In this document: piece by piece, positions 1 through 64,000 of the stretch | Position numbering within the stretch: the first letter of the stretch is position 1 | Layout of the letters: every line of letters begins with the position of its first letter | Assembly: GCA_045652245.1 (NCBI GenBank) | Contig: JAZRTY010000033.1 | Location: 75,863 to 139,862 of the forward strand | Direction: 5' to 3' | Length of the DNA stretch: 64,000 bases | Source: Eubacteriales bacterium | GTDB lineage: Bacteria; Bacillota; Clostridia; Oscillospirales; CAG-382 | Notes under the pieces: model-generated | What the model was told of the DNA's origin: nothing | Databases searched by the model: none | The model's input: only the letters and a program-made list of their open reading frames with translations | Position numbers and translations under genes: made by a program

Positions 1-1871
1 ATTTTGATTATGAGGAACCTCCGATATTACCATTAAGTAATTTTGAAAAATTTTCGTATACTCCTGCGATAAATTTGCCAAATGATCAAGATGTTCTAAA
101 ATATTATAAAGTAGGTAAAAAGGTTAATGAGTTATACTGTGATAAAGATAATGGATATCAAGCAGTTGTTAAAAGAAGTGAGGTTGATAAGATAATTAAT
201 GAGGTAAAATCTGGCACAGAGGCTATATTTATTCATTCTGATATAGGAAATGGCAAAACAGAAGTCATTGATCAGATTTGTTATCATCTTTCATCTCAAT
301 ATAGTATATATAGATTAATAAATAACAATGAAAAAATTACTAAGGAAATTGAATTAATATGTGAAGGTACAGATAAAAAAATTGTAATTATAGAGAACTT
401 TTTTAACTACTATGATATTTATGAACAATTTAAATTATTTAATAGTAATAAAAATATTACTTTTATTTTCACTGCCAGAACATCTATTTATAAATCAAGG
501 TGTGAACAATTTAGGTTTGCTCAAACAACTGTACATGATTTAAACCGATTAGATGATATGGAGATTCAAAATTTAGTCAGAATATTCAATGAATATGGTT
601 ACTATCCCAAAGAAAATATAGGTAAGGATTATAGCATATTCATTAAGAAAAAATATAATCGGAAACTACAATCTGCAATTTTAGGAATATTTGAAAATGA
701 AAGTATAATTAACTCACTTCAGACTATTTTGCATGATATTTCTGCTTTAGATGAAAAATCTCAAAAAATTCTTTTGTTTATGATTATTTCAAAAGTTATG
801 AATTTAGAGCTTAATTTTACTGATATTCTTGATTTACTTGGAGCCACCTCATATGATTATGAATTCGAAAAAAATAACAGCGTTAACGAATTGGTCAACT
901 TCGATAACGCATCCACGGCAATAAAATCTGTTACGATATGTATGTGGCTCATTAAAAATTCAAATGTAGGTCCGAAAATCATCGACATTTTAGTTGAATG
1001 TGCAGTGCAGGCGGATATTGGTTCCAGAGTAAATAAAAAATATGAGAAGTTTTTGGGAAACATAATTTCATATAAACATTTAAAATTCATATTGACATTA
1101 TTAAGCGATAGCGTCTCCGAACAGTTAAATTTGATAAATAATTTTTATCAGCGTATTAAAAATATTGCTTATTATAAAGATAAATACTTTTTTTGGTTGC
1201 AATATGGTATCTCTGCTTTGGAATTGAACGATTATGAAGAAGCTGAACAACATTTTAACGCTGCTTTAATAAAAATTGGCGGGGAAAATATTCCATTTGA
1301 AATTAACAACCAGTATGCTCGATTAAAAATGGAGATTATGCTCCTTCCAAAATACAAGTATAATGAAAAAACTTATACAGAATTTGTTGAAATAAACGAG
1401 ATGTTAAAGCCAACATCTTCTAAAGATGATGACGAATATTATTGTTATAAAATGTCAAGTTCATACTATCCCAGAATATTTGACAAGTTTTACTTTCAAA
1501 TGTCAGATGACGAAAAAAATGGTATGAGAGAAATAGCTCAAAATAACCAGATTTTATGTACAAAATATTTATTAAAAAATAAAAATGAGGATTTTGTAAA
1601 GAATGTTTCAGTATTTATTGGAATCTTTGACAAACTTAGTAGATTTGAACCTGATTATGTAGAATTTACTGTTGAAGAAATTCGACAGTATTACGCTATA
1701 GGACAAGTTCTCCTCAATGGTATTAATGAAAAAGCACAAGTACATATATCACAAATATCTCCTAAATATGTTTATAAAATTGAAGATGTTTTGTATATTG
1801 GACAGAAAGTGAAAATGAAAATAGTTAGATATAACAAAGAACGCAAAATATGGGAGTTAACCCATTGCTAA
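1..1871 (+). CDS. P-loop NTPase (STAND-like) with C-terminal S1/OB-like domain. The 5' end lies outside the window.
   Basis: The frame is open from base 3 with no upstream stop (FDYEEPPILPLSNF...), so the TTG at 75 is probably not the start. Deviant Walker A SDIGNGKT. Walker B-like KKIVIIENFF. Helical and TPR-like middle region. The C-terminus GQVLLNGINEKAQVHISQIS...VLYIGQKVKMKIVRYNKERKIWEL resembles an S1 RNA-binding fold. Confidence 0.55.
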   Translation, partial: FDYEEPPILPLSNFEKFSYTPAINLPNDQDVLKYYKVGKKVNELYCDKDNGYQAVVKRSEVDKIINEVKSGTEAIFIHSDIGNGKTEVIDQICYHLSSQYSIYRLINNNEKITKEIELICEGTDKKIVIIENFFNYYDIYEQFKLFNSNKNITFIFTARTSIYKSRCEQFRFAQTTVHDLNRLDDMEIQNLVRIFNEYGYYPKENIGKDYSIFIKKKYNRKLQSAILGIFENESIINSLQTILHDISALDEKSQKILLFMIISKVMNLELNFTDILDLLGATSYDYEFEKNNSVNELVNFDNASTAIKSVTICMWLIKNSNVGPKIIDILVECAVQADIGSRVNKKYEKFLGNIISYKHLKFILTLLSDSVSEQLNLINNFYQRIKNIAYYKDKYFFWLQYGISALELNDYEEAEQHFNAALIKIGGENIPFEINNQYARLKMEIMLLPKYKYNEKTYTEFVEINEMLKPTSSKDDDEYYCYKMSSSYYPRIFDKFYFQMSDDEKNGMREIAQNNQILCTKYLLKNKNEDFVKNVSVFIGIFDKLSRFEPDYVEFTVEEIRQYYAIGQVLLNGINEKAQVHISQISPKYVYKIEDVLYIGQKVKMKIVRYNKERKIWELTHC

Positions 1872-2006
1872 AATGTTACTATCAATAGTAATTAAACGAC
1901 TACGATTTAATTTGTTAGTAAAACAAAATAAGCAGCAGAACTATATGAAAAAATGAATAGATAACGGCAAAATAATAATACTCAATAACGAAAGGGGTGT
2001 CAGAAA

Positions 2007-4943
2007 ATGCATGATTTCCTTGCCCAATTTGAACAATATTGTAAGAATCCAGAAGTTAATTCGAACAAGGCTAATGCATATTCGAAAGCTATTGAATATC
2101 TTTGTGCCTATATGCAAATTAGTGAGATAACTCCTCAGGCTGTTGATAGTATCAGAACTACAGAGGAATATATCAGTGATAAAAATAGTTCTTTTTACAA
2201 AGATTTGCTGGCTTTTTTGACAGAACGTAGGCAGAAATCTTATTTAGAGGGTGGCTTTGTTAGAGCAGCGCTAAAACCTTTTTTTGAGTTTGCCGGCAAA
2301 TGGACAAAGACAACGAAAGTGTATGAATGGGTAGAGTTTTATATGGAACTTGCAAACAAGTTGCTTACATATAAAAATGACAGAATAGCCTTGATTCAAA
2401 TCATCAAAGATATATTTATTAAGGCGAATCTCAAATTACCAACGCTCGAAAAGGATAATAACATCATAGATGTTGATCCTTTTACATTCTTTGCATTATT
2501 TAATAAGGGGATTAAGGATAGCAATCGCATTCTGTTATTGACAGTAATAAAAGATTTGTTAGAAATCTCTGCTGTTGTACCAGAAAAATTTGACGGAATC
2601 CCTGTTGTTAATCCGATGAAAGCTACGTTTTATTATTTTCTGGGCGAAAGAAACGATGAGGATATAGATAATTTATGGGAATTCTTTGAAGTTGCCCTAA
2701 AGTATGCTGACAATAAAATGGATAGTAGCAATCAATTTGTTGAGTTGTTTAATACTGTATCAAAACAAAAAGGAATAAGCTGGAATATTACAATGGGCTT
2801 GTATTGGTTTAGACCTTATACATATGTAAATCTTGATGCAAGAAACAGAAAATTATTAGAAAATAACAATAAAAGGTTCCTGCCAAAGGTGGATATTGTA
2901 AAGCTGTTGAAGAAAGTGCCGAGCGGTGAAGAATATCTGAACATCATTACATTAGTAAAAGAAGTTATGTCAGAGTATGCGAGTTTCCCTGAACTTTCAT
3001 ATGATGCTTGGAAACAATCAACAGAAGATAAAGTAAAGTTCTTCGGTGAAGAAGGAATTACATACTGGCCGTCATTGGAAGAATACGATCCGGGAATTAC
3101 AGTTGAAATGTGGAAAGAGATCTTATCTGACAAATCCCTTACTCCTGACGAAATGTTAGATATTCTGGCTAAAATGCTGGAAATCGGCGGAGAAAGCACA
3201 TGCTATCACATGGCGGAAGTTTATGGTAAAACTCACAATTACTATAATGCAATGGGTAGCAACTTCGGAAAGCGTGTAAAAGAACGATATAACATTCCAG
3301 ACTGTTATGATAGTGAATATGACAGAATGCGTTATTATACAATTCCGTTTGTTGGAAGAGATATTATAGAAGATAATAAAACACATTATTCTTGGAAACT
3401 CAGAGATGAGTTAAAGGAGGCTTTAGAAGGAATGGATTTAACTGTAAATATTGATGTTGCAAACAAGAAAGAATTTGATAAAAACATAATTCTTTACGGA
3501 CCTCCGGGAACCGGTAAAACATATAATACTGCTATATACGCCGTAGCGATTATAGAAAATAAATCATTAAAAGAAGTTTCTTCTGAAGATTATTTTGATG
3601 TACTTGAAAGGTATAATGAATATAAAAAAGCCGGAAAAATTGAATTCACAACTTTCCATCAATCATATGGATATGAAGAGTTTATTGAAGGAATAAAACC
3701 TGTTATAAACGATAAGAGTGAAGATAATAAGGAAGTAGTTTACGAGGTTGTTCCCGGTGTGTTCAAAGCTTTTTGCGATAAGATAGAACGACCAGGAATA
3801 AAGGGAACAGTGGATACAGAATTAAATGAATATCCTACAGTATGGAAAGTGTCTTTAGAAGGAACCGGCGATAATCCTACACGTAGAGAATGTTTAGATA
3901 ATGATCACATACGTGTTGGTTATGATGAGTGTGGCGAAGATGCTACGGAGGTTATAGAAAACCAAGAAATAGGATATTCAGTATTAAATAGATTTATCAA
4001 TGAAATGTCCGTAGGAGATGTAGTTATTTCGTGCTATACAGCATCTACCATCGATGCAATAGGCGTTGTGACGGGTGAGTATGAATGGCATGATGAATAT
4101 GAGTACTATAAACGATTAAGAAAAGTAAAGTGGTTAGTTAAAGGCATTAATGAGAACATAGTAAAAATAAACAACGGAAAGAAACTTTCTAATCCGACAG
4201 TACATCGCGTTAATATAACATTGAGTGATGTTATGGATATAGTAAAAAAATACTCCCCTGAGGTTATTGAAACAGAAAATAAAGGAAACTATGTTTTCAT
4301 CATTGACGAAATAAACAGAGGCAATATTTCGAAAATTTTAGGTGAGCTCATTACTCTGATTGAACCTACAAAGAGAAAAGGACAGCCTGAAGAGATGCAG
4401 GCAAAGTTGCCTTATTCTCAAAAAGAGTTTGGGGTTCCCGACAATGTTTATATCATTGGCACTATGAACACTGCAGACAGAAGTATTGCTGCCATCGATA
4501 CGGCACTTCGTCGCAGATTCAGTTTCAGAGAAATGCTGCCTCAGGCTGATGTATTAGATGGTATTGAAGTAGAGGGTCTTTCAGTTTCTGGAATGCTTAA
4601 AAAGATGAACAGACGTATTGAAGTTTTATACGACCGTGAGCATACAATCGGACATGCATATTTTATGCCACTTCAATATGACAACTCAATGGAATGTCTT
4701 GCTGATATTTTCAAAGATAAAATAATACCGCTTTTGCAGGAATATTTCTATGAAGATTACGAAAAAATTAGACTTGTTTTGGGAGATAATCAAAAGACAG
4801 AGGAATATCAGTTTATACTTAAAGAGCAAGTTGATGAAACTGAATTATTTGGCGAAGATACTGATGTTATTGAGGATGCATATAAGTACTCCGTAAATGA
4901 AGAGGCATTTACCGTTATAGATGCATATGAAAAAATGATTTGA
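2007..4943 (+). CDS. mcrB: McrB-family AAA+ GTPase, the motor subunit of a modification-dependent restriction system, with a long N-terminal region and an internal insertion
   Basis: RBS AAAGGGG upstream of the ATG. Walker A ILYGPPGTGKTY. FHQSYGYEEFIEG. McrB signature FIIDEINRGNISKILGELITLIEP. IIGTMNTADRS. ALRRRF. Confidence 0.85.
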   Translation: MHDFLAQFEQYCKNPEVNSNKANAYSKAIEYLCAYMQISEITPQAVDSIRTTEEYISDKNSSFYKDLLAFLTERRQKSYLEGGFVRAALKPFFEFAGKWTKTTKVYEWVEFYMELANKLLTYKNDRIALIQIIKDIFIKANLKLPTLEKDNNIIDVDPFTFFALFNKGIKDSNRILLLTVIKDLLEISAVVPEKFDGIPVVNPMKATFYYFLGERNDEDIDNLWEFFEVALKYADNKMDSSNQFVELFNTVSKQKGISWNITMGLYWFRPYTYVNLDARNRKLLENNNKRFLPKVDIVKLLKKVPSGEEYLNIITLVKEVMSEYASFPELSYDAWKQSTEDKVKFFGEEGITYWPSLEEYDPGITVEMWKEILSDKSLTPDEMLDILAKMLEIGGESTCYHMAEVYGKTHNYYNAMGSNFGKRVKERYNIPDCYDSEYDRMRYYTIPFVGRDIIEDNKTHYSWKLRDELKEALEGMDLTVNIDVANKKEFDKNIILYGPPGTGKTYNTAIYAVAIIENKSLKEVSSEDYFDVLERYNEYKKAGKIEFTTFHQSYGYEEFIEGIKPVINDKSEDNKEVVYEVVPGVFKAFCDKIERPGIKGTVDTELNEYPTVWKVSLEGTGDNPTRRECLDNDHIRVGYDECGEDATEVIENQEIGYSVLNRFINEMSVGDVVISCYTASTIDAIGVVTGEYEWHDEYEYYKRLRKVKWLVKGINENIVKINNGKKLSNPTVHRVNITLSDVMDIVKKYSPEVIETENKGNYVFIIDEINRGNISKILGELITLIEPTKRKGQPEEMQAKLPYSQKEFGVPDNVYIIGTMNTADRSIAAIDTALRRRFSFREMLPQADVLDGIEVEGLSVSGMLKKMNRRIEVLYDREHTIGHAYFMPLQYDNSMECLADIFKDKIIPLLQEYFYEDYEKIRLVLGDNQKTEEYQFILKEQVDETELFGEDTDVIEDAYKYSVNEEAFTVIDAYEKMI

Positions 4944-4963
4944 TGATTTGAGGAGGTGTTATC

Positions 4964-6277
4964 GTGGCAAAGACCATCACAGTGCGTGAATATGAATCTT
5001 TTACTTGCAATAAAAATGTTCCGGGACACATTTCTTTGCCTGAGAGCACTTTTAAGAATTTAGAAGAGTTTATACTTGCGAATAGCAGCCAAGATTCCGA
5101 AGTCTTGGAATTTATGGGAATTACAGCAAGAAAAGGAATAGGCAAAGTAATAACAGCAAAAAATTATGTGGGCGTTATTTCTATGAACGATGGTACAACA
5201 ATAGAAATTTTACCCAAAATATACTCAGAACAAGACAATATTGCCGAAGCAAAAAGACTTCTCATAAAAATGCTGAAGACATTGAGAACAGCTCCGTATA
5301 AAACAATGCAAAAGACAAATGTGAATATTGACAAACTGAGTATATTTGAGATCTTTATACGAATGTTTCTCGATGAAGTATTTATTATAGTAAAGCATGG
5401 TTTGAAGTGTAATTATGAGAGCATTCAAGATAATCTTAATGTGTTCAAAGGTAAAATGTTGTTTTCGAAACAGCTAAAATATAACGTCGTGCATAAAGAA
5501 AAGTTCTTCGTGGAGTATGACGAGTTCAATACAAATCGCGCTGAAAACAGGTTGTTAAAATCAACACTCTTGTATCTTTACAAGAAAACCACATCGAATA
5601 AGAATAAAAATGATATACGAACATTGTTAAATTCATTTGTTGATGTCAACGAATCAAAGAATTACGATGATGATTTTTCTAAGTGCATAGCAGATAGAAA
5701 TATGAAGGGTTATACAACTGCACTGTTATGGAGTAAGGTGTTCTTACAAGGCAAGAGTTTTACATCGTTTTCTGGTTCGAATGTTGCTTTTGCGCTGTTG
5801 TTCCCAATGGAAACATTGTTTGAAAGCTATGTTGCGTCGATTATGAGAAAACAACTTCAAGGTACAGATTATTCATTTTCTGCGCAGGACAAAGGATATC
5901 ATTTGTTTGATAGCCCTAAAAAATTTATGTTAAGACCTGATATTGTAATAAAACAGAAGATTAATAAAATGGTATTTGTTATGGATACAAAGTGGAAATT
6001 ATTATCGTTGTCAAAAGCAAATGCCGGAATATCTCAATCTGATATGTACCAGATGTACGCATATCAGAAAAAGTATGAGGCTAAAAATATTACTTTGTTA
6101 TATCCCAAAACCTCAGAGGATATTGATGAAGACAAGCTGACTTTTAAATCGGATGACGGCGTGATAGTTAATGTGAAATTTGTTGATTTGTATGATAAGA
6201 AATCTATCGCCGATATATTAAGTTCTGTGATTGAATGTAATGAAATTTCAAGAGAGGTTGATTCTGATGAATACTAA
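4964..6277 (+). CDS. mcrC: McrC-family PD-(D/E)xK nuclease subunit
   Basis: GTG start 8 nt after GGAGG and 20 nt after the mcrB stop. Nuclease motif RPDIVI...VMDTKWK. NRAENRLLK region typical of McrC. Sits directly downstream of mcrB. Confidence 0.8.
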   Translation: MAKTITVREYESFTCNKNVPGHISLPESTFKNLEEFILANSSQDSEVLEFMGITARKGIGKVITAKNYVGVISMNDGTTIEILPKIYSEQDNIAEAKRLLIKMLKTLRTAPYKTMQKTNVNIDKLSIFEIFIRMFLDEVFIIVKHGLKCNYESIQDNLNVFKGKMLFSKQLKYNVVHKEKFFVEYDEFNTNRAENRLLKSTLLYLYKKTTSNKNKNDIRTLLNSFVDVNESKNYDDDFSKCIADRNMKGYTTALLWSKVFLQGKSFTSFSGSNVAFALLFPMETLFESYVASIMRKQLQGTDYSFSAQDKGYHLFDSPKKFMLRPDIVIKQKINKMVFVMDTKWKLLSLSKANAGISQSDMYQMYAYQKKYEAKNITLLYPKTSEDIDEDKLTFKSDDGVIVNVKFVDLYDKKSIADILSSVIECNEISREVDSDEY

Positions 6278-7709
6278 AAACTATGTTGTTCCAAAACAAA
6301 TTATAGACGCTAAAGAGGAGAAATCTCTCATCACTTTAACAGATACATATAATAAAATGATAGAGCCAAGTATTGCCAGCAAGGCGTTAAGCAAGGTTGG
6401 TGATAAAATACCTCAACCTATAAAAGATTTTACAAATGCCGCAAAAGAAAAACTTACAGATAGTGAATTGATCATTAAATCTTTAGAATTGCTTGGAAAG
6501 TCCTTTCAAACATTAGAACAGTTTGCGGCAAAAGTTACTTTAAGCGAAAAAGATATAATAAAAATGGTTAACCCAATAGTTGTTGATAACGAAATAACAT
6601 CACTGGATGAAATTTGTTTGGCAAGGGGTTATGATATATCAAAGCTTGTTGGAAAAGCAAAATTTGTTGATATAATAGCAACTTTAATTGAAGGTGGCGT
6701 TACAGGATATGCCGGGTTCGTTGGTTTGCCGTTTAATTTAGTTGCGAGTACTTTTTTATTTTATAGAGCTGTTCAATCTACAGCGTTATTCTATGGCTAT
6801 GATATAAAGAACGATCCTGCTGAATTGCAAATAGCTTCTGAAGTATTTATGAATGCTATGAGCCCTAAAAACAATAATGATAGTGAATTGTCAAGTGCAA
6901 TAGCCAAAGTTATGTTGTTGACAACTACAACCTCTGTAAAGCAAACTGTGAAAAAAGGATGGACAGCGATGGCTGAAAAAGGCGGCGTACATCTTTTAAT
7001 AACACAGATGAGAGCACTTGCTAATAGCGCAGCGAAAAAGGCGTTAGAAAAAGCTGGCAAGAAAGGCCTCGAGAAAACTGTTTTTTCAGAAGTTTTTGAA
7101 CAATTAGGAAAGAAATTAACACAAAAATCAATTGGAAAGGCTATTCCTAAGATAGGTGCATTCATTGGTGCAACGATCGATACAGCCCAGATGGTCCAGA
7201 TTTTGAAGTATGCTGACGTTTTTTATAATAAGCGATTCTTGCTCGAAAAAGAAAGCCGAATTGATTTATTATGCGCGCAACCTTCAACAATTACTACCGA
7301 AGAGTATGACATAGTTGATAATGATGATTTTGTTTATAATGTGAAAGCTAATAATGATATGATCGAATTTATTTGTTACCCTAAATGTACTACTTGTCAG
7401 AAGGCGAAAAAGTGGCTTGATGACAACAAAATCGAATATGAACTTCGTGATATAAAGGAAGATAATCCAAGTCTTGAGGAATTGACCGCTTGGTATAAGA
7501 TGAGTGGACTGCCACTTAAGAAATTCTTTAACACTTCCGGGCTTTTGTATAAGTCTATGGAGCTTAAGGACAAGCTACCTACTATGTCTGATGAAGAACA
7601 GTTAAAACTCCTTGCAACAGATGGAATGCTTGTAAAACGTCCACTTGTAGTTGGCAAAGACTTTGTTTTGGTTGGATTTAAAGAAAGCGAATGGAATGAG
7701 AAACTGTAA
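6267..7709 (+). CDS. Fusion protein: EcsC-like N-terminal domain plus C-terminal ArsC/Spx-family thioredoxin-fold (CxxC) domain
   Basis: The ATG at 6267 is preceded by AGAGAGG and overlaps the mcrC stop by 11 nt. GLPFNLVASTFLFYRAVQSTALFYGYD resembles EcsC. The C-terminus IEFICYPKCTTCQKAKKWLDDNKIEYELRDI...LVKRPLVV matches the ArsC/Spx/YffB family. Confidence 0.55.
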   Translation: MNTKNYVVPKQIIDAKEEKSLITLTDTYNKMIEPSIASKALSKVGDKIPQPIKDFTNAAKEKLTDSELIIKSLELLGKSFQTLEQFAAKVTLSEKDIIKMVNPIVVDNEITSLDEICLARGYDISKLVGKAKFVDIIATLIEGGVTGYAGFVGLPFNLVASTFLFYRAVQSTALFYGYDIKNDPAELQIASEVFMNAMSPKNNNDSELSSAIAKVMLLTTTTSVKQTVKKGWTAMAEKGGVHLLITQMRALANSAAKKALEKAGKKGLEKTVFSEVFEQLGKKLTQKSIGKAIPKIGAFIGATIDTAQMVQILKYADVFYNKRFLLEKESRIDLLCAQPSTITTEEYDIVDNDDFVYNVKANNDMIEFICYPKCTTCQKAKKWLDDNKIEYELRDIKEDNPSLEELTAWYKMSGLPLKKFFNTSGLLYKSMELKDKLPTMSDEEQLKLLATDGMLVKRPLVVGKDFVLVGFKESEWNEKL

Positions 7710-7720
7710 GAGGTAATTCT

Positions 7721-8491
7721 ATGCGATATTATGTAACGGCGGATGTGCATGGATATTTTAGTGAATTGAAATCTGCATTAGCTGAAAAAGGATTTTTTGA
7801 AGATAAAGAGCCTCATAAATTGATTATATGCGGAGATATTTATGACAGAGGTACCGAGGCATTACAACTACAAAATTTCATACTTGATTTGATGTCAAAG
7901 GATGAAATTATTCTTATACGAGGAAATCACGAAGATTTAGCATTAGATCTTTTAAACAACTGGGATAAAAGTAGCTTTTTGCAACGCTATCATTATTCTA
8001 ATGGCGCCTTAGATACTGTCTGTCAGCTTACAGAAACAAGTATTGGACAACTGTCAGTCGATTCAGATGAGGTTTATAGGAGATTTTCCAAGAATCCATT
8101 TATACAAGAAATTATCCCTGCGATGGTTGACTTTTATGAAACTGAACATTACATATTTACGCATGGCTGGATTCCTTGCGATATTATAGGCAATAGTCAT
8201 TCTAAAAGATATATTCCTATTGAGGATTGGCGCAATGCAGGCGTTCGGGCTTGGGATAATGCAAGATGGACGAATGGTATGGAGGCAGCTCATAGCGAAA
8301 TCATAGAAAACGGAAAGACTATTGTGTGCGGACATTGGCATTGCTCCTTTGGACATGCTCACTACGAGGGTGATGGTGGCGAGTTTGACAACAATCCTAA
8401 CTTCACCCCATATTACGGTAAAGGAATTATTGCTCTCGACGCATGTACACCGGTTTCAAAAATGGTTAATTGTATTGTAATTGAAGATTAA
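7721..8491 (+). CDS. Calcineurin-like metallophosphoesterase (PrpE/ApaH-type Ser/Thr phosphatase family)
   Basis: Motifs DVHG, GDIYDRG, RGNHE and GHWH appear in the canonical order. The gap to the upstream gene is 11 nt. Confidence 0.8.
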   Translation: MRYYVTADVHGYFSELKSALAEKGFFEDKEPHKLIICGDIYDRGTEALQLQNFILDLMSKDEIILIRGNHEDLALDLLNNWDKSSFLQRYHYSNGALDTVCQLTETSIGQLSVDSDEVYRRFSKNPFIQEIIPAMVDFYETEHYIFTHGWIPCDIIGNSHSKRYIPIEDWRNAGVRAWDNARWTNGMEAAHSEIIENGKTIVCGHWHCSFGHAHYEGDGGEFDNNPNFTPYYGKGIIALDACTPVSKMVNCIVIED

Positions 8492-8514
8492 AATGTAGAA
8501 TGGAGTGAGAAGTT

Positions 8515-9075
8515 ATGAGAAAGAATTTAGGAGCGAAAGCGATTTTATATCCAATGCCGGTGCTTATTATCGGTACGTATGACGAAAACGGAAAAGCAAA
8601 TGCAATGAACGCTGCCTGGGGTGGCATCAGCGAGGAAACACAGATATCTATTTGCGTGGACGACGGACATAAGACTGCAAAGAATGTTGTTAAAACCAGT
8701 GCATTTACCGTAAGTATTGCAGATGCAGATAATGTTATTGCTTGTGACTATGTTGGCATTGTTTCAGGCAACAAAGAACCTGATAAAATAGAAAAAGCAG
8801 GTTGGCACGTTACAAATAGCGAGTTTGTAAATGCTCCACTTTTTGATGAATTGCCTATGGCACTTGAGTGCAAGCTCATCAGCTATGACGAAGAAACCTG
8901 CAGACTTGTTGGTGAAATTGTAAATGTCTGCGCGGACGAAAGAATCCTTGACGAAAACGACAAGATTGATTTGAATAAATTCAGTCCTATTACATACGAT
9001 CCAGTGCACCATACTTATCGTAAAATTGGTGAGAATGTTGGCAAGGCGTTTAGTGATGGAAAGGAAATGAGATAG
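8515..9075 (+). CDS. Flavin reductase-like / flavoredoxin (FMN-binding split-barrel) protein
   Basis: LYPMPVLIIGTYDENGKANAMNAAWGG and overall length are typical of the family. RBS GGAGTGAG. Confidence 0.75.
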   Translation: MRKNLGAKAILYPMPVLIIGTYDENGKANAMNAAWGGISEETQISICVDDGHKTAKNVVKTSAFTVSIADADNVIACDYVGIVSGNKEPDKIEKAGWHVTNSEFVNAPLFDELPMALECKLISYDEETCRLVGEIVNVCADERILDENDKIDLNKFSPITYDPVHHTYRKIGENVGKAFSDGKEMR

Positions 9076-9099
9076 ATTTAATATAGGAGTAGATTATTA

Positions 9100-10350
9100 A
9101 TGTCAAAAAATAATTCAAATTTTTTTAAAGAAAAAAATGACTGGTCTTTTATTAAAGATAAACTTTTGGGTTGTTATTTGCCTCCTTATTTTCAAAAAGT
9201 TCTAATGACAAAGAAACCTATATTCTATGTAGATTGCTTTGCTGGTAAAGGAAAATTTGAAGATGGTAACGACGGTTCACCTCTAATTGCATTAAGAGTT
9301 AGAGAGGATTGCTTGAATAGGGCTAATGTTTTTCAGAAATTTGGTGCAATACAACCTTGCTTTATTGAGTTAAATCATGCTGCAGAATTGCAGAAAAACA
9401 TTAGCACGTTCGCTTCCAATTACGGAAACGCTAATGTTATATCAGGCAAATATGAAGAAACAATTTTAGACTGTCTTTCTAATAAGGACAAATATAATAT
9501 TTTTCTATACATAGATCCATATGGAATAAAAGCATTAAATTTTGAGTTGTTTAAAAAATTTAAAACATTAGGATTTAATACATTCGAAATGTTAATTAAT
9601 TTTAATTCATTTGGTTTTTTTCGTGATGCTTGCAGAGTTATGAGTGTCAATTATAGTAATGATGAAGCATTGAATTCATTGGATGATTTGGTTGAATATG
9701 AACCCACTACTTTTGACACAAACTCACAATCAGAAACACTTTTAAATTCAATTGCTGGCGGAGACTATTGGAAAGATATTGTGAAAGATTATAATAACGG
9801 TAAATTTGATGGATATAAGGCAGAACAGATATTATCCGAAAGATATAAACAGCAACTAAAAAAGCATTATTCGTATGTACTTGATTTGCCTATTCGCTTG
9901 AAAGCAGGGCAAAGACCTAAATATCGAATGATACATGCTTGTGATCACAAAGATGGATGCTTTCTAATGGCCCAAAATATGCAAAAGAGAAAAGATGAGT
10001 TGTTTTTAAATATTCAGCAAGGTGGACAACTTACACTTTTTGACATGATGACAGGATGTTCTTCCACGGCAGAAGGAGATTTTATAACAATAGAAGAAAT
10101 TACCCAAAAAGTCGGACAACTTCTTGACAATTATCACGAAATAGGATTGACTGAATACATAGCAGCTTTCGTAAATGAGTATGGCTTAATATGTGATTTT
10201 AAAATGATATACGACAGTTTAAATAGTTTAGCACAGAAAAATGAGATAAAGATTTTACGGAATCCAGCATATACAAAAAACGGAAAGCAATCTACATTTT
10301 GGGAAGAAAGCAAAGACAAAACTGTAACATTAAGGAGGTGTAAATTGTGA
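9100..10350 (+). CDS. tcmP: TcmP-like protein (three-Cys-motif partner protein) with a Rossmann/SAM-methyltransferase-like core
   Basis: The N-terminus FFKEKNDWSFIKDKLLGCYLPPYFQKVL...YVDCFAGKGKFEDGNDGSPLIAL is as I recall for NCBIfam TIGR04474. FAGxG (motif I-like) and FLYIDPYG (DPPY-like) parallel the RsmD in this window (LFSGCG / FLDPPY). The stop overlaps the next start (GTGA). Confidence 0.6.
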   Translation: MSKNNSNFFKEKNDWSFIKDKLLGCYLPPYFQKVLMTKKPIFYVDCFAGKGKFEDGNDGSPLIALRVREDCLNRANVFQKFGAIQPCFIELNHAAELQKNISTFASNYGNANVISGKYEETILDCLSNKDKYNIFLYIDPYGIKALNFELFKKFKTLGFNTFEMLINFNSFGFFRDACRVMSVNYSNDEALNSLDDLVEYEPTTFDTNSQSETLLNSIAGGDYWKDIVKDYNNGKFDGYKAEQILSERYKQQLKKHYSYVLDLPIRLKAGQRPKYRMIHACDHKDGCFLMAQNMQKRKDELFLNIQQGGQLTLFDMMTGCSSTAEGDFITIEEITQKVGQLLDNYHEIGLTEYIAAFVNEYGLICDFKMIYDSLNSLAQKNEIKILRNPAYTKNGKQSTFWEESKDKTVTLRRCKL

Positions 10351-11135
10351 AACAAGTTAAAGGATATATAAAGCGAAAATCCATGCTTTATGTAACTGGC
10401 GTGGAATATGGTGATTATACAATGAATCATGTGTTTGGATGCGCACATGGTTGTAAATATCCTTGTTATGCATATTTGCAAAAAAAACGTTTTGGACAAG
10501 TCGATGGCTATGATAAGTGGACGGAACCATATTTAGTTTCAAATACATTAGAATTATTAGATAAAGAAATTCCTAAGCTGAAAAGCAAAATCAAGTCAGT
10601 GCATTTATGTTTTACAACAGATCCATTTATGTATGGATATGATGACATCTCAGAAATAAGTATCTCGGCAATTAAAAAGATTAATGAGTTTGGCATAAAA
10701 TGTACGGTTTTAACTAAAGGGATTTTACCTAAAGAATTGGCACAATTATCTTCAGAAAACGAGTATGGAATAACTTTGGTTTCATTGAATGAGAATTTTA
10801 GAAGAGAGTATGAGCCTAATTCAGCAACGTTTGATGAAAGAATTCGCGCTTTAAGAGCTTTGCATGAATTGGGGTGCAAGACTTGGGTGAGTATAGAACC
10901 ATATCCTACACCAAATTTTATAGAGCAAAATATTAACGATATCCTTGAGTCTGTCAGTTTTTGTGATAAAATAATTTTTGGAAGAATCCATTACAATAAA
11001 AAAGCTTCGGAATATAAAAATCATAAAGAGTTTTTTAACAAAACAGCTAAGGCGGTTATTGATTTCTGTGAAGAAAGCAATATAGCATATCATATAAAAA
11101 ATGGCACTATAACCGAAGTTAAAACTGAGGAGTAA
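10347..11135 (+). CDS. Three-Cys-motif radical-SAM-like protein (COG1533/SplB-like scaffold) with atypical CX3CX3C spacing
   Basis: GTG start 9 nt after AAGGAGG, overlapping the tcmP stop. GCAHGCKYPCYA is at residues 31-42. TTDPFMY and EPNSATFDERIRALRALHELGCKTWVSIEPYP are arranged as in SPL-like radical SAM enzymes. Confidence 0.6.
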   Translation: MKQVKGYIKRKSMLYVTGVEYGDYTMNHVFGCAHGCKYPCYAYLQKKRFGQVDGYDKWTEPYLVSNTLELLDKEIPKLKSKIKSVHLCFTTDPFMYGYDDISEISISAIKKINEFGIKCTVLTKGILPKELAQLSSENEYGITLVSLNENFRREYEPNSATFDERIRALRALHELGCKTWVSIEPYPTPNFIEQNINDILESVSFCDKIIFGRIHYNKKASEYKNHKEFFNKTAKAVIDFCEESNIAYHIKNGTITEVKTEE

Positions 11136-11138
11136 ATA

Positions 11139-12401
11139 ATGATTAGTCCTAGAATTGTAAAATGTAATTTCTGTAATACAACTATACTTATGAGATTTCA
11201 AATGGGATATTTCGATATCCCGTTTGATTTTGTGTGTCCTAATTGTGGTGTTCATATTAATGGGTTTCAAAACACTGTTCAAAACCAAGATATAGAAATA
11301 CACAATGCAAGTATAATAGAAACAAAAGAACCTGTAGCTGATTATTATTTAAATTTATCAGTAGAATTGCCAAGCAGGAAGATTAGTAAGTACACATCTT
11401 ACGACGATATAATACGAGAGGGGTTCAGCCCGTTTTTGATGACAAGCCAACTATACGGTGATAACTACGAATCAATCACAAGAAGTATTAGCCTTTTCTT
11501 GAATTTAAAAAGAGAATTTTGGCCGAAAATCACACCGTTATATGATTTGTTTTTTAATAAACAAATTGAGTTAATGAAGCCTCAATTACAAATATATTCA
11601 AAAGCATATAATATCATCAATGAACTAGATGCAAGAATGTCATTGCACCAACTACTAGTTAAAATGTTTTTTAAAATTTTGCCTCCAGATTCTTTAAATG
11701 AATTTATTGATACAAGTAAAAAAATTAATGAGAGAAAAACATTGATAAAAGTAATAGAGTTAATTCATAGAATTGGTGGAGAAGAATTTTTTAATAAAAA
11801 TACAAAACGAATTGTCAAAATATTCAACAGATGGATTGATAATTTTGAAAAGTTTGCTCCGATTGTTATGCTTTCATTAGGAAATGCAAAAAATAAAATT
11901 GATAAAAATACATTTGGAATTTCAACAACTAGTCTGGATGAATTCTTGAGCTTTTATTCCGATAGTTATGAAATAATCGCAGATTTAATAGATTTAGTAG
12001 TTGCTTTAAACAACATTTCGATTCGCGGGAATATAGATACTTTTCCTTCCGATTCTACAGTAAAAAACTTTGAAAATTATCAAAAAGCTTCAAAGGCTAA
12101 CAAATTAAAATGTATTGTTGATGGCGAACCTTATAGTAGACCATTAAATTTGGAAAAAGATATTAGAAATGCAATTGCTCATTATGATTATGAATTTGAT
12201 TCTATTACACAAGAGATTCTTTTCAGAGATAATTTTAACGGGAAGCAAAAGGAAATAAAGGTATATCTTGTGGATTTTGCTTGTTTGTGCTATGACAACA
12301 TTGTTGCTCTTTTTTATTTGAATGAAATTATGTATTTATTGCATAAAATTGCTTATATCACAAAGGGATTGAAACCAAATGTAGATCCACGCTTGTTTTG
12401 A
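11139..12401 (+). CDS. Zinc-ribbon protein with a C-terminal HEPN-like (RNxxxH) motif; putative RNase effector
   Basis: Starts 3 nt after the upstream stop, with a GAGGAG RBS. N-terminal CNFC...CPNC four-Cys ribbon. DIRNAIAHYDYEF (R343..H348, nt 12165-12182) fits the HEPN Rx4-6H / Abi_2-type RNxxAH motif. Confidence 0.5.
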   Translation: MISPRIVKCNFCNTTILMRFQMGYFDIPFDFVCPNCGVHINGFQNTVQNQDIEIHNASIIETKEPVADYYLNLSVELPSRKISKYTSYDDIIREGFSPFLMTSQLYGDNYESITRSISLFLNLKREFWPKITPLYDLFFNKQIELMKPQLQIYSKAYNIINELDARMSLHQLLVKMFFKILPPDSLNEFIDTSKKINERKTLIKVIELIHRIGGEEFFNKNTKRIVKIFNRWIDNFEKFAPIVMLSLGNAKNKIDKNTFGISTTSLDEFLSFYSDSYEIIADLIDLVVALNNISIRGNIDTFPSDSTVKNFENYQKASKANKLKCIVDGEPYSRPLNLEKDIRNAIAHYDYEFDSITQEILFRDNFNGKQKEIKVYLVDFACLCYDNIVALFYLNEIMYLLHKIAYITKGLKPNVDPRLF

Positions 12402-12466
12402 GTGCATTTGTTTCATAGATGTGTTTTCGAGTCAAATCGGTATGACAACTTGTGTAAATTTTGAAA

Positions 12467-12495
12467 ATTGTACAATAATTGTACTGAATTTGTAC
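12467..12495 (+). repeat. Three phased direct repeats (A/T)TTGTAC spaced exactly 11 bp apart; candidate operator
   Basis: ATTGTAC at 12467, ATTGTAC at 12478, TTTGTAC at 12489. Followed by two copies of TTGACTATG (12506, 12520). Confidence 0.5.
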
Positions 12496-12505
12496 TATAA
12501 TTGAA

Positions 12506-12534
12506 TTGACTATGATAATTTGACTATGTATAAT
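12506..12534 (+). promoter_or_regulatory. Near-consensus sigma-A promoter
   Basis: TTGACT (12506-12511), 17-nt spacer, TATAAT (12529-12534). Confidence 0.55.
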
Positions 12535-12561
12535 ATAAAATGTAAAGAGAATATGAAAACG

Positions 12562-12589
12562 GCGGCGAGCGAAAGCTTGTCGCTTTTTT
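12562..12589 (+). terminator. Intrinsic terminator (9-bp stem, GAAA loop, T6)
   Basis: GCGGCGAGC-GAAA-GCTTGTCGC followed by TTTTTT. Two G.U pairs make it plus-strand specific. Confidence 0.7.
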
Positions 12590-12598
12590 CTTCTAAAG

Positions 12599-12622
12599 AT
12601 CGGCTTATGCCGGTCTTTTTTT
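12599..12622 (+). terminator. Second tandem intrinsic terminator
   Basis: ATCGGC-TTAT-GCCGGT followed by CTTTTTTT. Confidence 0.55.
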
Positions 12623-12680
12623 ATGCTTAAAATCAGAAGAAACTTATAAATGTCGTATTTTGTCGTACGATTTTTAAAGG

Positions 12681-13410
12681 AATTTTCAGAAAAAGGCTTC
12701 AAAAATTACCGTTTTTTCTGGTGATATATGAGAGGGTGTTTTATTAGCTGTTATTTAAATGGCGATTAGTGTCGAACGATTTTTTAAGAATTTTTCAAAA
12801 AAGGGTTGAAAAATGGCTGTTTTTTATCCTTACTTATGAGGGGTGTTCTTATAAAAGAATTTTTCAAATGTAAAGGTTTCTTTGACGTTTGACTGTTATT
12901 ATGTGCTTACATATAAAAGACTTTTAATTTTTTGAAACTATTTTTTCAATGGTAAAGGTTTTCTATACCATTGACTGATATAATCATCTTAAACAGAAAA
13001 GGATGCCAAAATAATATCAAATTATTTTTTCAAAGGGGTCAAAAAATGAACCCTTTGGCTGCTAAGATAAAGTCGCAAAAGAAAAAAATATAAATTTTTT
13101 TCAAAGGTATAAGTTTTTGTTACCTTTGGCTGTTATTATCACCGTATAAAAAGATTTTTTCTGAAAGGTACGGCGTGAAGCAACCTTTCACTGTTATTAT
13201 AAGTTTGAGCAGAAAAATAATGTCGAAAAGTTTTTTCAAGATTTTTTTGAAACATACGGTAAGCTGCATAGTTTCACTGTTATGATGATGTTAGAAAAAA
13301 TTAAAAATCTTTTTGAAACTACCAATAATTTGGGTGGTTTGGCTGCTATGATAGTAGCAGGAAGACAGATTTTTAAAAAATTTTGTTCAAAACTTAAGGT
13401 TTGGATGTCA
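12681..13410 (+). repeat. Array of about 9-10 degenerate direct repeat units (spacing 61-107 bp). Each unit is a T-tract, a hairpin with covarying stem, then CTGYTATNAT.
   Basis: Hairpin stems: 12687-96/12709-20, 12797-803/12817-23, 12865-71/12885-91, 12947-54/12966-73, 13031-37/13051-57, 13102-09/13121-28, 13162-69/13183-90, 13248-53/13271-76, 13316-23/13333-40. Units 1 and 2 (12661-12746 and 12769-12853) are longer and clearly homologous copies. Confidence 0.7.
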
Positions 13411-13733
13411 GATATGATTTAATAAAAGTACAGACAGAAAAATTTCTTGTTTGGTAAGGTTTTGACATCAAAAATGTTAAGCTTAAATTATGAAATGCAT
13501 TTCAATTGTACCTTGAAAAAGAAAGCACGCAAGATAACGGCGTTGCAGTATAACAAAAAATCGGAAACAGATAATGATACTTCTGTCCAGCCACAGTCCG
13601 AGCGTTAAGAGCGTCGCAGGCAATGGGGACAGTCCGGGCGGATGCCGGGAAGGTGGAATTCCTATGGATGTGTTGATTTCACATCTCCGTATTTTAAAAT
13701 TAAAAATGAAAAATTTTAAGGAGAAATTAAATT

Positions 13734-14129
13734 ATGAAAAAAGCTATTATTTATTTAAGAAATGAAAACAAATTTAAAATGTTCAACAATGAAGTTGAAA
13801 GAGAATTAAGAGACTTTATTGCCACACTTCCGAATGTAAAAGTAACAGATGTGTATGTTGATGTATATGACGATGATGAAAATGAGATGAATCGTGACAT
13901 TGTTTCTAAGATTTTTCGTTCTGCTAAGAATGGAGATTTTCAAATTATTCTGACTAACGACATATCCGGCCTTATGCACAATCGTCTTACTCCATGGTGT
14001 GTTGTGGACGAGCTTAATAAGCTCAGAATAAACATTATATCCAAAGCCAGCACACTTCTCGAAAAAGAAAAGCACATAAGATTAATAATGCAGCAAATGG
14101 ATAAATGGTATGCTGAAGAAATCAGCTGA
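13734..14129 (+). CDS. Small resolvase-domain-like protein lacking the catalytic serine
   Basis: RBS AAGGAGA. KKAIIYLRNENKF aligns with the serine-recombinase N-terminus (compare VAIYCRLSEEDRD in the neighbouring gene), but Ser is replaced by Asn. DFQIILTNDISGL matches the D..lv...DR region with DR lost. Confidence 0.5.
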   Translation: MKKAIIYLRNENKFKMFNNEVERELRDFIATLPNVKVTDVYVDVYDDDENEMNRDIVSKIFRSAKNGDFQIILTNDISGLMHNRLTPWCVVDELNKLRINIISKASTLLEKEKHIRLIMQQMDKWYAEEIS

Positions 14130-14215
14130 ATAATTGTAAAGTAAACTGTAATAACGGACCTGCCCTTGTTCATATTACTGTAATAGCATAATCCACTTAA
14201 AGGAGGCTGACAGTT

Positions 14216-14353
14216 ATGGACAAAAAGAAAACCCAGAAAGACTATGTAAAAAATGTTTATAAAAGCGGCGATTGTCTTGATAAGCGTCAGTTCTCCGAAA
14301 AGTGGATACAACTGATTAACAGACTGGAAAATTCCAAGTCTGTAAAAAAATAG
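14216..14353 (+). CDS. Small basic protein of 45 aa, not in the ORF track; hypothetical
   Basis: AAGGAGG at 14199-14205, then ATG at 14216. Sequence MDKKKTQKDYVKNVYKSGDCLDKRQFSEKWIQLINRLENSKSVKK, stop at 14351-14353. Confidence 0.4.
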   Translation: MDKKKTQKDYVKNVYKSGDCLDKRQFSEKWIQLINRLENSKSVKK

Positions 14354-14421
14354 ACAAGGCGATACGCTATGCGATATAATAAATCCGCAGCGGTTTGTTC
14401 TGTCCAAAAGGAGAGAAAGCG

Positions 14422-15978
14422 ATGGACAAAGTAGCAATTTATTGCCGCTTATCTGAAGAAGACAGAGACAAACTAAACAAAACAGACGATTCTGAAAGTA
14501 TAAAGAATCAAAAATCAATGCTATTGAAGTATGCGATGCAACAAGGGTGGGAAGTTTATAACATTTACAGCGACGACGATTATGCCGGTGCAGATCGAAA
14601 GAGACCTGAATTCAATCGGTTGCTTCATGATGCCGAGGAAGGAAAATTCGATATTGTGCTTTGTAAAACTCAGTCGCGATTTACACGTGAGCTTGAGCTT
14701 GTTGAAAAGTACATACACGGATTGTTTCCGCTTTGGGGAATCAGATTTATCGGGCTTGTTGATAACGCTGATACTGACAACAAAGGTAATAAAAAGGCAA
14801 GGCAGATAAACGGTCTCGTTAATGAGTGGTATCTTGAGGACATGTCTGACAGTATCAAAAGCTCACTTACAATCAGACGACAGAATGGTCAGCACATCGG
14901 TTCCTTTGCACTCTATGGATATATGAAAGATCCAAATCAGAAAGGGCATCTGATTATCGATGAAGAAGCTGCAGAGGTTGTTCGTAAGGTGTTTACATTG
15001 TTTTCGCAGGGAATGGGTAAAACCGCCATAGCAAGGTGGCTTAATGAGAAAGGAATACCTAATCCTACAGAATACAAACATCTGAAAGGTCTCAGGTACA
15101 AACAACCGGAATCAAAAAACAGTACTCTTTGGAGATACTTTGCTATTTCCGATATGTTGGTGAATGAAATTTATATCGGTAATATGGTTCAGGGCAAATA
15201 TGGTAGTGAATCTTACAAAACAAAAGAAAACAAACCACGGCCTAAAGACCAATGGTACAAAGTCGATGGGACACACGAACCGATTATAGACCGTGATCTA
15301 TGGGACAGAGTGCAGAATATGATAAAAAATCGTACAAAGCCCTTTACTACGGGGAATATAGGTATTTTCGCCGGCAAAGTGCATTGCGAGAATTGCGGTT
15401 ACACGATGCGTTCTTCAAAAAGTCGTGGTGAACATTATCTGCAATGTGCTACCAAGCACGTGGCAAATGGCGCTTGTGATGGAGCTTTTATTCCGGTAAA
15501 GAAGCTTGAAAGCATTGTAATTGATGAGCTGAATCGTATGACGAGAGAATTTCTTGATAAGGATGAGCTCGAACAGAAAATTGAGTTTGCCAAGAATCTT
15601 ACTGAGCAAAAGAAAAAGCTTGAATCCGAGGTCGAGAGGTACAGAAAGCTTGTCGACAGTACTTCGCGTGCTGTTAAGGAATGTTATCTTGATAAGGTCA
15701 AGGGCGACATTGATATTGATGAATACAATTCAATTGTCAGAGAGCTGAAAACAGATAAGGCAAAGTATGAGAAAGTCATAACTGACGGAGAGAATCAGAT
15801 AGCAGAAATTGACGAGCGCCTTGCAGCCGGAGATAACCGTCGTGAACTGATTGAGCAGTACACCAATATCACAGAACTTGACCGTGAAACTGTTGACACT
15901 ATGATTGACAAAATCGTTGTCGGCAGACGCATCAAAGGAACTAAAAATTATCCGGTTGAAATCCATTGGAACTTCTGA
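14422..15978 (+). CDS. Large serine recombinase (resolvase domain, recombinase domain, zinc ribbon and coiled coil)
   Basis: The ATG at 14422 follows AAGGAGAG. VAIYCRLSEEDRD holds the catalytic Ser. IVLCKTQSRFTRE. CENCGYTMRS...LQC zinc ribbon. Long coiled-coil C-terminus. Confidence 0.9.
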   Translation: MDKVAIYCRLSEEDRDKLNKTDDSESIKNQKSMLLKYAMQQGWEVYNIYSDDDYAGADRKRPEFNRLLHDAEEGKFDIVLCKTQSRFTRELELVEKYIHGLFPLWGIRFIGLVDNADTDNKGNKKARQINGLVNEWYLEDMSDSIKSSLTIRRQNGQHIGSFALYGYMKDPNQKGHLIIDEEAAEVVRKVFTLFSQGMGKTAIARWLNEKGIPNPTEYKHLKGLRYKQPESKNSTLWRYFAISDMLVNEIYIGNMVQGKYGSESYKTKENKPRPKDQWYKVDGTHEPIIDRDLWDRVQNMIKNRTKPFTTGNIGIFAGKVHCENCGYTMRSSKSRGEHYLQCATKHVANGACDGAFIPVKKLESIVIDELNRMTREFLDKDELEQKIEFAKNLTEQKKKLESEVERYRKLVDSTSRAVKECYLDKVKGDIDIDEYNSIVRELKTDKAKYEKVITDGENQIAEIDERLAAGDNRRELIEQYTNITELDRETVDTMIDKIVVGRRIKGTKNYPVEIHWNF

Positions 15979-16009
15979 GGCAAAGTCTTAAAACTAGTGT
16001 TTTTGCCTC
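15977..16009 (+). terminator. Hairpin overlapping the recombinase stop codon; terminator or part of the att region
   Basis: GAGGCAAA (15977-84) pairs with TTTGCCTC (16002-09), with a 17-nt loop. Confidence 0.35.
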
Positions 16010-16116
16010 AGGTTGTTCTTACAACATCGTAGCTATGAAAAAGCAAGCGCAACAGAAAAAACGACAAAAACCGCATAAAATAAGGCTTTTCGGCAATTCG
16101 GTTTTGTATGTTGCTC

Positions 16117-16539
16117 TTATGAGATTGTAGCATCTGCTGCAAGGTCCTCATTAAGATCAGTAAGCAGGTCGCCCTTTATTCCAACATATTTCATATCAAA
16201 CGGTACACCCGAAGCTGCAACGGGGTAAAGGCCTGTTGTATGGTCAACAAAATAAGTTGCAAATGGCGTACCGGAAATTTGCTCAGGAGAAAGATTCCTT
16301 GTCAATTGATGAATAATAGCTGCAATTATTTCAAGATGTGCAAGCTCTTCTGTACCTATATCAGTTAAAATACCTGTAATTTTGTTATACGGGCAGCTAT
16401 ATCTCTGATGAAGATATCTCATTGAAGCAGCAAGTTCGCCGTCAGGACCACCAAGCTGACTGATTATAATTTGTGCTGTGTTTTGGTTAGGATTTTTAAT
16501 TTTTACAGGATACTGTAATTTCTTCTCATAAGTCCACAT
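16117..16539 (-). CDS. cotJC: Spore coat protein CotJC (Mn-catalase family), 3'-truncated at 140 aa, apparently split by the element
   Basis: MWTYEKKLQYPVKI...GELAASMRYL...DIGTEELAHLE. Ends ...NEDLAAD-ATIS*, where the paralogue at 56799 continues with QRAKVVYEYL...REEAH. Confidence 0.8.
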   Translation of the reverse strand: MWTYEKKLQYPVKIKNPNQNTAQIIISQLGGPDGELAASMRYLHQRYSCPYNKITGILTDIGTEELAHLEIIAAIIHQLTRNLSPEQISGTPFATYFVDHTTGLYPVAASGVPFDMKYVGIKGDLLTDLNEDLAADATIS

Positions 16540-16554
16540 AATCTCTCACCTCGT

Positions 16555-16869
16555 TTACGCTTCAATTTGCCAAGGCCAAGGACCATTTGTCCAAAGCCAG
16601 GTGTCTTTAGAATGATTTGAAAAATTAGTCATTGGACCACATTCTTCATTGATAATTTCACGCAGGTGATTTCTTTCTTCCAATAAAGTATGATAATATT
16701 CAAGAGCCTGATTACACTCCGGATATGCGTCGAGATAAAGCACTATATCATCCAGGGCAAATTCCAACTGTTGGAGTCGAAGCTTCATTCTACTACAGCT
16801 TGTGTTGTTTCTTGAATTATTGTTAGTACCATAACTTCTACAACTGTTCGCTTTACAATTGTTTATCAT
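16555..16869 (-). CDS. cotJB: Spore coat protein CotJB
   Basis: LQQLEFALDDIVLYLDAYPECNQALEYYH...GPWPW. The ATG at 16869 follows GGGAGG and overlaps the cotJA stop (TAATG). Confidence 0.8.
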   Translation of the reverse strand: MINNCKANSCRSYGTNNNSRNNTSCSRMKLRLQQLEFALDDIVLYLDAYPECNQALEYYHTLLEERNHLREIINEECGPMTNFSNHSKDTWLWTNGPWPWQIEA

Positions 16870-17132
16870 TACACTCTGCCTCCCGTCATTCCGCCACAAG
16901 TAAAGGGCAGGTCAAGCTCACCGAAAATTGTACCCCGTACCAGAGCCTTATCAATTTCATATATGCTTACAAATTCTTGTATAGGAGCATATACATTTGC
17001 TAACGGGTATCCTTCAAGACCTAAACTGTAACGGTTATCGGAGCCTGCGTTCATTCTATTATTATCAGCGTTATTACTACACTTTCCGCAAGAGGAAGCA
17101 AGGTTTTCGTATTTGTTATTACTACAATTCAT
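16869..17132 (-). CDS. cotJA: Spore coat-associated protein CotJA
   Basis: YPLANVYAPIQEF...ALVRGTIFGELDLPF. The ATG at 17132 follows GAGAGGAA. First gene of the cotJ operon. Confidence 0.7.
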   Translation of the reverse strand: MNCSNNKYENLASSCGKCSNNADNNRMNAGSDNRYSLGLEGYPLANVYAPIQEFVSIYEIDKALVRGTIFGELDLPFTCGGMTGGRV

Positions 17133-17250
17133 ATAATAAATTCCTCTCAAAGTTTTGCAACAAAATATTGTTGCTATGATATTTTATTCAATTTAGTCGT
17201 TTTTTGATATTTTTGATTCACCGGATAAAATTGATTTTTAATAAAATTTC

Positions 17251-17289
17251 AAAAAAAATAAGAGTACTATTCTCAATAATAGTACCCTT
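17251..17289 (-). terminator. Intrinsic terminator after the cytidylate-kinase-like gene
   Basis: The minus strand reads AAGGGTACTATT-ATTGAG-AATAGTACTCTT followed by ATTTTTTTT. Confidence 0.6.
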
Positions 17290-17305
17290 ATTCAATAATT
17301 AATTA

Positions 17306-17911
17306 TTATTTGCTTATCGAAGTAATATACTTATACAGAATATCAACGCAGTTTTCCAGTCCAATCTTATCACTATTTAGCGAAATATCATAATTTTCAG
17401 CTGAACCCCAATTCAATCCCGTATAGTAATTGTAATAGGAGGAACGTCTTTTATCAGTTTTTATAATAATATTTTTAGCTTTATCCGATTCAATGCCATA
17501 ATAAGTTACGGCTCTCTTGATTCTATCCTCCAAACCCGAATGAATAAATACATTTACTACATTCGGCTCATCCTTCAGAACATAGTCGGCACATCTGCCA
17601 ATTATAACGCAAGGACCTTCAGCAGCAACCTTACGAATAATATCTGCCTGAACAATGTAGACCTGATCTGAAAGGGGCAGACCATAGACACCCGAGGTTG
17701 AACCAAACATTGAAATGGAGTACAACAAAGACCTTGTTGATGTTTTTTCGATATTTTTAAAAATTTCTTCAGAATATCCACTTTTCTTTGCTGCAAGTGT
17801 AATTAGCTCGTTGTCATAAAGCGGTATACCAAGCTTTTCCGCAAGTAGTTTTCCTATAAACCTACCACCACTGCCGTACTGACGAGAAATTGTAATTACA
17901 TATTTAGACAT
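17306..17911 (-). CDS. Cytidylate kinase-like family protein
   Basis: ITISRQYGSGGRFIGKLLAEKLGIPLYDNELI and a length of about 200 aa. Confidence 0.7.
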   Translation of the reverse strand: MSKYVITISRQYGSGGRFIGKLLAEKLGIPLYDNELITLAAKKSGYSEEIFKNIEKTSTRSLLYSISMFGSTSGVYGLPLSDQVYIVQADIIRKVAAEGPCVIIGRCADYVLKDEPNVVNVFIHSGLEDRIKRAVTYYGIESDKAKNIIIKTDKRRSSYYNYYTGLNWGSAENYDISLNSDKIGLENCVDILYKYITSISK

Positions 17912-17935
17912 AAAACCATTCCTTTCATATAAAAT

Positions 17936-19114
17936 TCATTTTGCAATATTAAGGATTTCTATAATATCTGCTACCTCGTAATTTTTAAAACCGGGAAGTG
18001 TTCTTTTACCGTATCTTGTACATTTTTCTGCAAACTGTGTAAAGTCTTTTTCAAAAACGTTAAGCTCGGACAAATGAGTCGGCATTCCAATAGATTTGAA
18101 AAACTCATATAACTTATCTATTCCATTGTTTATTACTTCTTCCTTGTTTTCAGAAGCGGGAATATCCATAATTTTAGTTGCAAAATCATAAAACTTCAGA
18201 ATATCATATTTATACGCCCATCTGCACCAGGCAGGGAAAACGACAGCAAGTCCGGCACCATGAGAAATATTATCATACATACCACTCAGCTCATGCTCAA
18301 TCTGATGTGAAATCATAAAATAATCAAGCCCGAGACCTGTAAGCCCATTGTGTGAAAGTGAACCGTTCCACATAAGCGCAGCTCTTGCTTCATAGTCATT
18401 TGGGTTTTCAAGCGCAATAACCCCATATTTCATTGTGCTTTTAACAATTGCAATTGCAATGTCATCTGTAGGGGAGAAGAAGCCGGGACAAGTCATATAC
18501 CTCTCAAGTGTGTGCATCATAATATCAACAATTCCACAGGCTGTTTGATATTTATTTACAGTGTAGGTAAGTTCCGGATTCAAAATTGAAAAAATCGGCC
18601 TGTTAAGCTCGGTTGAACAACCACGCTTGAGCAATAATTCATCATTTGTAATAACGCAGGAACTGCTCATTTCGCTTCCCGATGCAGAAATTGTAAGAAC
18701 TGTAGCAACAGGGATATGAAAAGCAGGGGAGGGCTTAGCAATACCATCAAAATAATCCCAAACGTCATTATCACCCAAAGCTGAAAAGGCAATTGCTTTA
18801 GCCGAATCGATTACACTACCACCGCCAACTGCAAGTATCAGATCAATGTTTTCTCTTTTGCAAATTTCACAGCCTTCACGGACAAGAGAGGCTTTGGGAT
18901 TAGGCTGAACTCCGGGAAGCTCAACGAAAAAAATATTGTTTTCATTGAGAGAAACTACAATATCATTATAGCAACCATTTTGCTTAATGCTACCTGACCC
19001 ATAATGAAGTAATATTCTTTTGCAGCCATATTCATTAATTATTTTTCCGACATTTTTATGTTCATCTTTACCAAAGATAATATTTGTAGGTACATTATAC
19101 TTAAAATTTTTCAT
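17936..19114 (-). CDS. Iron-containing alcohol dehydrogenase (butanol dehydrogenase-like)
   Basis: GGGSVIDSAKAI and conserved His region HGAGLAVVFPAW. The ATG at 19114 is 7 nt after GGAG; the TTG at 19126 is the ORF-track start. Confidence 0.85.
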   Translation of the reverse strand: MKNFKYNVPTNIIFGKDEHKNVGKIINEYGCKRILLHYGSGSIKQNGCYNDIVVSLNENNIFFVELPGVQPNPKASLVREGCEICKRENIDLILAVGGGSVIDSAKAIAFSALGDNDVWDYFDGIAKPSPAFHIPVATVLTISASGSEMSSSCVITNDELLLKRGCSTELNRPIFSILNPELTYTVNKYQTACGIVDIMMHTLERYMTCPGFFSPTDDIAIAIVKSTMKYGVIALENPNDYEARAALMWNGSLSHNGLTGLGLDYFMISHQIEHELSGMYDNISHGAGLAVVFPAWCRWAYKYDILKFYDFATKIMDIPASENKEEVINNGIDKLYEFFKSIGMPTHLSELNVFEKDFTQFAEKCTRYGKRTLPGFKNYEVADIIEILNIAK

Positions 19115-19147
19115 AATAAACTCCAAATAATATTATTTTTATATTTA

Positions 19148-19894
19148 TTAATATTCGGTATTTTTATAAGTAATCAAGCAATCAAACGCATTTTCAGAAA
19201 CATTATCATTAACAGCACATACAAGAGATTTATCATCATAATCACTTGTTTTTATTGTAAGTGTATCGTTTAAAACCGACTCATGATTAAAATGTATCTC
19301 AAATGATTCAATTTCTAATTTCTCATCAATTATTCTGTCGTAGACCTCATCTAAAGCGAATGCAGCAGTTTCTGTATTGTTAAAATGATTATTTTCATCA
19401 AGATTACTGTAAAAAACTTTACGAACATTTGTTTTTTCAAAAATAGGGCAGTCAGAAAATTTAAAATTTCGAGAGAGAACAACACCACTAGCCTCAGAAG
19501 GAAAGGCTGGAACATTTCCAATGAGAGCAGATGGTCGAAGAATTCTTCTTGAAGCGTAATCCATCAGTACCCAGGAAGTAGATGCAATTGCGCAGAGATT
19601 ATTATTGTTATCATATAAAAAGAAATCTCGAAAGAAAATAATTCCGGAAACCTTTGTTGGCACAGTTTTTAATATATAGTTATCATAAATAGATAATTTT
19701 CTTTTAAATTCGATTTTCATCTTAATAATTACAAAAACCTGAGAAGCATCACGCATCATATTGTACGTAATGCCGTATGAATTCAAATCCTCACGAGCAA
19801 CCTCCTGAAAATATTTCATTAAACTCTGAATTCGTACTGAACTGTCAGGATTTGCGTCATATGAATGAAATTCTAATTCTTTTACTGTAGGCAT
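19148..19894 (-). CDS. Acyl-ACP thioesterase family protein
   Basis: Double hot-dog length. The N-terminal HSYDANPDSSVRIQSLMKYFQEVAREDL pattern fits the family. The ATG at 19894 follows GAGGAG. Confidence 0.6.
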   Translation of the reverse strand: MPTVKELEFHSYDANPDSSVRIQSLMKYFQEVAREDLNSYGITYNMMRDASQVFVIIKMKIEFKRKLSIYDNYILKTVPTKVSGIIFFRDFFLYDNNNNLCAIASTSWVLMDYASRRILRPSALIGNVPAFPSEASGVVLSRNFKFSDCPIFEKTNVRKVFYSNLDENNHFNNTETAAFALDEVYDRIIDEKLEIESFEIHFNHESVLNDTLTIKTSDYDDKSLVCAVNDNVSENAFDCLITYKNTEY

Positions 19895-20258
19895 ACACTG
19901 AGACTCCTCTACTAAAAACATCTCACCCAAATTATATAAAATTTTGATTTTATATAATTTCTACTATAACGATATTATGAATGAGGGATAATCTACTCCC
20001 TATCAAGTATTCATCAAAAATTTAATTTCGAGTACTTTTGTAGTATAAACAGATACATCACCGTAATATTACGAGCTTATATAGGATAAATACTTCCGTA
20101 TTTCATAATTTACAAATACGAGCTAACATTGTAAATTAATATCAGCTCGTATTTGTGCATTTATTGTTTTAATATAATTTTATTTGATATTTGTTTTGGG
20201 ATTTAAATAAGAATGCTTTTATAAGACGATATTTTATAAAAAGCAGTTTGTCAGAATA

Positions 20259-21638
20259 TCAAAGAACAATACCATCCTTAAAGATTGAAATTTCTCTAAA
20301 ACCATTTTGTTCATTTTTTGTTAACTTTCCTGAAGCAACCTCACATACATAATCAACAAGCTTGTCTGACAATTCATCCATCGTTACACCGTCAAGAAGC
20401 GGTGATGCATCAAAGTCAATCCAATTGTTCTTTTTATTGTAAAGATTAGCATTTGTAGAAAGCTTAACAGTTGGAACAGGACCACCAACAGGAGTTCCTC
20501 TACCGGTTGTAAAGAGGATAACATGAACTCCGGCTGCAGTAAGGTTTGTAATGGCAACAATATCATTTCCGGGGCCATTCAGAAGCGAGAGACCATTCTT
20601 TGTTATAGTATCTCCATAGTCAAGAACATCTACAACCTCCCCTGCTCCGCCTTTCTGAACACATCCGAGAGATTTTTCCTCAAGTGTTGTGATTCCACCG
20701 GCTTTATTTCCGGGAGAAGGATTTTCATATACTACCTGATTGTGCTTTGTGAAATAATCCTTGAAGTTGTTAATAAGTGCTACTGTTTTATCAAACAGCT
20801 CACGATTTACACATCTCTGCATAAGAAGATGCTCTGCTCCGAACATTTCAGGAACCTCGGTGAGAATACAGGAACCACCCGAAGCAATAATCTTATCAGA
20901 CAGTGCTCCCACAAGTGGATTAGCTGTAATTCCACTATAGCCATCGCTGCCTCCACATTTTAATCCTATTCTAAGCTTTGATACAGGAAGCTTTACTCTT
21001 TCAAATGTGTCAGCATATTCGCGAAGCTCATTAATTATCCTTATGCCCTCTGCTATTTCATCTTCAAAATCCTGAGAATTCATGAAGCGAACTCTTTTAG
21101 GATTGTACTCACCGAGAACCTTCTTAAACTCATCAATATTGTTGTTCTCACATCCAAGGCCTAAAACAAGCACACCACCTGCATTCGGATGATTTACAAG
21201 ACCTCTTAAAATATACTGAGTTTTTGTCTGGTCATCTCCAAGCTGAGAACAGCCAAACGGGTGTTCGAAACACACTGCCCCTGTAAGTTCAGATAGCTTT
21301 TTCGCCACCTTGTTTACACAACCAACGGTATTTACAATCCATATTTCGTTACGAATACCAACATCACCGTTCTCACGAACATAACCCATAAAGGTTTTAT
21401 CGCTTTCTATACGCGGAAGTGGCGCATATTCACCACTATATGTATAATTAAAGGTATTCTCAAGATTAGTTTTTACGTTATGGCTGTGAACATGCTCGCC
21501 TTTTTTGATATCACAGGTTGCGTGTCCGATTGGATTACCATATTTAATAATATTTTCGCCGCTTTTAATATCTCGAAGTGCATATTTATGTCCGTTTTCA
21601 AGATTTACTTCAACATTATCTAGCTTGTTAATTATCAT
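20259..21638 (-). CDS. uxaA: Altronate dehydratase (UxaA family)
   Basis: N-terminal SAF domain NVEVNLENGHKYALRDIKSGENIIKYGNPIGHATCDIKKGEHVHSHN plus a large C-terminal dehydratase domain. ATGA overlap with uxaB. Confidence 0.85.
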   Translation of the reverse strand: MIINKLDNVEVNLENGHKYALRDIKSGENIIKYGNPIGHATCDIKKGEHVHSHNVKTNLENTFNYTYSGEYAPLPRIESDKTFMGYVRENGDVGIRNEIWIVNTVGCVNKVAKKLSELTGAVCFEHPFGCSQLGDDQTKTQYILRGLVNHPNAGGVLVLGLGCENNNIDEFKKVLGEYNPKRVRFMNSQDFEDEIAEGIRIINELREYADTFERVKLPVSKLRIGLKCGGSDGYSGITANPLVGALSDKIIASGGSCILTEVPEMFGAEHLLMQRCVNRELFDKTVALINNFKDYFTKHNQVVYENPSPGNKAGGITTLEEKSLGCVQKGGAGEVVDVLDYGDTITKNGLSLLNGPGNDIVAITNLTAAGVHVILFTTGRGTPVGGPVPTVKLSTNANLYNKKNNWIDFDASPLLDGVTMDELSDKLVDYVCEVASGKLTKNEQNGFREISIFKDGIVL

Positions 21639-22930
21639 TTTGACATTCTCCTGTTTATTTCATCAGCGAGGAAACTGAGATCTTCGTCCCACAAATCCTT
21701 ATTAGCAAGAATTACAGCTACATCAGAATTCTTCATAAATTCGCAAACCTTAGGATCGTCATTTGTCATATCTGTCTTGTAGAACTCAATAAGTTTTGCA
21801 AACGAGGTAAGAAGATTGTTTGGCATCTCCCCTTTTCTCTTGATATACTCAAGAATTGAAGGAAGAACTCTAACCTTGAACTTACTTACAGAGTTCAGCG
21901 CAATAGAAGAACACATATGTTTGATATAAGGGTTCTGGAAACGTTCAAATACGTTATCAGCATAATCCTTAAGTTCTTCAATTGGCAAATCTAGTGTAGG
22001 AATGATCTCATCATAAACACATGCTTTCACAAAGCTTAACATCTTCTCGTCATTCATACAATCGCCAACAGTTTCAACACCCTCAAGAAGCGCATACGGA
22101 ATCATTGATGTATGAGCGCCGTTAAGAATTCTTACTTTTCTTGTTCTGTAACGTTCAAGGTTATCAGTAAGAATTATATTAAGACCTGTCTTTTCAAATG
22201 GGAATTCCTGCGCTACACACTTAGGTCCTTCAATAACCCAAAGATGGAAAAGTTCACTTGTATTGAGCATATTGTCTTCGTAACCAAGTTCGATTTTTTC
22301 ATCTCTCGGATAGCCTGTAACAATTCTGTCAACGAGAGTATTACAGAAAATATTGCTATCCTCTACCCATTTTTCAAATGCAGCATCGAGATTCCAGAGC
22401 TTTGCGTATTTAAGAACGCACTTTTTGAGGTTTTCACCATTTTTGTCTATAAGCTCACACGGCAAGAAAATAAATCCGGGAAGACCAAGCTCAAAACGTC
22501 TCTTAAGTAAAAGAGTAACCTTTGCAGGAAATGTTACATTTGGTGCATTCTCGATTTTATCGTTTTCATCAAATGTGATACCGGATTCTGTTGTATTTGA
22601 TACAACAAATCTGAAATCCTTGTTTTCAGCAAGGGCAAGATAGGTTGAAAAATCCTTATAGGGCTGTACTGTTCTTGAAATACACTTAACTATCTTTTTA
22701 TCAACAGTAGGAACTCCATCCTTCATTCCACGCATAATGTGTGTATAAACACAATTCTGTGCTTCAAGCATATCGCACATACCTTTTTCGATCGGCTGAA
22801 CTACCACAACATTTGCATTAAAATCGGAATTTTCATTTGTAATCTGGATTATCCAGTCCACGAAACCCCTTAAAAATCCACCTTCACCGAATTGAATTAC
22901 TTTTTCAACTCTTTTTTCATTTGTAAACAT
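21635..22930 (-). CDS. uxaB: Tagaturonate reductase (altronate oxidoreductase)
   Basis: VIQFGEGGFLRGFVDWII indicates the mannitol dehydrogenase family. The ATG at 22930 follows GGAGAA. Confidence 0.8.
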   Translation of the reverse strand: MFTNEKRVEKVIQFGEGGFLRGFVDWIIQITNENSDFNANVVVVQPIEKGMCDMLEAQNCVYTHIMRGMKDGVPTVDKKIVKCISRTVQPYKDFSTYLALAENKDFRFVVSNTTESGITFDENDKIENAPNVTFPAKVTLLLKRRFELGLPGFIFLPCELIDKNGENLKKCVLKYAKLWNLDAAFEKWVEDSNIFCNTLVDRIVTGYPRDEKIELGYEDNMLNTSELFHLWVIEGPKCVAQEFPFEKTGLNIILTDNLERYRTRKVRILNGAHTSMIPYALLEGVETVGDCMNDEKMLSFVKACVYDEIIPTLDLPIEELKDYADNVFERFQNPYIKHMCSSIALNSVSKFKVRVLPSILEYIKRKGEMPNNLLTSFAKLIEFYKTDMTNDDPKVCEFMKNSDVAVILANKDLWDEDLSFLADEINRRMSK

Positions 22931-22991
22931 TTTATTCTCCTTAAAAACATTATAAAATTCAAGAATATGATACCATAAAATCACATAAATG

Positions 22992-23474
22992 TCAACACAA
23001 TTTTTTTAAAAGCTCCTCATTATGAACGTACGAATTAACACTTAAATCAAGCGATAAAAGCTTTCTTACAACAGATGAGCTAATGTGTGAATATTCGGGT
23101 AGCGAAGCAAGATAAAATGTCTCTAAAACAGCGTTATTCTTTGTATCTGCTATACTGCGATTAACAAATGTCATTTCGTTCTCATATTCTACATCAACCT
23201 GATTTCTGATACCCTTTACGATAATTTTGATTCCGTTCGCAACTGCAAAATCGGCAATAAGACCATCCCACAGAACACATTTCACATTTTTAAAATTCTT
23301 TGTTGCATCCTCGATATATTTTACGCGGCTTTCAGCAGACAATAAATACTTCTTTTGTGAGTTATTTCCTACAACCACAATAATTTCATCAAATATTTTA
23401 CTGCAACGAACTACAATGTCAAGATGACCGAGAGTAAACGGATCAAAGCTTCCCGGAATCATAACCTTAGTCAT
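22992..23474 (-). CDS. coaD: Phosphopantetheine adenylyltransferase
   Basis: MIPGSFDPFTLGHLDIV. The start at 23474 follows AGGAGGG. Confidence 0.9.
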   Translation of the reverse strand: MTKVMIPGSFDPFTLGHLDIVVRCSKIFDEIIVVVGNNSQKKYLLSAESRVKYIEDATKNFKNVKCVLWDGLIADFAVANGIKIIVKGIRNQVDVEYENEMTFVNRSIADTKNNAVLETFYLASLPEYSHISSSVVRKLLSLDLSVNSYVHNEELLKKLC

Positions 23475-24048
23475 TATTATCACCCTCCTGAAGTGAACTT
23501 TCAGAATAATCAAAAATGTATGTTATTGTTCTACTGTATTTATATTTTTTACGGAGCTTCAGACAATAAATGTCACCATCGATTTCGTCCTTATCAGTTT
23601 CACAAACAACAATAGCACCATCAGCTAAAATATTTGCTCTGGAGACCTTCTTCAGAATTTCATCTTTCATACTCTTTGAATAAGGAGGGTCAAGAAAAAC
23701 AATATCAAACTTTTCCCTGCCCGATGCTGATTTTAAATATTCACTGTAATCCATACGGGAAATTTTACAGCTTTTGGAAAGACCTGTCTTTTTTGCATTA
23801 GCCTTGATTACATCAATCGCCTCACTGCTTTCGTCAATTAAAACTGCAGATTCACTGCCTCTGCTCAATGCTTCAAGTGCCATCTGCCCACAGCCCGAAA
23901 ACAAGTCAAGCACCTTCTTGCCATCAAGTTCAAACTGAATTGCACTGAAAATTCCTTCTTTAGTTCGCTGAGTAGTAGGTCGGGTAATTTCTTCCCCCTC
24001 AAGTGTCTGAAGCTTTACTCCTCTTGCTATTCCTGTTATAATTCGCAT
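23467..24048 (-). CDS. rsmD: 16S rRNA (guanine966-N2)-methyltransferase RsmD
   Basis: MRIITG..RG..L......TRPT..R.KE.IF; LDLFSGCG; FLDPPY. Confidence 0.9.
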   Translation of the reverse strand: MRIITGIARGVKLQTLEGEEITRPTTQRTKEGIFSAIQFELDGKKVLDLFSGCGQMALEALSRGSESAVLIDESSEAIDVIKANAKKTGLSKSCKISRMDYSEYLKSASGREKFDIVFLDPPYSKSMKDEILKKVSRANILADGAIVVCETDKDEIDGDIYCLKLRKKYKYSRTITYIFDYSESSLQEGDNND

Positions 24049-24060
24049 ATTTTACTCCTG

Positions 24061-25893
24061 TTATTGATTAAGATATTTTAAAATATTTTCGGCAACTGTC
24101 TTGCTGATACCACATGAACAGATTTCCTCAATAGTAGCGTTTTTTATATTTTGTATAGATTTAAACCTTTTCATAAGCGTTTTCGCGCGAGCTTCTCCTA
24201 CGCCTTTAATGTTCAGTAGCAGCGATGTTTTAACCTTTTTCGTTCTTGATGCGTCCATTTTCGAGAAAGTAAATCTGTGAACCTCCTCTTGTATGCCGTA
24301 AATAAAGGTAAAAAGACTTAAGTCATTCGCAATACTTACTTCTCTTTCTCCGTCGGTGAGAGTTCGCGTCTTATGAAAATCATCTTTAATCATTCCGATT
24401 ATAGGAATATTTATACCCATTTCAGAAGACAACTTCAAAATCGTGTTTACGTGCGACATTCCACCGTCAAGGAGTATAAGGTCAGGACGTATGGAAAAGG
24501 ATTGATTATTCTTTTGGCTGTCACATAAATAACTAAATCTTCGACGTAGCACTTCGCTCATCGCTGCGTAGTCATCAACTTTCCCCAACAATTCCTTAAT
24601 AGAAAATATACGGTAATCTGATTTTTTAAAATTTCCGCTTTCAATTACAATCATTCCACCATACATATCGTCAACGCCATTGTTTGAAATATCGTATGCT
24701 TCTATTCTTTCAGGGACAACTTCAAGTTTCAGCAGGCTTGCAAGCTTAATTAAAGCTTCGTCGGATTTTTTTAACATTTCCAGTTTTTGCCTTACAGCCT
24801 CCGAAGCATTCCTGCGTGCCATAATAGTATAAGCCTTTTTTTCTCCACGCTCAGGAATAAGAATTTTGACCTCGGATTTTTTGTTAAATGAAAGCTTTTC
24901 CCTTAAATTAAGAAGTTCCTCATCCGCCAACGGAAAGGATAAGAGAATGTTTTTTGGAATATATGCACAATTTTTATAAAACCTCTCTATAAAGTCTGAG
25001 ATTTCATAATTCTCACACAATTCATCAGAAGAAAAAATATAGTCCTCCTTGTCGATTACCTTACCGTTTCTTACAAAAACAATGGACATTGCAGATGATG
25101 TCTCACCGATATATAGCCCAAAAACGTCAAACTCCTTGTCGGGATTTGTAACAATCCCCTGGTGCTCGCGCAAGCGATTAATTGAATTAATCTTATCACG
25201 ACATTTTGCTGCATTTTCAAAATCCAGCTTTTCGGCATAGTCTGTCATTTTCTTTTCGAGCTCATCCATTGATGCTTTATAATCGCCCTTTAAAAATGCC
25301 TCGACATCAGTAAAAATATTTCTGTATTCTGCTTCGGTAATATTTCCGGAGCAAGGCCCTACACATTGACCGAGATAATAAAAAAGACAATGCCTGCAAA
25401 GCCTCTTTCCATATTTAAAATCCCTTTTACAGGTTGCAATTCTGAAGGATTTACTGACTGTGTCGATTATTTCATTTGCAGCTCTTGCTGATGTATACGG
25501 GCCGAAATAAGCGGCTTTATCATCCTTCCTGGTCCTGGATAACAAAATTTTTGGAAAAGGCTTCTCATAATCAAGCTTTATATATGGATAGGTTTTTGCA
25601 TCCTTAAGCTTAATGTTGTATTTTGGGGTATGACACTTTATAAGCTCGTTTTCAAGAATTAATGCTTCGGCTTCGGATGCGGTATAAATACATTCAAAAT
25701 CATCAATATTACTTGAAAGCTTTGCCGTTTTTGCATTTAACATTGATGGCGCTTGAAAATAATGTGACACTCGATTATGAAGATTCTTTGACTTCCCGAC
25801 ATATATGATTTTACCATTCTTATTTTTCATTATATATACGCCAGGAGCCTCAGGAAGCAGCTTAACCTTTTCTCGAAGTTCACCTTGTGTCAT
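24061..25893 (-). CDS. uvrC: Excinuclease ABC subunit C
   Basis: GIY-YIG N-terminus (GVYIMKNKNGKIIYVGKSKNL), UVR domain and C-terminal HhH. Confidence 0.95.
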   Translation of the reverse strand: MTQGELREKVKLLPEAPGVYIMKNKNGKIIYVGKSKNLHNRVSHYFQAPSMLNAKTAKLSSNIDDFECIYTASEAEALILENELIKCHTPKYNIKLKDAKTYPYIKLDYEKPFPKILLSRTRKDDKAAYFGPYTSARAANEIIDTVSKSFRIATCKRDFKYGKRLCRHCLFYYLGQCVGPCSGNITEAEYRNIFTDVEAFLKGDYKASMDELEKKMTDYAEKLDFENAAKCRDKINSINRLREHQGIVTNPDKEFDVFGLYIGETSSAMSIVFVRNGKVIDKEDYIFSSDELCENYEISDFIERFYKNCAYIPKNILLSFPLADEELLNLREKLSFNKKSEVKILIPERGEKKAYTIMARRNASEAVRQKLEMLKKSDEALIKLASLLKLEVVPERIEAYDISNNGVDDMYGGMIVIESGNFKKSDYRIFSIKELLGKVDDYAAMSEVLRRRFSYLCDSQKNNQSFSIRPDLILLDGGMSHVNTILKLSSEMGINIPIIGMIKDDFHKTRTLTDGEREVSIANDLSLFTFIYGIQEEVHRFTFSKMDASRTKKVKTSLLLNIKGVGEARAKTLMKRFKSIQNIKNATIEEICSCGISKTVAENILKYLNQ

Positions 25894-25926
25894 AATTCCA
25901 CCCCTAATATATAAGAAAAGAAGCCG

Positions 25927-25953
25927 AAATTAACGGCTTCTTTGACTAACTTA
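25927..25953 (-). terminator. Intrinsic terminator after ptsH
   Basis: AAAGAAGCCG / CGGCTTCTTT stem, with a T-rich tail on the minus strand. Confidence 0.7.
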
Positions 25954-25977
25954 TTTATAAAAACAGATTATTGAAAT

Positions 25978-26241
25978 TTAGTCTTTAAGAACCGTTTGAA
26001 CCAGTGCTGCAAGTCCTTCAACCGCTTCGTTTTCGTCCTGTCCATCTGCAATAATCATAATGTTTGTTCCACCTGCAATACCGAGAGAAAGAACACCAAG
26101 TAAGCTCTTTGCGTTTGCTCTTCTATCACCGTTTTCAACCCAAATTGAACATTTATAAGTATTTGCTTTCTGAATAAAAACTGATGCCGGCTTCGCATGA
26201 AGTCCCTGTGAACTTTTAACTGCAACTTCTTTAGATGTCAT
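25978..26241 (-). CDS. ptsH: Phosphocarrier protein HPr
   Basis: GLHAKPAS (His15) and AKSLLGVLSLG (Ser46). Confidence 0.95.
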   Translation of the reverse strand: MTSKEVAVKSSQGLHAKPASVFIQKANTYKCSIWVENGDRRANAKSLLGVLSLGIAGGTNIMIIADGQDENEAVEGLAALVQTVLKD

Positions 26242-26398
26242 ACCATATCTCCTTTTCGCAATTTTAAAAATAAATATATATTAATTATACATTTATTTTA
26301 TGATAAAATCAAGTACATTCTTAAAAAAACCACTTATTGCACAAATAATTGACGCAACAGATTGCAATTTTGAGCAAAAACACAACACAACCGATATA

Positions 26399-26884
26399 TC
26401 ACTCATATTTTTTCACAGAAAGAACAACACAATCGAATTTGATTTTTCCGTTATCAGCAGCAAATATCGTTGCCGGTGTAATATACTTTCCTGAAATTGA
26501 GAAAAATCCGTTTTGATCAACAAGACAATCAGCCAAAATTTCAATAGTCATATCTACATTGTTAAAGTCGGGCTTACTTCTGGCAATACCCTCATCAATT
26601 TCGGTAACTATCGAAGGAGTAGAGCTGATATTGATGATTTTACCAATTTTTCCATATTGGGAGTCTTTTTCTCCATAAATTGTATCATTCATCTCGAAAG
26701 CAGCAAAGTTATGCTTCTCAATCCCATGAACTGATATTGTAATCACGGATCTCTGATCATAATTTTTTGATAAATAATCAATAACATTTGTTCTTCTGAC
26801 AACAAAGGTTAAACAAACGAGCAGAAGTGCAACAATTATTACCAAATCAAGAATATTGATTTTTATTTTATTCTTATTCGTCAT
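26399..26884 (-). CDS. Membrane-anchored hypothetical protein (DUF4330-like)
   Basis: N-terminal KIKINILDLVIIVALLLVCLTFVV anchor. Paralogous architecture to the next gene. Confidence 0.45.
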   Translation of the reverse strand: MTNKNKIKINILDLVIIVALLLVCLTFVVRRTNVIDYLSKNYDQRSVITISVHGIEKHNFAAFEMNDTIYGEKDSQYGKIGKIINISSTPSIVTEIDEGIARSKPDFNNVDMTIEILADCLVDQNGFFSISGKYITPATIFAADNGKIKFDCVVLSVKKYE

Positions 26885-26890
26885 AAAGCA

Positions 26891-27418
26891 TCAACTCCTA
26901 CTTGTTTCATCTTTAAAGATAGCCAAATCATCATTTCCATTACCAATAGTATTAAGTGAAATGCATTCAGCAGAAAACTCAAGCAACGGAGAAACGTAGT
27001 CATAAATCTCACCAATCACCATTCTTTCGTCATTGAGCAAATAGTGGTTCCCGTTATAAATAGCATTACCAACATATTTGATTTTTAATACTTTACCCCT
27101 GGTGTTGGAAATTTTATTATTCTCAGAAACTAAAATCCACTCATCAGAAATCACGGATATTTCTGTAACTGTACCAATTATAGCCCTTTCATCGTGATTC
27201 ATCAACTTATCTCCGACCTTTAAATTATCGGCAAATCTGTTGTCAATTACCTGTGTTAACAATTCAACTTCAATAAAATCATTTTGATTTATTGCACGTG
27301 AAATGCTCACCTTTCTGTGATTGTAAAAGAATATAAATGTCAAGGCAAATATAATAAATACAACGCCTATCATTATATCAACAGCATTAAGCTTAATTTT
27401 TTTTATTGACTTGCTCAT
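26891..27418 (-). CDS. Membrane-anchored hypothetical protein (DUF4330-like paralogue)
   Basis: N-terminal KIKLNAVDIMIGVVFIIFALTFIFF anchor. Confidence 0.45.
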   Translation of the reverse strand: MSKSIKKIKLNAVDIMIGVVFIIFALTFIFFYNHRKVSISRAINQNDFIEVELLTQVIDNRFADNLKVGDKLMNHDERAIIGTVTEISVISDEWILVSENNKISNTRGKVLKIKYVGNAIYNGNHYLLNDERMVIGEIYDYVSPLLEFSAECISLNTIGNGNDDLAIFKDETSRS

Positions 27419-27430
27419 ACAACTCTCCTC

Positions 27431-29305
27431 CTAATACATAGCTTCACCGCTTGCCGGCACATATTCCCTACCCGAGGCATGCTTTAATGACGTTGTAAGA
27501 TAGAATATTACAAAGGTCAACAGTATAGCTTGTTCAGATAAAAAGCTTTCGAACAGAATAGCCTTAATAAGAATCGATGTAACAGAAGCAATAGCGGCAA
27601 GCATATATTTTGAATTGGATGCACAATTACATTCTTTAGAAGAAAGATAACTAAAGCCTTTGTTTAAGAATAACAAAAATATTACGGCAATTAAAAGAGC
27701 AGAAATCACACCACATTGAAGAATATGGCTTACAACGAACGGTGAGGTAACCGTATTATCGGCAACACCATACCCGAACGCAGTTCCGATATAACGCAAG
27801 GTTGCATCACTACCGTAGCCGAATCCCGAATAATCAAAGGAAAGAAGCGCATAATCTGATACAAAATCACGAATTATAGTGGCACCTGTGACATTATCAA
27901 TGAAATTATAAATATAATTAAAAAGTCCGGGAATCGCAATAGAGATAAGATTAAAAAATGCGCACAAAATCATGCAAACAAATATTATAACAGGTTTATT
28001 GACAATTGCAAATATGATGAACCCGATAATCACCGGTAATATTATTCTTTGCTCAAACGTAAACAAGGAATAAACAGCAAACAACAATAGAGCAATTGTT
28101 CCCGAAAGCTGATTGCTTTCAGAAGACCTGATTTTGCTTTTTGCAAGTGCAAACGGAAACAAAATCAGAATGAACTCAGAGTAAATTTCCTTAGCAGAAA
28201 AAGGAATTTCTGATATAATTTGAAATACACCTGACAGAAGGAGATTGCCCGAAAAGCGTGTTTCGAAATGACCCAAAATGCCAATTGCAGCAAGTATTGA
28301 TGTCGAAAACAGGATGGAATTAATAATTCTTCCGATAAGCTTTGAGGTAATAATCACATTTGAAACTACAAATGAAAAGAATATATAAATAAGAATTTTA
28401 ATCGAGCCTATCATCGAAAGACTACCGTTCACCGAGGCTAGTCCACAAAATAATATATTCAGCGAAAAGAAGAAAACAAAGGTATCTAACAGAGAAAACC
28501 TTAGTACTCTTTTCTTTCTCATAAGCTTAATAACATATGATGAGCAAACCAAAAATACAAAATAGAATAAAATCTCGTTTGATACAAATGGAAGAAGCAC
28601 AAGAACAGCAATTATTCCGTTTTCCGGACTTAAAAAAACAAGCCAAGTAAGCACAAAGAGAAAAACTGTATTAAGTAACAGGAACGGAGAAAAAGCCATA
28701 GATAGAACACTTAAAATAATACCTGCAATTACCGGCAGAGTATGAGAGGATTTGACCGGCTTTATCTGCTCAAGTGACTTTTTGCTATAAAAGAAGGTCT
28801 GAAAAAAAACAAAATTCAATATACGGCTCGTACAAACCTTCTGTGAAATGCTTTTCTGAGATGCCATAAGAAATATCGACACTACTACAGATAAAAGTCC
28901 GAATAATATTGAGGAAATTTCGTGATTGCTGCCAATATGCCGAAGACCCTGGTCTTCAAGTATAAGCTTTACAAAATTCAAAGCAATCAGAAATACTCCA
29001 TAAAAGAATATTCCAACGCCATAATAACGAAGTGATTTTTCAAAAAAACGCACACTTAACTTGCCAAAAAATTTTAAAATTTTACTGTTTTCACAGCTTC
29101 TCGAAAAGGCTTTCTTGATTAAATTGAAAAATTTAAGTTTGGAAAACAATCCCGAAACAAAAGTATAAATCAGAGAATTACAAAAATATTCCTCAAGTAA
29201 ATCATAGGAAACAAAGAAATTTGCAAAAAAGCTACCTTTAAAGGGACTATTTTCATTTGTTTTGTTAAAATTAATTCGACTTAAATAATTTGAATATTTC
29301 TTCAA
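27431..29305 (-). CDS. Large polytopic membrane protein, possibly O-antigen ligase/Wzy-like
   Basis: 624 aa and almost entirely hydrophobic segments. No catalytic motif recognised with confidence. Confidence 0.4.
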   Translation of the reverse strand: MKKYSNYLSRINFNKTNENSPFKGSFFANFFVSYDLLEEYFCNSLIYTFVSGLFSKLKFFNLIKKAFSRSCENSKILKFFGKLSVRFFEKSLRYYGVGIFFYGVFLIALNFVKLILEDQGLRHIGSNHEISSILFGLLSVVVSIFLMASQKSISQKVCTSRILNFVFFQTFFYSKKSLEQIKPVKSSHTLPVIAGIILSVLSMAFSPFLLLNTVFLFVLTWLVFLSPENGIIAVLVLLPFVSNEILFYFVFLVCSSYVIKLMRKKRVLRFSLLDTFVFFFSLNILFCGLASVNGSLSMIGSIKILIYIFFSFVVSNVIITSKLIGRIINSILFSTSILAAIGILGHFETRFSGNLLLSGVFQIISEIPFSAKEIYSEFILILFPFALAKSKIRSSESNQLSGTIALLLFAVYSLFTFEQRIILPVIIGFIIFAIVNKPVIIFVCMILCAFFNLISIAIPGLFNYIYNFIDNVTGATIIRDFVSDYALLSFDYSGFGYGSDATLRYIGTAFGYGVADNTVTSPFVVSHILQCGVISALLIAVIFLLFLNKGFSYLSSKECNCASNSKYMLAAIASVTSILIKAILFESFLSEQAILLTFVIFYLTTSLKHASGREYVPASGEAMY

Positions 29306-29327
29306 AATAATCCCTCCTTCTCGAGTA

Positions 29328-30056
29328 TTACTTTTCGGTAATTGATTTTAAATATTCCAGATCCTTATTTGAAAGCTCTACCTTGTCAAGCAATTCAGGT
29401 CTTTTTAGTAGCGTATTTTTCAGGGACATCTTTCGTCGCCACTCATCAATCTTAGCATGATGGCCACTAAATAAAACTTCAGGAACCTCCATGCCATTAT
29501 AATTTCGAGGTCTTGTATATTGAGGGTATTCAAGAAGTCCTGATGCGATACTTTCATTTTCATAGCATTCGTTGTCAGGCAAAACACCATCAATCATTCT
29601 GGATATACAATCAACAAGAATCGCCGCAGGCATTTCACCGCCTGTCAGAACATAATCACCAATTGATATTTCCTCATCAACGATTGACTCAATAATTCGC
29701 TCATCAAAGCCCTCGTAGTGACCGCAGAGAATAATCATTCGTGGAAGCTTTGAAAGCTCCCGTGCCTTTTCTTGTGTCAGTACTTTACCTTGCGGTGACA
29801 TATAAACTGTATGTACGTGTTCCTCCCCGTCAAGAGCATATTTGTGACAATCAATAACAGGCTGTGGTGTCATCACCATTCCCCTGCCTCCACCAAAGGG
29901 AGTATCGTCTGTTTTTCTGTGCTTATCGGCAGAAAATTCACGAATGTCATGCAGCCTTATATCAATAATTTCATTTTTAACAGCGTTACCTATTATACTT
30001 TCAAAAAGTACTGCCCCCAACATACCGGGAAAAACCGAAAGAATGTCAAATCTCAT
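29328..30056 (-). CDS. trmD: tRNA (guanine37-N1)-methyltransferase
   Basis: MRFDILSVFPGM...; GGGRGMVM; CGHYEGFDER. Confidence 0.95.
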   Translation of the reverse strand: MRFDILSVFPGMLGAVLFESIIGNAVKNEIIDIRLHDIREFSADKHRKTDDTPFGGGRGMVMTPQPVIDCHKYALDGEEHVHTVYMSPQGKVLTQEKARELSKLPRMIILCGHYEGFDERIIESIVDEEISIGDYVLTGGEMPAAILVDCISRMIDGVLPDNECYENESIASGLLEYPQYTRPRNYNGMEVPEVLFSGHHAKIDEWRRKMSLKNTLLKRPELLDKVELSNKDLEYLKSITEK

Positions 30057-30574
30057 TCAAGAATCTCCTCTGCCTCATCAAATAGTCCCGGAATTGGCGT
30101 TACAAATACACCCTTTTCAAGATCAATACTGTCAATAAAATCATCTACGGCAGGAAGCATATATTCTCCACTTTCCGACTTTATAACGTATGTATCGTGA
30201 CTTCCGTAGTTGACAACATCAATAACCTTTCCGTAGTCCTTACCTGTTTTTGCATCAAATACTGAAAGTCCAATTATATCTGCAATAAAAATTTCACCTT
30301 CATCAAGACTGCAACAAGCTCTGTCTACATACAGAACTTTATTCCTGAGCTTATCTGCCATTTCAGGAGATTCAATTCCCTGTAGCTTCAAATATATAAA
30401 TCCCTTATATGGCTTGCAGCTTTCAATCTTAAAAGGATTGTTCCCGTCATTTGACAGAAAAACCTCAGAAAAGTTATAAAAATCTTCTGGTGTGTTTGTA
30501 TACGGTTCGACTTTTAACTCTCCCTTTATTCCGCGTTTATTTATAATTTTACCAATTTCAAGATACTTTTCCAT
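30053..30574 (-). CDS. rimM: 16S rRNA processing protein RimM
   Basis: IGKIINKRGIKGELKV. PRC-barrel C-terminus. 4-nt overlap with trmD. Confidence 0.9.
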   Translation of the reverse strand: MEKYLEIGKIINKRGIKGELKVEPYTNTPEDFYNFSEVFLSNDGNNPFKIESCKPYKGFIYLKLQGIESPEMADKLRNKVLYVDRACCSLDEGEIFIADIIGLSVFDAKTGKDYGKVIDVVNYGSHDTYVIKSESGEYMLPAVDDFIDSIDLEKGVFVTPIPGLFDEAEEILE

Positions 30575-30653
30575 CCATTACACCCAATATGAAGTATTAT
30601 TTTAGTTACCTATATATTACACTACTTACAATATTTTGTCAAGTATAAGATAA

Positions 30654-32663
<2,010 letters not shown>

Positions 32664-32787
32664 TTAAGCTCAGCTGTATTAATTTTACCACTAAATAATT
32701 AAAAATTCAACAATTTTACAAGTATTTATTGAAAAAATTACCTTTTTATGATAAAATTAATTAAAAAACTTAAGAAACGGAATTTTT

Positions 32788-33606
32788 ATGAAACTACTTG
32801 TGTGTCCTAAGTGTAAAAATGAACTGCTTATATCCGAAAAAACATACAAATGCGAAAACAATCACTGTTATGATATTGCAAAACAGGGTTACTTGAATCT
32901 GTTGCTGGGCAGTACCAAGGGCTCCGGTGATGATAAGGAAATGTGCGCAGCACGACACTCTTTTCACTCTTGTGACTATTATAAGGTACTTTGTGACAAG
33001 CTTTCGGAAATTTTTATGCGATATGGTTTAAGAAACATTGTCGATGCAGGATGTGGAGAGGGATACTATATCAGAAAAATAAGAGAAGCCCTTGAGAAAA
33101 ACAACACTTCAAATTTTGCTCTTTGTGGTATAGACCTTGCAAAAGAAGCAATAATTCTTGGAGCAAGGCTTGAGAAAAATAAAGCCAATAAAATTGAATA
33201 TGCTGTAGCCGGTATTTTTGATATGCCGATTATGGACAACAGCTGCGACTGTGTACTTTCGGTATTTGCTCCTGTACCATTTGAAGAAGCTCACAGAGTT
33301 TTATGTAGAAATGGTCTTATGATTGTTGTTACTCCGGGTAGTAAGCATCTTGAAGGACTAAAGAGTATTTTATACGAGGATATATACGATAACGAAATTG
33401 TTGATAAATATTACGACGGCTTTGTAGCTGAAGATAAAATTTGTGTTCATGATGAGATTTCTGTCACCGGAGAAAATATAAAAAATTTATTTCATATGAC
33501 TCCATATTTCTGGAGAACCTCAAAAAATGACGCATCAAAGCTTAACAATCTTGAAATTCTGCAAACAAAAATTGAATTCATTATCACAATTTATAAAAAA
33601 ATTTAA
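32788..33606 (+). CDS. 23S rRNA (guanine-N1)-methyltransferase RlmA-like
   Basis: N-terminal Zn ribbon LVCPKCKNEL...CENNHCYDIAKQGYLNLL followed by SAM motif VDAGCGEGYY. Confidence 0.75.
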   Translation: MKLLVCPKCKNELLISEKTYKCENNHCYDIAKQGYLNLLLGSTKGSGDDKEMCAARHSFHSCDYYKVLCDKLSEIFMRYGLRNIVDAGCGEGYYIRKIREALEKNNTSNFALCGIDLAKEAIILGARLEKNKANKIEYAVAGIFDMPIMDNSCDCVLSVFAPVPFEEAHRVLCRNGLMIVVTPGSKHLEGLKSILYEDIYDNEIVDKYYDGFVAEDKICVHDEISVTGENIKNLFHMTPYFWRTSKNDASKLNNLEILQTKIEFIITIYKKI

Positions 33607-33732
33607 AATTCTTAAAGCTAATTTTTACTCGGAAAACGAAGTTACTTACAAATCTATGTAAAGTTATATAACAGGAATGCAGACAATGCGACTGCTTTGT
33701 AAGGAAGTCAGAGTGAGATTATTTATAGAAGA

Positions 33733-33758
33733 AAAACGGCTTAAAAAGCCGTTTTTTT
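33733..33758. terminator. Bidirectional terminator between convergent genes
   Basis: AAAAACGGCTT-AAA-AAGCCGTTTTTTT. Confidence 0.7.
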
Positions 33759-33762
33759 ACTT

Positions 33763-34449
33763 TTATGCCATATAATCTTCTACATATCCCTGGAATTCCT
33801 GTGGTGTAATATCACCGTTCAGATCAAAATGTGTGAAGGAATCCGGAACATCACCTACGATTATTGTTTCGGCTATTACAGTTTCACATTCAAGTGGAAT
33901 TTCAATATATTTAAAAGGAAAAACAATTGCAATATCGGCAGATACATTAAAGCTTATTCTATAAAGCGTCTGGTTAATACCGGCTTCTATGAATTCTCCC
34001 GTCATTTTGCTCTGTACCCTTCCTATTGGCCGGAATTTAATTTTAATGTCAAATCCTCTGCCGTAAAATAATCCTTTCGCAAACAGATTGCCAACAGGTA
34101 TTTTTGAAATATATTCATCTTCACTTTCTAAAATTTCTGAAACTGCAACATCAAGACAGTTTTTAAGCTTATTAACGACAATCATATTTGCACCAACGCC
34201 CGAAATTTTCCCATCGTCTGTTTTTTCAATTGAAATCAGGTCATTATATGAAATATCGTTACGATCAATTTCATCAAGAACTACCTGATTAATTATCGAG
34301 TTTATCTTATTTGCAGCTAAGTTCATCGAATACTGTTCTATCTGATATGAAAGACTTTTGTCGAACAAAAGAAACAATAATATATTAATCAGACAAAGCA
34401 ATAGTAATACAAAACTAAAAACTCTAAGAATCTTTTTCCGTTTTTGCAA
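33763..34449 (-). CDS. yunB: Sporulation protein YunB
   Basis: N-terminal TM segment, EKTDDGKISGVGANMIVVNKL, IPVGNLF and a size of about 230 aa. Confidence 0.7.
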   Translation of the reverse strand: MQKRKKILRVFSFVLLLLCLINILLFLLFDKSLSYQIEQYSMNLAANKINSIINQVVLDEIDRNDISYNDLISIEKTDDGKISGVGANMIVVNKLKNCLDVAVSEILESEDEYISKIPVGNLFAKGLFYGRGFDIKIKFRPIGRVQSKMTGEFIEAGINQTLYRISFNVSADIAIVFPFKYIEIPLECETVIAETIIVGDVPDSFTHFDLNGDITPQEFQGYVEDYMA

Positions 34450-34502
34450 AAAAACACCCCCAATTGCTATATAATATGCAAAATGGGAGTGTTGTTTTAC
34501 CG

Positions 34503-35201
34503 TCAGAAATAATATTGCGGAACCTTAGCTGCAGCATCCTTGTCAAGAAGTAGCATAAAATCGGGATGCTCTCTGAGAATAGTTGAAGGAACATTTGCCG
34601 AAAGCTCGCTTTCAAACATAAGACCTACAGTATTTGCCATATTAGCTCCACTTGCAAGTGCTACAATTTTTTTTGCAGCAAGTATCTTATACGGAGAAAG
34701 AGTAATACAGTCAGAACCAAGAAAATCCTTTGAGGTTATGTATGCGGTTCTTGTATCAAAATTACACGGAGGAAGATTTATACATATACCACCACCGGGC
34801 AAAAGTTCAACAAAAATAAGATCAAAGTTCTCCTTGAAAGTATTAAGTGTTACAAGAGAATTATTGGTATCAAGAATCTCGCTGTCAGAAAAATGTAAAT
34901 TATCAGGCAGAAAAGATGTCAGCTTATCAGTAAGGTTATAGGTAATTCTTTTACGCCTGCTTATTGCACTTATCCCCTGCTCGTACACAAATTCCCAGGA
35001 AAAATGCACATGAACATTCCTCCAGGAAACATCCTCTGTTACAAGCTCACGCATCATTTCCACATTTATTTTATCAGCACCCAGGCAGAAGTGAAAAGGG
35101 GTATTTTCGTTTTCCTGATATTTTTTTCTGATTTGCGAAGCACAAACCTCGGCTGCTGCTCCGGCGAGAGTTTTTTCACTCTCAAATACCTTTATTCTCA
35201 T
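34503..35201 (-). CDS. Glucosamine-6-phosphate deaminase / 6-phosphogluconolactonase-family-like protein
   Basis: The N-terminus MRIKVFESEKTLAGAAAEVCASQIRKK and the length resemble the NagB/Pgl superfamily. Catalytic residues were not verified. Confidence 0.4.
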   Translation of the reverse strand: MRIKVFESEKTLAGAAAEVCASQIRKKYQENENTPFHFCLGADKINVEMMRELVTEDVSWRNVHVHFSWEFVYEQGISAISRRKRITYNLTDKLTSFLPDNLHFSDSEILDTNNSLVTLNTFKENFDLIFVELLPGGGICINLPPCNFDTRTAYITSKDFLGSDCITLSPYKILAAKKIVALASGANMANTVGLMFESELSANVPSTILREHPDFMLLLDKDAAAKVPQYYF

Positions 35202-35264
35202 AAAAAATTTACCTCATTAATATAATGATATATAATATAAAACATAAGCAGAATGGAGATTTAT

Positions 35265-35558
35265 ATGATTATATTATATTCAGAGCTAATTTGTAAGGAT
35301 GTTCTTGATTGTAATAGCGGAAGTATTATCGGAAATGTATGTGATGTTGAAATTTCCTGCGACGATTTAAGAATAATTGCGTTGATAGTAAGACAAGATA
35401 GTTTTCCGTTTAAGAAATGTGAAAAAATCAGAATTTCCTGCGACAAAATACAAAAAATTGGAAAAGATGTTATAATTGTAAACTTCAATTATTGCAGAAA
35501 AAACGATTCAGACAAAAAAACTGAAAAAAAGAAGTTTCATTTTAAAAAACACTTATAA
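35265..35558 (+). CDS. YlmC/YmxH-family (PRC-barrel) sporulation protein
   Basis: [36 protein letters not shown]. The ATG at 35265 is 6 nt after GGAG. Confidence 0.65.
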
Positions 35559-36536
35559 TGTAGCTGCCATTACTGCCTTAATTGTATGCATTCTGTTTTC
35601 AGCTTCATCAAAAACAATAGATGCAGAAGATTCAAACACTTCGTCTGTAACCTCCATATCGGCTCTGCCGAACTTCTCACCCATTTCCTTCCCGATAACT
35701 GTTTTGTGGTCGTGGAATGCAGGCAAACAATGCATAAATACAGCCTTATCACCTGCGTTAGCCATAAGCGCACTATTTACCTGATAAGGAGAAAGCTCGT
35801 TAATTCTCTCGTTCCATACTTCAATAGGTTCTCCCATTGAAACCCAAACGTCAGTATATATTACATCAGCGTTTTTTGTGCCTTCCATAGGGTCTTCAAT
35901 AAAACGCAGTGTTGCACCGGTTTCTTTAGCAATTTCTTCGCATTCAGAAATAAGAGCCTCATCCGGGAAATACTTTTCAGGTGCACAAGCTGTAAAATTA
36001 AGTCCAAGCTTTGCGCAGCCTACCATTAATGAGTTACCCATATTATATCTGCAATCGCCCATATAAACAAAGTTAATTCCACGTAGATATCCAAAATGCT
36101 CCTTTATTGTAAGCATATCAGCAAGAATTTGTGTTGGATGAAATTCGTTTGTAAGACCATTCCATACAGGAACACCGGCATACTTTGCGAGTTCCTCTAC
36201 TATTTCCTGCCCGAAACCACGATATTCGATACCGTCGTACATTCTGCCAAGAACTCTTGCTGTATCAGCAATACTTTCCTTTTTACCAATTTGCGAGCCT
36301 TGTGGGTCAAGATATGTGCATCCCATACCCAAGTCATGCGCTGCTACTTCAAAAGCACACCTTGTTCTTGTACTTGTTTTTTCAAAGATGAGTGCTATAT
36401 TTTTACCTTCACAAAGCTTGTGAGGAATTCCTGCTTTCTTCTTTTGCTTAAGTTCTGCAGCAAGTTCAATAAGATAAAGTATTTCTTCTGATGTAAAATC
36501 AAGAAGTTTTAAAAAATTACGTCCTTTAAGATTCAT
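35553..36536 (-). CDS. argF: Ornithine carbamoyltransferase
   Basis: [13 protein letters not shown] and HCLPAFH motifs. Confidence 0.9.
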
Positions 36537-36559
36537 AATACACCTCAAAATTTATAAAA

Positions 36560-36581
36560 GAAAGCAGAATAATCTGCTTTC
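36560..36581 (-). terminator. Intrinsic terminator after the glutamine synthetase gene
   Basis: GAAAGCAG / CTGCTTTC stem, with a T-rich tail on the minus strand. Confidence 0.65.
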
Positions 36582-36602
36582 TTCATATATTTAATTTATA
36601 AA

Positions 36603-38702
36603 TCAGTTAACACTATACAGTAATTCATCATAAGTCGGGAAAGGCCAATATTTGTCAGATACTATCTGTTCCATTTTATCTGAAACGAATCTCAACTCTT
36701 TCATTGCGGGAATTATTACACCCTTGCAAAAGGTTGCTTTATCTGAAGCATTTGAAAGTGTCGTATATTTCTTCTGCGCTTCATCAAGAGCATCAATTCT
36801 ATCAACAAAATCGGCAGAAAGCCCGGTAAGCTCACTTACTATACTCTTGGCAGCCACATCTACAATTCCGATTGAAGCTTTCTGAGCATATGTATCTGTA
36901 ACACTCTTTGAATACTCAAAAACAGCAGGCAAAATCTGACGCTTTGCCATTTCAAGCATTGTGAGAGCTTCAATATTAACAAGATTTGCGTAATTATCAA
37001 GTAATATTTCCGTTCTTGAAATTATTTCATCCTTTGTGAAAATCTTGTGCTTTGTGAAAAGCCTGATATTCTTTTCGTCAGTAAAGTGCGGAACGGCATC
37101 AGGTGTCGTCATATAATTCGAAAGACCACGCTTTGCAGCTTCCTCTATCCATTCTTCTGTATAATTGTTTCCGTTGAATATTATTCTCTTGTGTTTTATT
37201 ATAACTTCCTTAAGAAGCTCGTTGAGAGCAGCATCAAAGTCTTTTGCATCCTTAAGAGTATCATAAAAGTCTTCAAGTACATCAGCAACAATTGTGTTAA
37301 GTACTGTATTCGGGTCTGCTACCGAGAAGGAAGAACCAACCATTCTGAATTCAAACTTATTTCCGGTAAAAGCAAGAGGAGAAGTTCTGTTTCTATCAGC
37401 TGTATCCTTCTGGAAATCGGGAAGCACATGTACACCTGTTTCCATAGTCTGTTTTTTGAAACTCTTAGCTTCCCCGTCTGTTTCGATAGCTTCAAGAATT
37501 GAACAAAGGTCGTCACCGAGGAAAATCGAAACTATCGCAGGAGGAGCTTCGTGACCACCAAGTCTGCAGTCATTTCCGGCACTCGATGCAGTAATACGAA
37601 GAAGATCCTGATTTTCATCAACAGCACGAATTACTGCACAAAGGAAAAGCAAGAAAATTTTATTCTCTGCCGGATTCTTTCCCGGGTCAAACAGATTTAC
37701 ACCCTTACCTGTAGAAAGTGCCCAGTTGTTATGCTTGCCACTACCGTTTACACCTGCAAAGGGTTTTTCGTGAAGCAAGCATACAAGATTATGCTTAGTA
37801 GCAACCTTTTTCATAATCTCCATAGTGAGCTGATTCTGGTCGGTTGCAATATTTGCAGTTGTAAAAACAGGAGCAAGCTCATGCTGTGACGGAGCTGCTT
37901 CATTATGCTCAGTTTTTGCAAAAACACCGAATTTCCAAAGCTCCTTGTTAAGGTCCTCCATATAAGACATAACTCTCGGCTTGATACTTCCGAAATAGTG
38001 GTCACCAAGCTCCTGACCTTTAGGAGGCATTGCCCCAAAGAGAGTTCTGCCGGTAAATATTAAATCTTTGCGTTTTTCATATATATCCTTATCAACAAGG
38101 AAATACTCTTGTTCAGCACCTACTGTTGCATTTACTCTTCTGACATCATTAATCCCAAATAAGGATAGAATCTTGATAGCTTCATTACTGATAAGCTCCA
38201 TTGAACGCAACAATGGTGTTTTCTTATCAAGAACTTCTCCACCATATGAGCAGAAAACTGTGGGTATGCAGAGTGAATCATCTTTAATAAAAGCATAGGA
38301 AGTTGGGTCCCAGGCAGTATAGCCACGTGCTTCGAAGGTCGCACGAAGTCCACCTGACGGGAAAGATGAAGCATCCGGCTCACCTTTTATAAGCTCCTTA
38401 CCCGAAAATTCCATAATAATGCTGCCGTCTTTTTGCGGTGAAAGAAAGCTATCGTGTTTTTCGGCAGTAATTCCTGTCATAGGCTGAAACCAATGAGTAT
38501 AATGGGTTGCGCCCTTTTCTATTGCCCAATCCTTCATAGCATTGGCAACGACATTAGCAACAGTTATATCTAAATCTTTACCATCTTCAATAGTTTTTTT
38601 CAAAGACTTATAAATGTCCTTTGGAAGCTTTTCACGCATGACATCATCGCCAAAGACGTATTCACCAAACATAGATGGAATATAATTCTTCTTATCACTC
38701 AT
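36603..38702 (-). CDS. glnN: Glutamine synthetase type III
   Basis: 699 aa. [11 protein letters not shown] and an overall GS-III layout. Confidence 0.85.
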
Positions 38703-38900
38703 AATTTCATACCTTTCTTTTGGAAATTCTATCTATACCTAATAATTATATAATTTTTTTTCGATATTGTCAAGTAATAATTGTAAATACAGTAAAAAAA
38801 TATGATATTTTGTACCAATTTGCAACTTGCACAATATTTCACGGGTAATCATTAAAAAAATAACAATTTTCATAATTCAAATATTTTTGTTAAAAAAGTC

Positions 38901-38929
38901 TTGACAAAATGAAATAAAAGTGATATAAT
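38901..38929 (+). promoter_or_regulatory. Consensus sigma-A promoter for tRNA-Gln
   Basis: TTGACA (38901-06), 17-nt spacer, TATAAT (38924-29). Confidence 0.75.
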
Positions 38930-38960
38930 CTTTTTTGTTCGCAAGAGCAAAATTAAATAT

Positions 38961-39034
38961 TGGGAAATTGTGTAACGGTAGCACGACAGACTCTGACTCT
39001 GTTTGTTGGGGTTCGAATCCCTATTTCCCAGCCA
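38961..39034 (+). tRNA. tRNA-Gln (anticodon CTG)
   Basis: Cloverleaf: acceptor TGGGAAA/TTTCCCA, anticodon stem ACAGA/TCTGT with loop CTCTGAC, T-loop TTCGAAT, and 3' GCCA encoded. Confidence 0.9.
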
Positions 39035-39040
39035 GAATGA

Positions 39041-39073
39041 TACCTCAGCTTTTTTAAAGCTGAGGTATTTTTA
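39041..39073 (+). terminator. Intrinsic terminator after tRNA-Gln
   Basis: TACCTCAGCTTT / AAAGCTGAGGTA followed by TTTTT. Confidence 0.8.
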
Positions 39074-39087
39074 TATAAAATTAAATT

Positions 39088-39117
39088 ACCCACAAGTGCT
39101 GATAAACACTTGTGGGT
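39088..39117 (-). terminator. Terminator hairpin after rhaA
   Basis: ACCCACAAGTG / CACTTGTGGGT stem of 11 bp. Confidence 0.6.
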
Positions 39118-39147
39118 ATTCTTATTATTTAGCTGAAACAGAAGAAA

Positions 39148-40407
39148 CTATCTCTTGGATAAAACCTCAGCTTCGTATTTTTCAACTTCACAGAACCAGT
39201 TTTCACGAGTAGGAACACCGGAAACTTCACAGTAATAATCCCAGATGGCACCAAAAGGTAATGTTTTCATATTTTCCTGCATTACCATAAGCTTTGTAAA
39301 GTTACCTTCATCCTGAAGCTTCTTGAGAAGCTTATTCGGAAGAAGAAGTGCATTAAGGATAGCTTTCTGCCAGCTTCGAATACCAACTACCCATGCAGAT
39401 ACACGGTTGATGCTCGCATCAAAAAAGTCAAGTGCCATATATGTACGCTCAATTGCATCATTACGGACAATTTCTTTTGCTATTTCACGTGTTTCATCGT
39501 CAAACAGAAGCACATGGTCACTGTCCCAATGTACGCCACGAGTGATATGAAGTGCAATTTCCGGGAAGAAGCAAAGAAGTGATGCAATCTTATCAGAAAC
39601 CATTTCTTCGGGGTGATAATGACCATTATCAAGAAGCGGCAAACAGCCATCATTCATAGCAGCAAGATTCATTGTGAATTCACCGTTACCAACCGTATAC
39701 GATTCAACACCAATCCCGAAGAATTTTGACTCAACGCAAGGCTTTACAAGATTCTTATCAAACGGCTCTGAGAGGATTTCTTCCACAGACTTCTTATATC
39801 TCATACGCGGACCAAGTCTGTCTGCAGGAACATCTTTAAGACCGTCACCAATCCAGATGTTCATGACGCAAGGAACACCGGTTTCCTTAGCGAAATATTC
39901 GGAAATTCTGATGCATGCTTTTCCATGCTCAACCCAGAATTTACGTATTTCTTCATTTGGGCTTGAAAGTGTAAGTCCATCCGGTCCTACCTTAGGATGA
40001 GAGAAGAAAGTCGGGTTAAAATCAATACCCATTCCCCTTGCCTTTGCAAATTCAACCCATTTCTTGAAATGCTTTGGCTCGAGTTTGTCTCTGTCAACTC
40101 TTTCTCCGTCTTCAAATATAGCATAGTTTGCGTGAACATTAACCTTTTTCTTGCCGGGTGTAAGTGAAAAAGCTTTATCCATATCAGCCATAAGCTCTTC
40201 GGGTGTTCTTGCCTTTCCAAGATAGTTACCGGTAGTCATAATACCACCTGTAAGTGGACCATTGTTTTCAAATCCGTTTACATCGTCACCCTGCCAGCAA
40301 TGCACTGAAAGAGGTATGTTCTTAAGTTTTTCAATTACAGCATCGGTATCAATTCCATATGCAGCATACTGCTGTTTTGCTAGTTCATAGTTTTGTTTTA
40401 ATGACAT
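39148..40407 (-). CDS. rhaA: L-rhamnose isomerase
   Basis: 419 aa. SVHCWQGDDV..GFE N-terminal signature. Adjacent to rhaB. Confidence 0.9.
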   Translation of the reverse strand: MSLKQNYELAKQQYAAYGIDTDAVIEKLKNIPLSVHCWQGDDVNGFENNGPLTGGIMTTGNYLGKARTPEELMADMDKAFSLTPGKKKVNVHANYAIFEDGERVDRDKLEPKHFKKWVEFAKARGMGIDFNPTFFSHPKVGPDGLTLSSPNEEIRKFWVEHGKACIRISEYFAKETGVPCVMNIWIGDGLKDVPADRLGPRMRYKKSVEEILSEPFDKNLVKPCVESKFFGIGVESYTVGNGEFTMNLAAMNDGCLPLLDNGHYHPEEMVSDKIASLLCFFPEIALHITRGVHWDSDHVLLFDDETREIAKEIVRNDAIERTYMALDFFDASINRVSAWVVGIRSWQKAILNALLLPNKLLKKLQDEGNFTKLMVMQENMKTLPFGAIWDYYCEVSGVPTRENWFCEVEKYEAEVLSKR

Positions 40408-40431
40408 TTCATTTCTCCTTGATTTTCTGAA

Positions 40432-41913
40432 TTATTTGTTTATAAGCTTAAGATATCTGTCGTAGCCATCATCCCACATATCTGACTTTTCAGGCTCGTA
40501 CATATTGATTTCAAATGAATTAGCAATAACTTCTCTTGCTTCCTTGACATTAGCAATTTCACCCTGTGCAATTGCCTGAACAGCAAGGTTACCGAGAACT
40601 GTTGCTTCAACGGGACCTGCATATACGGGTCTTCCGCAAGCGGATGCAGTGAGACGTGAAAGCGGAACTTCCTTAGTACCACCACCAACGATATTTATAA
40701 ACGGCGCTTTTCTGCCCGTAACATCATCGAGTTCTTCTACTGTCTTTCTGTAGCAAAGTGCAAGTGAATCAAAGATACATCTTACAATTTCACCCTTGTT
40801 TTCAGGAACGTGTTGACCGGTCTTTTTGCAGTATTCAACAATTCTCTTAGGCATATTACCCGGAGTCTGGAAGGACATATCATTAGGATCAATAATGCAC
40901 TGAAGCGGCTTTGACGCCATAGCCATATCTGAAAGCTCATTGAAGGAAAGCTTTTCTCCTTCTCTTGCCCACTGACGACGTGATTCCTGTTCAATCCAGA
41001 GTCCCATAATGTTTTTGAGGAATCTGATTTTGTTTTCAGCACCACCTTCGTTTGTGATGTTATATTCAAATGCTTTATCATTGGTAATTGGTTCAGGAAT
41101 TTCTCTTCCCATAAGTGACCAGGTACCACTTGAAATATAAACAAAATCGTCATTCTTGGCAGGTACTGAAATAACAGCAGAAGCTGTATCGTGAGATGCA
41201 GCAGCGACAAGCTCAGCATCAATATTACCAACCTCTTCAATGATTGCCGGAAGAAGCTTTCCACACTTTGTGCCGGGCTGTACAATCTCGCCAAGAATAT
41301 TTGTAGGAATACCGGCTTTTTCAATTAAGTCATATGCCCAGTCACGCTTTGCAGCATCGAGCATCTGAGCTGTTGATGCAATTGTATATTCAGTTTGCTT
41401 AACACCTGTTAAGAAGTACTTAAGAAGGTCAGGAATAAAAAGCATATCCTTTGTGTTTTCGAAAATATATGGACTTTCTTTTGCAACTGTAGCAAGCTGG
41501 AAAAGAGTATTAAAGTTCATGAACTGTGTACCTGTTCTTGAATACAATTCCTTCTTACCAAGCTTATCGAATACTTCTTCCATAATACCGAAAGTTGTTC
41601 TGGGGTCACGGTAACAATGTGGATTACCAATCATTTTTCCGTTTGCATCAAGCAAACCATAGTCAACACCCCAGGTATCAATAGCAATTGACTTTATGTC
41701 CTTGTTATCAGACAAAGCACAGCTTCTGATTGCATTCTTAATTTCTGTAAAGAGTGCAAGAGTGTCCCAATGAAGATTACCGAAAAGATTTACAACATTA
41801 TTGTCAAATCTGTGGATTTCCTCAAGAGAAATTTTGTTTCCATCGAATTTTCCCACAATGCCTCTTCCACTTGAAGCACCAAGGTCAATTGCAAGCATTT
41901 TTAGTTCTGACAT
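40432..41913 (-). CDS. rhaB: Rhamnulokinase (FGGY family)
   Basis: LAIDLGASSGRGIVG. FGGY N- and C-terminal domains. Adjacent to rhaA. Confidence 0.85.
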   Translation of the reverse strand: MSELKMLAIDLGASSGRGIVGKFDGNKISLEEIHRFDNNVVNLFGNLHWDTLALFTEIKNAIRSCALSDNKDIKSIAIDTWGVDYGLLDANGKMIGNPHCYRDPRTTFGIMEEVFDKLGKKELYSRTGTQFMNFNTLFQLATVAKESPYIFENTKDMLFIPDLLKYFLTGVKQTEYTIASTAQMLDAAKRDWAYDLIEKAGIPTNILGEIVQPGTKCGKLLPAIIEEVGNIDAELVAAASHDTASAVISVPAKNDDFVYISSGTWSLMGREIPEPITNDKAFEYNITNEGGAENKIRFLKNIMGLWIEQESRRQWAREGEKLSFNELSDMAMASKPLQCIIDPNDMSFQTPGNMPKRIVEYCKKTGQHVPENKGEIVRCIFDSLALCYRKTVEELDDVTGRKAPFINIVGGGTKEVPLSRLTASACGRPVYAGPVEATVLGNLAVQAIAQGEIANVKEAREVIANSFEINMYEPEKSDMWDDGYDRYLKLINK

Positions 41914-41952
41914 ATTTTTCCTCCATTTCGCCTTACGGCTATTTATTTTTAT

Positions 41953-44415
41953 TTATTTAAGTGTAACTACAGTTACACCACAATCTCCCTCGCCGTAAGC
42001 GCCGTTTCTGAAAGAATCAACACGCTTGTCGCGACGAAGTTTTTGCTGAATTATTTGTCGAAGAGCTCCTGTTCCTTTTCCGTGAATAATTGTTACCGAG
42101 CCAAGATTCGCAAGAACTGCTCTGTCGATGTATTGGTCAACAGTAAGCCAGGCATCATCACCTATCATACCACGAACATCAATTTCGGCACTGATTGTAG
42201 CTGAAACACGAGGCGTTTGCCCGGAAGAAGCTCCTCGTGGCTTTGCTGTTTTTTTCTTGTTTTTATTTTCTTGCTGCTCCTCAAGGTCAGACAGAAGTCT
42301 TAAATTTTCCTTATTTGTTTTAAGCTTCGCAAATCCTATTTGCACGAAGTAACTGTCTTTATCGATTTTGGTGATTTTGCCTTCTTTTTTCAGATCATAA
42401 ACAAGGATTTCGTCTCCGACTTTGAATTCTCTTGAAGGTTTATAGATTGTCTCGGCTCTTTCAAGATTTATTCCAAGTTTGTCACTTGTCTGTTTAACCT
42501 TATCTGAAACTGCAGCTTTTGATGCCGCAAGCGCCTTTGCAAAATCCTCGGCATCCTTTTTCTTCTTTATAGCATCAAGCTCTTCAAAAATATAATCAGA
42601 GGCAGCTTTGGCACTGTCAATCAATCTTCTTGCCTCTTTTTCAGCTTTTGCTTCAAGTTCTGCAATTCTATTATTTAACTCTTCTCTGTCTTTTTTTGCT
42701 TGAATTTTTGATTCTTGTAATTCGTTTTTGAGTTTTCTTACCTGCTCTCGTTCGGCTTCCAAACCACTTCTGGTATTTTCGAGCTCGTTGACAACACTTT
42801 CAAATCTTCGAGAAGAACCAGGTACGTAGTCTTTTGCAGCAGAAATAATATTACTATCTATACCAAGCCGTTCGGCAATAGCAAAGGCGTTAGAGCGACC
42901 GGGCATACCAATTGTAAGCTTATAAGTCGGCCGTAGTGTTTCAAGATTGAATTCACACGAAGCGTTAGAAACACCCTCACTTTCAAGTGCATAGGTTTTA
43001 AGCTCGGCATAGTGAGTAGTAGCAGCACACAAACAACCGACAGATTTAATTCTTTCAAGAATTGCCTCGGCAAGTGCTGCACCCTCAATAGGGTCTGTGC
43101 CTGCACCAAGTTCATCAAAAAGCACAAGAGAGTTACTATCAACCTTATCAAGGATTTTAACAATATTTACCATATGGGATGAGAAAGTTGAAAGTGATTG
43201 TTCAATACTTTGCTCATCACCAATATCTGCAAGAATACTTGTAAACACAGGAATAACACTTCCGTCGTCAACCGGAATATGCAGACCCGATTGTGCCATC
43301 AACGAGAATAATCCGAGTGTCTTAAGTGTAACTGTTTTACCACCTGTGTTCGGACCTGTTACAATCAGCATATTATATTTATTACCAATCGAAACATTTA
43401 TCGGCACAACTGTTTCTTTATCAAGCAAAGGATGGCGTGCGTTTTTTAAATTTATATAACGCCTGTCAGATAAGATGGGCTGAGATGCGTTCATCTGAAA
43501 GGATAGCTCGGCTTTTGCGAAAATCACACCAACATCGCAAAGCACCTGGTAATTAATTTTTAAAACATCGGAAAATCTCGCAACTTCACTTGAAAGATGA
43601 AACAAAATCTTTTCAATTTCAGCTGCTTCCTTCCCCTCAAGCATACGAAGCTCGTTATTTGCTTCAACTACAGACATCGGCTCAATAAAAAGCGTTGCAC
43701 CGGAGGCTGAAGTGTCGTGAACAAGCCCCTTAACCTCGTTCCTACATTCTGCTTTTACAGGAATTACATATCTTCCGTTACGCATTGTAACGATATTTTC
43801 CTGAAGAAATCTTGAATATTCTGAATTGGAAATATATTTTTGCAGATTTTCTTTAGCTTTGTTACCTGCATTTCTCATTTTACGACGTATGTCATAAAGC
43901 TCACTTGTTGCAGTATCGGCTATCATATCTTCAGAAATGATTGAATTTGTAATCGTTTCATAAAGATATTTATTCTGAACAAGTCGTGAGATAAAGCTGT
44001 ATAGGGTAGAATCTTCTGTTAGACCATTCCCGAAATAGCTTGATATTGCTGCAGTAGTTCTTAAGACATCAGCGACACGCAAAAGCTCAACAGTATTCAG
44101 GGAAGCACCTTTTTCTGCCCTGAAAAGTGCATTTGATATGTCATGAATTCCCCCGAAGGAAGGGGCACCTTTTTTGACAATATAATCCTTCGCCTCTGTA
44201 GTCTGTTTTTGCATTGTTATTATAAATTCTCTTGAAACAGACGGAGATATTGATTTAATAATGTCGCTGCAACCTTCAAACGGTGAATGCGACGCAAGCA
44301 AATCAAGAATTTTATCAAACTCAAGAGTTGCATATGCCTTCTTGAAACCATCGAAGGATAAATTATTAATTGAGTCGGACGTAAAAATCCGGTTTTCTTC
44401 AAAATTTATATCCAT
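41953..44415 (-). CDS. mutS2: Endonuclease MutS2
   Basis: Walker A GPNTGGKT. Coiled-coil region. C-terminal Smr domain IDVRGM...IIHGKGTGALR. Confidence 0.95.
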   Translation of the reverse strand: MDINFEENRIFTSDSINNLSFDGFKKAYATLEFDKILDLLASHSPFEGCSDIIKSISPSVSREFIITMQKQTTEAKDYIVKKGAPSFGGIHDISNALFRAEKGASLNTVELLRVADVLRTTAAISSYFGNGLTEDSTLYSFISRLVQNKYLYETITNSIISEDMIADTATSELYDIRRKMRNAGNKAKENLQKYISNSEYSRFLQENIVTMRNGRYVIPVKAECRNEVKGLVHDTSASGATLFIEPMSVVEANNELRMLEGKEAAEIEKILFHLSSEVARFSDVLKINYQVLCDVGVIFAKAELSFQMNASQPILSDRRYINLKNARHPLLDKETVVPINVSIGNKYNMLIVTGPNTGGKTVTLKTLGLFSLMAQSGLHIPVDDGSVIPVFTSILADIGDEQSIEQSLSTFSSHMVNIVKILDKVDSNSLVLFDELGAGTDPIEGAALAEAILERIKSVGCLCAATTHYAELKTYALESEGVSNASCEFNLETLRPTYKLTIGMPGRSNAFAIAERLGIDSNIISAAKDYVPGSSRRFESVVNELENTRSGLEAEREQVRKLKNELQESKIQAKKDREELNNRIAELEAKAEKEARRLIDSAKAASDYIFEELDAIKKKKDAEDFAKALAASKAAVSDKVKQTSDKLGINLERAETIYKPSREFKVGDEILVYDLKKEGKITKIDKDSYFVQIGFAKLKTNKENLRLLSDLEEQQENKNKKKTAKPRGASSGQTPRVSATISAEIDVRGMIGDDAWLTVDQYIDRAVLANLGSVTIIHGKGTGALRQIIQQKLRRDKRVDSFRNGAYGEGDCGVTVVTLK

Positions 44416-44438
44416 ATGACTTTTTACTTTCTAAAATA

Positions 44439-45215
44439 TCAATTAACGATATTATGATAATAATCAAGTGTTTTAAACTTCTTTTCCGTATGTATAATCA
44501 GATATTGCTCACAAATTTTTGAAAATTCAAGAACTCTATTGTTTGGCAGGACAAAGGAAAGCATTTTCCCCTGATTCTGCGAACAAATATGCTTAATTAC
44601 AAAATAGCATTCGGGACTAATTGAAATTCCGTCCTTTGTCAGTTCAAAGGCTTCATCAGAAATACATTTTTCACATACAAAACCGCCCTGCAGCATCTCG
44701 AAAATCAAGTGCGTTCTGTTTTCGGAAAATGCAGCACCACACAGACAGCAATTATCAAAATTAGGAGAAAAACCCTGAATACACATACACTTAAGCTCGA
44801 AAGCGGCTTTTATCATCCATTTCGGCTTACTTTTGAGCTTTGCAAGAGCATAGAAGGAATTGAGCAAAAGTCGCAGCATCTCAGATTCATCAGCCTCCTC
44901 CATGCAAATACTTGCCGCTATTTCAGAGAAATAAGAAGCAAGCGCTACACATTCAACATCTTCTGATATACCTTGAAAATTATCTTTCACCTCAATAGAA
45001 TCAAGAAACAGACGACTGTCACGTTTGACAAATCCAAATGTAGAATAGCAAAAAAGCTGTGCTCCGGCACTTCTCTTACTGTGAATAGATTTGATTCCCT
45101 TGGCAAGCACAACCATTTTACCTTTTTTTGAAGTTATAAGCGTAAGTAACTTATCATTATCGTTCAGGGACATTTCCCCGATGACAACACCGTCAAGCGT
45201 TAAATCGTATGCCAC
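44439..45215 (-). CDS. recO: DNA repair protein RecO
   Basis: OB-fold N-terminus and Cys-rich CxxC...CxxC region. Sits downstream of era as in Bacillus. Confidence 0.85.
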   Translation of the reverse strand: MAYDLTLDGVVIGEMSLNDNDKLLTLITSKKGKMVVLAKGIKSIHSKRSAGAQLFCYSTFGFVKRDSRLFLDSIEVKDNFQGISEDVECVALASYFSEIAASICMEEADESEMLRLLLNSFYALAKLKSKPKWMIKAAFELKCMCIQGFSPNFDNCCLCGAAFSENRTHLIFEMLQGGFVCEKCISDEAFELTKDGISISPECYFVIKHICSQNQGKMLSFVLPNNRVLEFSKICEQYLIIHTEKKFKTLDYYHNIVN

Positions 45216-45249
45216 AATAAAGTATCCTTTTCAAATTTATTTTATCGTT

Positions 45250-46680
45250 TTATATATGTTCATTATCAAACCCGAGTCTGTTTAGTGATAACTCGCTGTC
45301 ACGCCACTTTTCCTTAACCTTAACCCATAAGTTCAGATAAACCTGCTTGCCGAGCAATGCTTCGATATCTTCTCTTGCAAAAGTTGCGATTTTCTTTAAG
45401 GTTTCACCATTTTTACTGATAATGATTTTTTTATGAGCAGCCTTTTCACAGTATATTTCGGCTCTGATTTCAACAAGTCGTTTACCGTCTTTGAAATCTT
45501 CAATAACAACTGCAATACCGTGTGGAATTTCGTCATCAAGAACTCGCAGAAGCTTTTCTCTTATGATTTCAGAGCAGATTTGTCTTTCAGGTTGGTCGGT
45601 AAGAATATCACCCGAAAAATACCATCTTTCTTCCTTTAAGAATGGTTTGATTTCACTCATCAGTATATCAACACCGTCATTGTTAAGTGCTGACATCGGA
45701 ACAATGGAAACAAAATCAAACAGCTTTGAAAACTTGTCAATTGTAAGTAGCAGCTTGTCTTTCTTTCCGATATCGGTTTTATTTATTGCGAGTATTACAG
45801 GGATTTTTGTATTTTTGATTTTTTCTATAATCTGAAGGTCAGCCTTCTCAGGCACCTGACCTGCTTCAATAAGATAAACAATCAAATCTGTACCGGCGAG
45901 TGATTCATCTGCAGACTTCATCATAAACTCACCAAGTTTATTCTTCGGCTTATGAATACCGGGTGTATCAATAAATACATACTGTGAATCACCTTCTGTA
46001 AAAATACCGGTAATTCTATTTCTGGTAGTTTGCGGCTTATTGGATACAATAGCAACCTTTTCTCCAATAATAGTATTCATAAGAGTACTTTTACCAACAT
46101 TTGGTCTACCGATAAGGGCAATAAAAGCAGTTTTGTTTATTTGTTTTTGCTCAACAACCGAAGTTCTGTTGTTATTTTCTATTTTCTTCAACTTTTCTTT
46201 ATCAGCAAGTCCGACAGTATCTAGAACGATCTCGCAAGTGTTATTCATATACTCTTCATCGCTCTTGCTCTCTTCGTGGTCATAACCCAAAAGGTGAAGA
46301 ACAGAATGTACTGTCAGAAAACATATTTCACGTTCAAGTGAATGCCCGTACTCCTGTGCCTGTACTGCTGCCTTTTCTACCGAAAGAACAATGTCACCAA
46401 TCGGAATTGGATTGCCGCTTTCGAAAAGCTCTTCAGGAACCTCACCATCTTCTAAAAGCGGGAAAGAAAGCACATCGGTAGGAGCATCCTTACCCCTATA
46501 CTCAAGATTTAGCTTATGGATTCCTTCGTTATCGGTAAACGTCACGGAAACCTCGCATTCGACATCCGATTCCTCATAATCCAGGGTGTAGTCTATCATG
46601 CACTTAACGAGTGAGCGTAGAGTACTTGTTACATCAATTTTATTTTGAACATTTTTTGTGTAAATTTTATTTTTAATCAT
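45250..46680 (-). CDS. Fused rRNA-maturation RNase YbeY and GTPase Era
   Basis: The N-terminal approximately 150 aa carry HSVLHLLGYDH (YbeY Zn site). Then GRPNVGKSTL (G1), DTPG (G3), NKTD (G4) and a KH domain follow in one uninterrupted 476-aa frame. Confidence 0.85.
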   Translation of the reverse strand: MIKNKIYTKNVQNKIDVTSTLRSLVKCMIDYTLDYEESDVECEVSVTFTDNEGIHKLNLEYRGKDAPTDVLSFPLLEDGEVPEELFESGNPIPIGDIVLSVEKAAVQAQEYGHSLEREICFLTVHSVLHLLGYDHEESKSDEEYMNNTCEIVLDTVGLADKEKLKKIENNNRTSVVEQKQINKTAFIALIGRPNVGKSTLMNTIIGEKVAIVSNKPQTTRNRITGIFTEGDSQYVFIDTPGIHKPKNKLGEFMMKSADESLAGTDLIVYLIEAGQVPEKADLQIIEKIKNTKIPVILAINKTDIGKKDKLLLTIDKFSKLFDFVSIVPMSALNNDGVDILMSEIKPFLKEERWYFSGDILTDQPERQICSEIIREKLLRVLDDEIPHGIAVVIEDFKDGKRLVEIRAEIYCEKAAHKKIIISKNGETLKKIATFAREDIEALLGKQVYLNLWVKVKEKWRDSELSLNRLGFDNEHI

Positions 46681-46707
46681 TTTTAAAATTCCTTTTTATA
46701 AATAAAG

Positions 46708-47670
46708 CTACTGTTTGTTATGATTACTTCTCTCGTATGCAAGAATTATCTTTTGAACAAGTGCATGACGAACAACATCCTTTTCGGTAAATCTGTGGGT
46801 AAAAATCCCCTCAATGTTCTTCAAAATTCTGGTTGCTTCGACAAGCCCCGAACGACAGCCCGACGGCAGGTCAATCTGCGTAATATCACCTGTTACAACA
46901 ACCTTTGAACCGAAGCCGAAACGGGTCAAAAACATTTTCATCTGCTCTGGTGTGGTATTCTGTGCCTCGTCAAGTATAATAAAGCAATCATCAAGAGTTC
47001 TTCCGCGCATATAAGCAAGAGGTGCAATTTCTATAACACCCTTTTCCCGATATTTTTCAAAATTTTCAGAACCAAGCATTTCAAACAACGCATCATAAAG
47101 AGGTCTGAGATAAGGATCAATCTTGTTTTGCAAATCACCTGGAAGAAAACCAAGCTTTTCGCCTGCTTCAACAGCGGGACGCGTCAGGACAATCCTGTTT
47201 ACCTGTTTTTCACGAAGAGCATTTACTGCCATTGCTACGGCAAGAAAGGTTTTACCGGTTCCGGCAGGGCCTATTCCGAATACAACAGTATTCTTTTTTA
47301 TTGCATCCACATATTTTTTCTGACCGACGGTTTTTGCTTTGATTGGTTTTCCCTTAATTGTTATACAAATACAGTCTCCGGTGAGTTCAGAAAGCTCTCC
47401 TTCTTCTCCGTCAAGCACCATACCGAGGACATATCTTATATTCTGTTCATTGAGATTATTGTTAAATTCTGAAATTCTGGCAAGGTACTCAATAACAGCC
47501 TTCCCCTTCTTACATTTTTCATTATCGTCACTGCAAACTTTAATTCCCTCTTCAAGGGCATTAAGAGTTATACCTAATTCATTTTCAATAATTTTAGCAT
47601 TGGAATCAAAATTTCCGAATATATTTCTTACTTGCTCGGTGTTCAAATTATCAATCGTACATTCAAACAT
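46708..47670 (-). CDS. phoH: PhoH-family ATPase
   Basis: GPAGTGKTFLAVAMAV and ILDEAQN. Confidence 0.9.
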   Translation of the reverse strand: MFECTIDNLNTEQVRNIFGNFDSNAKIIENELGITLNALEEGIKVCSDDNEKCKKGKAVIEYLARISEFNNNLNEQNIRYVLGMVLDGEEGELSELTGDCICITIKGKPIKAKTVGQKKYVDAIKKNTVVFGIGPAGTGKTFLAVAMAVNALREKQVNRIVLTRPAVEAGEKLGFLPGDLQNKIDPYLRPLYDALFEMLGSENFEKYREKGVIEIAPLAYMRGRTLDDCFIILDEAQNTTPEQMKMFLTRFGFGSKVVVTGDITQIDLPSGCRSGLVEATRILKNIEGIFTHRFTEKDVVRHALVQKIILAYERSNHNKQ

Positions 47671-47788
47671 GGCTCTTCCTTATAATTTTATAATATTTCA
47701 ATATATATTGTACTATATTTTCATAATAAATGCAAGTACTTTTTTAATAAATATTCAATTTAATGAAAAATTCTCCACATTTTATCAT

Positions 47789-48955
47789 CTATGCATTTTC
47801 AACAATATTTTTAAGGCAGACAACCTCACATCTTAATATGTAACAGTGTTCGTTTATTTCCTCTTTGAAATCTGTGCTTAATATTTCGGAATTAATCAAT
47901 TCAGAGCTCATAATTTCATAAAGCTTTGAATATGCTTCATTTTTCACTTCTTCCTGAGATAAAGTCACTTTCGATATATCATAATCGGTCCTTAAAAACT
48001 TTTTATATGATATCGGCAAGGTAATATTTCCCGGAAATTTCAACCTGCCGCTTGATTTATCAATATAGTAGTGATTTTCCTTACTGAAATTCAAAAATCT
48101 GTATGCCGTCTCCCTGCCAAGAAAATCAAGCTTATACCGATACATATTACTCTCAATGTTATTGTGAATACTACTTGTATAATTTATCGCAACAGCAAAA
48201 TTCTCATAGGTCTTAGCGATAATTTCACCTTTTGCACCGACAATATATTCGTTTCCATCCTTGCCGATTGCCACTGGAGAAACAAGCATTTGCCCCTTTG
48301 TAACCGAGTCCCCTATTTCAACAAGAGCAGACCCTGATGTAACCTTTACAAGCTCAATAACACCATCCGAACATGACATAAGACCTGACATTGATGTACT
48401 ATCTTCGTAATTCTTTTCAATTCTTTCGCTGACCTCAACAAACGCTACAGTTCCACTCATGTTTATCGAAATCCACGTTAAATTCTTGTTAAGAATTATA
48501 CATTTGTTACACACATTCGGAATTTTCCGCGTTCGTATTAATGTCCCCTTTGAAAAGCCTGCATTTTCAAGCGTTTCAGTTATTTCTTCATCGGAAATTT
48601 CTGTATTCCCACTGATTACAATATCCCAAACAAACAATCTTTGTACCTGTAAAACAAGTATGAAAAGTATAATTCCGATTACAATTCCAAATCTTTTTTT
48701 ACGCTTCTTTAACTCCTCAGGAATGCCAAAATAATTAGTATTTAAAATTATTGTTTCTTTAAGAAAACTACTTGAAAGTATTTTCTTTTCCAGAAATGAG
48801 TAACAACAAAATGAAAATCTCTTGTCATTGATAATCGTTACATCAAATATCCCCCCGGTAAATTCCTTCAGTAGCTTTGTTGTAACATATGTTGCGCTGA
48901 ACGCTTCAAGCTCAAATTTTGAATACCCCAATAAATTATAAAGTATTTTTTTCAA
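47789..48955 (-). CDS. yqfD: Sporulation protein YqfD
   Basis: About 390 aa with a central TM segment. Located between yqfC and phoH as in Bacillus. Confidence 0.7.
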   Translation of the reverse strand: MKKILYNLLGYSKFELEAFSATYVTTKLLKEFTGGIFDVTIINDKRFSFCCYSFLEKKILSSSFLKETIILNTNYFGIPEELKKRKKRFGIVIGIILFILVLQVQRLFVWDIVISGNTEISDEEITETLENAGFSKGTLIRTRKIPNVCNKCIILNKNLTWISINMSGTVAFVEVSERIEKNYEDSTSMSGLMSCSDGVIELVKVTSGSALVEIGDSVTKGQMLVSPVAIGKDGNEYIVGAKGEIIAKTYENFAVAINYTSSIHNNIESNMYRYKLDFLGRETAYRFLNFSKENHYYIDKSSGRLKFPGNITLPISYKKFLRTDYDISKVTLSQEEVKNEAYSKLYEIMSSELINSEILSTDFKEEINEHCYILRCEVVCLKNIVENA

Positions 48956-48959
48956 GTTT

Positions 48960-49325
48960 TCACTCCTTTTTACAGTTAAGAAAGCTCACAGAATCAATAA
49001 TCCCGGTTACTTTAATTGAAGTTTTTGTATAAAATCTCATTTCAAGCTCTGTTCCGGAAATCTCCAAAGCAAGATAATTGACGCTAAAGCAAATTTCTTC
49101 TTTCGTGTATTTATATATTGAAATTATCCCTTCGGCAAAAAGCTCATCATTACCAAGTATCTGAATATTCGGCTTATTTAAAAAACTTATCAGAGAGTCT
49201 TTTTGTATTTTTTTAATTTCGCAGATAAGCTTTTGATATAAATTGTTTTTACTCAAGGCTACCTCCTGTTCAACATTCAATAGAATATTGAAAATATTTT
49301 TATAAGGATATGCGTATGAGTACAT
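48960..49325 (-). CDS. yqfC: Sporulation protein YqfC (YabP family)
   Basis: IQILGNDELFAEGI..I..YTKEEI and synteny with yqfD. Confidence 0.65.
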   Translation of the reverse strand: MYSYAYPYKNIFNILLNVEQEVALSKNNLYQKLICEIKKIQKDSLISFLNKPNIQILGNDELFAEGIISIYKYTKEEICFSVNYLALEISGTELEMRFYTKTSIKVTGIIDSVSFLNCKKE

Positions 49326-49419
49326 TTTTTATTCTAAATATCGTTTTTATATAATAAATTAATTCAGAGGGGGGATAATTATTAAAACAAAAAAAACAAA
49401 AGACATAGCTTTAATATTA

Positions 49420-50439
49420 ATGCTGTTTATCGTTTTGCTTTCAATGTACATTTGTCCGACAATAATAAAAAACAGCGTAGAAAAAGCACTAAGTACCTGC
49501 TATAATGTACTTATACCGTCGGTCTTTCCATATCTTGTAATAACAAGGATTTTATCCGAGTCGATAATAAAGTATATTCTGACAAGCAGCAATAAATTTG
49601 CCCATAAAAGCTCATTTGTCGTTACAATTGCAATTTTCATCGGACTTATATCAGGCTTTCCGAATGGCGCTATAATAGCAACAAGACTTTACGAGTTAAA
49701 AATTATTACAAAAAAGGATGCAGAAAAAATTGTTGCTCTTTCTGACTGTATAAGTCCGTCCTTCTGTATAATTTACTTCGGCAAATATATACTGAACAAT
49801 ACTCTTTGTGCAGTACTTATATTTCTTTCAATAATGGTATCAAATCTATGTACCTTGCTGATTTTTGGAAAAAATAAAAGTTATACCATAACTCTAAACA
49901 ATAAAAATATATCTTTTTTAAGCTTGCCTCAGTTAATCTGTGATTGCTGCAGAATTATGCTGGATATTTGTGCATTCGTTACTTTTTTTATGTGCATGGG
50001 GAACCTGATTATTACTTCTTTTTCCTTATACTTTAGTTTATCACCTGTTATTATATCGTCAGTTATATCTCTGCTAGAAATCACCTGTGGTGTTATGAAC
50101 ATTTATACTCTGGAATTTTCAAAGCAAGTGCTTTTCGGCTGCTTTTTTTTCTCCTTCACCGGTTTTTGCGCAATTACTCAGGTTTCGGCTATTTGTGAAA
50201 GAGCCGACATACCTGTAAAAAATTATTTATTATCAAAAATTCTCTGTTCATTATTAACTCCAATAATTTTTATCCTGCTAATAAAAATTATTCCGGAGGT
50301 CTATCTTGTTTCACTATTTGGCAGAAGAAATAAAGTATTGATTGCAAGAACATTCTTTTTAACAGCCTTAATTCTGTTTACCGTAACAGTTTCAAGAGTT
50401 GCCAGAAGAAATAAATCAAACAAATATATTAAAAATTAA
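49420..50439 (+). CDS. Integral membrane protein, YlbJ-like (nucleoside-recognition/Gate domain)
   Basis: Polytopic. The N-terminal ALSTCYNVLIPSVFPYLVITRIL pattern fits the family. Confidence 0.45.
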   Translation: MLFIVLLSMYICPTIIKNSVEKALSTCYNVLIPSVFPYLVITRILSESIIKYILTSSNKFAHKSSFVVTIAIFIGLISGFPNGAIIATRLYELKIITKKDAEKIVALSDCISPSFCIIYFGKYILNNTLCAVLIFLSIMVSNLCTLLIFGKNKSYTITLNNKNISFLSLPQLICDCCRIMLDICAFVTFFMCMGNLIITSFSLYFSLSPVIISSVISLLEITCGVMNIYTLEFSKQVLFGCFFFSFTGFCAITQVSAICERADIPVKNYLLSKILCSLLTPIIFILLIKIIPEVYLVSLFGRRNKVLIARTFFLTALILFTVTVSRVARRNKSNKYIKN

Positions 50440-50458
50440 ATTTATTTTAAAAAAACAG

Positions 50459-50487
50459 TTGAAATTTGCAAAAGATTGTGGTAAAAT
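50459..50487 (+). promoter_or_regulatory. Sigma-A promoter with an extended -10
   Basis: TTGAAA, 17-nt spacer ending in TGG, then TAAAAT. Confidence 0.55.
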
Positions 50488-50517
50488 ATGTTTCAATGAA
50501 ATTCAGGAGGGTAAGTG

Positions 50518-50718
50518 ATGTTTAAAATTTCAAACGAGATTTCTAAGTGCTGTGCGTTGTGTGAACACTCTATGCGTCTCGATTTTAAATCACAATACAT
50601 ATGTAAATACAAAAACAGCATCGCAGAAGTAAAGCCTGACGACTGCTGCAGGCATTTTGAGTTTGATTTATTAAAGGTCGAGCCTAAGCCTAAGAAAAAA
50701 TATACTTTTGATATTTAA
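50518..50718 (+). CDS. Small Cys-rich hypothetical protein
   Basis: AGGAGGG RBS 7 nt upstream. CCALCEH...CKY...CCRHF. Confidence 0.5.
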   Translation: MFKISNEISKCCALCEHSMRLDFKSQYICKYKNSIAEVKPDDCCRHFEFDLLKVEPKPKKKYTFDI

Positions 50719-50734
50719 TTTGGAGGAAATTGAA

Positions 50735-51697
50735 ATGACAAACGTAGAACAAAAGCTATTTGAAACAGGTATTATCCCGGTTGTGGTAATTGACAGAGTT
50801 GAGGATGCACTCCCCCTTGCAAAAGCACTCCATGATGGTGGAATCATGGCAGCCGAAGTTACCTTCAGGACCGATGCAGCACCTGAAGCTATCAAGCTTA
50901 TGTGCGACAATTTCCCTGATATGCTTATCGGAGCAGGTACTGTTTTAACTACTGCTCAGGCAGACAAAGCAAAAGAAAACGGTGCTAAATTTATCGTAAG
51001 TCCCGGACTTAACCCGGAGGTTGTTCAGCATTGTATCAAAATAGGGGTTGAAGTTGTACCGGGCGTTTCTACAGCTTCCGAGATCGAAAAGGCAATGTCC
51101 CTCGGACTTAAAACCGTTAAGTTCTTCCCTGCTGAAGCTGCAGGTGGAATACCAATGCTTAAATCACTTTCAGCACCTTATAAGAATATAAAATTTATGC
51201 CGACAGGTGGTCTTTCCGAAAAGAACTTCAATGATTATCTTGCTCTTGATTGCGTTCTTTGTGCAGGTGCAAGCTTTATCGCAAGCTCAAAGCTTGTGAA
51301 GGAAGGTAATTTTGCTGAAATCACAAGAATCGCCAGAGAAACAGTAAAGGCAATGCATGGCTTCAAGGTTGTTCATGTAGGTATCAATGCAGGTAATGCA
51401 GATAATGCATATTCAATAGCAAACAGTTTTGCTCCCTTCTGCCTTGAAATCACCAAGGACAACGAGGGTGGAATGTTCCTTAACAAGGATATTGAAATCA
51501 TGAAAAAGCCTTGGTACGGCGAAAAGGGTCACATTGCTATCGCTTGTAACAACATCAAGCGTGCTGAAGCATATTGTAAATCACAGGGTGTTAAGTTCCT
51601 TGAAGAATCTAAAAAAATTGATGCAAAAGGAAATTACAAGGCTGTTTACATCGATGGCGATATTGCAGGTTTCTCAGTACATCTTATGCAAAAATAA
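50735..51697 (+). CDS. eda: KDPG/KHG aldolase (Eda) with a C-terminal extension of about 115 aa that looks VOC/glyoxalase-like
   Basis: GIIPVV...GAGTV...VKFFPAEAAGG...PTGG. The ATG at 50735 follows GGAGG. Extension: HGFKVVHVGINAG...GHIAIACNN...AGFSVHLMQK. Confidence 0.8.
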   Translation: MTNVEQKLFETGIIPVVVIDRVEDALPLAKALHDGGIMAAEVTFRTDAAPEAIKLMCDNFPDMLIGAGTVLTTAQADKAKENGAKFIVSPGLNPEVVQHCIKIGVEVVPGVSTASEIEKAMSLGLKTVKFFPAEAAGGIPMLKSLSAPYKNIKFMPTGGLSEKNFNDYLALDCVLCAGASFIASSKLVKEGNFAEITRIARETVKAMHGFKVVHVGINAGNADNAYSIANSFAPFCLEITKDNEGGMFLNKDIEIMKKPWYGEKGHIAIACNNIKRAEAYCKSQGVKFLEESKKIDAKGNYKAVYIDGDIAGFSVHLMQK

Positions 51698-51702
51698 AAT
51701 CT

Positions 51703-51733
51703 ATGTCCGACAAGTAATTGTCGGACATTTTTT
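51703..51733 (+). terminator. Intrinsic terminator after eda
   Basis: ATGTCCGACA / TGTCGGACAT followed by TTTTTT. Confidence 0.8.
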
Positions 51734-51745
51734 AAGGGTGAAATA

Positions 51746-52264
51746 ATGAATAACATTCAAATTATTAAAGAAGCATACTTAATTTTAAATAAAGAAACAC
51801 CACTAAAACATGATTGCGGGAAGCTTTGTAATTCTCTTTGTTGTCGTGATAACGGCGAAGGTCTTGGTATGTGGCTGCTTCCTGACGAGAAGGAGCTGTT
51901 GAAGAAATACAACACCTACACCTTTCACGAAAGCTGTGATGGAACTGAAACGGTAGTTTGTAATGGTAAATGTAACAGAAATATGCGACCATTTGCGTGC
52001 AGAATATATCCATACTATCCAAGCCTTAAAATGAGTGAAGATGGCTATATTGACATTCAAATTAAAGTTGACCCGAGAGCAAGACTTACCTGCCCGATTG
52101 CAAGATACAACAGTAAATACAGAGCAAATATCTTCTTTCTTTCAAACCTGAAGCATTCTGTCAGAGTTCTGTTAAAAAGCCCGGAGATTACAAAGGAACT
52201 CTTCGAAATCAACGATTTTCTTTCTGAAATTGAGGAAATGCAGAATAAATTTCTGAATTTATAG
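51746..52264 (+). CDS. Cys-rich hypothetical protein (YkgJ/UPF0153-like metal-chelating motif?)
   Basis: CGKLCNSLCC near the N-terminus, with further Cys pairs. Confidence 0.4.
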   Translation: MNNIQIIKEAYLILNKETPLKHDCGKLCNSLCCRDNGEGLGMWLLPDEKELLKKYNTYTFHESCDGTETVVCNGKCNRNMRPFACRIYPYYPSLKMSEDGYIDIQIKVDPRARLTCPIARYNSKYRANIFFLSNLKHSVRVLLKSPEITKELFEINDFLSEIEEMQNKFLNL

Positions 52265-52379
52265 AGTATTTCTGTCCAAAATTTTACTTTTATTAATTTT
52301 TCTCTTGAAAAAAAAGTGATTTTGTTATATAATATATTAAATATATTAAAAGAGAACATTATGTTCGGAAAGGATATAA

Positions 52380-52817
52380 ATGAACAGACATACTGCCAGA
52401 GAAATAACTCTATGCCTACTCTTTAATTTCAGCTTCAATACCGAGGAAAAACCCGAGGAGCTTCTTGAACTATATATAAACTATTTTCCCGATGCTGAAA
52501 ACGGAATTATTCCTGAGGACATCAGGAACGATAACTATATTTCAAAGACATATTTTGGAGTAACGCAGAAAATTTCCGAGCTTGACTCTTATATAGAAAA
52601 CGCTTCCGAAAACTGGAAACCGGAAAGAATTTCACGAGTTTCCCGTTCGATTTTGCGCCTTGCAATTTATGAAATTTTGTACATCGAGGATATTCCGGAA
52701 AAGGTTTCAATTAATGAAGCAATAGAGTTAGCAAAGCGCTTTGATGAAGATAACAGCTATATATACGTTAATGGTATTCTGGCAAACGTTGTCGCCGGCA
52801 AAGAAATAAAAGAATAA
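52380..52817 (+). CDS. nusB: Transcription antitermination factor NusB
   Basis: RHTAREITLCLLF...; RLAIYEILY; INEAIELAK. Confidence 0.9.
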   Translation: MNRHTAREITLCLLFNFSFNTEEKPEELLELYINYFPDAENGIIPEDIRNDNYISKTYFGVTQKISELDSYIENASENWKPERISRVSRSILRLAIYEILYIEDIPEKVSINEAIELAKRFDEDNSYIYVNGILANVVAGKEIKE

Positions 52818-52826
52818 TTACCTGTT

Positions 52827-53786
52827 ATGGAAAAATACTATTTAGGTATAGACACAAGTAATTACACAACCAGCCTTTGTATAACCGACGGGCAGAATAT
52901 TATATCTGAAGAAAGACAAATTCTTGATGTAAAAAAAGGAGAATCCGGGCTTCGTCAGAGCGATGCCCTCTTTCATCATACAAGAAATTTACCAATTCTT
53001 TGCAGTAAACTCTTCTCAAACAGCAGCATTGACAGAAGTAAAATTTCTGCCGTAGGAGTTTCCTCCGTTCCCCGTGATGCGAAGGACTCTTATATGCCCT
53101 GCTTTCTTGCAGGAGTTTCCTTTGCTACGGCATTTTCTTCAGCACTGGATATTCCGCTGTATACATTTTCACATCAGGCAGGACACATTGTTGCAGCAGC
53201 TGTTTCGGGAAATTGCGAGAAAATTCTTGAAAATAATTTTATTTCCTTTCACGTTTCGGGAGGTACAACAGAGGTTTTACATGTAAATCCGTGTGATGGA
53301 AATTTATCCTGTGAAATTATAGGTGGAACACTTGACCTTAATGCAGGTCAGGCAATTGACAGGTGCGGCGTAATGCTTGGACTTTCTTTTCCATGCGGAA
53401 AAGAAATGGACATACTGTCTCAAGCTTCACCTTCACACTTTAACCCGAAGGTTTCGGTTAAGGGTACATATTGCAACTTATCGGGACTTGAAAATATCTG
53501 CAAAGAAATGAATAACAAGGCTTATAGTGCTGAGGACATCTCAAAATTTGTATTCTCTTATATCGCAAGTACTCTTAAAAAAATTACAGAGAATTGTAGA
53601 CGTACTTATTCTGATATACCGGTTTTATACGCAGGTGGTGTGATGTCAAATACTTACATCAGAAATGAGTTATCCGGCTTATCAAATGTACACTTTGCTC
53701 TTCCCCGCTATTCTTGCGACAATGCCTTTGGAATTTCAATGCTCGCTTATTATAAACACAATTCTTTACTTAATTATAAGAGGTAA
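52827..53786 (+). CDS. Kae1/TsaD-like (peptidase M22 family) protein
   Basis: YLGIDTSNYTTSL, HQAGHI and ASKHA-fold length. Confidence 0.55.
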   Translation: MEKYYLGIDTSNYTTSLCITDGQNIISEERQILDVKKGESGLRQSDALFHHTRNLPILCSKLFSNSSIDRSKISAVGVSSVPRDAKDSYMPCFLAGVSFATAFSSALDIPLYTFSHQAGHIVAAAVSGNCEKILENNFISFHVSGGTTEVLHVNPCDGNLSCEIIGGTLDLNAGQAIDRCGVMLGLSFPCGKEMDILSQASPSHFNPKVSVKGTYCNLSGLENICKEMNNKAYSAEDISKFVFSYIASTLKKITENCRRTYSDIPVLYAGGVMSNTYIRNELSGLSNVHFALPRYSCDNAFGISMLAYYKHNSLLNYKR

Positions 53787-53788
53787 TA

Positions 53789-55012
53789 ATGTCACAGAAT
53801 CTTACTTTAACTGTCTCACAGCTGAATGAGTATATCGGTGCAATTATTGATTCTGCAGAGCTACTTTCAAGTATTTATGTAAAAGGTGAAATATCAAATT
53901 TTACAAATCATTATAAAAGTGGTCATTTCTACTTTACTCTGAAAGACGAGAACTCTTCTCTGCGTGCTGTTATGTTCAGGTCAAATTCTTCCAGAGTCAA
54001 ATTTTCACCCGAAAACGGTATGAAGGTCACAGTTCATGGGAGAATTGCAGTATATGAAAGAGACGGGATTTATCAATTATACTGCGATGAGCTTGTACCG
54101 GACGGAGTCGGTGCATTATATCTTGCATATGAACAATTAAAAGAAAAACTCTCAGCACAGGGACTATTTGATGACAAATATAAAAAAGCAATTCCGAAAT
54201 ATCCGCAGAAAATCGGTATTATAACCTCTCCTACCGGTGCTGCAATTGCTGACCTTACAAATATTCTTACAAGACGCTACCCAATATGTGAGCTTGAGCT
54301 ATATCCTGCACTTGTTCAGGGAGACTCTGCACCACAGAGCCTTATAAATGGCATTTTATACTTTGATGGAAAGGTCGATACAATAATAATCGGCAGGGGT
54401 GGCGGTTCGATTGAGGACCTATGGGCTTTTAATGACGAAGGACTTGCAAGAACCATATTCAAATGCAAAACTCCTGTAATTTCTGCAGTAGGACACGAAA
54501 TCGATTTTACAATCTGCGATTTTGTTTCCGACCTGCGTGCTCCTACCCCGTCAGCAGCTGCAGAGCTTGCTGTTCCTGACAAGGAGGAAATAATTGAAGG
54601 TCTAAATAATTTTCAAAAAAGACTTGAGTATGCACTTCAAACAAATATTACTCAGAAAAAAAACATAATTTCAGGAATTGCAAGCCTTTCATTCTTTAAA
54701 TCGCCCTTGAATTATATTGATAAAAGGAAAAGTGATTTACTAAACATAGAAATTCTCTTGAATAATTCCTTTAAAAGCATTTATGAACGAAAAACCAATC
54801 TTTTAGTGAGACAAAGTGCAAAACTCGAAGCTCTCAATCCCCTTTCTGTCCTGTCAAGAGGCTATAGTGCAGCCTACAGCGAGGATAATAAGGTTATAAC
54901 CTCAGTAAACCAACTGAAAACCGGTGAAAAAATCAAGCTATCAATGTCGGATGGTGAAGTAATATCCACTATTGATGAAATTATTAAAAATTCAGAAAAA
55001 GAGGACAGATAA
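53789..55012 (+). CDS. xseA: Exodeoxyribonuclease VII large subunit
   Basis: LTVSQLNEYI, OB fold, IIGRGGGSIEDLWAFN. Confidence 0.95.
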   Translation: MSQNLTLTVSQLNEYIGAIIDSAELLSSIYVKGEISNFTNHYKSGHFYFTLKDENSSLRAVMFRSNSSRVKFSPENGMKVTVHGRIAVYERDGIYQLYCDELVPDGVGALYLAYEQLKEKLSAQGLFDDKYKKAIPKYPQKIGIITSPTGAAIADLTNILTRRYPICELELYPALVQGDSAPQSLINGILYFDGKVDTIIIGRGGGSIEDLWAFNDEGLARTIFKCKTPVISAVGHEIDFTICDFVSDLRAPTPSAAAELAVPDKEEIIEGLNNFQKRLEYALQTNITQKKNIISGIASLSFFKSPLNYIDKRKSDLLNIEILLNNSFKSIYERKTNLLVRQSAKLEALNPLSVLSRGYSAAYSEDNKVITSVNQLKTGEKIKLSMSDGEVISTIDEIIKNSEKEDR

Positions 55013-55014
55013 AC

Positions 55015-55224
55015 ATGGCAACAAAAAACGAAAAAATTACATTTGAAGCAGCACTTGAAAGATTGGAAGCTATCACCAAGATGCTTGAGGATGGTAATAT
55101 AACTCTTGATAATTCCCTGGATTTATATAAAGAAGGAATTACGCTTATTAAATCCTGCAATAAAATGCTTGAGAGTGCTGAAAACAAGATAAAAACCGTA
55201 AACAAAAGTAGTTTGGAGCAATAA
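55015..55224 (+). CDS. xseB: Exodeoxyribonuclease VII small subunit
   Basis: FEAALERLEAITKMLEDGNITLDNSLDLYKEG. Confidence 0.9.
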   Translation: MATKNEKITFEAALERLEAITKMLEDGNITLDNSLDLYKEGITLIKSCNKMLESAENKIKTVNKSSLEQ

Positions 55225-55229
55225 AAGTA

Positions 55230-56141
55230 ATGGATAAAAAAATTACCGATATTCTTTCGGAATTTGCGCAAAACTTTAACAGGGAGCTTTCTGAATTTTC
55301 AAAAGAATTCAGGAACAATCCCCTTTACAATACTGAGATGTCCGCTGTATTTGACGCATTTGATTATTCTCTGCTTTCAGGCGGAAAAAGACTTCGTGCA
55401 TTTTTGGTATATACCTTTAATAAGCTCTGTGGTGGTAAACAAGAGAACGCGCTCCCTCATGCAATCGCAATTGAGATGATACATGCATACTCACTTATAC
55501 ACGACGATTTACCCTGTATGGATAATGACGATTTAAGACGAGGTAAACCTACAAATCATAAGGTATATGGCGAAGCTACAGCACTCCTTGCAGGTGACGC
55601 ACTTCTTACTGAAGCTTTTTCTCTTATTTCAAATGCAAATATCACCGAAAGGGCGAAGCTTGATTCTATACGCCTCCTATCTTGTAATGCCGGTATTTTT
55701 GGTATGATTGGCGGGCAGGAAATTGACTTAAAAAGCGAAAATAGTAATATTTCTCTTGAAACTCTGATTTTATTACAAAACAGAAAAACAGGTAAACTCT
55801 TTGAAGCTGCATGTCTTCTTGGTTGTATTTCTGCAAATAATTATGATAAAAATATTACTGCAGCTGCATCATCCTTCGCTGCTTCCTTCGGACTTGCATT
55901 TCAAATTACAGACGATATCCTCGATGTAATCGGAGAAACAGAAACGCTCGGAAAAAGCGTTGGAAGTGACGAAAAAACTCATAAATCAACCTTTGTTTCG
56001 CTGCTTGGAATTGACGGTGCGAAAAATGAGGCACTAAAGCAGGTTGCTTCAGCAAAAGACGTACTGAAATCTGCATTTTACGAAGCTGACATTATACCGC
56101 TGTGTGATTTATGTGATTACTTAATAACAAGAAGGAGTTAA
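55230..56141 (+). CDS. ispA: Polyprenyl (farnesyl) diphosphate synthase
   Basis: LIHDDLPCMDNDDLRRGKPT and FQITDDILD. Confidence 0.9.
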   Translation: MDKKITDILSEFAQNFNRELSEFSKEFRNNPLYNTEMSAVFDAFDYSLLSGGKRLRAFLVYTFNKLCGGKQENALPHAIAIEMIHAYSLIHDDLPCMDNDDLRRGKPTNHKVYGEATALLAGDALLTEAFSLISNANITERAKLDSIRLLSCNAGIFGMIGGQEIDLKSENSNISLETLILLQNRKTGKLFEAACLLGCISANNYDKNITAAASSFAASFGLAFQITDDILDVIGETETLGKSVGSDEKTHKSTFVSLLGIDGAKNEALKQVASAKDVLKSAFYEADIIPLCDLCDYLITRRS

Positions 56142-56143
56142 AC

Positions 56144-56599
56144 TTGAAACTTATTAACGATATAATTAGCAACCTTCCACTTGTTGCTGCATTTCTTGCC
56201 TGGTTTATTGCTCAGATTATAAAGCTGTTTTTTGATCTTATCCAAAATAAAAGAATAAAGCTTTCTCTCCTTGTCTCATCTGGAGGAATGCCCAGCTCAC
56301 ATACCTCTTCTGTTTGTGCCTTAACGACAGTAATCGGTATTCAGAACGGAGTCGCATCACAATTATTTGCAATAGCCTTCGTTTTCAGTATTATTGTAAT
56401 GTACGATGCCATGGGTGTAAGGCGGGAAACCGGCAAGCATTCGGAAATTCTTAACAACCTGATAAATGACATTCTTGACTACAAGCCCGAGTATTTCCAG
56501 AAGAATCTCAAGGAACTTGTCGGACACACACCATTTCAGGTTTTATGTGGTGCGATATTGGGAGTCGTTACTGCTATTATTTTGAATAATATTTATTAG
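56144..56599 (+). CDS. Divergent PAP2 family (YuiD/DUF212) membrane protein
   Basis: SGGMPSSHTS...YDAMGVRRETGKH. TTG start. Confidence 0.75.
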   Translation: MKLINDIISNLPLVAAFLAWFIAQIIKLFFDLIQNKRIKLSLLVSSGGMPSSHTSSVCALTTVIGIQNGVASQLFAIAFVFSIIVMYDAMGVRRETGKHSEILNNLINDILDYKPEYFQKNLKELVGHTPFQVLCGAILGVVTAIILNNIY

Positions 56600-56620
56600 T
56601 TTTATATTTTAAACTCAATG

Positions 56621-56657
56621 CCACCACCACGGATTTTTAACTGTGGTGGTCTTTTAC
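56621..56657 (+). terminator. Intrinsic terminator
   Basis: CCACCACCAC / GTGGTGGT followed by CTTTTAC. Confidence 0.6.
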
Positions 56658-56798
56658 TTTTGTCAATATGTTATATAACTTAAGAAGCAGACAGATTGCA
56701 TAGAAATTACACAATTATTTCAAAATACTATTATTGAATGAATAATATACCTGAAATTACAAAGTCTATAGATAGATTTTAAAACAGGAGGTAATTAT

Positions 56799-57464
56799 AT
56801 GTTTAAACACGAAAAAATGCTTTTTCATCCGGTAGGTGTCGAAAAACCGAATCCTCAATATGCTGTACTGCTTCAGGAACAGCTCGGTGGTGGAAACGGT
56901 GAAATGAAAGCTGCTATGCAATATATGTCACAGAGCTTTCGTATCAAGGACCCTGAAATCAAAGATTTGTTTCTTGATATAGCAGCCGAGGAACTCGGTC
57001 ATATGGAAATGGTTGCTCAAACCATAAATTTACTCAACGGCCATGATGTAGATGCAACGCAGGTACAGGCAGGAGAAATACAAACTCACGTTCTTTTAGG
57101 TCTGAATCCAGGTCTTATAAATTCATCCGGCTACTCCTGGACAGGTGATTATGTAACAGTAACAGGAGATTTGTGTGCAGATATCCTCAGTAACATTGCA
57201 TCAGAGCAGCGTGCAAAGGTAGTATATGAATATCTATACCGCCAGATTAACGATAAAAAAGTAAGAGAAACAATAGATTTTCTCCTGAATCGTGAAGAAG
57301 CACACAACCAGATGTTCAGTGATGCCTTCAATAAAGTCCAAAACAGCAGTTCAAACAGAGATTTCGGAACAACGAAGGCTGCTAAAATGTACTTTTCCCT
57401 TTCAGACCCCGGCCCGAATACCTTTGCAAATAATGAAACGGTTGCCCCGTCTTTTAATAAGTAA
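56799..57464 (+). CDS. Manganese catalase family protein (CotJC-like paralogue, full length)
   Basis: GEMKAAMQY, AAEELGHME, EQRAKVVYEYL, NREEAH. Confidence 0.85.
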   Translation: MFKHEKMLFHPVGVEKPNPQYAVLLQEQLGGGNGEMKAAMQYMSQSFRIKDPEIKDLFLDIAAEELGHMEMVAQTINLLNGHDVDATQVQAGEIQTHVLLGLNPGLINSSGYSWTGDYVTVTGDLCADILSNIASEQRAKVVYEYLYRQINDKKVRETIDFLLNREEAHNQMFSDAFNKVQNSSSNRDFGTTKAAKMYFSLSDPGPNTFANNETVAPSFNK

Positions 57465-57483
57465 GAATATAGTTATTTTAAAA

Positions 57484-57511
57484 GCCTCAGAATCAAATTT
57501 GATTCTGAGGC
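57484..57511. terminator. Bidirectional terminator
   Basis: GCCTCAGAATCA / TGATTCTGAGGC 12-bp stem between convergent genes. Confidence 0.7.
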
Positions 57512-57540
57512 CGTTACATTTTTTATGTAATATCAAATTA

Positions 57541-58377
57541 TTACTCAAGTTGTTCTCTTCGCACCTGCTGTCTGTCCCCTGTCCTCGGGCAATAATATTG
57601 AGCTTTTTCATTATCCGAATGTTCAAGTCTGTAAGTCTCATCACCAATTACAAGTGATTCAGGGAATCTAAAGCCTTTTGGAGAATCTGACGAACCACCA
57701 CCGGAGCCTGATTCCGGTTCAGACGGCATGTTTAGCCTCCTAATTCGTTCCATTCTAAGATCTTCTGCTAAATTTCTGAGTGCTTCGCCTGAGAAAAATG
57801 AGAAGAAAAAGCTTGTTACAAAATGAAAGCAATTCCATGCAATATAGGTAATCTGACAAAATAAAAGTGCAAAGAATACAAAATAAAGAAGGCTGCCATT
57901 TCGAGGTTCGGCAAGACCTATCAATCTTCCGAGCAGTTCAAATCCCTGACCGATAATCATTCCTATACCCAAACTTTTAATATATCTTAACCACATATAT
58001 CTTACAACATAAAACCCAAACATTTTCCAAAAAACAAAAGTACGAAAAATCAAGGCTGCTATAAAAGGTAATGTGAAAAAAAGAATAAGCTCAATAGCCA
58101 TTTCATCAAGATACTGTAAATTATAAAGAAAATACATTGGTAAAGAATAATATGCTTCTTCAACAAACGGGTTTCCTGCAAAAAACAGGAATCCAAGTAA
58201 TCTGCAAGTGTGAGTCCAATGTGCAGTCTTAAAATTACACAATTCCCCTATTACGACATCAGATTCCTTGGCATATTTGGGGAATGTAAGAAAATTAAGA
58301 TAATAAAGTCCCGTTCCAACTAAAGCAACAGCTGCTGCAATTAAAAGTCTAAAAATAAAATCCAGTGAAAAAGTCAT
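57541..58377 (-). CDS. Hypothetical polytopic membrane protein
   Basis: Long ORF with multiple hydrophobic segments and a Gly/Ser-rich linker near the C-terminus. No recognised motif. Confidence 0.5.
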   Translation of the reverse strand: MTFSLDFIFRLLIAAAVALVGTGLYYLNFLTFPKYAKESDVVIGELCNFKTAHWTHTCRLLGFLFFAGNPFVEEAYYSLPMYFLYNLQYLDEMAIELILFFTLPFIAALIFRTFVFWKMFGFYVVRYMWLRYIKSLGIGMIIGQGFELLGRLIGLAEPRNGSLLYFVFFALLFCQITYIAWNCFHFVTSFFFSFFSGEALRNLAEDLRMERIRRLNMPSEPESGSGGGSSDSPKGFRFPESLVIGDETYRLEHSDNEKAQYYCPRTGDRQQVRREQLE

Positions 58378-58555
58378 ATAAGTCCTCCGATATAATGAAA
58401 TAAAAATATTTCAAAACTGGAAATCAGCATTCGATATTTTATCGGCATTTCGCCACAGTACGAATGTTCATAACGTGTCAATGTTTAACGCGTGAACAAA
58501 AATTGAAATAAAATAAGAACCTCGGTACGCGATAATGCGTGTCGAGGCTCTCGAC

Positions 58556-58642
58556 TGGTGCGGGTAGCAGGACTTGAACCTGTACAGTATTGCTACCACT
58601 AGAACCTGAATCTAGCGCGTCTGCCAATTCCGCCATACCCGC
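58556..58642 (-). tRNA. tRNA-Leu (anticodon CAG)
   Basis: The reverse complement GCGGGTATGGCGGAATTGGCAGACGCGCTAGATTCAGGTTCTAGTGGTAGCAATACTGTACAGGTTCAAGTCCTGCTACCCGCACCA folds as a class II tRNA with a long variable arm. Confidence 0.9.
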
Positions 58643-58781
58643 ATATCAATTATACTGTCTGTATTCATAATACAAACATCAAATTATCCAGGTTGGTAAA
58701 GTGCTGTTTTACCAACCTGAAAATTATGTATTTATTTTATCACATATTTTGAAAATAGTCAAGATATTTTCAAAAAATAAA

Positions 58782-59981
58782 TTAAATCTTTGTAAGAAGT
58801 CTGTCTATATATTGTCTCGCAGCACGTGCAGAACGTCCACCACGTTCAAGTGCGTACCTTTCAGCACCAAATTCAAGCTCATCTGCGCTGATTTCAATGC
58901 CATTATCACTTGCAAGATGGCGAACAATATCGAGATATGTATTCTTATCGGGCTTTTGAAAGTTAACTCTTATTCCGAAGCGTTCAGAAAGCGATATAAG
59001 TTCCTGCATTGTATCGTTACGATGCACATCATCACCGTCTCTGTCAGAGAAACTCTCTTTAACAAGGTGACGTCTGTTGCTTGTTGCGTAAATTACAACA
59101 TTTTTTGTTTTTGCAGAAACCGAGCCTTCAAGAATAGCTTTAAGTGAACTGTAATTATCATCGTCCTTCTTAAAGGACAAGTCATCGATAAACAGTATAA
59201 ACTTGAGTGGATTACTGCCAAGTTCATCGAGAATTGCCGGTATTTCACGCAGCTGTTCCTTTCGTACTTCTATAATACGAAGTCCCATATTATAATACTC
59301 GTTAACAACTGCTTTAATAGTCGAGGACTTACCCGTTCCTGCGTCACCTGTAAGAAGAATGTTCGCAGCAGGCTTACCGGAAAGAAGCGCAAGTGTATTA
59401 TCAATTATAATCTTCTGCTCATCTTTATAATCAATAAGTTCGGAAAGCCTTGTAGAATCGGGATTTATAACAGGAATAATAGTATTATCACTTCCAATGT
59501 AGAACATATGGTAATTTGTGTAGATGCCGTAACCGTATTTTTGAATATTATTTACTCTGTTAAAATACTCGTCTTTAATATTGGATTTTTTAACTGTAAA
59601 TTTCGGCAAAAAGTCATACTTCTTCAGACTATCTAAAATCAGGTCATCCGAAGATAAATCAGCAATTTCCTGAAGAATATCAAGCTCACGATTAACAGTA
59701 AAAAGCATTTCATCTTTTACAAAAACACCCTTACCAACGGTTGTAACATAAATGTTCTCATCGTAATTTACAATTCTCTGAATGTAATCTGAAAGATTAT
59801 CTGAACCCGAATTAAACAACGTACTTACAAGATCAGCATAAAGAGAAACAGCGTCACTTTCATCGCAAAAAGTATATTCAGAAAGATATTTCGTTAGCTT
59901 CTCAAGTACCTTGTCACAAAGTAGATTTCTGAAAATAGTGAGAGAATTTATCTTAATAAGTAATAATTTTAAATTTTCCAT
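58782..59981 (-). CDS. AAA+ ATPase, DUF815 family
   Basis: LLTGDAGTGKSSTIKAV and LFIDDLSF. The ATG at 59981 lies 1 nt after the ilvD stop. The longer ORF-track start would overlap ilvD by 89 nt. Confidence 0.7.
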   Translation of the reverse strand: MENLKLLLIKINSLTIFRNLLCDKVLEKLTKYLSEYTFCDESDAVSLYADLVSTLFNSGSDNLSDYIQRIVNYDENIYVTTVGKGVFVKDEMLFTVNRELDILQEIADLSSDDLILDSLKKYDFLPKFTVKKSNIKDEYFNRVNNIQKYGYGIYTNYHMFYIGSDNTIIPVINPDSTRLSELIDYKDEQKIIIDNTLALLSGKPAANILLTGDAGTGKSSTIKAVVNEYYNMGLRIIEVRKEQLREIPAILDELGSNPLKFILFIDDLSFKKDDDNYSSLKAILEGSVSAKTKNVVIYATSNRRHLVKESFSDRDGDDVHRNDTMQELISLSERFGIRVNFQKPDKNTYLDIVRHLASDNGIEISADELEFGAERYALERGGRSARAARQYIDRLLTKI

Positions 59982-59982
59982 A

Positions 59983-61638
59983 TCAGTTAAGTATAGCCCC
60001 CGAAGCTCCGCTTGAAACGAGAGCTGCATAACGCTTAAGATATCCGGAGAGCTGTTTTTGCTTCGGAACAAACTTCTTCATTCTCAGTTCAAGCTCCTGT
60101 TCGGATACTTTTAGTTCAATCTTATTATTTGGAATATCAATACTGATAATATCCCCTTCTTCTACTACACCGATTACACCACCACTTGCAGCCTCTGGTG
60201 AAACGTGACCAATACAAGCACCACGAGTAGCGCCACTAAAACGACCGTCAGTAATAAGTGCAACACTGTTTCCAAGCCCCATGCCCATAATAGCAGAGGT
60301 AGGATTAAGCATTTCACGCATACCGGGACCACCCTTCGGGCCCTCATATCTGATAACTACAACATCACCCGGGTTAATTTTGCCGGCATTAATTGCAGCC
60401 TGCGCATCTTCCTCACATTCAAATACTCTTGCAGGACCTTCATGAACAAGCATTTCAGGCAAAACTGCAGAACGTTTAACAACACTTCCGTCAGGCGCAA
60501 GGTTACCACGAAGAACAGCAATTCCACCGGTTTCGGAGAAAGGATTTTCAATAGGTCTTATTACATCGTAATTTTTGTTTGTACAGTTTTCTATATTTTC
60601 GCCGACAGTTTTTGTAGTAACAGTAATGCAATCGGTTTTGAGCAAATTCTTTTTAGAGAGCTCATTCATAACGGCGTACACACCACCTGCCTCATCAAGC
60701 TCCTCCATATAAGTTCTTCCTGCCGGAGCCAAATGACAAAGATTCGGGGTCCTTGCACTGATTTCATTTGCAATATCAAGGTTTATTTCAATTCCGCATT
60801 CGTGAGCAATAGCAGGCAGATGAAGCATACTGTTAGTCGAACAACCAAGTGCCATATCAACAGTCAAAGCATTGTAGAATGCCTCTTTTGTCATAATATC
60901 ACGTGGTTTTATATCTTTTTTTACAAGCTCCATTATTTGCATTCCTGCTCTTTTAGCAAGCTCAATTCTCTGAGAATATACAGCGGGGATTGTTCCGTTA
61001 CCACGAAGTCCCATACCAAGGGCTTCCGTCAAACAGTTCATTGAATTCGCTGTATACATACCCGAACAGGAACCACAGGTCGGACAGGTTTTACATTCAT
61101 ATTCACAAAGCTTTTCTTCATCAATTTTTCCGGCATTAAACTGACCTACAGCTTCGGATATTGATGAAAAGCTTGTTTTTTGTCCGTCGATGTGACCTGC
61201 AAGCATAGGTCCGCCACTTACAAAAATTGTCGGAATATTCAGACGCGCCGCAGCCATAAGAAGTCCCGGAACATTCTTATCACAGTTTGGCACCATAACA
61301 AGTGCATCAAAACCGTGAGCAAGAGCCATAGCCTCGGTTGAATCGGCTATAAGGTCACGTGTTACGAGTGAATACTTCATACCGGTGTGTCCCATTGCAA
61401 TTCCGTCACAAACGGCAATTGCCGGAAAAACAATCGGAGTACCACCTGCCATAGCAACACCGAGCTTTACTGCGTCAACGATTTTATCAATATTTATGTG
61501 ACCGGGTACAATTTCGTTATATGAGCTAACAATTCCTATCATGGGTCTTTCTATTTCCTCATTTGTTAGACCAATAGCATGATATAAAGCTCTGTGAGGA
61601 GCGTTTTGTGTCCCCAATTTTAAAGAATCACTTTTCAT
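59983..61638 (-). CDS. ilvD: Dihydroxy-acid dehydratase
   Basis: PNCDKNVPG. Fe-S Cys ligands. 551 aa. Confidence 0.95.
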
Positions 61639-61681
61639 TGTTTTCCTCCGTAAGAAAAGTTAATTATAGAATAAAAATTCA

Positions 61682-61704
61682 AGGGGAATGACAAGCATTC
61701 CCCT
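61682..61704 (-). terminator. Hairpin after ilvC (terminator or attenuator)
   Basis: AGGGGAATG / CATTCCCCT, with a T-rich tail on the minus strand. Confidence 0.55.
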
Positions 61705-61712
61705 ATTATAGA

Positions 61713-62747
<1,035 letters not shown>

Positions 62748-62761
62748 TTAAAGTTTAAAAT

Positions 62762-63268
62762 TTATAAATATGAAACACGTCTTATACTGGTCGCACCTTT
62801 TTCAAGGCAGACAACACCGGTCCTACATATTTCAATAATTGTATAGTCCTTCATAAGGCTTATAAAATCGTCAATTCTTTTACTGTCAGCGGTAAGCTGA
62901 AACATCATGCTGTCCCTTGTGTAATCAACAATTTGAGCATTAAAAGCATCAGCTGCGGCACGGACGTCTTCTCTGTTTTTAGGATTATTTTCCATTTTTA
63001 TGAGCAAAAGCTCACTGCTGATAGTATCGTCAGAGCTGAGCTCCTTAATGGAATATACATCCGATAGCTTATAAAGCTGTTCGATAAGCTGGTTTTTTGT
63101 TGTCTCCTCACCCTCCGAAATGACTGTAATTCTTGAATAATCCGGAGATTCGGTTTCGCTAACTGTAAGTGAATTAATATTAAATTGTCTTCGTCTGAAC
63201 ATACTTGTAACCCGATTAAGTACTCCTGATTGGTTATTTACAAGAACTGCTACCGTAAATCTCTTCAC
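62762..63268 (-). CDS. ilvN: Acetolactate synthase small (regulatory) subunit
   Basis: ACT domain VLVNNQSGVLNRVTSMFRRRQFNINSLTV. Confidence 0.9.
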   Translation of the reverse strand: MKRFTVAVLVNNQSGVLNRVTSMFRRRQFNINSLTVSETESPDYSRITVISEGEETTKNQLIEQLYKLSDVYSIKELSSDDTISSELLLIKMENNPKNREDVRAAADAFNAQIVDYTRDSMMFQLTADSKRIDDFISLMKDYTIIEICRTGVVCLEKGATSIRRVSYL

Positions 63269-63270
63269 TG

Positions 63271-64000
63271 TCAGTCACCTACCTTTACAATTATATCATC
63301 CATCGAACCTCCCGGAGGAAGCATCGGAAGCACAAACTCATCCTTGTCAATTAAACACTCAATAAGATAAACACCATCATATGCAACTGCATTCTTCAAT
63401 GCAGTATCAAGTTTATCCAAGCTATCAACTCTTTCGCCACCTGCTCCAAAAGCACCTGCAAGAAGAACAAAATCTGTCTTACGCTCAAGAACAGTGTTAG
63501 AATAATGCCCTTCAAAGAAAAGCGTCTGCCATTGACGTACCATTCCGAGAACACCGTTATTCATGAGTAAAATAACAAGCGGTACATTATTTGTAACAGC
63601 AGTTGCAAGCTCGGCAAGACACATTCCAAAGCTTCCGTCACCCGTTACAAGCACAGTTCTTTCTCCCGTGCCGAAATAAGCTCCGATTGCAGCCCCCATT
63701 CCAAACCCCATTGTTCCAAGACCGCCACTTGAAATAAATTTTCTTGGCTTGGAAAATTCAGCATTTTGTGCAGTCCACATCTGATGCTGACCAACATCTG
63801 TTGCAATTGGTGTGTTTTCGTTTGTAAATCTGTTAAGAGTCTTTATAATGTTCTTTGGTGTAAAATCGCTATTTTCTATGCTGGCTTTAAGCTCGTCATG
63901 TTTATATTTATTTACCTCTTTTTTCCAGGCGTCATTACTGCGCTTTTTAATAAGAGGCAAGAGCCTTTGCAGTGTCAGCTTAAGATCTCCTCTCATTGCG
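63271..64000 (-). CDS. ilvB: Acetolactate synthase large subunit, C-terminal part; the gene continues beyond the window
   Basis: ThDP-binding motif GGLGTMGFGMGAAIGA...GDGSF. The frame is open to the window edge. Confidence 0.9.
   Translation of the reverse strand, partial: AMRGDLKLTLQRLLPLIKKRSNDAWKKEVNKYKHDELKASIENSDFTPKNIIKTLNRFTNENTPIATDVGQHQMWTAQNAEFSKPRKFISSGGLGTMGFGMGAAIGAYFGTGERTVLVTGDGSFGMCLAELATAVTNNVPLVILLMNNGVLGMVRQWQTLFFEGHYSNTVLERKTDFVLLAGAFGAGGERVDSLDKLDTALKNAVAYDGVYLIECLIDKDEFVLPMLPPGGSMDDIIVKVGD

Follow-up and report, generated by a model that had tools for sequence, protein, structure and literature searches.

Layout of the locus and of its surroundings

The segment from position 9100 to position 12401 of the 64,000-nt stretch of DNA that we analysed (the window) contains three genes on the forward strand: gene 1 (9100 to 10350; 416 aa), which encodes a TcmP protein; gene 2 (10347 to 11135; 262 aa, with a GTG start), which encodes its radical-SAM partner; and gene 3 (11139 to 12401; 420 aa), which encodes a zinc-ribbon protein with a HEPN-type motif and which we read as a separate, single-gene module. 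Genes 1 and 2 are joined by a start/stop overlap of the sequence GTGA, and a strong Shine-Dalgarno sequence, AAGGAGGTG, is located 8 nt to the 5' side of the gene 2 GTG. Only 3 nt lie between the gene 2 stop codon and the gene 3 ATG, and a GAGGAG Shine-Dalgarno sequence covers that stop codon. Two terminator-like hairpins (12561 to 12618, forward strand) close the co-directional gene array; they are located only after gene 3, and no terminator-like site was found at the gene 1/2 or gene 2/3 junctions. Because genes 1, 2 and 3 all have many conserved homologues, none of them is a chance open reading frame. The three reading frames, the tight junctions between them and the named motifs, all described in an earlier note on this DNA, were confirmed, as was the setting of the segment in a defence or cargo island next to McrBC: genes for McrB and McrC are present upstream at 2007-6277, with McrC scoring 304.9 bits against PF10117.

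DNA comparisons showed that 9100-12401 occupies a variable slot between the conserved flanks of a serine-recombinase element. The left conserved flank includes a flavin-reductase-like gene (8515 to 9075, forward strand; PF01613, 53.4 bits), which is not specific to the pair formed by genes 1 and 2 and which has more than 8000 homologues; those with at least 80% identity make up more than 100 clusters. An ArsC/Spx-like thioredoxin-fold domain (7359 to 7709, forward strand; TIGR01617, 97.4 bits) is read through from an EcsC-like open reading frame at 6231-7709; in related elements it is the partner of the flavin reductase, and it is a separate 116-aa gene in loci L006-L010 and L135-L137. The right conserved flank (12423 to 15978, forward strand) consists of an ORF-free repeat region, a pemK RNA motif, a 131-aa open reading frame and a large serine recombinase (14395-15978, forward strand; Pfam Resolvase, Recombinase, Zn_ribbon_recom and DUF4368). 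By blastn, 12423-14698 is 77-91% identical to L136, and the first 101 aa of the recombinase are 100% identical in L136 and L137. These two loci have the ArsC and flavin reductase genes to the left, the same recombinase region to the right and, in the slot, other genes: ASCH, Ham1 and SIR2_2; the flavin reductase and ArsC genes recur without TcmP in L135 as well.

Properties of the three gene products

The earlier description of gene 1 as TcmP-like was borne out by its score of 108.8 bits against TIGR04474, for which the curated whole-protein cutoff is 53; the match covers residues 14-296 and profile positions 1-261 of 263. The methyltransferase-like core proposed in the same note was also located, with FAGKG at residues 47-51 and IDPYG at residues 138-142. 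In an alignment of diverse TcmP proteins, K19, D45, G49, G51, S60, D139, P140 and G142 were invariant, and D45, G49, G51, D139, P140 and G142 were constant across bacterial and archaeal members. Motif I (D-x-x-x-G-x-G) is represented by D45, G49 and G51, and the acidic residue that ends strand 2 by E90, within FIELN, the aligned column being mostly E or D in relatives. At the position of motif IV, (D/N)PP(Y/F/W), TcmP has instead D139-P140-x-G142, where x is Y, T, C or F across the family; because of this D-P-x-G form with its variable residue, methyl transfer by TcmP may be lost. Mean column identity of TcmP was 72%, and both proteins of the pair are unusually well conserved for defence genes.

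The AF2 model of TcmP (pLDDT 84) has an RlmJ-like class-I methyltransferase-fold domain at approximately residues 1-300, followed by a C-terminal alpha/beta domain (approximately 320-416) of winged-helix-like pattern. Nearly all Foldseek matches of this model in the PDB were SAM methyltransferases or fold relatives, with probabilities of up to 1.00, and the best superposition was on RlmJ (6qe5; target-normalised TM-score, TMt, 0.60; rmsd 4.6). Also, when a profile of diverse TcmP proteins was aligned to RlmJ by hhalign (E=2.6e-5; probability 75%, 78 columns), K19 fell on K18, and motif I and the GSP motif each fell on their RlmJ counterparts. No Pfam model matched TcmP at threshold, and no Pfam methyltransferase or RlmJ-family profile matched it at E<=10. 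By these structural comparisons, the predicted fold of TcmP is that of a class-I methyltransferase, and the nearest enzyme is the rRNA m6A methyltransferase RlmJ.

For gene 2, an SPL/COG1533-like radical-SAM scaffold with an altered Cys motif had been claimed, and both parts of that claim were upheld. The protein scored 55.3 bits against PF04055 (radical SAM superfamily; gathering threshold 29.5) over residues 26-201, and it gave weak matches to COG1533-type models: 51.6 bits (E=6.7e-14) for the PA0069 family, NF033668, of which the equivalog cutoff is 360, and 39.2 bits (E=4.1e-10) for the Rv2578c family, NF038135, of which the cutoff is 430. Its score against DUF5131 (Gp37/Gp68; PF07505) was 18.6 bits (E=0.0015), below the gathering threshold of 28.9. 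The cysteines C32, C36 and C40 form CX3CX3C instead of the canonical cluster-binding motif CX3CX2C, and they are invariant among 63 distinct homologues, as are C88 and C241. A TcmP-linked homologue from Haloarcula carries the canonical motif, GCRHGCKFCY. In BLASTP comparisons with Fairfaxidum gp42, likeness was confined to the surroundings of the Cys motif (E=0.095). As judged from these profile scores, gene 2 encodes a radical-SAM protein that is related to the SPL/COG1533 equivalogs and yet is not a member of them.

In gene 3, the four-Cys ribbon and the R-x4-H motif that had been pointed out are both invariant, while the HEPN assignment made at the same time stood less well. Among 32 relatives, C9, C12, C33, C36, R343, N344 and H348 were invariant, and the same residues, together with N292, were invariant in a wider set of 56 diverse relatives with identities down to 21%; the constant R343, N344 and H348 conform to the R-x4-6-H catalytic motif of HEPN proteins. 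The family is large (784 representative relatives at E<=1e-3), and gene 3 matches phrog_13366 along its full length. Distant members of the family gain a C-terminal SEC-C motif. Comparison by hhalign gave a local match with the pEK499 HEPN nuclease (E=0.002-0.006). The window protein did not match PF18736 and matched no Pfam model at threshold; 16 of the 32 relatives matched PF18736 at E<=1, and those that were scanned singly scored 16.5-21.9 bits over about 40 residues, below the gathering threshold of 26.6; ten distant family members did not match it. The gene 3 model (pLDDT 90) is helical around the R-N-x3-H motif, and whole-chain Foldseek searches of the PDB and BFVD returned nothing at E<0.4, so that the HEPN fold was not recovered and the architecture had no structural match in either collection. 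We apply the HEPN label because of the invariant motif and the sub-threshold profile matches, the fold comparison giving it no support; on these sequence features, gene 3 probably encodes a HEPN-type RNase, this activity being a predicted one.

Synteny and interpretation of the pair and the trio

The TcmP and radical-SAM pair is widespread and strictly two-gene. A radical-SAM gene lies immediately to the 3' side of TcmP in 82 of 82 testable loci, that is, those with room for a gene downstream of TcmP, and the pairing covers Firmicutes, Actinobacteria and Archaea, with either DUF5131 or canonical radical-SAM proteins as partners. The earlier note had taken the three genes for a single system and had set synteny of gene 3 with the pair elsewhere, beforehand, as the test by which this could be refuted. 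For the most part the genes were found apart. Gene 3 was present in none of 93 distant TcmP loci (41-67% identity), and neither a TcmP nor a radical-SAM gene was observed within 10 kb of gene 3 relatives at any of 27 loci (22 genome loci and L001-L005); the co-occurrence across divergent relatives that is expected of a three-gene system was therefore not seen. Also, the TcmP pair of L011, which is 83% identical to that of the window, is without gene 3, and at the DNA level L011 is homologous to the window only as far as 11112, 23 nt short of the radical-SAM stop codon. The neighbours of gene 3 relatives are variable and include no common partner: they are type I, IIS, III and IV restriction-modification systems, Gabija, Pycsar, an OLD-family nuclease or an RNase T-BRCT gene.

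As a unit, the trio held up only within one clade of the pair. Its members are the window, L006-L010 and L144, and their radical-SAM proteins share 71% identity or more with that of the window. Identities to the window for the radical-SAM protein and gene 3, respectively, are 90/81, 84/78 and 71/71%, and the intergenic spacing is 3-37 nt. Because adjacency has been kept during this joint divergence, with such short spacing and no terminator, gene 3 may be functionally coupled to the pair in this lineage.

We observed the pair consistently on phages, plasmids and integrative elements, amid genes for restriction-modification and other kinds of defence. In 54 of 106 loci a small gene for an XRE-type HTH protein is present upstream of it, and in Gordonia phage Fairfaxidum TcmP directly follows the immunity repressor; no housekeeping context was seen in the 106 loci. 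Together with the PADLOC candidate matches described below, this context is consistent with a restriction-modification-like or defence use of the pair.

With moderate confidence, we interpret 9100-12401 as two independent modules that have come to share one site, the variable cargo slot of an integrative element that has a serine recombinase and belongs to a spore-forming Firmicute, and we include in this interpretation the following modification mechanism and a HEPN-like effector that acts alone. The TcmP pair was already known as a named family pairing; here it is probably nucleic-acid modifying. In the first module, TcmP has an RlmJ-type SAM-methyltransferase fold, in which the lysine, motif I and the GSP loop are retained and motif IV takes the form D-P-x-G, and a winged-helix-like domain; its translationally coupled partner is a radical-SAM enzyme that resembles SPL and whose CX3CX3C cluster motif is invariant. 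By analogy with distant relatives, TcmP would bind nucleic acid, most likely DNA, and would present or methylate a flipped base, whereupon the radical-SAM partner would carry out 5'-deoxyadenosyl-radical chemistry at that site. The outcome would be a non-canonical mark that separates the DNA of the element and its host from incoming DNA, and that could be used in the manner of a restriction-modification system or as a protective modification. Gene 3, the second module, would by itself be a toxic or abortive-infection effector, as its relatives may be in the many other islands where they adjoin unrelated systems.

It seems unlikely that in this clade the trio is one functional system, in which the pair would be a restriction-modification-like or sensing module and gene 3 an effector or PrrC-like guard, inactive until the pair is inhibited or infection is detected. 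The trio is kept in four contexts with different flanks (the window, L006-type loci, L010 and L144), the gene 3-linked loci form a single clade in the radical-SAM tree, and the tight gene 2/3 junction, with its Shine-Dalgarno sequence over the stop codon and terminators only after gene 3, is as such a system would have it. In at least 4 other islands, gene 3 relatives lie immediately 5' of genes for DNA methyltransferases, the arrangement to be expected of HEPN guards that are linked to restriction-modification (PMC3710099). Against this, however, stand the 93 TcmP and 27 gene 3 loci outside the trio clade in which the genes do not co-occur, the position of L011/L012 within the clade yet without gene 3, and the association of gene 3 relatives with Gabija, Pycsar and OLD-family genes also. 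In L144, moreover, the TcmP-like partner is a very remote member of its family, although the radical-SAM protein and gene 3 are both 71% identical to those of the window.

We consider it distinctly improbable that the pair serves no immunity function, and is either a mobile-element DNA repair module (a lesion lyase like SPL, whose partner would recognise the lesion) or an RlmJ-like pair that modifies rRNA or tRNA, with gene 3 as an unrelated toxin. The characterised proteins closest to the pair are indeed SPL/COG1533, a lyase of DNA repair, and RlmJ, which methylates rRNA, and the degree of conservation noted above would suit such a role, but its carriage on mobile elements among defence genes, often with an XRE-type regulator or beside a prophage repressor, its matches to PADLOC candidate models and the lack of a housekeeping context in 106 loci argue otherwise. 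A more far-reaching reading, which we regard as a long shot, is that the pair constitutes a new two-enzyme restriction-modification-like immunity or DNA-marking system, in which an RlmJ-type base-flipping scaffold hands a DNA base to the SPL-like CX3CX3C enzyme and to which, in this clade, the HEPN-like protein with its zinc ribbon has been added as an RNase guard of the PrrC kind. Finally, a five-gene operon (ArsC-like, flavin reductase, TcmP, radical SAM and HEPN), in which the flavin reductase and the thioredoxin-fold protein would give electrons to the radical-SAM iron-sulfur cluster, is very improbable: radical-SAM enzymes do require a reductant, a block of overlapping or closely spaced genes is conserved in L006-L010, and L011 retains a remnant of about 300 bp from the flavin-reductase 3' end to the 5' side of TcmP, but flavin reductase is present in 0 of the 93 distant TcmP loci and ArsC in 1, where it is 7 kb away, the ArsC and flavin reductase genes recur without TcmP in the same element family, and in the window they are split by an inserted metallophosphoesterase gene.

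Comparison with known systems

The two independent modules of our preferred interpretation each resemble described families in part. The pair is most similar to the TcmP/three-Cys-motif pair (TIGR04474 with PF07505, DUF5131, 'phage Gp37/Gp68'): gene 1 is above the curated TcmP cutoff, the adjacent partner has three invariant cysteines near its N-terminus, and carriage on mobile elements is shared with Fairfaxidum gp43/gp42 and with Streptomyces plasmids. In contrast, the window partner scores as a PF04055 radical-SAM protein and not as DUF5131; the Cys motif in the window is CX3CX3C, that of Fairfaxidum gp42 is CX6CX2C and that of the Haloarcula partner is CX3CX2C; and the genes are co-directional and overlapping in the window, whereas they are convergent in the actinobacterial TcmP examples. 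Two PADLOC candidate defence systems are also matched, weakly and in part (E from 1e-13 to 9e-5). The TcmP and radical-SAM proteins match the two components of PDC-M41, both partially (E=2.1e-6 for PDC-M41A and E=8.6e-5 for PDC-M41B), and TcmP matches PDC-M30A; neither candidate has a HEPN gene, and no experimental validation of either was found in the literature searched.

RlmJ, the E. coli 23S rRNA m6A2030 methyltransferase, gave the best TcmP superpositions (TMt 0.52-0.60), and the motifs of RlmJ and TcmP follow each other in the same order: K18/K19, YLDTHAGAGRY/YVDCFAGKGKF, GSPLIA/GSPLIAL and LIDPPY/YIDPYG. Unlike RlmJ, TcmP is without the inserted helical subdomain, has D-P-x-G where RlmJ has DPPY, has an additional C-terminal domain of about 100 residues, and is borne on mobile elements, always paired with a radical-SAM gene. 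The radical-SAM core of gene 2 aligns with SPL/COG1533 proteins (PA0069, Rv2578c) over residues 23-203, but its cluster motif, GCAHGCKYPCY, is one residue longer than CMGHCHYC of SPL, its scores are far under the equivalog cutoffs, and at 262 aa it is the shorter protein. SPL-like radical-SAM enzymes act on DNA, SPL itself in repair and gp53 of phage M6 in thymidine hypermodification (PMC8989533).

Gene 3 shares with the pEK499_p136 HEPN family (PF18736) the invariant R-N-x3-H and a local similarity that extends through the motif helix and the next strand. It differs in that all profile matches of its family are sub-threshold and cover only about 40 residues, and in being a 420-aa protein whose N-terminal domain is rich in beta structure and contains the four Cys, and whose body is large and helical. 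Also, its relatives often adjoin restriction-modification genes, in the manner of restriction-modification-linked HEPN RNases such as PrrC, and the pEK499_p136 HEPN family has itself been described as often linked to such genes (PMC3710099).

Locus layout and element setting

The three co-directional open reading frames of the trio were found where the earlier note had placed them, with tight junctions. Gene 1, encoding TcmP (9100-10350, + strand, 416 aa), overlaps gene 2, encoding the radical-SAM partner (10347-11135, + strand, 262 aa, GTG start), by the sequence GTGA, and AAGGAGGTG is located 8 nt to the 5' side of the gene 2 GTG; gene 3, encoding a zinc-ribbon protein (11139-12401, + strand, 420 aa), follows after a gap of 3 nt, with a GAGGAG element that overlies the gene 2 stop codon. 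Terminator-like hairpins (12561-12618) are present solely past gene 3. To the 5' side of the trio lie genes for a STAND NTPase with an S1 domain, McrB and McrC, in agreement with the description of an island next to McrBC, and then an EcsC-ArsC ORF, a metallophosphoesterase gene and a flavin-reductase-like gene. To the 3' side are a 1.3-kb ORF-free stretch, a 131-aa ORF and a large serine recombinase gene, beyond which the opposite strand carries chromosomal genes (cotJC, cotJB, a cytidylate-kinase-like gene and others); the 9100-12401 segment is therefore part of the cargo of an element that has integrated into the genome of a spore-forming Firmicute.

Two elements of the same family that have ArsC and flavin reductase but lack TcmP, L136 and L137, encode a recombinase 100% identical to the window's over its first 101 aa. 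Their DNA matches that of the window through ArsC (7359-7699) and flavin reductase (8498-9107) and, on the other side, over 12423-14698; the genes enclosed by these flanks are different ones (two unknowns, ASCH, Ham1 and SIR2_2). Thus the 9100-12401 segment occupies a variable cargo slot. In L011, which has the pair without gene 3 and a TcmP 83% identical to the window's, similarity to the window DNA extends from 8774 to 11112 and is lost 23 nt short of the gene 2 stop codon. By comparison with L006-L010 (trio loci) and L135-L137, the metallophosphoesterase gene (7721-8491) has been inserted between ArsC and flavin reductase. Close homologues of the flavin reductase number in the thousands, and it recurs together with ArsC as a pair of their own. 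The idea that these two proteins serve as dedicated reductants was considered and rejected, because their genes are missing from 93 other TcmP loci (flavin reductase from all 93, ArsC with one exception, a gene 7 kb away) and occur independently elsewhere.

Several other features of the island may be recorded here. The STAND-type NTPase gene at its left edge (75-1871; nSTAND_NTPase5, 38.8 bits) encodes a C-terminal S1 RNA-binding domain and gives a weak, sub-threshold TPR match; downstream of it are McrB, which is long (978 aa), and McrC. The EcsC-like ORF (6231-7709), whose EcsC part matches PADLOC PDC-S29 (E=8e-12), continues with no intervening stop codon into an ArsC/Spx-like domain that in relatives is a separate 116-aa gene, starting at an ATG equivalent to window position 7359. 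A pemK RNA motif (Rfam RF02913; 13571-13667, + strand; 58.4 bits versus a gathering score of 34.8) lies just 5' of the 131-aa ORF (13734-14129) and the large serine recombinase gene. Within the ORF-free stretch there are five direct repeats (12858-13286) of ~45 nt each, spaced at 61-155 nt, each with an internal inverted repeat and ending ...CTGTTATTAT; they could be protein-binding sites or iterons. The stretch as a whole is 77-91% conserved in L136, which has the same recombinase and different cargo. Finally, the island of L001, in which a gene 3 relative (47% identical) is found with type III restriction-modification and Gabija genes, adjoins cotJC, cotJB and cotJA (L001 14065-14863) as the window's island does (16117-16899; CotJC 68% identical), and there may be an integration or defence hotspot beside the cotJ operon that is common to the two.

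TcmP and its radical-SAM partner

The gene 1 protein scored 108.8 bits against the curated TcmP model (cutoff 53), and its homologues fall into more than 1500 protein clusters; a Pfam search with 20 TcmP sequences gave no meaningful match even at E<=10. Its AlphaFold2 model (pLDDT 84) has a class-I methyltransferase fold, and nearly all Foldseek matches in the PDB were SAM methyltransferases or relatives of that fold, so that the assignment proposed in the earlier note is upheld. The tightest superposition was with Escherichia coli RlmJ (target-normalised TM-score 0.60, rmsd 4.6 Å), whose sequence contains the motifs of TcmP in identical order: a lysine (RlmJ K18, TcmP K19), motif I (YLDTHAGAGRY, YVDCFAGKGKF), the GSP loop (GSPLIA, GSPLIAL) and motif IV (LIDPPY, YIDPYG). 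A TcmP profile that included actinobacterial and archaeal members aligned with RlmJ in hhalign at E=2.6e-5 (probability 75%, 78 columns), the alignment bridging an inserted helical subdomain of RlmJ that TcmP lacks; a narrow TcmP profile aligned at E=0.011, in motif I only. Residues K19, D45, G49, G51, S60, D139, P140 and G142 are invariant across the broader set. The FAGKG motif I was correctly recognized, and IDPYG does occupy the DPPY site of RlmJ, but throughout the family motif IV is D-P-x-G, with x variable, rather than DPPY. An additional alpha/beta domain (residues ~320-416) looks winged-helix-like in the model because of its helix-strand-helix-helix-strand-strand order. PDB sequence searches with the proteins or profiles of genes 1, 2 and 3 returned nothing at E<=1.

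Gene 2 was said to encode an SPL/COG1533-like radical-SAM protein with an altered Cys motif, and this too was borne out. PF04055 matched at 55.3 bits (threshold 29.5), a DUF5131 match was below threshold, and among curated families the protein is closest to PA0069 and Rv2578c, both of COG1533 type, with scores far under the equivalog cutoffs. All of 63 distinct homologues have C32, C36 and C40, which form a CX3CX3C motif with one residue more than the canonical one; C88 and C241 are likewise invariant. The cluster motif of SPL is CMGHCHYC (PMC8989533), whereas the window protein has GCAHGCKYPCY.

The pair is obligate. Of 93 TcmP loci (41-67% identity) taken from metagenomes and viral contigs, 82 had room for the radical-SAM gene, and it was downstream of TcmP in every one of these, in one case after a gap of ~900 nt; an intact partner was found by tblastn in 15 of 15 loci checked. 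A small XRE-type HTH gene is found ahead of the pair in 54 of 106 Firmicute loci, and the genes to the 3' side often belong to restriction-modification systems (type III Mod/Res, Dcm with a SacI-like enzyme, or HsdMS). Related arrangements extend farther: in a Haloarcula plasmid a canonical CX3CX2C radical-SAM gene is directly 5' of tcmP, and in Streptomyces plasmids a Gp37/Gp68 protein gene is convergent with tcmP. In Gordonia phage Fairfaxidum (L138, 4602-6894), gp43 carries a methyltransferase annotation, shares 21% identity with the window TcmP and is convergent with gp42, a DUF5131 protein with CX6CX2C; gp43 lies 3 nt past the immunity repressor gene gp44 and near the integrase gene, and because of this position it is probably expressed in lysogens. 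Pairs of TcmP with a three-Cys protein are common on phages, plasmids and integrative elements of Firmicutes, Actinobacteria and Archaea. As a separate observation, in a gut metagenome locus (L057, 7661-9876) and ~25 similar loci, type III Mod/Res genes after the pair are followed by a gene for a ~740-aa protein in which inspection of the sequence revealed an N-terminal R-N-N-W-A-H (HEPN-like) motif and SNF2-type helicase motifs.

Gene 3 and its association with the pair

The window gene 3 protein reached no Pfam threshold. Relatives at 40-83% identity form 109 clusters, and a profile search of 1.84 billion representatives gave 784 at E<=1e-3, nearly all of them full-length (~420-490 aa). In 56 members, down to 21% identity, the sole invariant residues are C9, C12, C33, C36, N292, R343, N344 and H348, so that both the four-Cys ribbon and the R-N-x3-H motif of the earlier note were confirmed; a HEPN family threshold and a fold match, however, were not obtained. 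PF18736 (pEK499_p136 HEPN) matched half of the close relatives below threshold, over ~40 residues (16.5-21.9 bits versus 26.6). Alignment by hhalign with the pEK499 'HEPN family nuclease' was local and took in the helix that bears the motif and the strand after it; its E-value was 0.002-0.006, and a wider gene 3 profile did not improve it; the plasmid homologues of pEK499_p136 are all at least 74% identical and provide no diverse template profile. PADLOC CARF_HEPN also matched weakly. The gene 3 model has a pLDDT of 90, yet the best E-value in whole-chain Foldseek comparisons with the PDB and BFVD was 0.4, and for this reason whole-chain comparison lends no structural support to a HEPN fold. 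A 'HEPN-type RNase' is a likely but unproven identity for gene 3. The published description of restriction-modification-linked pEK499_p136-like HEPN proteins (PMC3710099) fits gene 3, although it misses the family threshold. Distant members have an extra C-terminal SEC-C motif. One relative, P0086, is a fusion with the C-terminal half of a C5 DNA methylase; a single cluster shows it, and an artefact of gene calling or truncation is the probable cause.

That the trio constitutes one general system is contradicted by the distribution of its genes. Relatives of gene 3 were found in 0 of the 93 TcmP loci, and no TcmP, radical-SAM, flavin reductase or ArsC gene was present within 10 kb in 22 genome loci of gene 3 relatives (40-52% identity) or in L001-L005, the further loci of such relatives. 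Neighbours of these relatives include type III Mod/Res, type I HsdM/S, an AlwI system, GmrSD, Gabija, Pycsar, an OLD-family ATPase, an RNase T-BRCT gene and a TatD DNase, with no partner common to the loci. A three-gene unit could exist as a lineage-specific arrangement, but we regard this as unlikely. The trio does recur in L006-L009 and L010 (identity to the window: TcmP 87-90%, radical-SAM 84-90%, gene 3 78-81%) and also in L144. When the partner proteins were placed in a neighbour-joining tree, these loci grouped as one clade; the same clade includes L012, which has the pair without gene 3. In L144 the radical-SAM and gene 3 proteins are each 71% identical to the window's, versus only 17 bits against the TcmP profile for the very distant TcmP-like protein encoded upstream (L144 3-905; motif VVLYVDPYDFG), so that TcmP has been either swapped or greatly altered there while genes 2 and 3 stayed together. 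Our preferred reading, which we consider reasonably probable, is that gene 3 is a module separate from the pair. The earlier interpretation therefore stands in part: the observation itself is confirmed, and the three-gene call is corrected to two-plus-one.

Possible functions and relation to known systems

A protein of SAM-methyltransferase fold with RlmJ-type residues is invariably coupled, on mobile elements, to an SPL-related radical-SAM protein. Since the characterized relatives that we found act on DNA or rRNA, the pair would be expected to act on nucleic acid. RlmJ acts on rRNA. SPL and phage M6 gp53 act on DNA (PMC8989533). The hypothesis we offer is of an RlmJ-like SAM-binding partner and an SPL-like radical-SAM enzyme with a nucleic-acid target: TcmP would provide recognition and possibly methyl transfer, the radical-SAM partner would carry out a radical step, and the product would serve as a mark for self/non-self discrimination or protection. 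That both enzymes together modify a DNA or RNA base is a tentative proposal, somewhat less probable to us than the separation of the two modules. If the pair does make a new DNA mark or effect radical-based restriction, the chemistry would be new to bacterial immunity or epigenetics.

Gene 3 would most likely act alone, as a metal-ribbon-tethered RNase-type effector. It represents a large unannotated family (784 representative clusters), with a fold that is confidently predicted but unmatched and eight invariant residues, and would be well suited, as a single gene, to toxicity and RNase assays; the pair, too, is a good target for experiments.

With its frequent upstream HTH gene, the layout of the pair resembles that of controller-methylase-nuclease restriction-modification cassettes. 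Full-text literature searches on the TcmP/three-Cys pairing, including PDC-M41/PDC-M30 and RlmJ with radical SAM, gave incidental listings and no functional study, consistent with the earlier view of a named pairing with no assigned function. The PADLOC candidates PDC-M41 and PDC-M30, which are predicted systems only, overlap the pair. The named TcmP/three-Cys-motif pairing is this same pair; it is already catalogued, and the window copy, whose partner is of the Firmicute CX3CX3C type and scores with PF04055, is an added member of it.

Follow-up and report, generated by a model that had tools for sequence, protein, structure and literature searches.

A tandem array of promoter-like modules with covarying hairpins ahead of the recombinase operon of a cotJC-inserted element in Clostridia

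What kind of feature is the array of degenerate, hairpin-bearing repeats that occupies a gene-free stretch ahead of the recombinase genes of a mobile element in a Eubacteriales bacterium? A sequence-only reading of the 64-kb stretch of DNA analysed here (the window) had described about ten tandem units, each conserving a hairpin by compensatory change and each followed by a motif resembling an extended -10 element. Seven units fit this description. They are same-strand, head-to-tail copies of a fixed 49-nt module at 12854-13352, spaced 61-86 bp apart and here called B units; the region 13370-13480, which had been counted in, holds two conserved modules without a convincing hairpin. Each B unit consists, in order, of the A/T tract AAAAAATTTTTTSAAA, a stem-loop and CTGnTAnnAT, and the stem-loop spans 29 nt in every unit regardless of a stem length of 5-12 bp. 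This constant span is a feature that the earlier description did not contain. Between units, which lie 61-107 bp apart, no conserved ORF was found, and small ORFs in or between the units were rejected as candidates, not being conserved. At permissive E-values Rfam assigned no family to the array.

The seven B units all lie on the plus strand. Unit 1 (12854..12902, 61.6 bits) has the stem TCAAATGT/ACGTTTGA, followed by CTGTTATTAT, and a predicted start at 12909. In unit 2 (12936..12984, 57.1 bits) the stem TCAATGGTA/TACCATTGA leads into CTGATATAAT, with the predicted start at 12991, and in unit 3 (13020..13068, 55.9 bits) TCAAAGGG/CCCTTTGG leads into CTGCTAAGAT, with the predicted start at 13075. 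Units 4 (13091..13139, 64.7 bits) and 5 (13152..13200, 49.1 bits) both end in CTGTTATTAT, their stems being TCAAAGGTA/TACCTTTGG and TGAAAGGT/ACCTTTCA and their predicted starts 13146 and 13207, respectively. Unit 6, a long form (13238..13286, 48.7 bits), pairs TGAAAC with GTTTCA ahead of CTGTTATGAT, has a predicted start at 13293 and carries a TGTCGAA box 60 nt ahead of its hexamer; unit 7 (13304..13352, 54.3 bits) pairs AAACTACC with GGTGGTTT ahead of CTGCTATGAT, with a predicted start at 13359. All seven stems listed by the sequence-only reading were thus found where it had placed them. The recurrence of the trailing motif was likewise borne out, as TTTSRCTGNTATNAT with at most one mismatch has seven matches, all on the plus strand within 12888-13352, where 0.69 were expected from shuffles of the window. 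The copy singled out as perfect, CTGATATAAT, is present, at 12975-12984 and so one base off the 12974-83 given before.

The leader that contains the B units has further parts, again all on the plus strand. At its head lies a predicted sigma-A-type promoter, TTGACT-17-TATAAT (12506..12534, an 11/12 match), which is preceded by TTGTAC direct repeats, has a homologous TGTTACAAT promoter in the related loci L041, L049, L072, L079 and L096-L098, and would yield an RNA of roughly 50 nt. Two tandem intrinsic terminators follow (12561..12625), the second of which, GATCGGYTTATGCCGGTC with a T-run, forms the conserved left border of the module and is kept even where the upstream part has been replaced (L047, L054). 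Between this border and the B units there are two 'A' units (12647..12853), each with TGTCGWACGA, T/A tracts, an A/U-rich inverted repeat (CAGAAAAA at 12687-12694 and TTTTTCTG at 12713-12720) and TATGAGRGGG; a scan of 14 related loci found copies of them in 10. The earlier description had taken them for longer homologous copies of the same unit. They do resemble each other (76% over 58 nt), but they form a separate repeat family, in which the B-unit model finds no match. Downstream of the B units lie two conserved, promoter-like 'C' modules (13370..13495), TTGTTCAAA..TTAAGGTTTGGATGTCA..ATATGAT and TTGTTTGGTAAGGTTTTGACATC..TGTTAAGCT, for which the best match of the B model is weak (13375-13418, 15.8 bits, E = 1.3). 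A highly conserved last module (13510..13554), with TTGA(A/C)A, a GC-rich stem-loop (GCACGC..GCGTTGC) and TATAAC, stands directly 5' of a pemK RNA motif (RF02913; 13571..13667, 58.4 bits), after which there is a terminator-like hairpin at 13666-13686. The downstream operon (13734..15978) has three ORFs, coding for a 131-aa resolvase-domain protein without the catalytic serine (13734-14129), a 45-aa product (14216-14353) and a large serine recombinase (14395-15978).

The compensatory conservation of the hairpin, which the sequence-only reading had proposed, holds against shuffled and slid controls. At least eight of nine in-register pairs are formed in 6 of the 7 array units and in 0 of the 88 other TGnTAnnAT sites on both strands of the window. 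In a set of 34 distinct units from the window and related loci, pairing extends to 88.9% of cells compared with 70.1% in shuffles, of which 0 of 500 reach the observed value, and 47 double-sided changes are seen compared with 14.2 in shuffles. Because the aligned units are relatives, fewer independent events must underlie these cells than their count implies, with roughly 8-12 distinct stem types counted. The covariation score of this set is 0.443 and does not exceed 0.142 when the partners are slid, so that the covariation is significant; a set of 53 distinct model matches gave a similar outcome for pairing and covariation, and RNAalifold independently predicted the same helix. The mean hairpin energy is -8.7 kcal/mol (mean z -3.45), and in some units the stem is almost gone (0 to -2 kcal/mol). 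The sequence-only reading had gone further and had taken T.G pairs as a sign of selection on the plus strand. This was not sustained: the stems contain 10 G.T and 6 A.C cells, a polarity that is not significant and therefore does not prove a plus-strand RNA, and the folding energies of the plus and minus strands (-8.68 and -8.28 kcal/mol, p = 0.10) show no significant bias. The 29-nt span kept regardless of stem and loop length indicates a spacing constraint at the level of DNA.

An intrinsic terminator consists of a G+C-rich stem and an immediate U-run. The B-unit stems are AU-rich and are followed by CUGUUAUKAU, with about 5 U in 10, rather than by a U-run; the T-run precedes the stem, and a terminator scan of the B-unit hairpins called none. 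Intrinsic terminators on either strand were rejected, the T-run being on the wrong side. Cruciform extrusion was rejected as well, the loops, which reach 17 nt and are not conserved between unit types, being too long.

Like attC sites and sso elements, the hairpins keep their pairing through compensatory change while the sequence of the inner stem is poorly conserved, and they belong to a mobile element. This could suggest that they work in single-stranded DNA, either as Frpo- or sso-like promoters and primer sites after transfer or rolling-circle replication, or as attC-like recombination sites. In Frpo elements, however, the -35 and -10 sequences are formed inside a folded duplex stem, and in the B units the -10-like sequence follows the stem on its 3' side, unpaired and on the non-template strand; because it is outside the stem, folding of a single strand cannot make it part of a duplex promoter, and a Frpo or single-strand origin was rejected. 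Stems of 5-12 bp with loops to 17 nt are also far smaller than Frpo-type structures, the pairing has no significant strand bias, and neither a relaxase nor a Rep, HUH or tyrosine integrase gene is found in the visible 16 kb of the element or beside the arrays in related loci. Integron attC sites occur once per gene cassette, with conserved R/L boxes and a tyrosine integrase nearby. The attC-like sites that the sequence-only reading had considered are disfavoured, there being no cassettes between the units and the sole neighbouring recombinase being a large serine recombinase, of a type that uses duplex sites. Action in single-stranded DNA is thus highly improbable.

Could the units instead be protein-binding sites in duplex DNA, such as operators of a dimeric regulator, accessory sites of the serine recombinase or of the serine-less resolvase-domain protein, or a centromere or iteron array? 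Their fixed geometry, with dyad symmetry about a fixed centre and outer half-sites (T-S-AAA / TTT-S-R) about 21 bp or two helical turns apart, would agree with this, as would TGTCGAA-like boxes repeated at fixed distances and the adjoining recombinase module. Recognition of half-sites by a protein does not predict, however, that inner stem positions change on both sides together, and the same array is found with recombinases that share only 25% identity and with differing small proteins. Iteron and centromere arrays consist of nearly identical direct repeats, helically phased, with a rep or par gene alongside. Here, identity among the units is 60-73%, the half-sites vary, the spacings (61, 66, 71, 82-86 and 95-107 bp) do not fit whole helical turns, and no rep or par gene adjoins the arrays. 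An iteron or centromere array was rejected, which counts against this candidate of the sequence-only reading, and we regard duplex binding sites in general as unlikely.

In a position profile built from 65 distinct units with their flanks, T-12, A-11, A-8 and T-7 are invariant (65/65) and positions -10 and -9 variable; a TG stands at -15/-14 (T in 58 and G in 60 of the 65), and after a 6-nt discriminator, the five bases ahead of -1/+1 being low in information, -1 is C or T in 64 units and +1 is A or G in 63. Further upstream there is a UP-like tract, A6 T6 S AAA at -56..-41, in which the end of AAAAAATTTTTTSAAA puts AAA at -43..-41; it matches 12-13 of the 14 specified positions of the UP consensus AAAWWTWTTTTNNNAAA, whose subsites lie near -42 and -52 (PMC2412878). 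The tRNA promoters of the window, which are of the extended -10/UP type, have the same geometry, with TGnTAnnAT, a start at a purine some 7 nt past the hexamer, and an upstream tract of the TTTTTTGAAA type at the same distance (in one of them, TTTTTTGAAA ahead of TGaTAAAAT). They differ in having TTGACA or TTGACT at 17 bp, where the array units have the inverted repeat. This repeat occupies -45..-17, the expected place of a -35 hexamer, and no TTGACA-like consensus is found in columns -36..-30 of the profile, so that the strength of the units as promoters may be low or activator-dependent. A promoter scan of the window listed no B unit. A -35 hexamer within the loop was considered by inspection and rejected, as was the use of TTGACT in a 3' arm as the -35 of a downstream -10, for which the spacing is inconsistent; TcdR-type, sigma-E/K/H-type, CodY, ComK, LexA and CcpA sites, judged by their consensus sequences, had no consistent match. 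Among the candidates first put forward, a stack of promoters is the one that gains support, with the UP-like tract, TG, TAnnAT and the pyrimidine/purine start all in register. Two points speak against it: promoters 61 bp apart would exclude each other sterically, and it offers no selective reason for keeping seven promoters without genes.

How far does the array extend beyond this genome? About 19 related loci were found in gut Oscillospiraceae and other Clostridia, with 0-8 copies each, so that the unit number does vary; the copies always face the pemK RNA motif and the operon of a large serine recombinase, and the pemK motif follows the array in every complete related locus. The CAAAGG-type unit is confined to these arrays among 185,579 species genomes, and the pattern of the last module retrieved five further arrays. 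A pattern for a single unit gave 39 genome matches, of which 31 were chance or coding. With filters off, the B-unit covariance model had zero matches outside the array in the 64-kb window, and the units are thus not scattered; REP/BIME-like palindromes, which occur in many copies scattered over a genome, were rejected on these grounds. ToxI-like type III antitoxin repeats are short, tandem and nearly identical and stand immediately ahead of the gene for an endoribonuclease toxin; they were rejected too, since the units are degenerate, TRF detected no tandem array at the locus and the downstream genes are resolvase-like. A blastn search of the region against plasmids and phages matched the pemK motif alone, and the pemK loci of Monoglobus and of Tn5397-like Enterococcus plasmids have no array. 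The 36 IMG/VR loci whose recombinases are 45-79% identical (in most, 64-71%) contained no such units. When viral contigs were scanned for a pattern of two units, the one match was due to chance and lay within a gene, and exact look-ups of two window proteins gave no match.

The related loci also bear on the idea that the array is a neutral by-product, that is, AT-rich tandem promoter duplications arising by unequal crossing-over, with functionless copies. It would account for the range of copy numbers, for hybrid units (in L054, for example, the 5' arm is of one type and the 3' arm of another) and for a locus from which the array is entirely absent (L046), and acquired DNA is known to contain AT-rich islands dense in promoters (PMC3661553, PMC7054387). 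The promoter islands of E. coli share with the array dense promoter-like sites in such DNA; their sites are, however, irregular, overlapping and on both strands, whereas those of the array are discrete, homologous modules on one strand with a covarying hairpin (PMC3661553, PMC7054387). Moreover, the loops have fully diverged among paralogous units, yet pairing, span, UP tract, TG, hexamer and start dinucleotide are kept. Unit order is conserved between loci, and the nucleotide sequence of the leader is kept in elements whose recombinases are unrelated, only about 25% identical, and whose small proteins differ. We therefore find a neutral origin of the whole pattern very improbable.

Another view is that the array is primarily a structured RNA, either a long leader or processed or terminated short RNAs, in which units of U-tract, hairpin and CUGUUAUGAU would bind a protein (as a sponge or an antitermination target) or be regulatory RNAs themselves, the likeness to promoters being secondary. 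The covarying helix, the A-rich and U-rich single-stranded flanks of each hairpin, and a regulated promoter and terminators upstream with the cis-regulatory pemK RNA downstream on the same strand all speak for it. A structured RNA would have no reason, however, to reproduce the sigma-A pattern, invariant at -12, -11, -8 and -7 and variable at -10 and -9, the TG, Y-1/R+1 and the UP register; a constant 29-nt span with a variable stem length is atypical of RNA elements, the loops differ between unit types, and there is no match in Rfam. The arrays are also kept where the far-upstream promoter is missing (L047, L054, L099), which fits units that carry their own promoters. On balance we consider this view possible but rather unlikely, and tandem small structured RNAs may instead be a consequence of the promoter reading.

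Boxes resembling the Spo0A-binding site, for which the core TGTCGAA has been described (PMC3485338, PMC2731898), accompany the array. Two heptamers with a 3-bp spacer (TGTCGTA TTT TGTCGTA) lie at 12651..12667 on the plus strand, the sole such pair in the 64 kb, and a pair of this kind heads the array in seven related loci; single TGTCGAA boxes are found at 12770-12776 and 13221-13227. By sequence match, with TGTCGAA boxes and a tandem pair with a 3-bp spacer, the region resembles a Spo0A-regulated one. Overall, 46 of these boxes point forward and 1 in reverse, at a density of 4.4 per kb compared with 0.16 in the background, and in long units they sit 59-61 nt ahead of the hexamer. Their fixed positions suggest that the stack might be switched on at the onset of sporulation. 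As in spoIIG-type Spo0A promoters and at the 0A boxes of phi29, TGTCGAA stands near sigma-A promoters, putative ones in the array, without a good -35 (PMC2731898, PMC3485338), and the setting is sporulation-linked in both cases; unlike in spoIIG, the array boxes lie at about -69 and further upstream, and only some units carry a putative box. The element interrupts cotJC, whose C-terminal half was searched for in the window and not found, and its left end must therefore lie outside the window.

Taken together, we propose to read the array as seven stacked promoter modules of the sigma-A type that lack a -35 and have attenuator-like hairpins, an explanation to which we would give about an even chance of being right. 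According to this proposal all seven promoters, each with a full UP-like element, an extended -10 (TG n TAnnAT, -15..-7) and a purine start, would direct transcription to the right, toward both the pemK leader and the operon for the recombinase in the cotJC-inserted element, and the stack might be under Spo0A control. The inverted repeat would be selected as an RNA stem-loop in transcripts begun at upstream modules where, immediately 5' of the U-rich CUGUUAUKAU, it could act as a leaky terminator or attenuator that insulates each promoter from incoming polymerases. This attenuator role is weakly grounded, because the hairpins have no U-run, AU-rich stems and loops of up to 17 nt. The output of the array might be either short RNAs, some 50-100 nt long, or a weakened read-through that reaches the pemK attenuator.

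The proposed logic is that of the PeSLs (promoter-early stem-loops), composite promoter/terminator cassettes of T4-like phages (PMC2839356, PMC4122927), and the earlier verdict that no feature class fits was in this respect too strong. A PeSL joins a stem-loop, often between -35 and -10, to a sigma-70 promoter preceded by an AT-rich tract, and PeSLs have been shown to act as both promoter and terminator (PMC2839356). In both, a promoter, in the array a predicted one, is fused to a stem-loop in one short motif with many diverged copies, the AT-rich tract lies upstream, the stem-loop often lies between or over the promoter boxes, and the stems contain G.T pairs; one PeSL phage group even has A3-4G3-loop-C3T3-4 stems like those of the array. 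PeSL copies are points of recombination that create indels and mosaics in phages; in the arrays the copy number is 0-8, hybrid units exist and the module order is shuffled (in L100, for example), which may reflect recombination of this kind. PeSLs differ in having a -35 hexamer, which the array units lack, and the 29-nt hairpin span is strictly fixed in the array. They also flank small genes (ORFans) in hyperplastic regions of phages; the array cassettes have no genes between them and are hosted by the leader of a serine-recombinase operon in a chromosomal element of Firmicutes (Clostridia). The pemK motif directly downstream on the same strand has a conserved 5' AUAAUGAUAC that resembles the UGUUAUGAU of the units, but the array is not part of this motif, which occurs in Tn5397-like plasmids and Monoglobus without an array. 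Our best reading is that the array belongs to a known kind of regulatory cassette, newly arranged, and does not form an element class of its own.

A bolder form of this reading, which we put forward only tentatively and think unlikely to hold, is a developmental gate with hairpin stops or, alternatively, a compact overlapping array of small-RNA genes. In the gate, -35-less promoters responsive to Spo0A~P would be separated by leaky RNA hairpin stops, and the number of modules would set a threshold or delay for production of the recombinase, which would cut an island of defence genes out of the spore-coat gene cotJC. In the small-RNA form, each module would release its own short hairpin RNA, and its terminator tail would double as the -10 of the next promoter.

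If the modules of the proposed promoter stack are active, one 49-nt sequence would be read twice, as DNA through the UP element and extended -10 and as RNA through the stem-loop and U-rich tail, and the idea of promoter/stem-loop cassettes, known from T4-like phages, would come to cover chromosomal elements in gut Clostridia as well. The region provides a context for the still uncharacterised pemK RNA motif, and its units are natural variants of a putative promoter, with compensatory hairpin changes, that are directly testable. Active modules would also offer an entry point to the control of elements that carry varied cargo, including defence-type genes, inside a sporulation gene.

The 1.3 kb between the last cargo gene (end at 12401) and the gene for a 131-aa protein (start at 13734) contain no conserved ORF and carry seven promoter-like hairpin units, the B units, at 12854-13352 on the plus strand. 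When aligned, these form a gapless 49-nt module of a 10-nt A/T tract, a 29-nt hairpin span and CTGnTAnnAT, and the span stays at 29 nt from a 5-bp stem with a 17-nt loop through to a 12-bp stem with a 5-nt loop. The motif TTTSRCTGNTATNAT, with at most one mismatch, occurs seven times against 0.69 expected, always on the plus strand (12888-13352), and a B-unit covariance model run over the 64 kb with filters off recovers exactly seven copies, with no other match above 20 bits. With just 60-73% identity between them, the copies escape Tandem Repeats Finder, which reports no array at this locus. While the sequence-only reading counted about ten units, only these seven fit the covariance model; the remainder are other families or modules, and its first two units (approximately 12647-12853), regarded as copies of the array unit, belong to a different repeat family, the A units. 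Downstream lie two further conserved modules (C modules, 13370-13495) and a highly conserved last module (13510-13554; TTGA(A/C)A, a GC-rich stem-loop and TATAAC) adjoining a pemK RNA motif (13571-13667). A terminator-like hairpin follows this motif (both within 13571-13695), which suggests that the two might form an attenuator. Several relatives have some 110 nt of additional structured sequence inserted into the first pemK hairpin (L050, 4007-4211; L052, 2841-3046; L081, 1697-1900). Upstream (12466-12625), a strong promoter (TTGACT-17-TATAAT) with TTGTAC direct repeats before it is followed by two tandem terminators, at which a predicted transcript of about 50 nt would stop. Most of the related loci conserve this region, a candidate for a small RNA or an attenuated leader.

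Every stem listed in the sequence-only reading was found, and its proposal that compensatory changes conserve the hairpin is borne out. Among 34 distinct units, 88.9% of cells are paired compared with 70.1% in shuffles (0 of 500 as high), the covariation score is 0.443 compared with at most 0.142 when partners are slid, and changes on both sides affect 47 cells compared with 14.2 in controls, where the rows are related, so that independent events are fewer than cell counts and about a dozen distinct stem types are represented. The picture is unchanged with 53 distinct model hits, and RNAalifold independently recovered the identical helix. The mean folding energy is -8.7 kcal/mol (mean z -3.45), with the stem nearly gone in about ten units. 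At least eight of nine in-register pairs form at six of the seven array sites but at none of the 88 other TGnTAnnAT sites of the window. Neutral duplication could account for tandem copies, but it is very unlikely, as all features are retained despite loop divergence. T.G pairs had been taken as an argument for selection on structure in the plus strand; this does not hold, since the stems contain 10 G.T and 6 A.C cells, and the folding energies of the two strands (-8.68 for plus, -8.28 kcal/mol for minus; p = 0.10) do not establish a polarity.

A position profile was derived from 65 distinct units together with their flanks. With the hexamer set at -12 to -7, T-12, A-11, A-8 and T-7 are invariant, -10 and -9 are variable, and a TG is located at -15/-14. 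Next come five low-information bases; -1 is then a pyrimidine in 64 of 65 units and +1 a purine in 63 of 65, with an A-rich stretch after them. The upstream tract AAAAAATTTTTTSAAA, with its terminal AAA at -43 to -41, agrees both with the consensus of UP elements, AAAWWTWTTTTNNNAAA, and with the location of their subsites, near -52 and -42 (PMC2412878). A tRNA promoter of the window (TTTTTTGAAA, TTGACT, 17 bp, TGaTAAAAT) has the same upstream distance, and the units therefore contain four independent promoter features in exact register. The sole feature missing is the -35 hexamer, whose place is occupied by the inverted repeat (-45 to -17). We know of no promoter role for the invariant TTT at -21 to -19; it pairs with the AAA of the UP tract, likewise invariant, and this accounts for its conservation.

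The constant 29-nt span indicates that duplex DNA is constrained, by promoter geometry, whereas the covariation indicates a constraint acting on a single strand. A purely or primarily RNA function would satisfy the latter, but is improbable, as it leaves the sigma-A conservation pattern and the fixed span unexplained; protein sites in duplex DNA would satisfy the former and are likewise unlikely, leaving inner-stem covariation and unphased spacing unexplained. Least probable is that the hairpins act in single-strand DNA, which would involve pairing but fits poorly with the unpaired, non-template -10 and with the gene content. A promoter combined with a transcribed stem-loop would be the simplest way of meeting both constraints. 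We infer that each module is a promoter, the upstream half of which would be transcribed from preceding modules and would fold as a stem-loop immediately 5' of the U-rich CUGUUAUKAU. An attenuator role of the hairpin is only weakly suggested, because the tail lacks a U-run and a terminator scan calls none of the units. Read in this way, the modules share their design with the PeSL (promoter-early stem-loop) cassettes of T4-like phages, in which stem-loops between or over promoter boxes have been shown to terminate transcription and the cassettes to promote it (PMC2839356, PMC4122927). The array is thus best filed as a variant of composite promoter/stem-loop cassettes rather than a new element class, differing from known ones in being gene-less, tandem, -35-less and located in a serine-recombinase operon leader.

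The array is real, conserved and limited to one context. A single-unit pattern matched 39 loci among 185,579 species genomes, seven of which carry arrays (L062, L072, L079, L081, L083, L089 and L093, all gut Oscillospiraceae, Clostridia or Eubacteriales MAGs); in L068, a Bacillota MAG, the single motif match is weak and finds no support from the unit model, and the others were chance or coding matches. A last-module pattern run against metagenomes gave five loci, all with arrays. The 131-aa protein (13734-14129, plus strand) resembles a resolvase catalytic domain, but reads AIIYLRNEN at the usual serine position and has no DNA-binding domain. Its family is rare (eight clusters in the protein collection) and always lies between pemK motif and recombinase. 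On the contigs of its relatives the order is promoter and short terminated transcript, A units, B units, C modules, pemK motif, small protein and large serine recombinase. The pemK motif lies 3' of the array wherever the contig extends far enough, except in the apparently truncated L054. Unit number, for which variation had been proposed as a check, ranges between loci from 0 (L046) to 8 (L089) B units, and unit order is partly kept, with hybrid and shuffled arrangements. In L072, L079, L081, L083 and L098 the array and pemK leader is joined to a different small protein and to serine recombinases that share only about 25% identity with that of the window; this non-coding leader therefore acts as a regulatory module that is mobile and is swapped between elements. 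No array was found at pemK loci elsewhere, or at IMG/VR loci with 45-79% (mostly 64-71%) identical recombinases.

The element interrupts cotJC (Mn-catalase family) and leaves its first ~140 codons at 16117-16539 (minus strand), beside an intact cotJB and 140 bp from the end of the serine recombinase gene (14395-15978, plus strand). The C-terminal remainder was not found in the 64-kb window, and the element must therefore exceed 16 kb. A second, intact Mn-catalase/CotJC-like gene lies at 56799-57464 (plus strand), its product being 31% identical to B. subtilis CotJC. The interrupted cotJC is also the insertion site in L042, L043 and L055, an arrangement reminiscent of the gene-intervening elements found in sporulation genes. 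Its defence-like cargo (75-12401, plus strand) comprises a STAND NTPase with an S1 domain, McrB-like AAA and McrC proteins, an EcsC-ArsC fusion and a TcmP-like protein with a radical SAM enzyme; at the equivalent place relatives carry different cargo, for example SIR2, ASCH, Ham1, AAA_21, YobI-ATPase and NUDIX/SWIM.

The leader also contains motifs (TGTCGAA/TGTCGTA) like the Spo0A box, whose core is TGTCGAA (PMC3485338, PMC2731898). Two of them in tandem, 3 bp apart (12651-12667, plus strand), make up a pair that is unique in the 64 kb and is found at the equivalent position in seven relatives, and single motifs lie at 12770-12776 and 13221-13227 (plus strand). In 16 arrays such boxes number 46 forward and 1 reverse, at 4.4 per kb compared with a background of 0.16 (approximately 27-fold), and they keep fixed distances from the promoter-like hexamers, with the box 59-61 nt upstream of the hexamer in long units. 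Putative control by Spo0A~P as sporulation begins would suit an element that has to exit a sporulation gene.

Follow-up and report, generated by a model that had tools for sequence, protein, structure and literature searches.

The spore-coat gene cotJC of the Eubacteriales genome analysed here is almost certainly interrupted by an insertion, and the inserted DNA is very probably an element mobilised by a large serine recombinase (LSR) at a conserved attB site within the gene. The window, meaning the whole stretch of 64,000 nucleotides that was analysed, would hold the right-hand 16.1 kb of this mobile element, integrated in cotJC by its own LSR. This is a known kind of gene-splitting element, and its interest comes from the widespread and structured targeting of cotJC. 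Coordinates of all features are given in Table 1.

Table 1. Features of the interrupted cotJ operon and of the inserted element in the window
Feature	Position	Strand	Basis or remark
cotJA	16869..17150	-	ORF; Pfam CotJA, E 1.5e-13
cotJB	16555..16899	-	ORF; Pfam CotJB, E 4e-23
Truncated cotJC (140 aa)	16117..16539	-	ORF; Pfam Mn_catalase covering profile positions 1-151 of 284
Core GA of the crossover (+ strand: TC), bases 1 and 2 of codon 136	16133..16134	-	Last bases common to the window and the intact relative L001
Inserted element, visible portion (16.1 kb or more)	1..16132	.	Far end beyond window position 1
P' arm of attL (TGCTACAATCTCATAAGAGCAACAT), predicted element-side recombinase half-site	16108..16132	-	Homologous to P' arms, and to reverse-complemented P arms, of relatives
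Second, internal P'-like copy (GCTACGATGTTGTAAGAACAAC)	16012..16033	-	17/22 matches to the P' arm of L090-type relatives (own sequence comparison)
Hairpin GAGGCAAAGTCTTAAAACTAGTGTTTTTGCCTCAGG after the LSR stop, probable terminator	15979..16011	+	Relatives have a hairpin at the same place
LSR, 518 aa from ATG; ORF opens at TTG 14395	14422..15978	+	Pfam domains
Sigma-A-type promoter-like site TAGACA-18-TATAAT upstream of the LSR	14351..14380	+	Consensus match only; conserved in relatives
Small ORF, 45 aa, candidate accessory or regulatory factor	14216..14353	+	46-53% identity at the same position in 11 related loci (tblastn)
pemK RNA motif, Rfam RF02913	13571..13667	+	58.4 bits vs gathering score 34.8
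Cargo region of the element, all genes on the same strand	1..12401	+	Profile matches; DNA absent from L001
SIR2-STAND NTPase, cut by the window start	ends 1871	+	879-aa protein (protein search)
McrB-like AAA+ protein	2007-4943	+	
McrC	4964-6277	+	
EcsC-ArsC/Spx-like fusion	6231-7709	+	
Metallophosphoesterase	7721-8491	+	
Flavin reductase	8515-9075	+	
TcmP	9100-10350	+	
Radical SAM protein	10347-11135	+	
Protein without assigned function	11139-12401	+	

The interrupted gene and an uninterrupted relative

An earlier note on this DNA had described a cotJA-cotJB-cotJC operon on the minus strand with a CotJC of only 140 aa, and this was borne out by the open reading frames and by Pfam matches for all three genes. 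The product belongs to the CotJC / Mn-catalase family, a Mn_catalase domain being encoded after cotJA and cotJB. Native cotJC codons 1-135 occupy positions 16135-16539, and the last five codons (D-A-T-I-S) and the stop codon consist of crossover and element DNA, giving the translated C-terminus ...NEDLAAD-ATIS*.

Intact orthologues of the truncated protein are 200-206 aa long. One of them, P0002 (204 aa), has 96% amino acid identity with the window CotJC over residues 1-135. Its alignment with the Mn-catalase structures 4R42 and 1JKU extends through residues 176-186 and takes in the conserved AAE and REIxH positions. E136 (replaced by D) and the downstream REREIVH motif, both at conserved positions of the solved Mn catalases, are lost by truncation, in agreement with the earlier reading that the short protein lacks the second metal-ligand motif. 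The lost positions match Glu148 and His181 of 1JKU, which we take to be metal ligands of the Mn catalase. With the element integrated, CotJC is truncated and should be inactive. The gene at 56799-57464 (+), previously read as a full-length Mn-catalase paralogue, was verified as such (221 aa, Pfam match through profile position 224).

The cotJ genes of B. subtilis form a sigma-E dependent mother-cell operon, and by analogy the cotJC interrupted here is presumably a mother-cell-expressed sporulation gene. Its host DNA, encoding YqfD, YlbJ-like proteins, LigA, MutS2 and Era, is the chromosome of a spore-former.

Comparison with related genomes free of the element, as the earlier note had proposed, was possible with the Logan contig that encodes P0002 (L001). 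It carries an intact cotJC with the same neighbours, keeps the gene order of the window (Fe-ADH, cytidylate-kinase-like gene, cotJA, cotJB, cotJC) and does not have the left-hand DNA. Using blastn, it was aligned to the window with 78-79% identity up to position 16133, with no alignment left of 16133. At base level, ...GAGGACCTTGCAGCAGA is common to both, after which the window continues with TGCTACAATCTCATAAGAGCAACAT... and the intact gene with ACAAAAAGCAAGAACAACC.... Since similarity ends after GAGGACCTTGCAGCAGA, the crossover was placed at the GA at 16133-16134. An end of homology at about 16128-16131 had been given before, which was not confirmed, as similarity to the intact orthologue ends at 16133/16134. 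The dN/dS ratio of the window cotJC 5' part against this relative was 0.013 (dS ~1.4), a constraint equal to that of neighbouring housekeeping genes.

The uninterrupted gene is known in relatives from L001 and from 155 intact loci. From 116 distinct intact genes the attB consensus GAAGATCTGGCAGCA|GAGCAAAAAGCACGAACGACC was derived, which owes its conservation to the encoded EDLAAEQKART, and the rejoined attB sequence is ...GAGGACCTTGCAGCAGA-ACAAAAAGC.... Integration took place at the GA in codon 136, with attB inside the highly conserved EDLAA|EQKAR motif, including a metal-ligand glutamate of the Mn-catalase fold. The GA core was present at the junction in 32/32 attL and 9/9 attR loci.

The junction was found 155 bp from the stop codon of the convergent LSR gene, close to the roughly 150 bp estimated earlier. 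The description of the left-hand DNA as AT-richer holds for most of 1-14 kb (GC 0.27-0.36) but not around the LSR (0.39-0.41); host DNA to the right has a GC of 0.33-0.42. A sharper boundary signal than GC content was obtained from GC skew, the sign of which flips at ~16 kb, and all genes left of the junction are on the + strand. No cotJC 3' fragment was detected in window positions 1-16000 by tblastn, using the C-terminus of the paralogue and that of the 96%-identical intact orthologue as queries; the element thus extends past the left window edge and measures 16.1 kb or more.

The element, its recombinase and complete relatives

Pfam domains identified in the LSR were Resolvase (E 5.7e-21), Recombinase (E 6.8e-27), Zn_ribbon_recom (E 4.1e-11) and DUF4368, and the N-terminal motif VAIYCRLSEED of the ORF translation holds the expected serine. 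The predicted protein is full length, with all domains of large serine recombinase systems. Its gene is situated at the element edge and is convergent on cotJC.

For the 45-aa ORF upstream, no Pfam family match was obtained. In an alignment of eight relatives, TAGACA-N18-TATAAT was found between this ORF and the LSR at the same position across relatives, which points to sigma-A-type transcription of the LSR. No convincing sigma-E- or sigma-K-like motif preceded the LSR or the small ORF in the same alignment, the sigma-A-type motif alone being conserved, and no known directionality factor (SprB- or CD1234-like) was identified. The sprA gene of SPbeta is constitutive and its control is exerted through a directionality factor; a sigma-A-type site would for this reason be compatible with developmental control.

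The visible cargo is predicted to be made up of anti-phage defence genes (SIR2-STAND, McrBC and others), and the TcmP and radical-SAM pair matches candidate defence families. The leftmost cargo gene (SIR2-STAND) had no relative in viral contigs; its metagenome relatives (44-69% protein identity, at most ~72% nucleotide identity) are located in other contexts, without cotJC or an LSR. A profile search detected no conjugation module in the visible 16 kb of the element. A prophage origin was rejected, as the closest LSR in deposited phage genomes is at most 42% identical and no phage structural genes were present in the window or the complete relative.

At the element end, the inner P'-like copy at 16012-16033 directly follows the LSR terminator, where relatives have their working P' arm, and the window junction uses a P' arm about 100 bp farther out. 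The outer segment (~150 bp) of the element end is common to a class of relatives without an LSR (L082 class). Because of the second P'-like copy, the element end may be composite, for example through a past tandem integration followed by deletion; alternatively, the inner copy may be an accessory site.

Complete elements were picked as contigs recovered in both the LSR scan and the CotJC C-terminus scan. Two contigs carried elements of 20-23.5 kb bounded by both cotJC halves. In IMGVR_UViG_3300029007_000093 (two overlapping loci), the N part extends to ...HEDLAA and is followed by a 20,175 bp element and by the C part from EQKARTTYDNILRL (EQKAR); the element in IMGVR_UViG_2846178487_000001 is ~23.5 kb long. 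Joining the halves restores the cotJC reading frame in both. The reconstructed attP sites were ATGTTGTACTTACAAGGTCGCCCCA-GA-TGGTACGACTGCGTATGTGCAACAT and ATGTTGTTCTTACGAGGTCGCACCA-GA-TGGTACGATTGTGTAAAGACAACAT, with inverted arms that match at ~18/25 positions around GA (own count), and have the classic LSR form of imperfect inverted arms around a 2-bp core. A core dinucleotide shared by the junctions within an imperfect dyad, as anticipated in the earlier note, is thus seen in the GA and the inverted attP arms of the two complete relatives. The window attL shows the B arm, GA and a P' arm that is clearly homologous to those of these relatives. Judging from the relatives, the other end of the window's element would carry a P arm and, next to it, the 3' fragment of cotJC in intact form, and recombination of attL with attR by the LSR would yield a circle with attP and a scarless, full 204-aa cotJC.

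Gene identities in the 20-kb relative were read from ORF translations, without a profile search. They include FtsK-like, Rep, ArdA-like, TcpE-like, VirB4-like, NlpC/P60 and ORF13/ORF15-like proteins, a two-component system and an ABC transporter as cargo, sigma-like and Xre regulators, and an LSR replacing Int/Xis. From this gene content, the relative looks like a Tn916/Tn5397-like conjugative element. At the attR end of a locus from Lachnospiraceae bacterium 3-2 (L075), an FtsK/SpoIIIE protein and a SpaA/TQ adhesin were identified with Pfam.

Recurrent targeting of cotJC

Among the best 120 protein clusters, 68 had truncated lengths and 52 were intact (191-209 aa). The truncated clusters were 140, 142, 145, 149, 153, 166, 173, 177, 184 and 188 aa long, with one further cluster of 241 aa. 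All 17 truncated sequences that were read diverge after the same residue, LAA|D (residue 135), which together with the share of truncated clusters (68/120) indicates that truncation of cotJC is not due to chance. The truncated tails are unlike in length and alike in sequence, and are therefore attributed to conserved non-coding element DNA that is read through. Relatives with a CotJC of ~140 aa carry foreign DNA at the junction; an insertion-free relative with the same short protein, which the earlier note would have counted against its claim, was not among them.

A scan of IMG/VR with the window LSR returned 38 loci, most of them 65-71% identical over residues 3-518. The LSR adjoins a cotJC fragment broken at codon 135/136 in 31/38 loci. 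A convergent cotJC fragment ending at residue 135, ~90 bp past the LSR stop, was present in 28 of the 38, as in the window, and in three the LSR is followed by the cotJC 3' part on the same strand. Element ends that are identical, for example GA-GGGTGCGATTGTATAAAGACAACAT, abut host cotJC sequences that clearly differ and hence reflect independent integrations, not one inherited event. The P' arm and LSR of the window belong to a family that uses the same nucleotide in many Clostridia.

The 173-aa class (L082-L085) is widespread and has a homologous element end, with no LSR within 10 kb. Some family members may be immobilised, or their LSR may sit at the opposite end, an arrangement seen in L003, L106-L108 and L211. 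On Subdoligranulum 'plasmid 18', a 62% identical LSR is followed first by the P arm and next by the 3' part of cotJC; the interpretation of this plasmid as an excised circle was rejected, as this order is chromosomal. No excised-circle attP was found in IMG/VR using a degenerate P-GA-P' pattern, the single match being a chance one.

The cotJC 3' part was detected on 126 IMG/VR contigs. Matches of the 5' fragments were uninterrupted to the end of the 5' part in 32/32 attL loci, and the detached 3' fragments were open to the natural stop, with REREIVHYQRF kept, in 8/8 readable attR loci. No decayed cotJC copies were observed among 155 intact and ~40 interrupted loci. Common interruption without decayed copies favours functional reconstitution; recent and frequent insertion would give the same picture.

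Unrelated LSRs, 26-29% identical to the window LSR, interrupt cotJC at further conserved motifs. Splits were located near codons 29-31 (GGPDGE), within GGAGGACC (L043, L039), and near codons 61-64 (GTEE), within GGAACCGA (L070; slightly upstream in L077). The 5' piece of each of these four loci was found 3.5-6.9 kb upstream, an LSR separating it from the rest of the gene. Partial N-terminal matches (starts near residues 29, 48 and 63) were considered as a possible artefact, which was rejected near 29 and 61-64, where the 5' pieces were found. In the GTDB species representatives (n=80), three genes were split at codon 135/136 and ~17 at upstream sites, and in several IMG/VR contigs two sites were occupied in one cotJC gene.

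These sequence comparisons show that mobile elements very commonly land in cotJC in gut Clostridia. A further reading, which we regard as tentative and rather unlikely, is that cotJC serves in these bacteria as a multi-site developmental landing pad, with at least three motifs used by different LSR lineages and all elements excised in the mother cell. It would cover Tn916-like conjugative elements and defence islands, sometimes two per gene, with the Mn-catalase coat protein rebuilt and the elements kept in the germ line.

Excision, known systems and significance

That no insertion took place, and that the window contains a natural short CotJC isoform or an assembly chimera, is highly improbable. 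Several database proteins of 140-188 aa would agree with a short isoform; however, the tails of these proteins differ in length and are translations of conserved non-coding DNA of the element, conserved metal-ligand positions are removed by the truncation, the same junction occurs in more than 30 independent assemblies beside the same recombinase family, and the empty-site relative continues colinearly. The short-isoform or chimera reading is thus effectively refuted. An ordinary insertion without a developmental role was given about an even chance. cotJC would then be a conserved, dispensable target with a broad host range, excised on the element's own schedule; the gene would be inactive save for rare spontaneous excision or transfer, and its loss tolerable through the paralogue at 56799-57464 or other coat proteins. 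In this direction point TndX of Tn5397, for which a conserved coding domain (Fic) with a central GA serves as target, to no benefit of the host (PMC4430133), and C. difficile mutants of CotJC-like genes, whose coat phenotypes are only mild (PMC11222575). The sigma-A-type promoter-like site of the LSR, the defence genes in the cargo and conjugation genes in relatives, the full-length Mn-catalase paralogue in the window and the presence of two insertions at once in some cotJC genes also fit an ordinary insertion, although permanent loss at the observed frequency should leave decayed fragments, and none were seen.

The earlier note had proposed a skin-like element in a spore-coat gene. Its structural part is strongly supported, with an inserted, LSR-edged element, empty-site relatives and both gene halves in two relatives; the developmental part, a switch in which excision is specific to the mother cell and controlled by sigma-E or sigma-K through the LSR or an accessory factor, so that cotJC is rebuilt and the forespore keeps the element, is plausible and was rated a little below an even chance. 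The layout resembles skin/sigK and SPbeta/spsM, with an LSR at the edge and a mother-cell coat operon as target, and other sporulation proteins are encoded by the host. Both halves are intact in all 32 attL and all eight readable attR loci, the window's cotJC 5' part is under strong purifying selection, and over half of the closest CotJC clusters are split, with no decayed copy seen among the 155 intact and ~40 interrupted loci. At least three conserved cotJC motifs are hit by unrelated LSRs, which suggests a favoured safe harbour. Against mother-cell excision, no sporulation promoter was recognisable and the conserved TAGACA-N18-TATAAT site precedes the LSR, no known directionality factor was found and the 45-aa ORF is without a family, the complete relative would be a Tn916-like element that transmits itself and has an excision logic of its own, not a domesticated skin-like remnant, and the intact halves could reflect recent insertions.

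Known intervening elements of sporulation genes include skin/sigK, SPbeta/spsM, vfbin/spoVFB, gin/gerE and yin/yabG. As in skin in sigK (SpoIVCA; B. subtilis, C. difficile) and SPbeta in spsM (SprA/SprB), an LSR element splits a mother-cell sporulation gene in the window, with the recombinase gene at the element edge beside one gene half, and precise excision would restore the frame. Unlike these, the target is cotJC, the cargo in the window comprises defence genes, and the relatives appear conjugative instead of being (defective) prophages.

The literature already lists cotJC among the sporulation genes into which phages or transposons integrate (Abe et al. 2013, cited in bioRxiv 10.1101/2021.11.22.469490), and a skin-like element has been mentioned in cotJC of Laceyella sacchari (Galperin et al., bioRxiv 10.1101/2022.02.25.481979). 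These reports are brief mentions from Bacilli or unspecified taxa, and they are likened to the present case by target gene, not by insertion position. New in comparison are the exact attB, the GA core, the LSR family and the wide distribution in gut Clostridia. Within an incomplete coverage of the literature, no paper was found that defines the cotJC att site, the LSR family, the multi-site pattern or the link to conjugative elements.

Tn5397 of C. difficile is a ~21 kb relative of Tn916 with the C-terminally extended LSR TndX, a central GA and a conserved coding target (PMC4430133). Similar to it are the GA at all cotJC-element junctions and, as read from ORF translations, the overall make-up of the complete relative (20.2 kb); in contrast, the target is cotJC and not a Fic-domain gene, and there are no conjugation genes in the visible 16 kb of the window's element. 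Identity of the window LSR with annotated tndX products of Enterococcus plasmids was 31.7-31.9% over the full length, at similar length, and the two are therefore considered analogous lineages and not orthologues.

The XisF/fdxN elements of heterocysts are comparable in that an LSR removes them from genes needed solely in a terminally differentiated cell. They differ by belonging to another phylum and developmental programme (cyanobacteria), and the window LSR is not an XisF orthologue, its match to XisF (NCBIfam) being weak (E 4e-31; its 108 bits fall well short of the cutoff, 375). The gin element is minimal, unlike the window's element of at least 16 kb with its large cargo. It is a non-prophage intervening element in the late mother-cell gene gerE of B. 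cereus ATCC 10987 (PMC5595907), and the element described here resembles it as a non-prophage intervening element in a mother-cell gene.

Many truncated CotJC proteins are unrecognised as such in databases (68 of the best 120 clusters), and a truncated 'manganese catalase' of 140-188 aa in these genomes marks an integrated element and is not a gene variant. Among contigs classed as viral or plasmid, some are integrative conjugative elements or pieces of chromosome with cotJC halves at their borders. The conserved attB, the GA core and the defined attP arms provide a family of naturally occurring LSR/att pairs of broad clostridial host range, possibly useful as integration tools.

Uncultured spore-forming Clostridia dominate gut communities. 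If excision is developmental, the principle of skin and SPbeta, in which mobile elements are parked in genes of the disposable mother cell, would extend to a coat gene and would reach conjugative and defence-carrying elements of the uncultured spore-forming Clostridia of the gut.

Insertion sites in cotJC

Two further conserved cotJC motifs were also found split by insertions, GGPDGE at codons ~29–31 and GTEE at codons ~59–64, with breakpoints at these motifs in ~17 of 80 GTDB species representatives and in many IMG/VR contigs. Inserts at these sites measure 3.5–6.9 kb (related loci L043, L039, L070 and L077), and each encodes its own large serine recombinase with 26–29% identity to the recombinase of the window; these enzymes are unrelated to it. 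A candidate fourth breakpoint possibly lies near residue 48.

Coordinates of features in the window and in related loci (L-numbers)
Feature	Locus	Position	Strand	Remarks
First window gene (P0121)	window	1–1871	+	cut by window edge; full protein 879 aa
TcmP (three-Cys-motif partner) and radical SAM protein pair	window	9100–11135	+	
pemK RNA motif (Rfam RF02913)	window	13571–13667	+	58 bits, gathering score 34.8
131-aa ORF	window	13734–14129		
P'-like half-site	window	16012–16033		
YqfD	window	47789–48955	-	sporulation protein
YlbJ-like	window	49420–50439	+	sporulation protein
Mn-catalase paralogue	window	56799–57464	+	full-length
Mn-catalase paralogue	L082	12768–13430		counterpart
cotJC insert at GGPDGE or GTEE	L043	6099–9671		
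cotJC insert at GGPDGE or GTEE	L039	2829–9614		
cotJC insert at GGPDGE or GTEE	L070	2641–9083		
cotJC insert at GGPDGE or GTEE	L077	2616–9530		
CotJC C-terminus-like stretch	L003	2608–2703		
CotJC C-terminus-like stretch	L007	7006–7107		
CotJC C-terminus-like stretch	L034	3972–4064		
CotJC C-terminus-like stretch	L037	4044–4139		

Element ends and position of the recombinase

A very frequent class of truncated CotJC (173 aa, P0030) was represented by loci L082–L085, whose junction is identical to that of the window and whose element end is homologous over ~150 bp. No large serine recombinase was found within 10 kb in this class, the gene order being instead HTH_3, Mn-catalase paralogue and HsdR; the recombinase is either at the opposite end of the element or lost. 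It is located at the other element end in L003, L106–L108 and L211.

L211 (OY725852.1, Subdoligranulum variabile 'plasmid 18', 23.9 kb) is recorded as a circular plasmid. Since the recombinase (62% identical to that of the window), the P arm (an element-side half-site) and the cotJC 3' part follow in succession, the record probably represents a piece of chromosome into which an element has integrated.

An additional P'-like half-site was observed directly 3' of the recombinase terminator in the window, ~100 bp interior to the actual junction, and is common to the window and the L082-type element end. This copy could mean that the end is composite, or it could serve the recombinase as an accessory site.

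Full-length paralogue and CotJC-like stretches

The Mn-catalase paralogues of the window and L082 share 93% amino acid identity and are more conserved between the two genomes than cotJC (85%); their flanking genes differ, and in L082 just 2.3 kb separate the paralogue from the cotJC junction. Separately, several genomes have a second short stretch resembling the CotJC C-terminus ~1–2.6 kb downstream of cotJC; it matches query residues ~32–69 of the C part.

Element cargo and host region

The first window gene encodes a defence-type protein with SIR2-like, STAND NTPase and C-terminal S1-like domains, and its relatives (44–69% identity) sit in different genomic contexts. Among the candidate defence families of PADLOC, the TcmP/radical SAM pair has matches to PDC-M30A, PDC-M41A and PDC-M41B. 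Also inside the element, the pemK motif lies upstream of the 131-aa ORF, which is weakly similar to the Resolvase N-terminal domain. In the host region, the YqfD and YlbJ-like genes are adjoined by Era/YbeY, MutS2 and LigA genes; this region is an ordinary spore-former chromosome.
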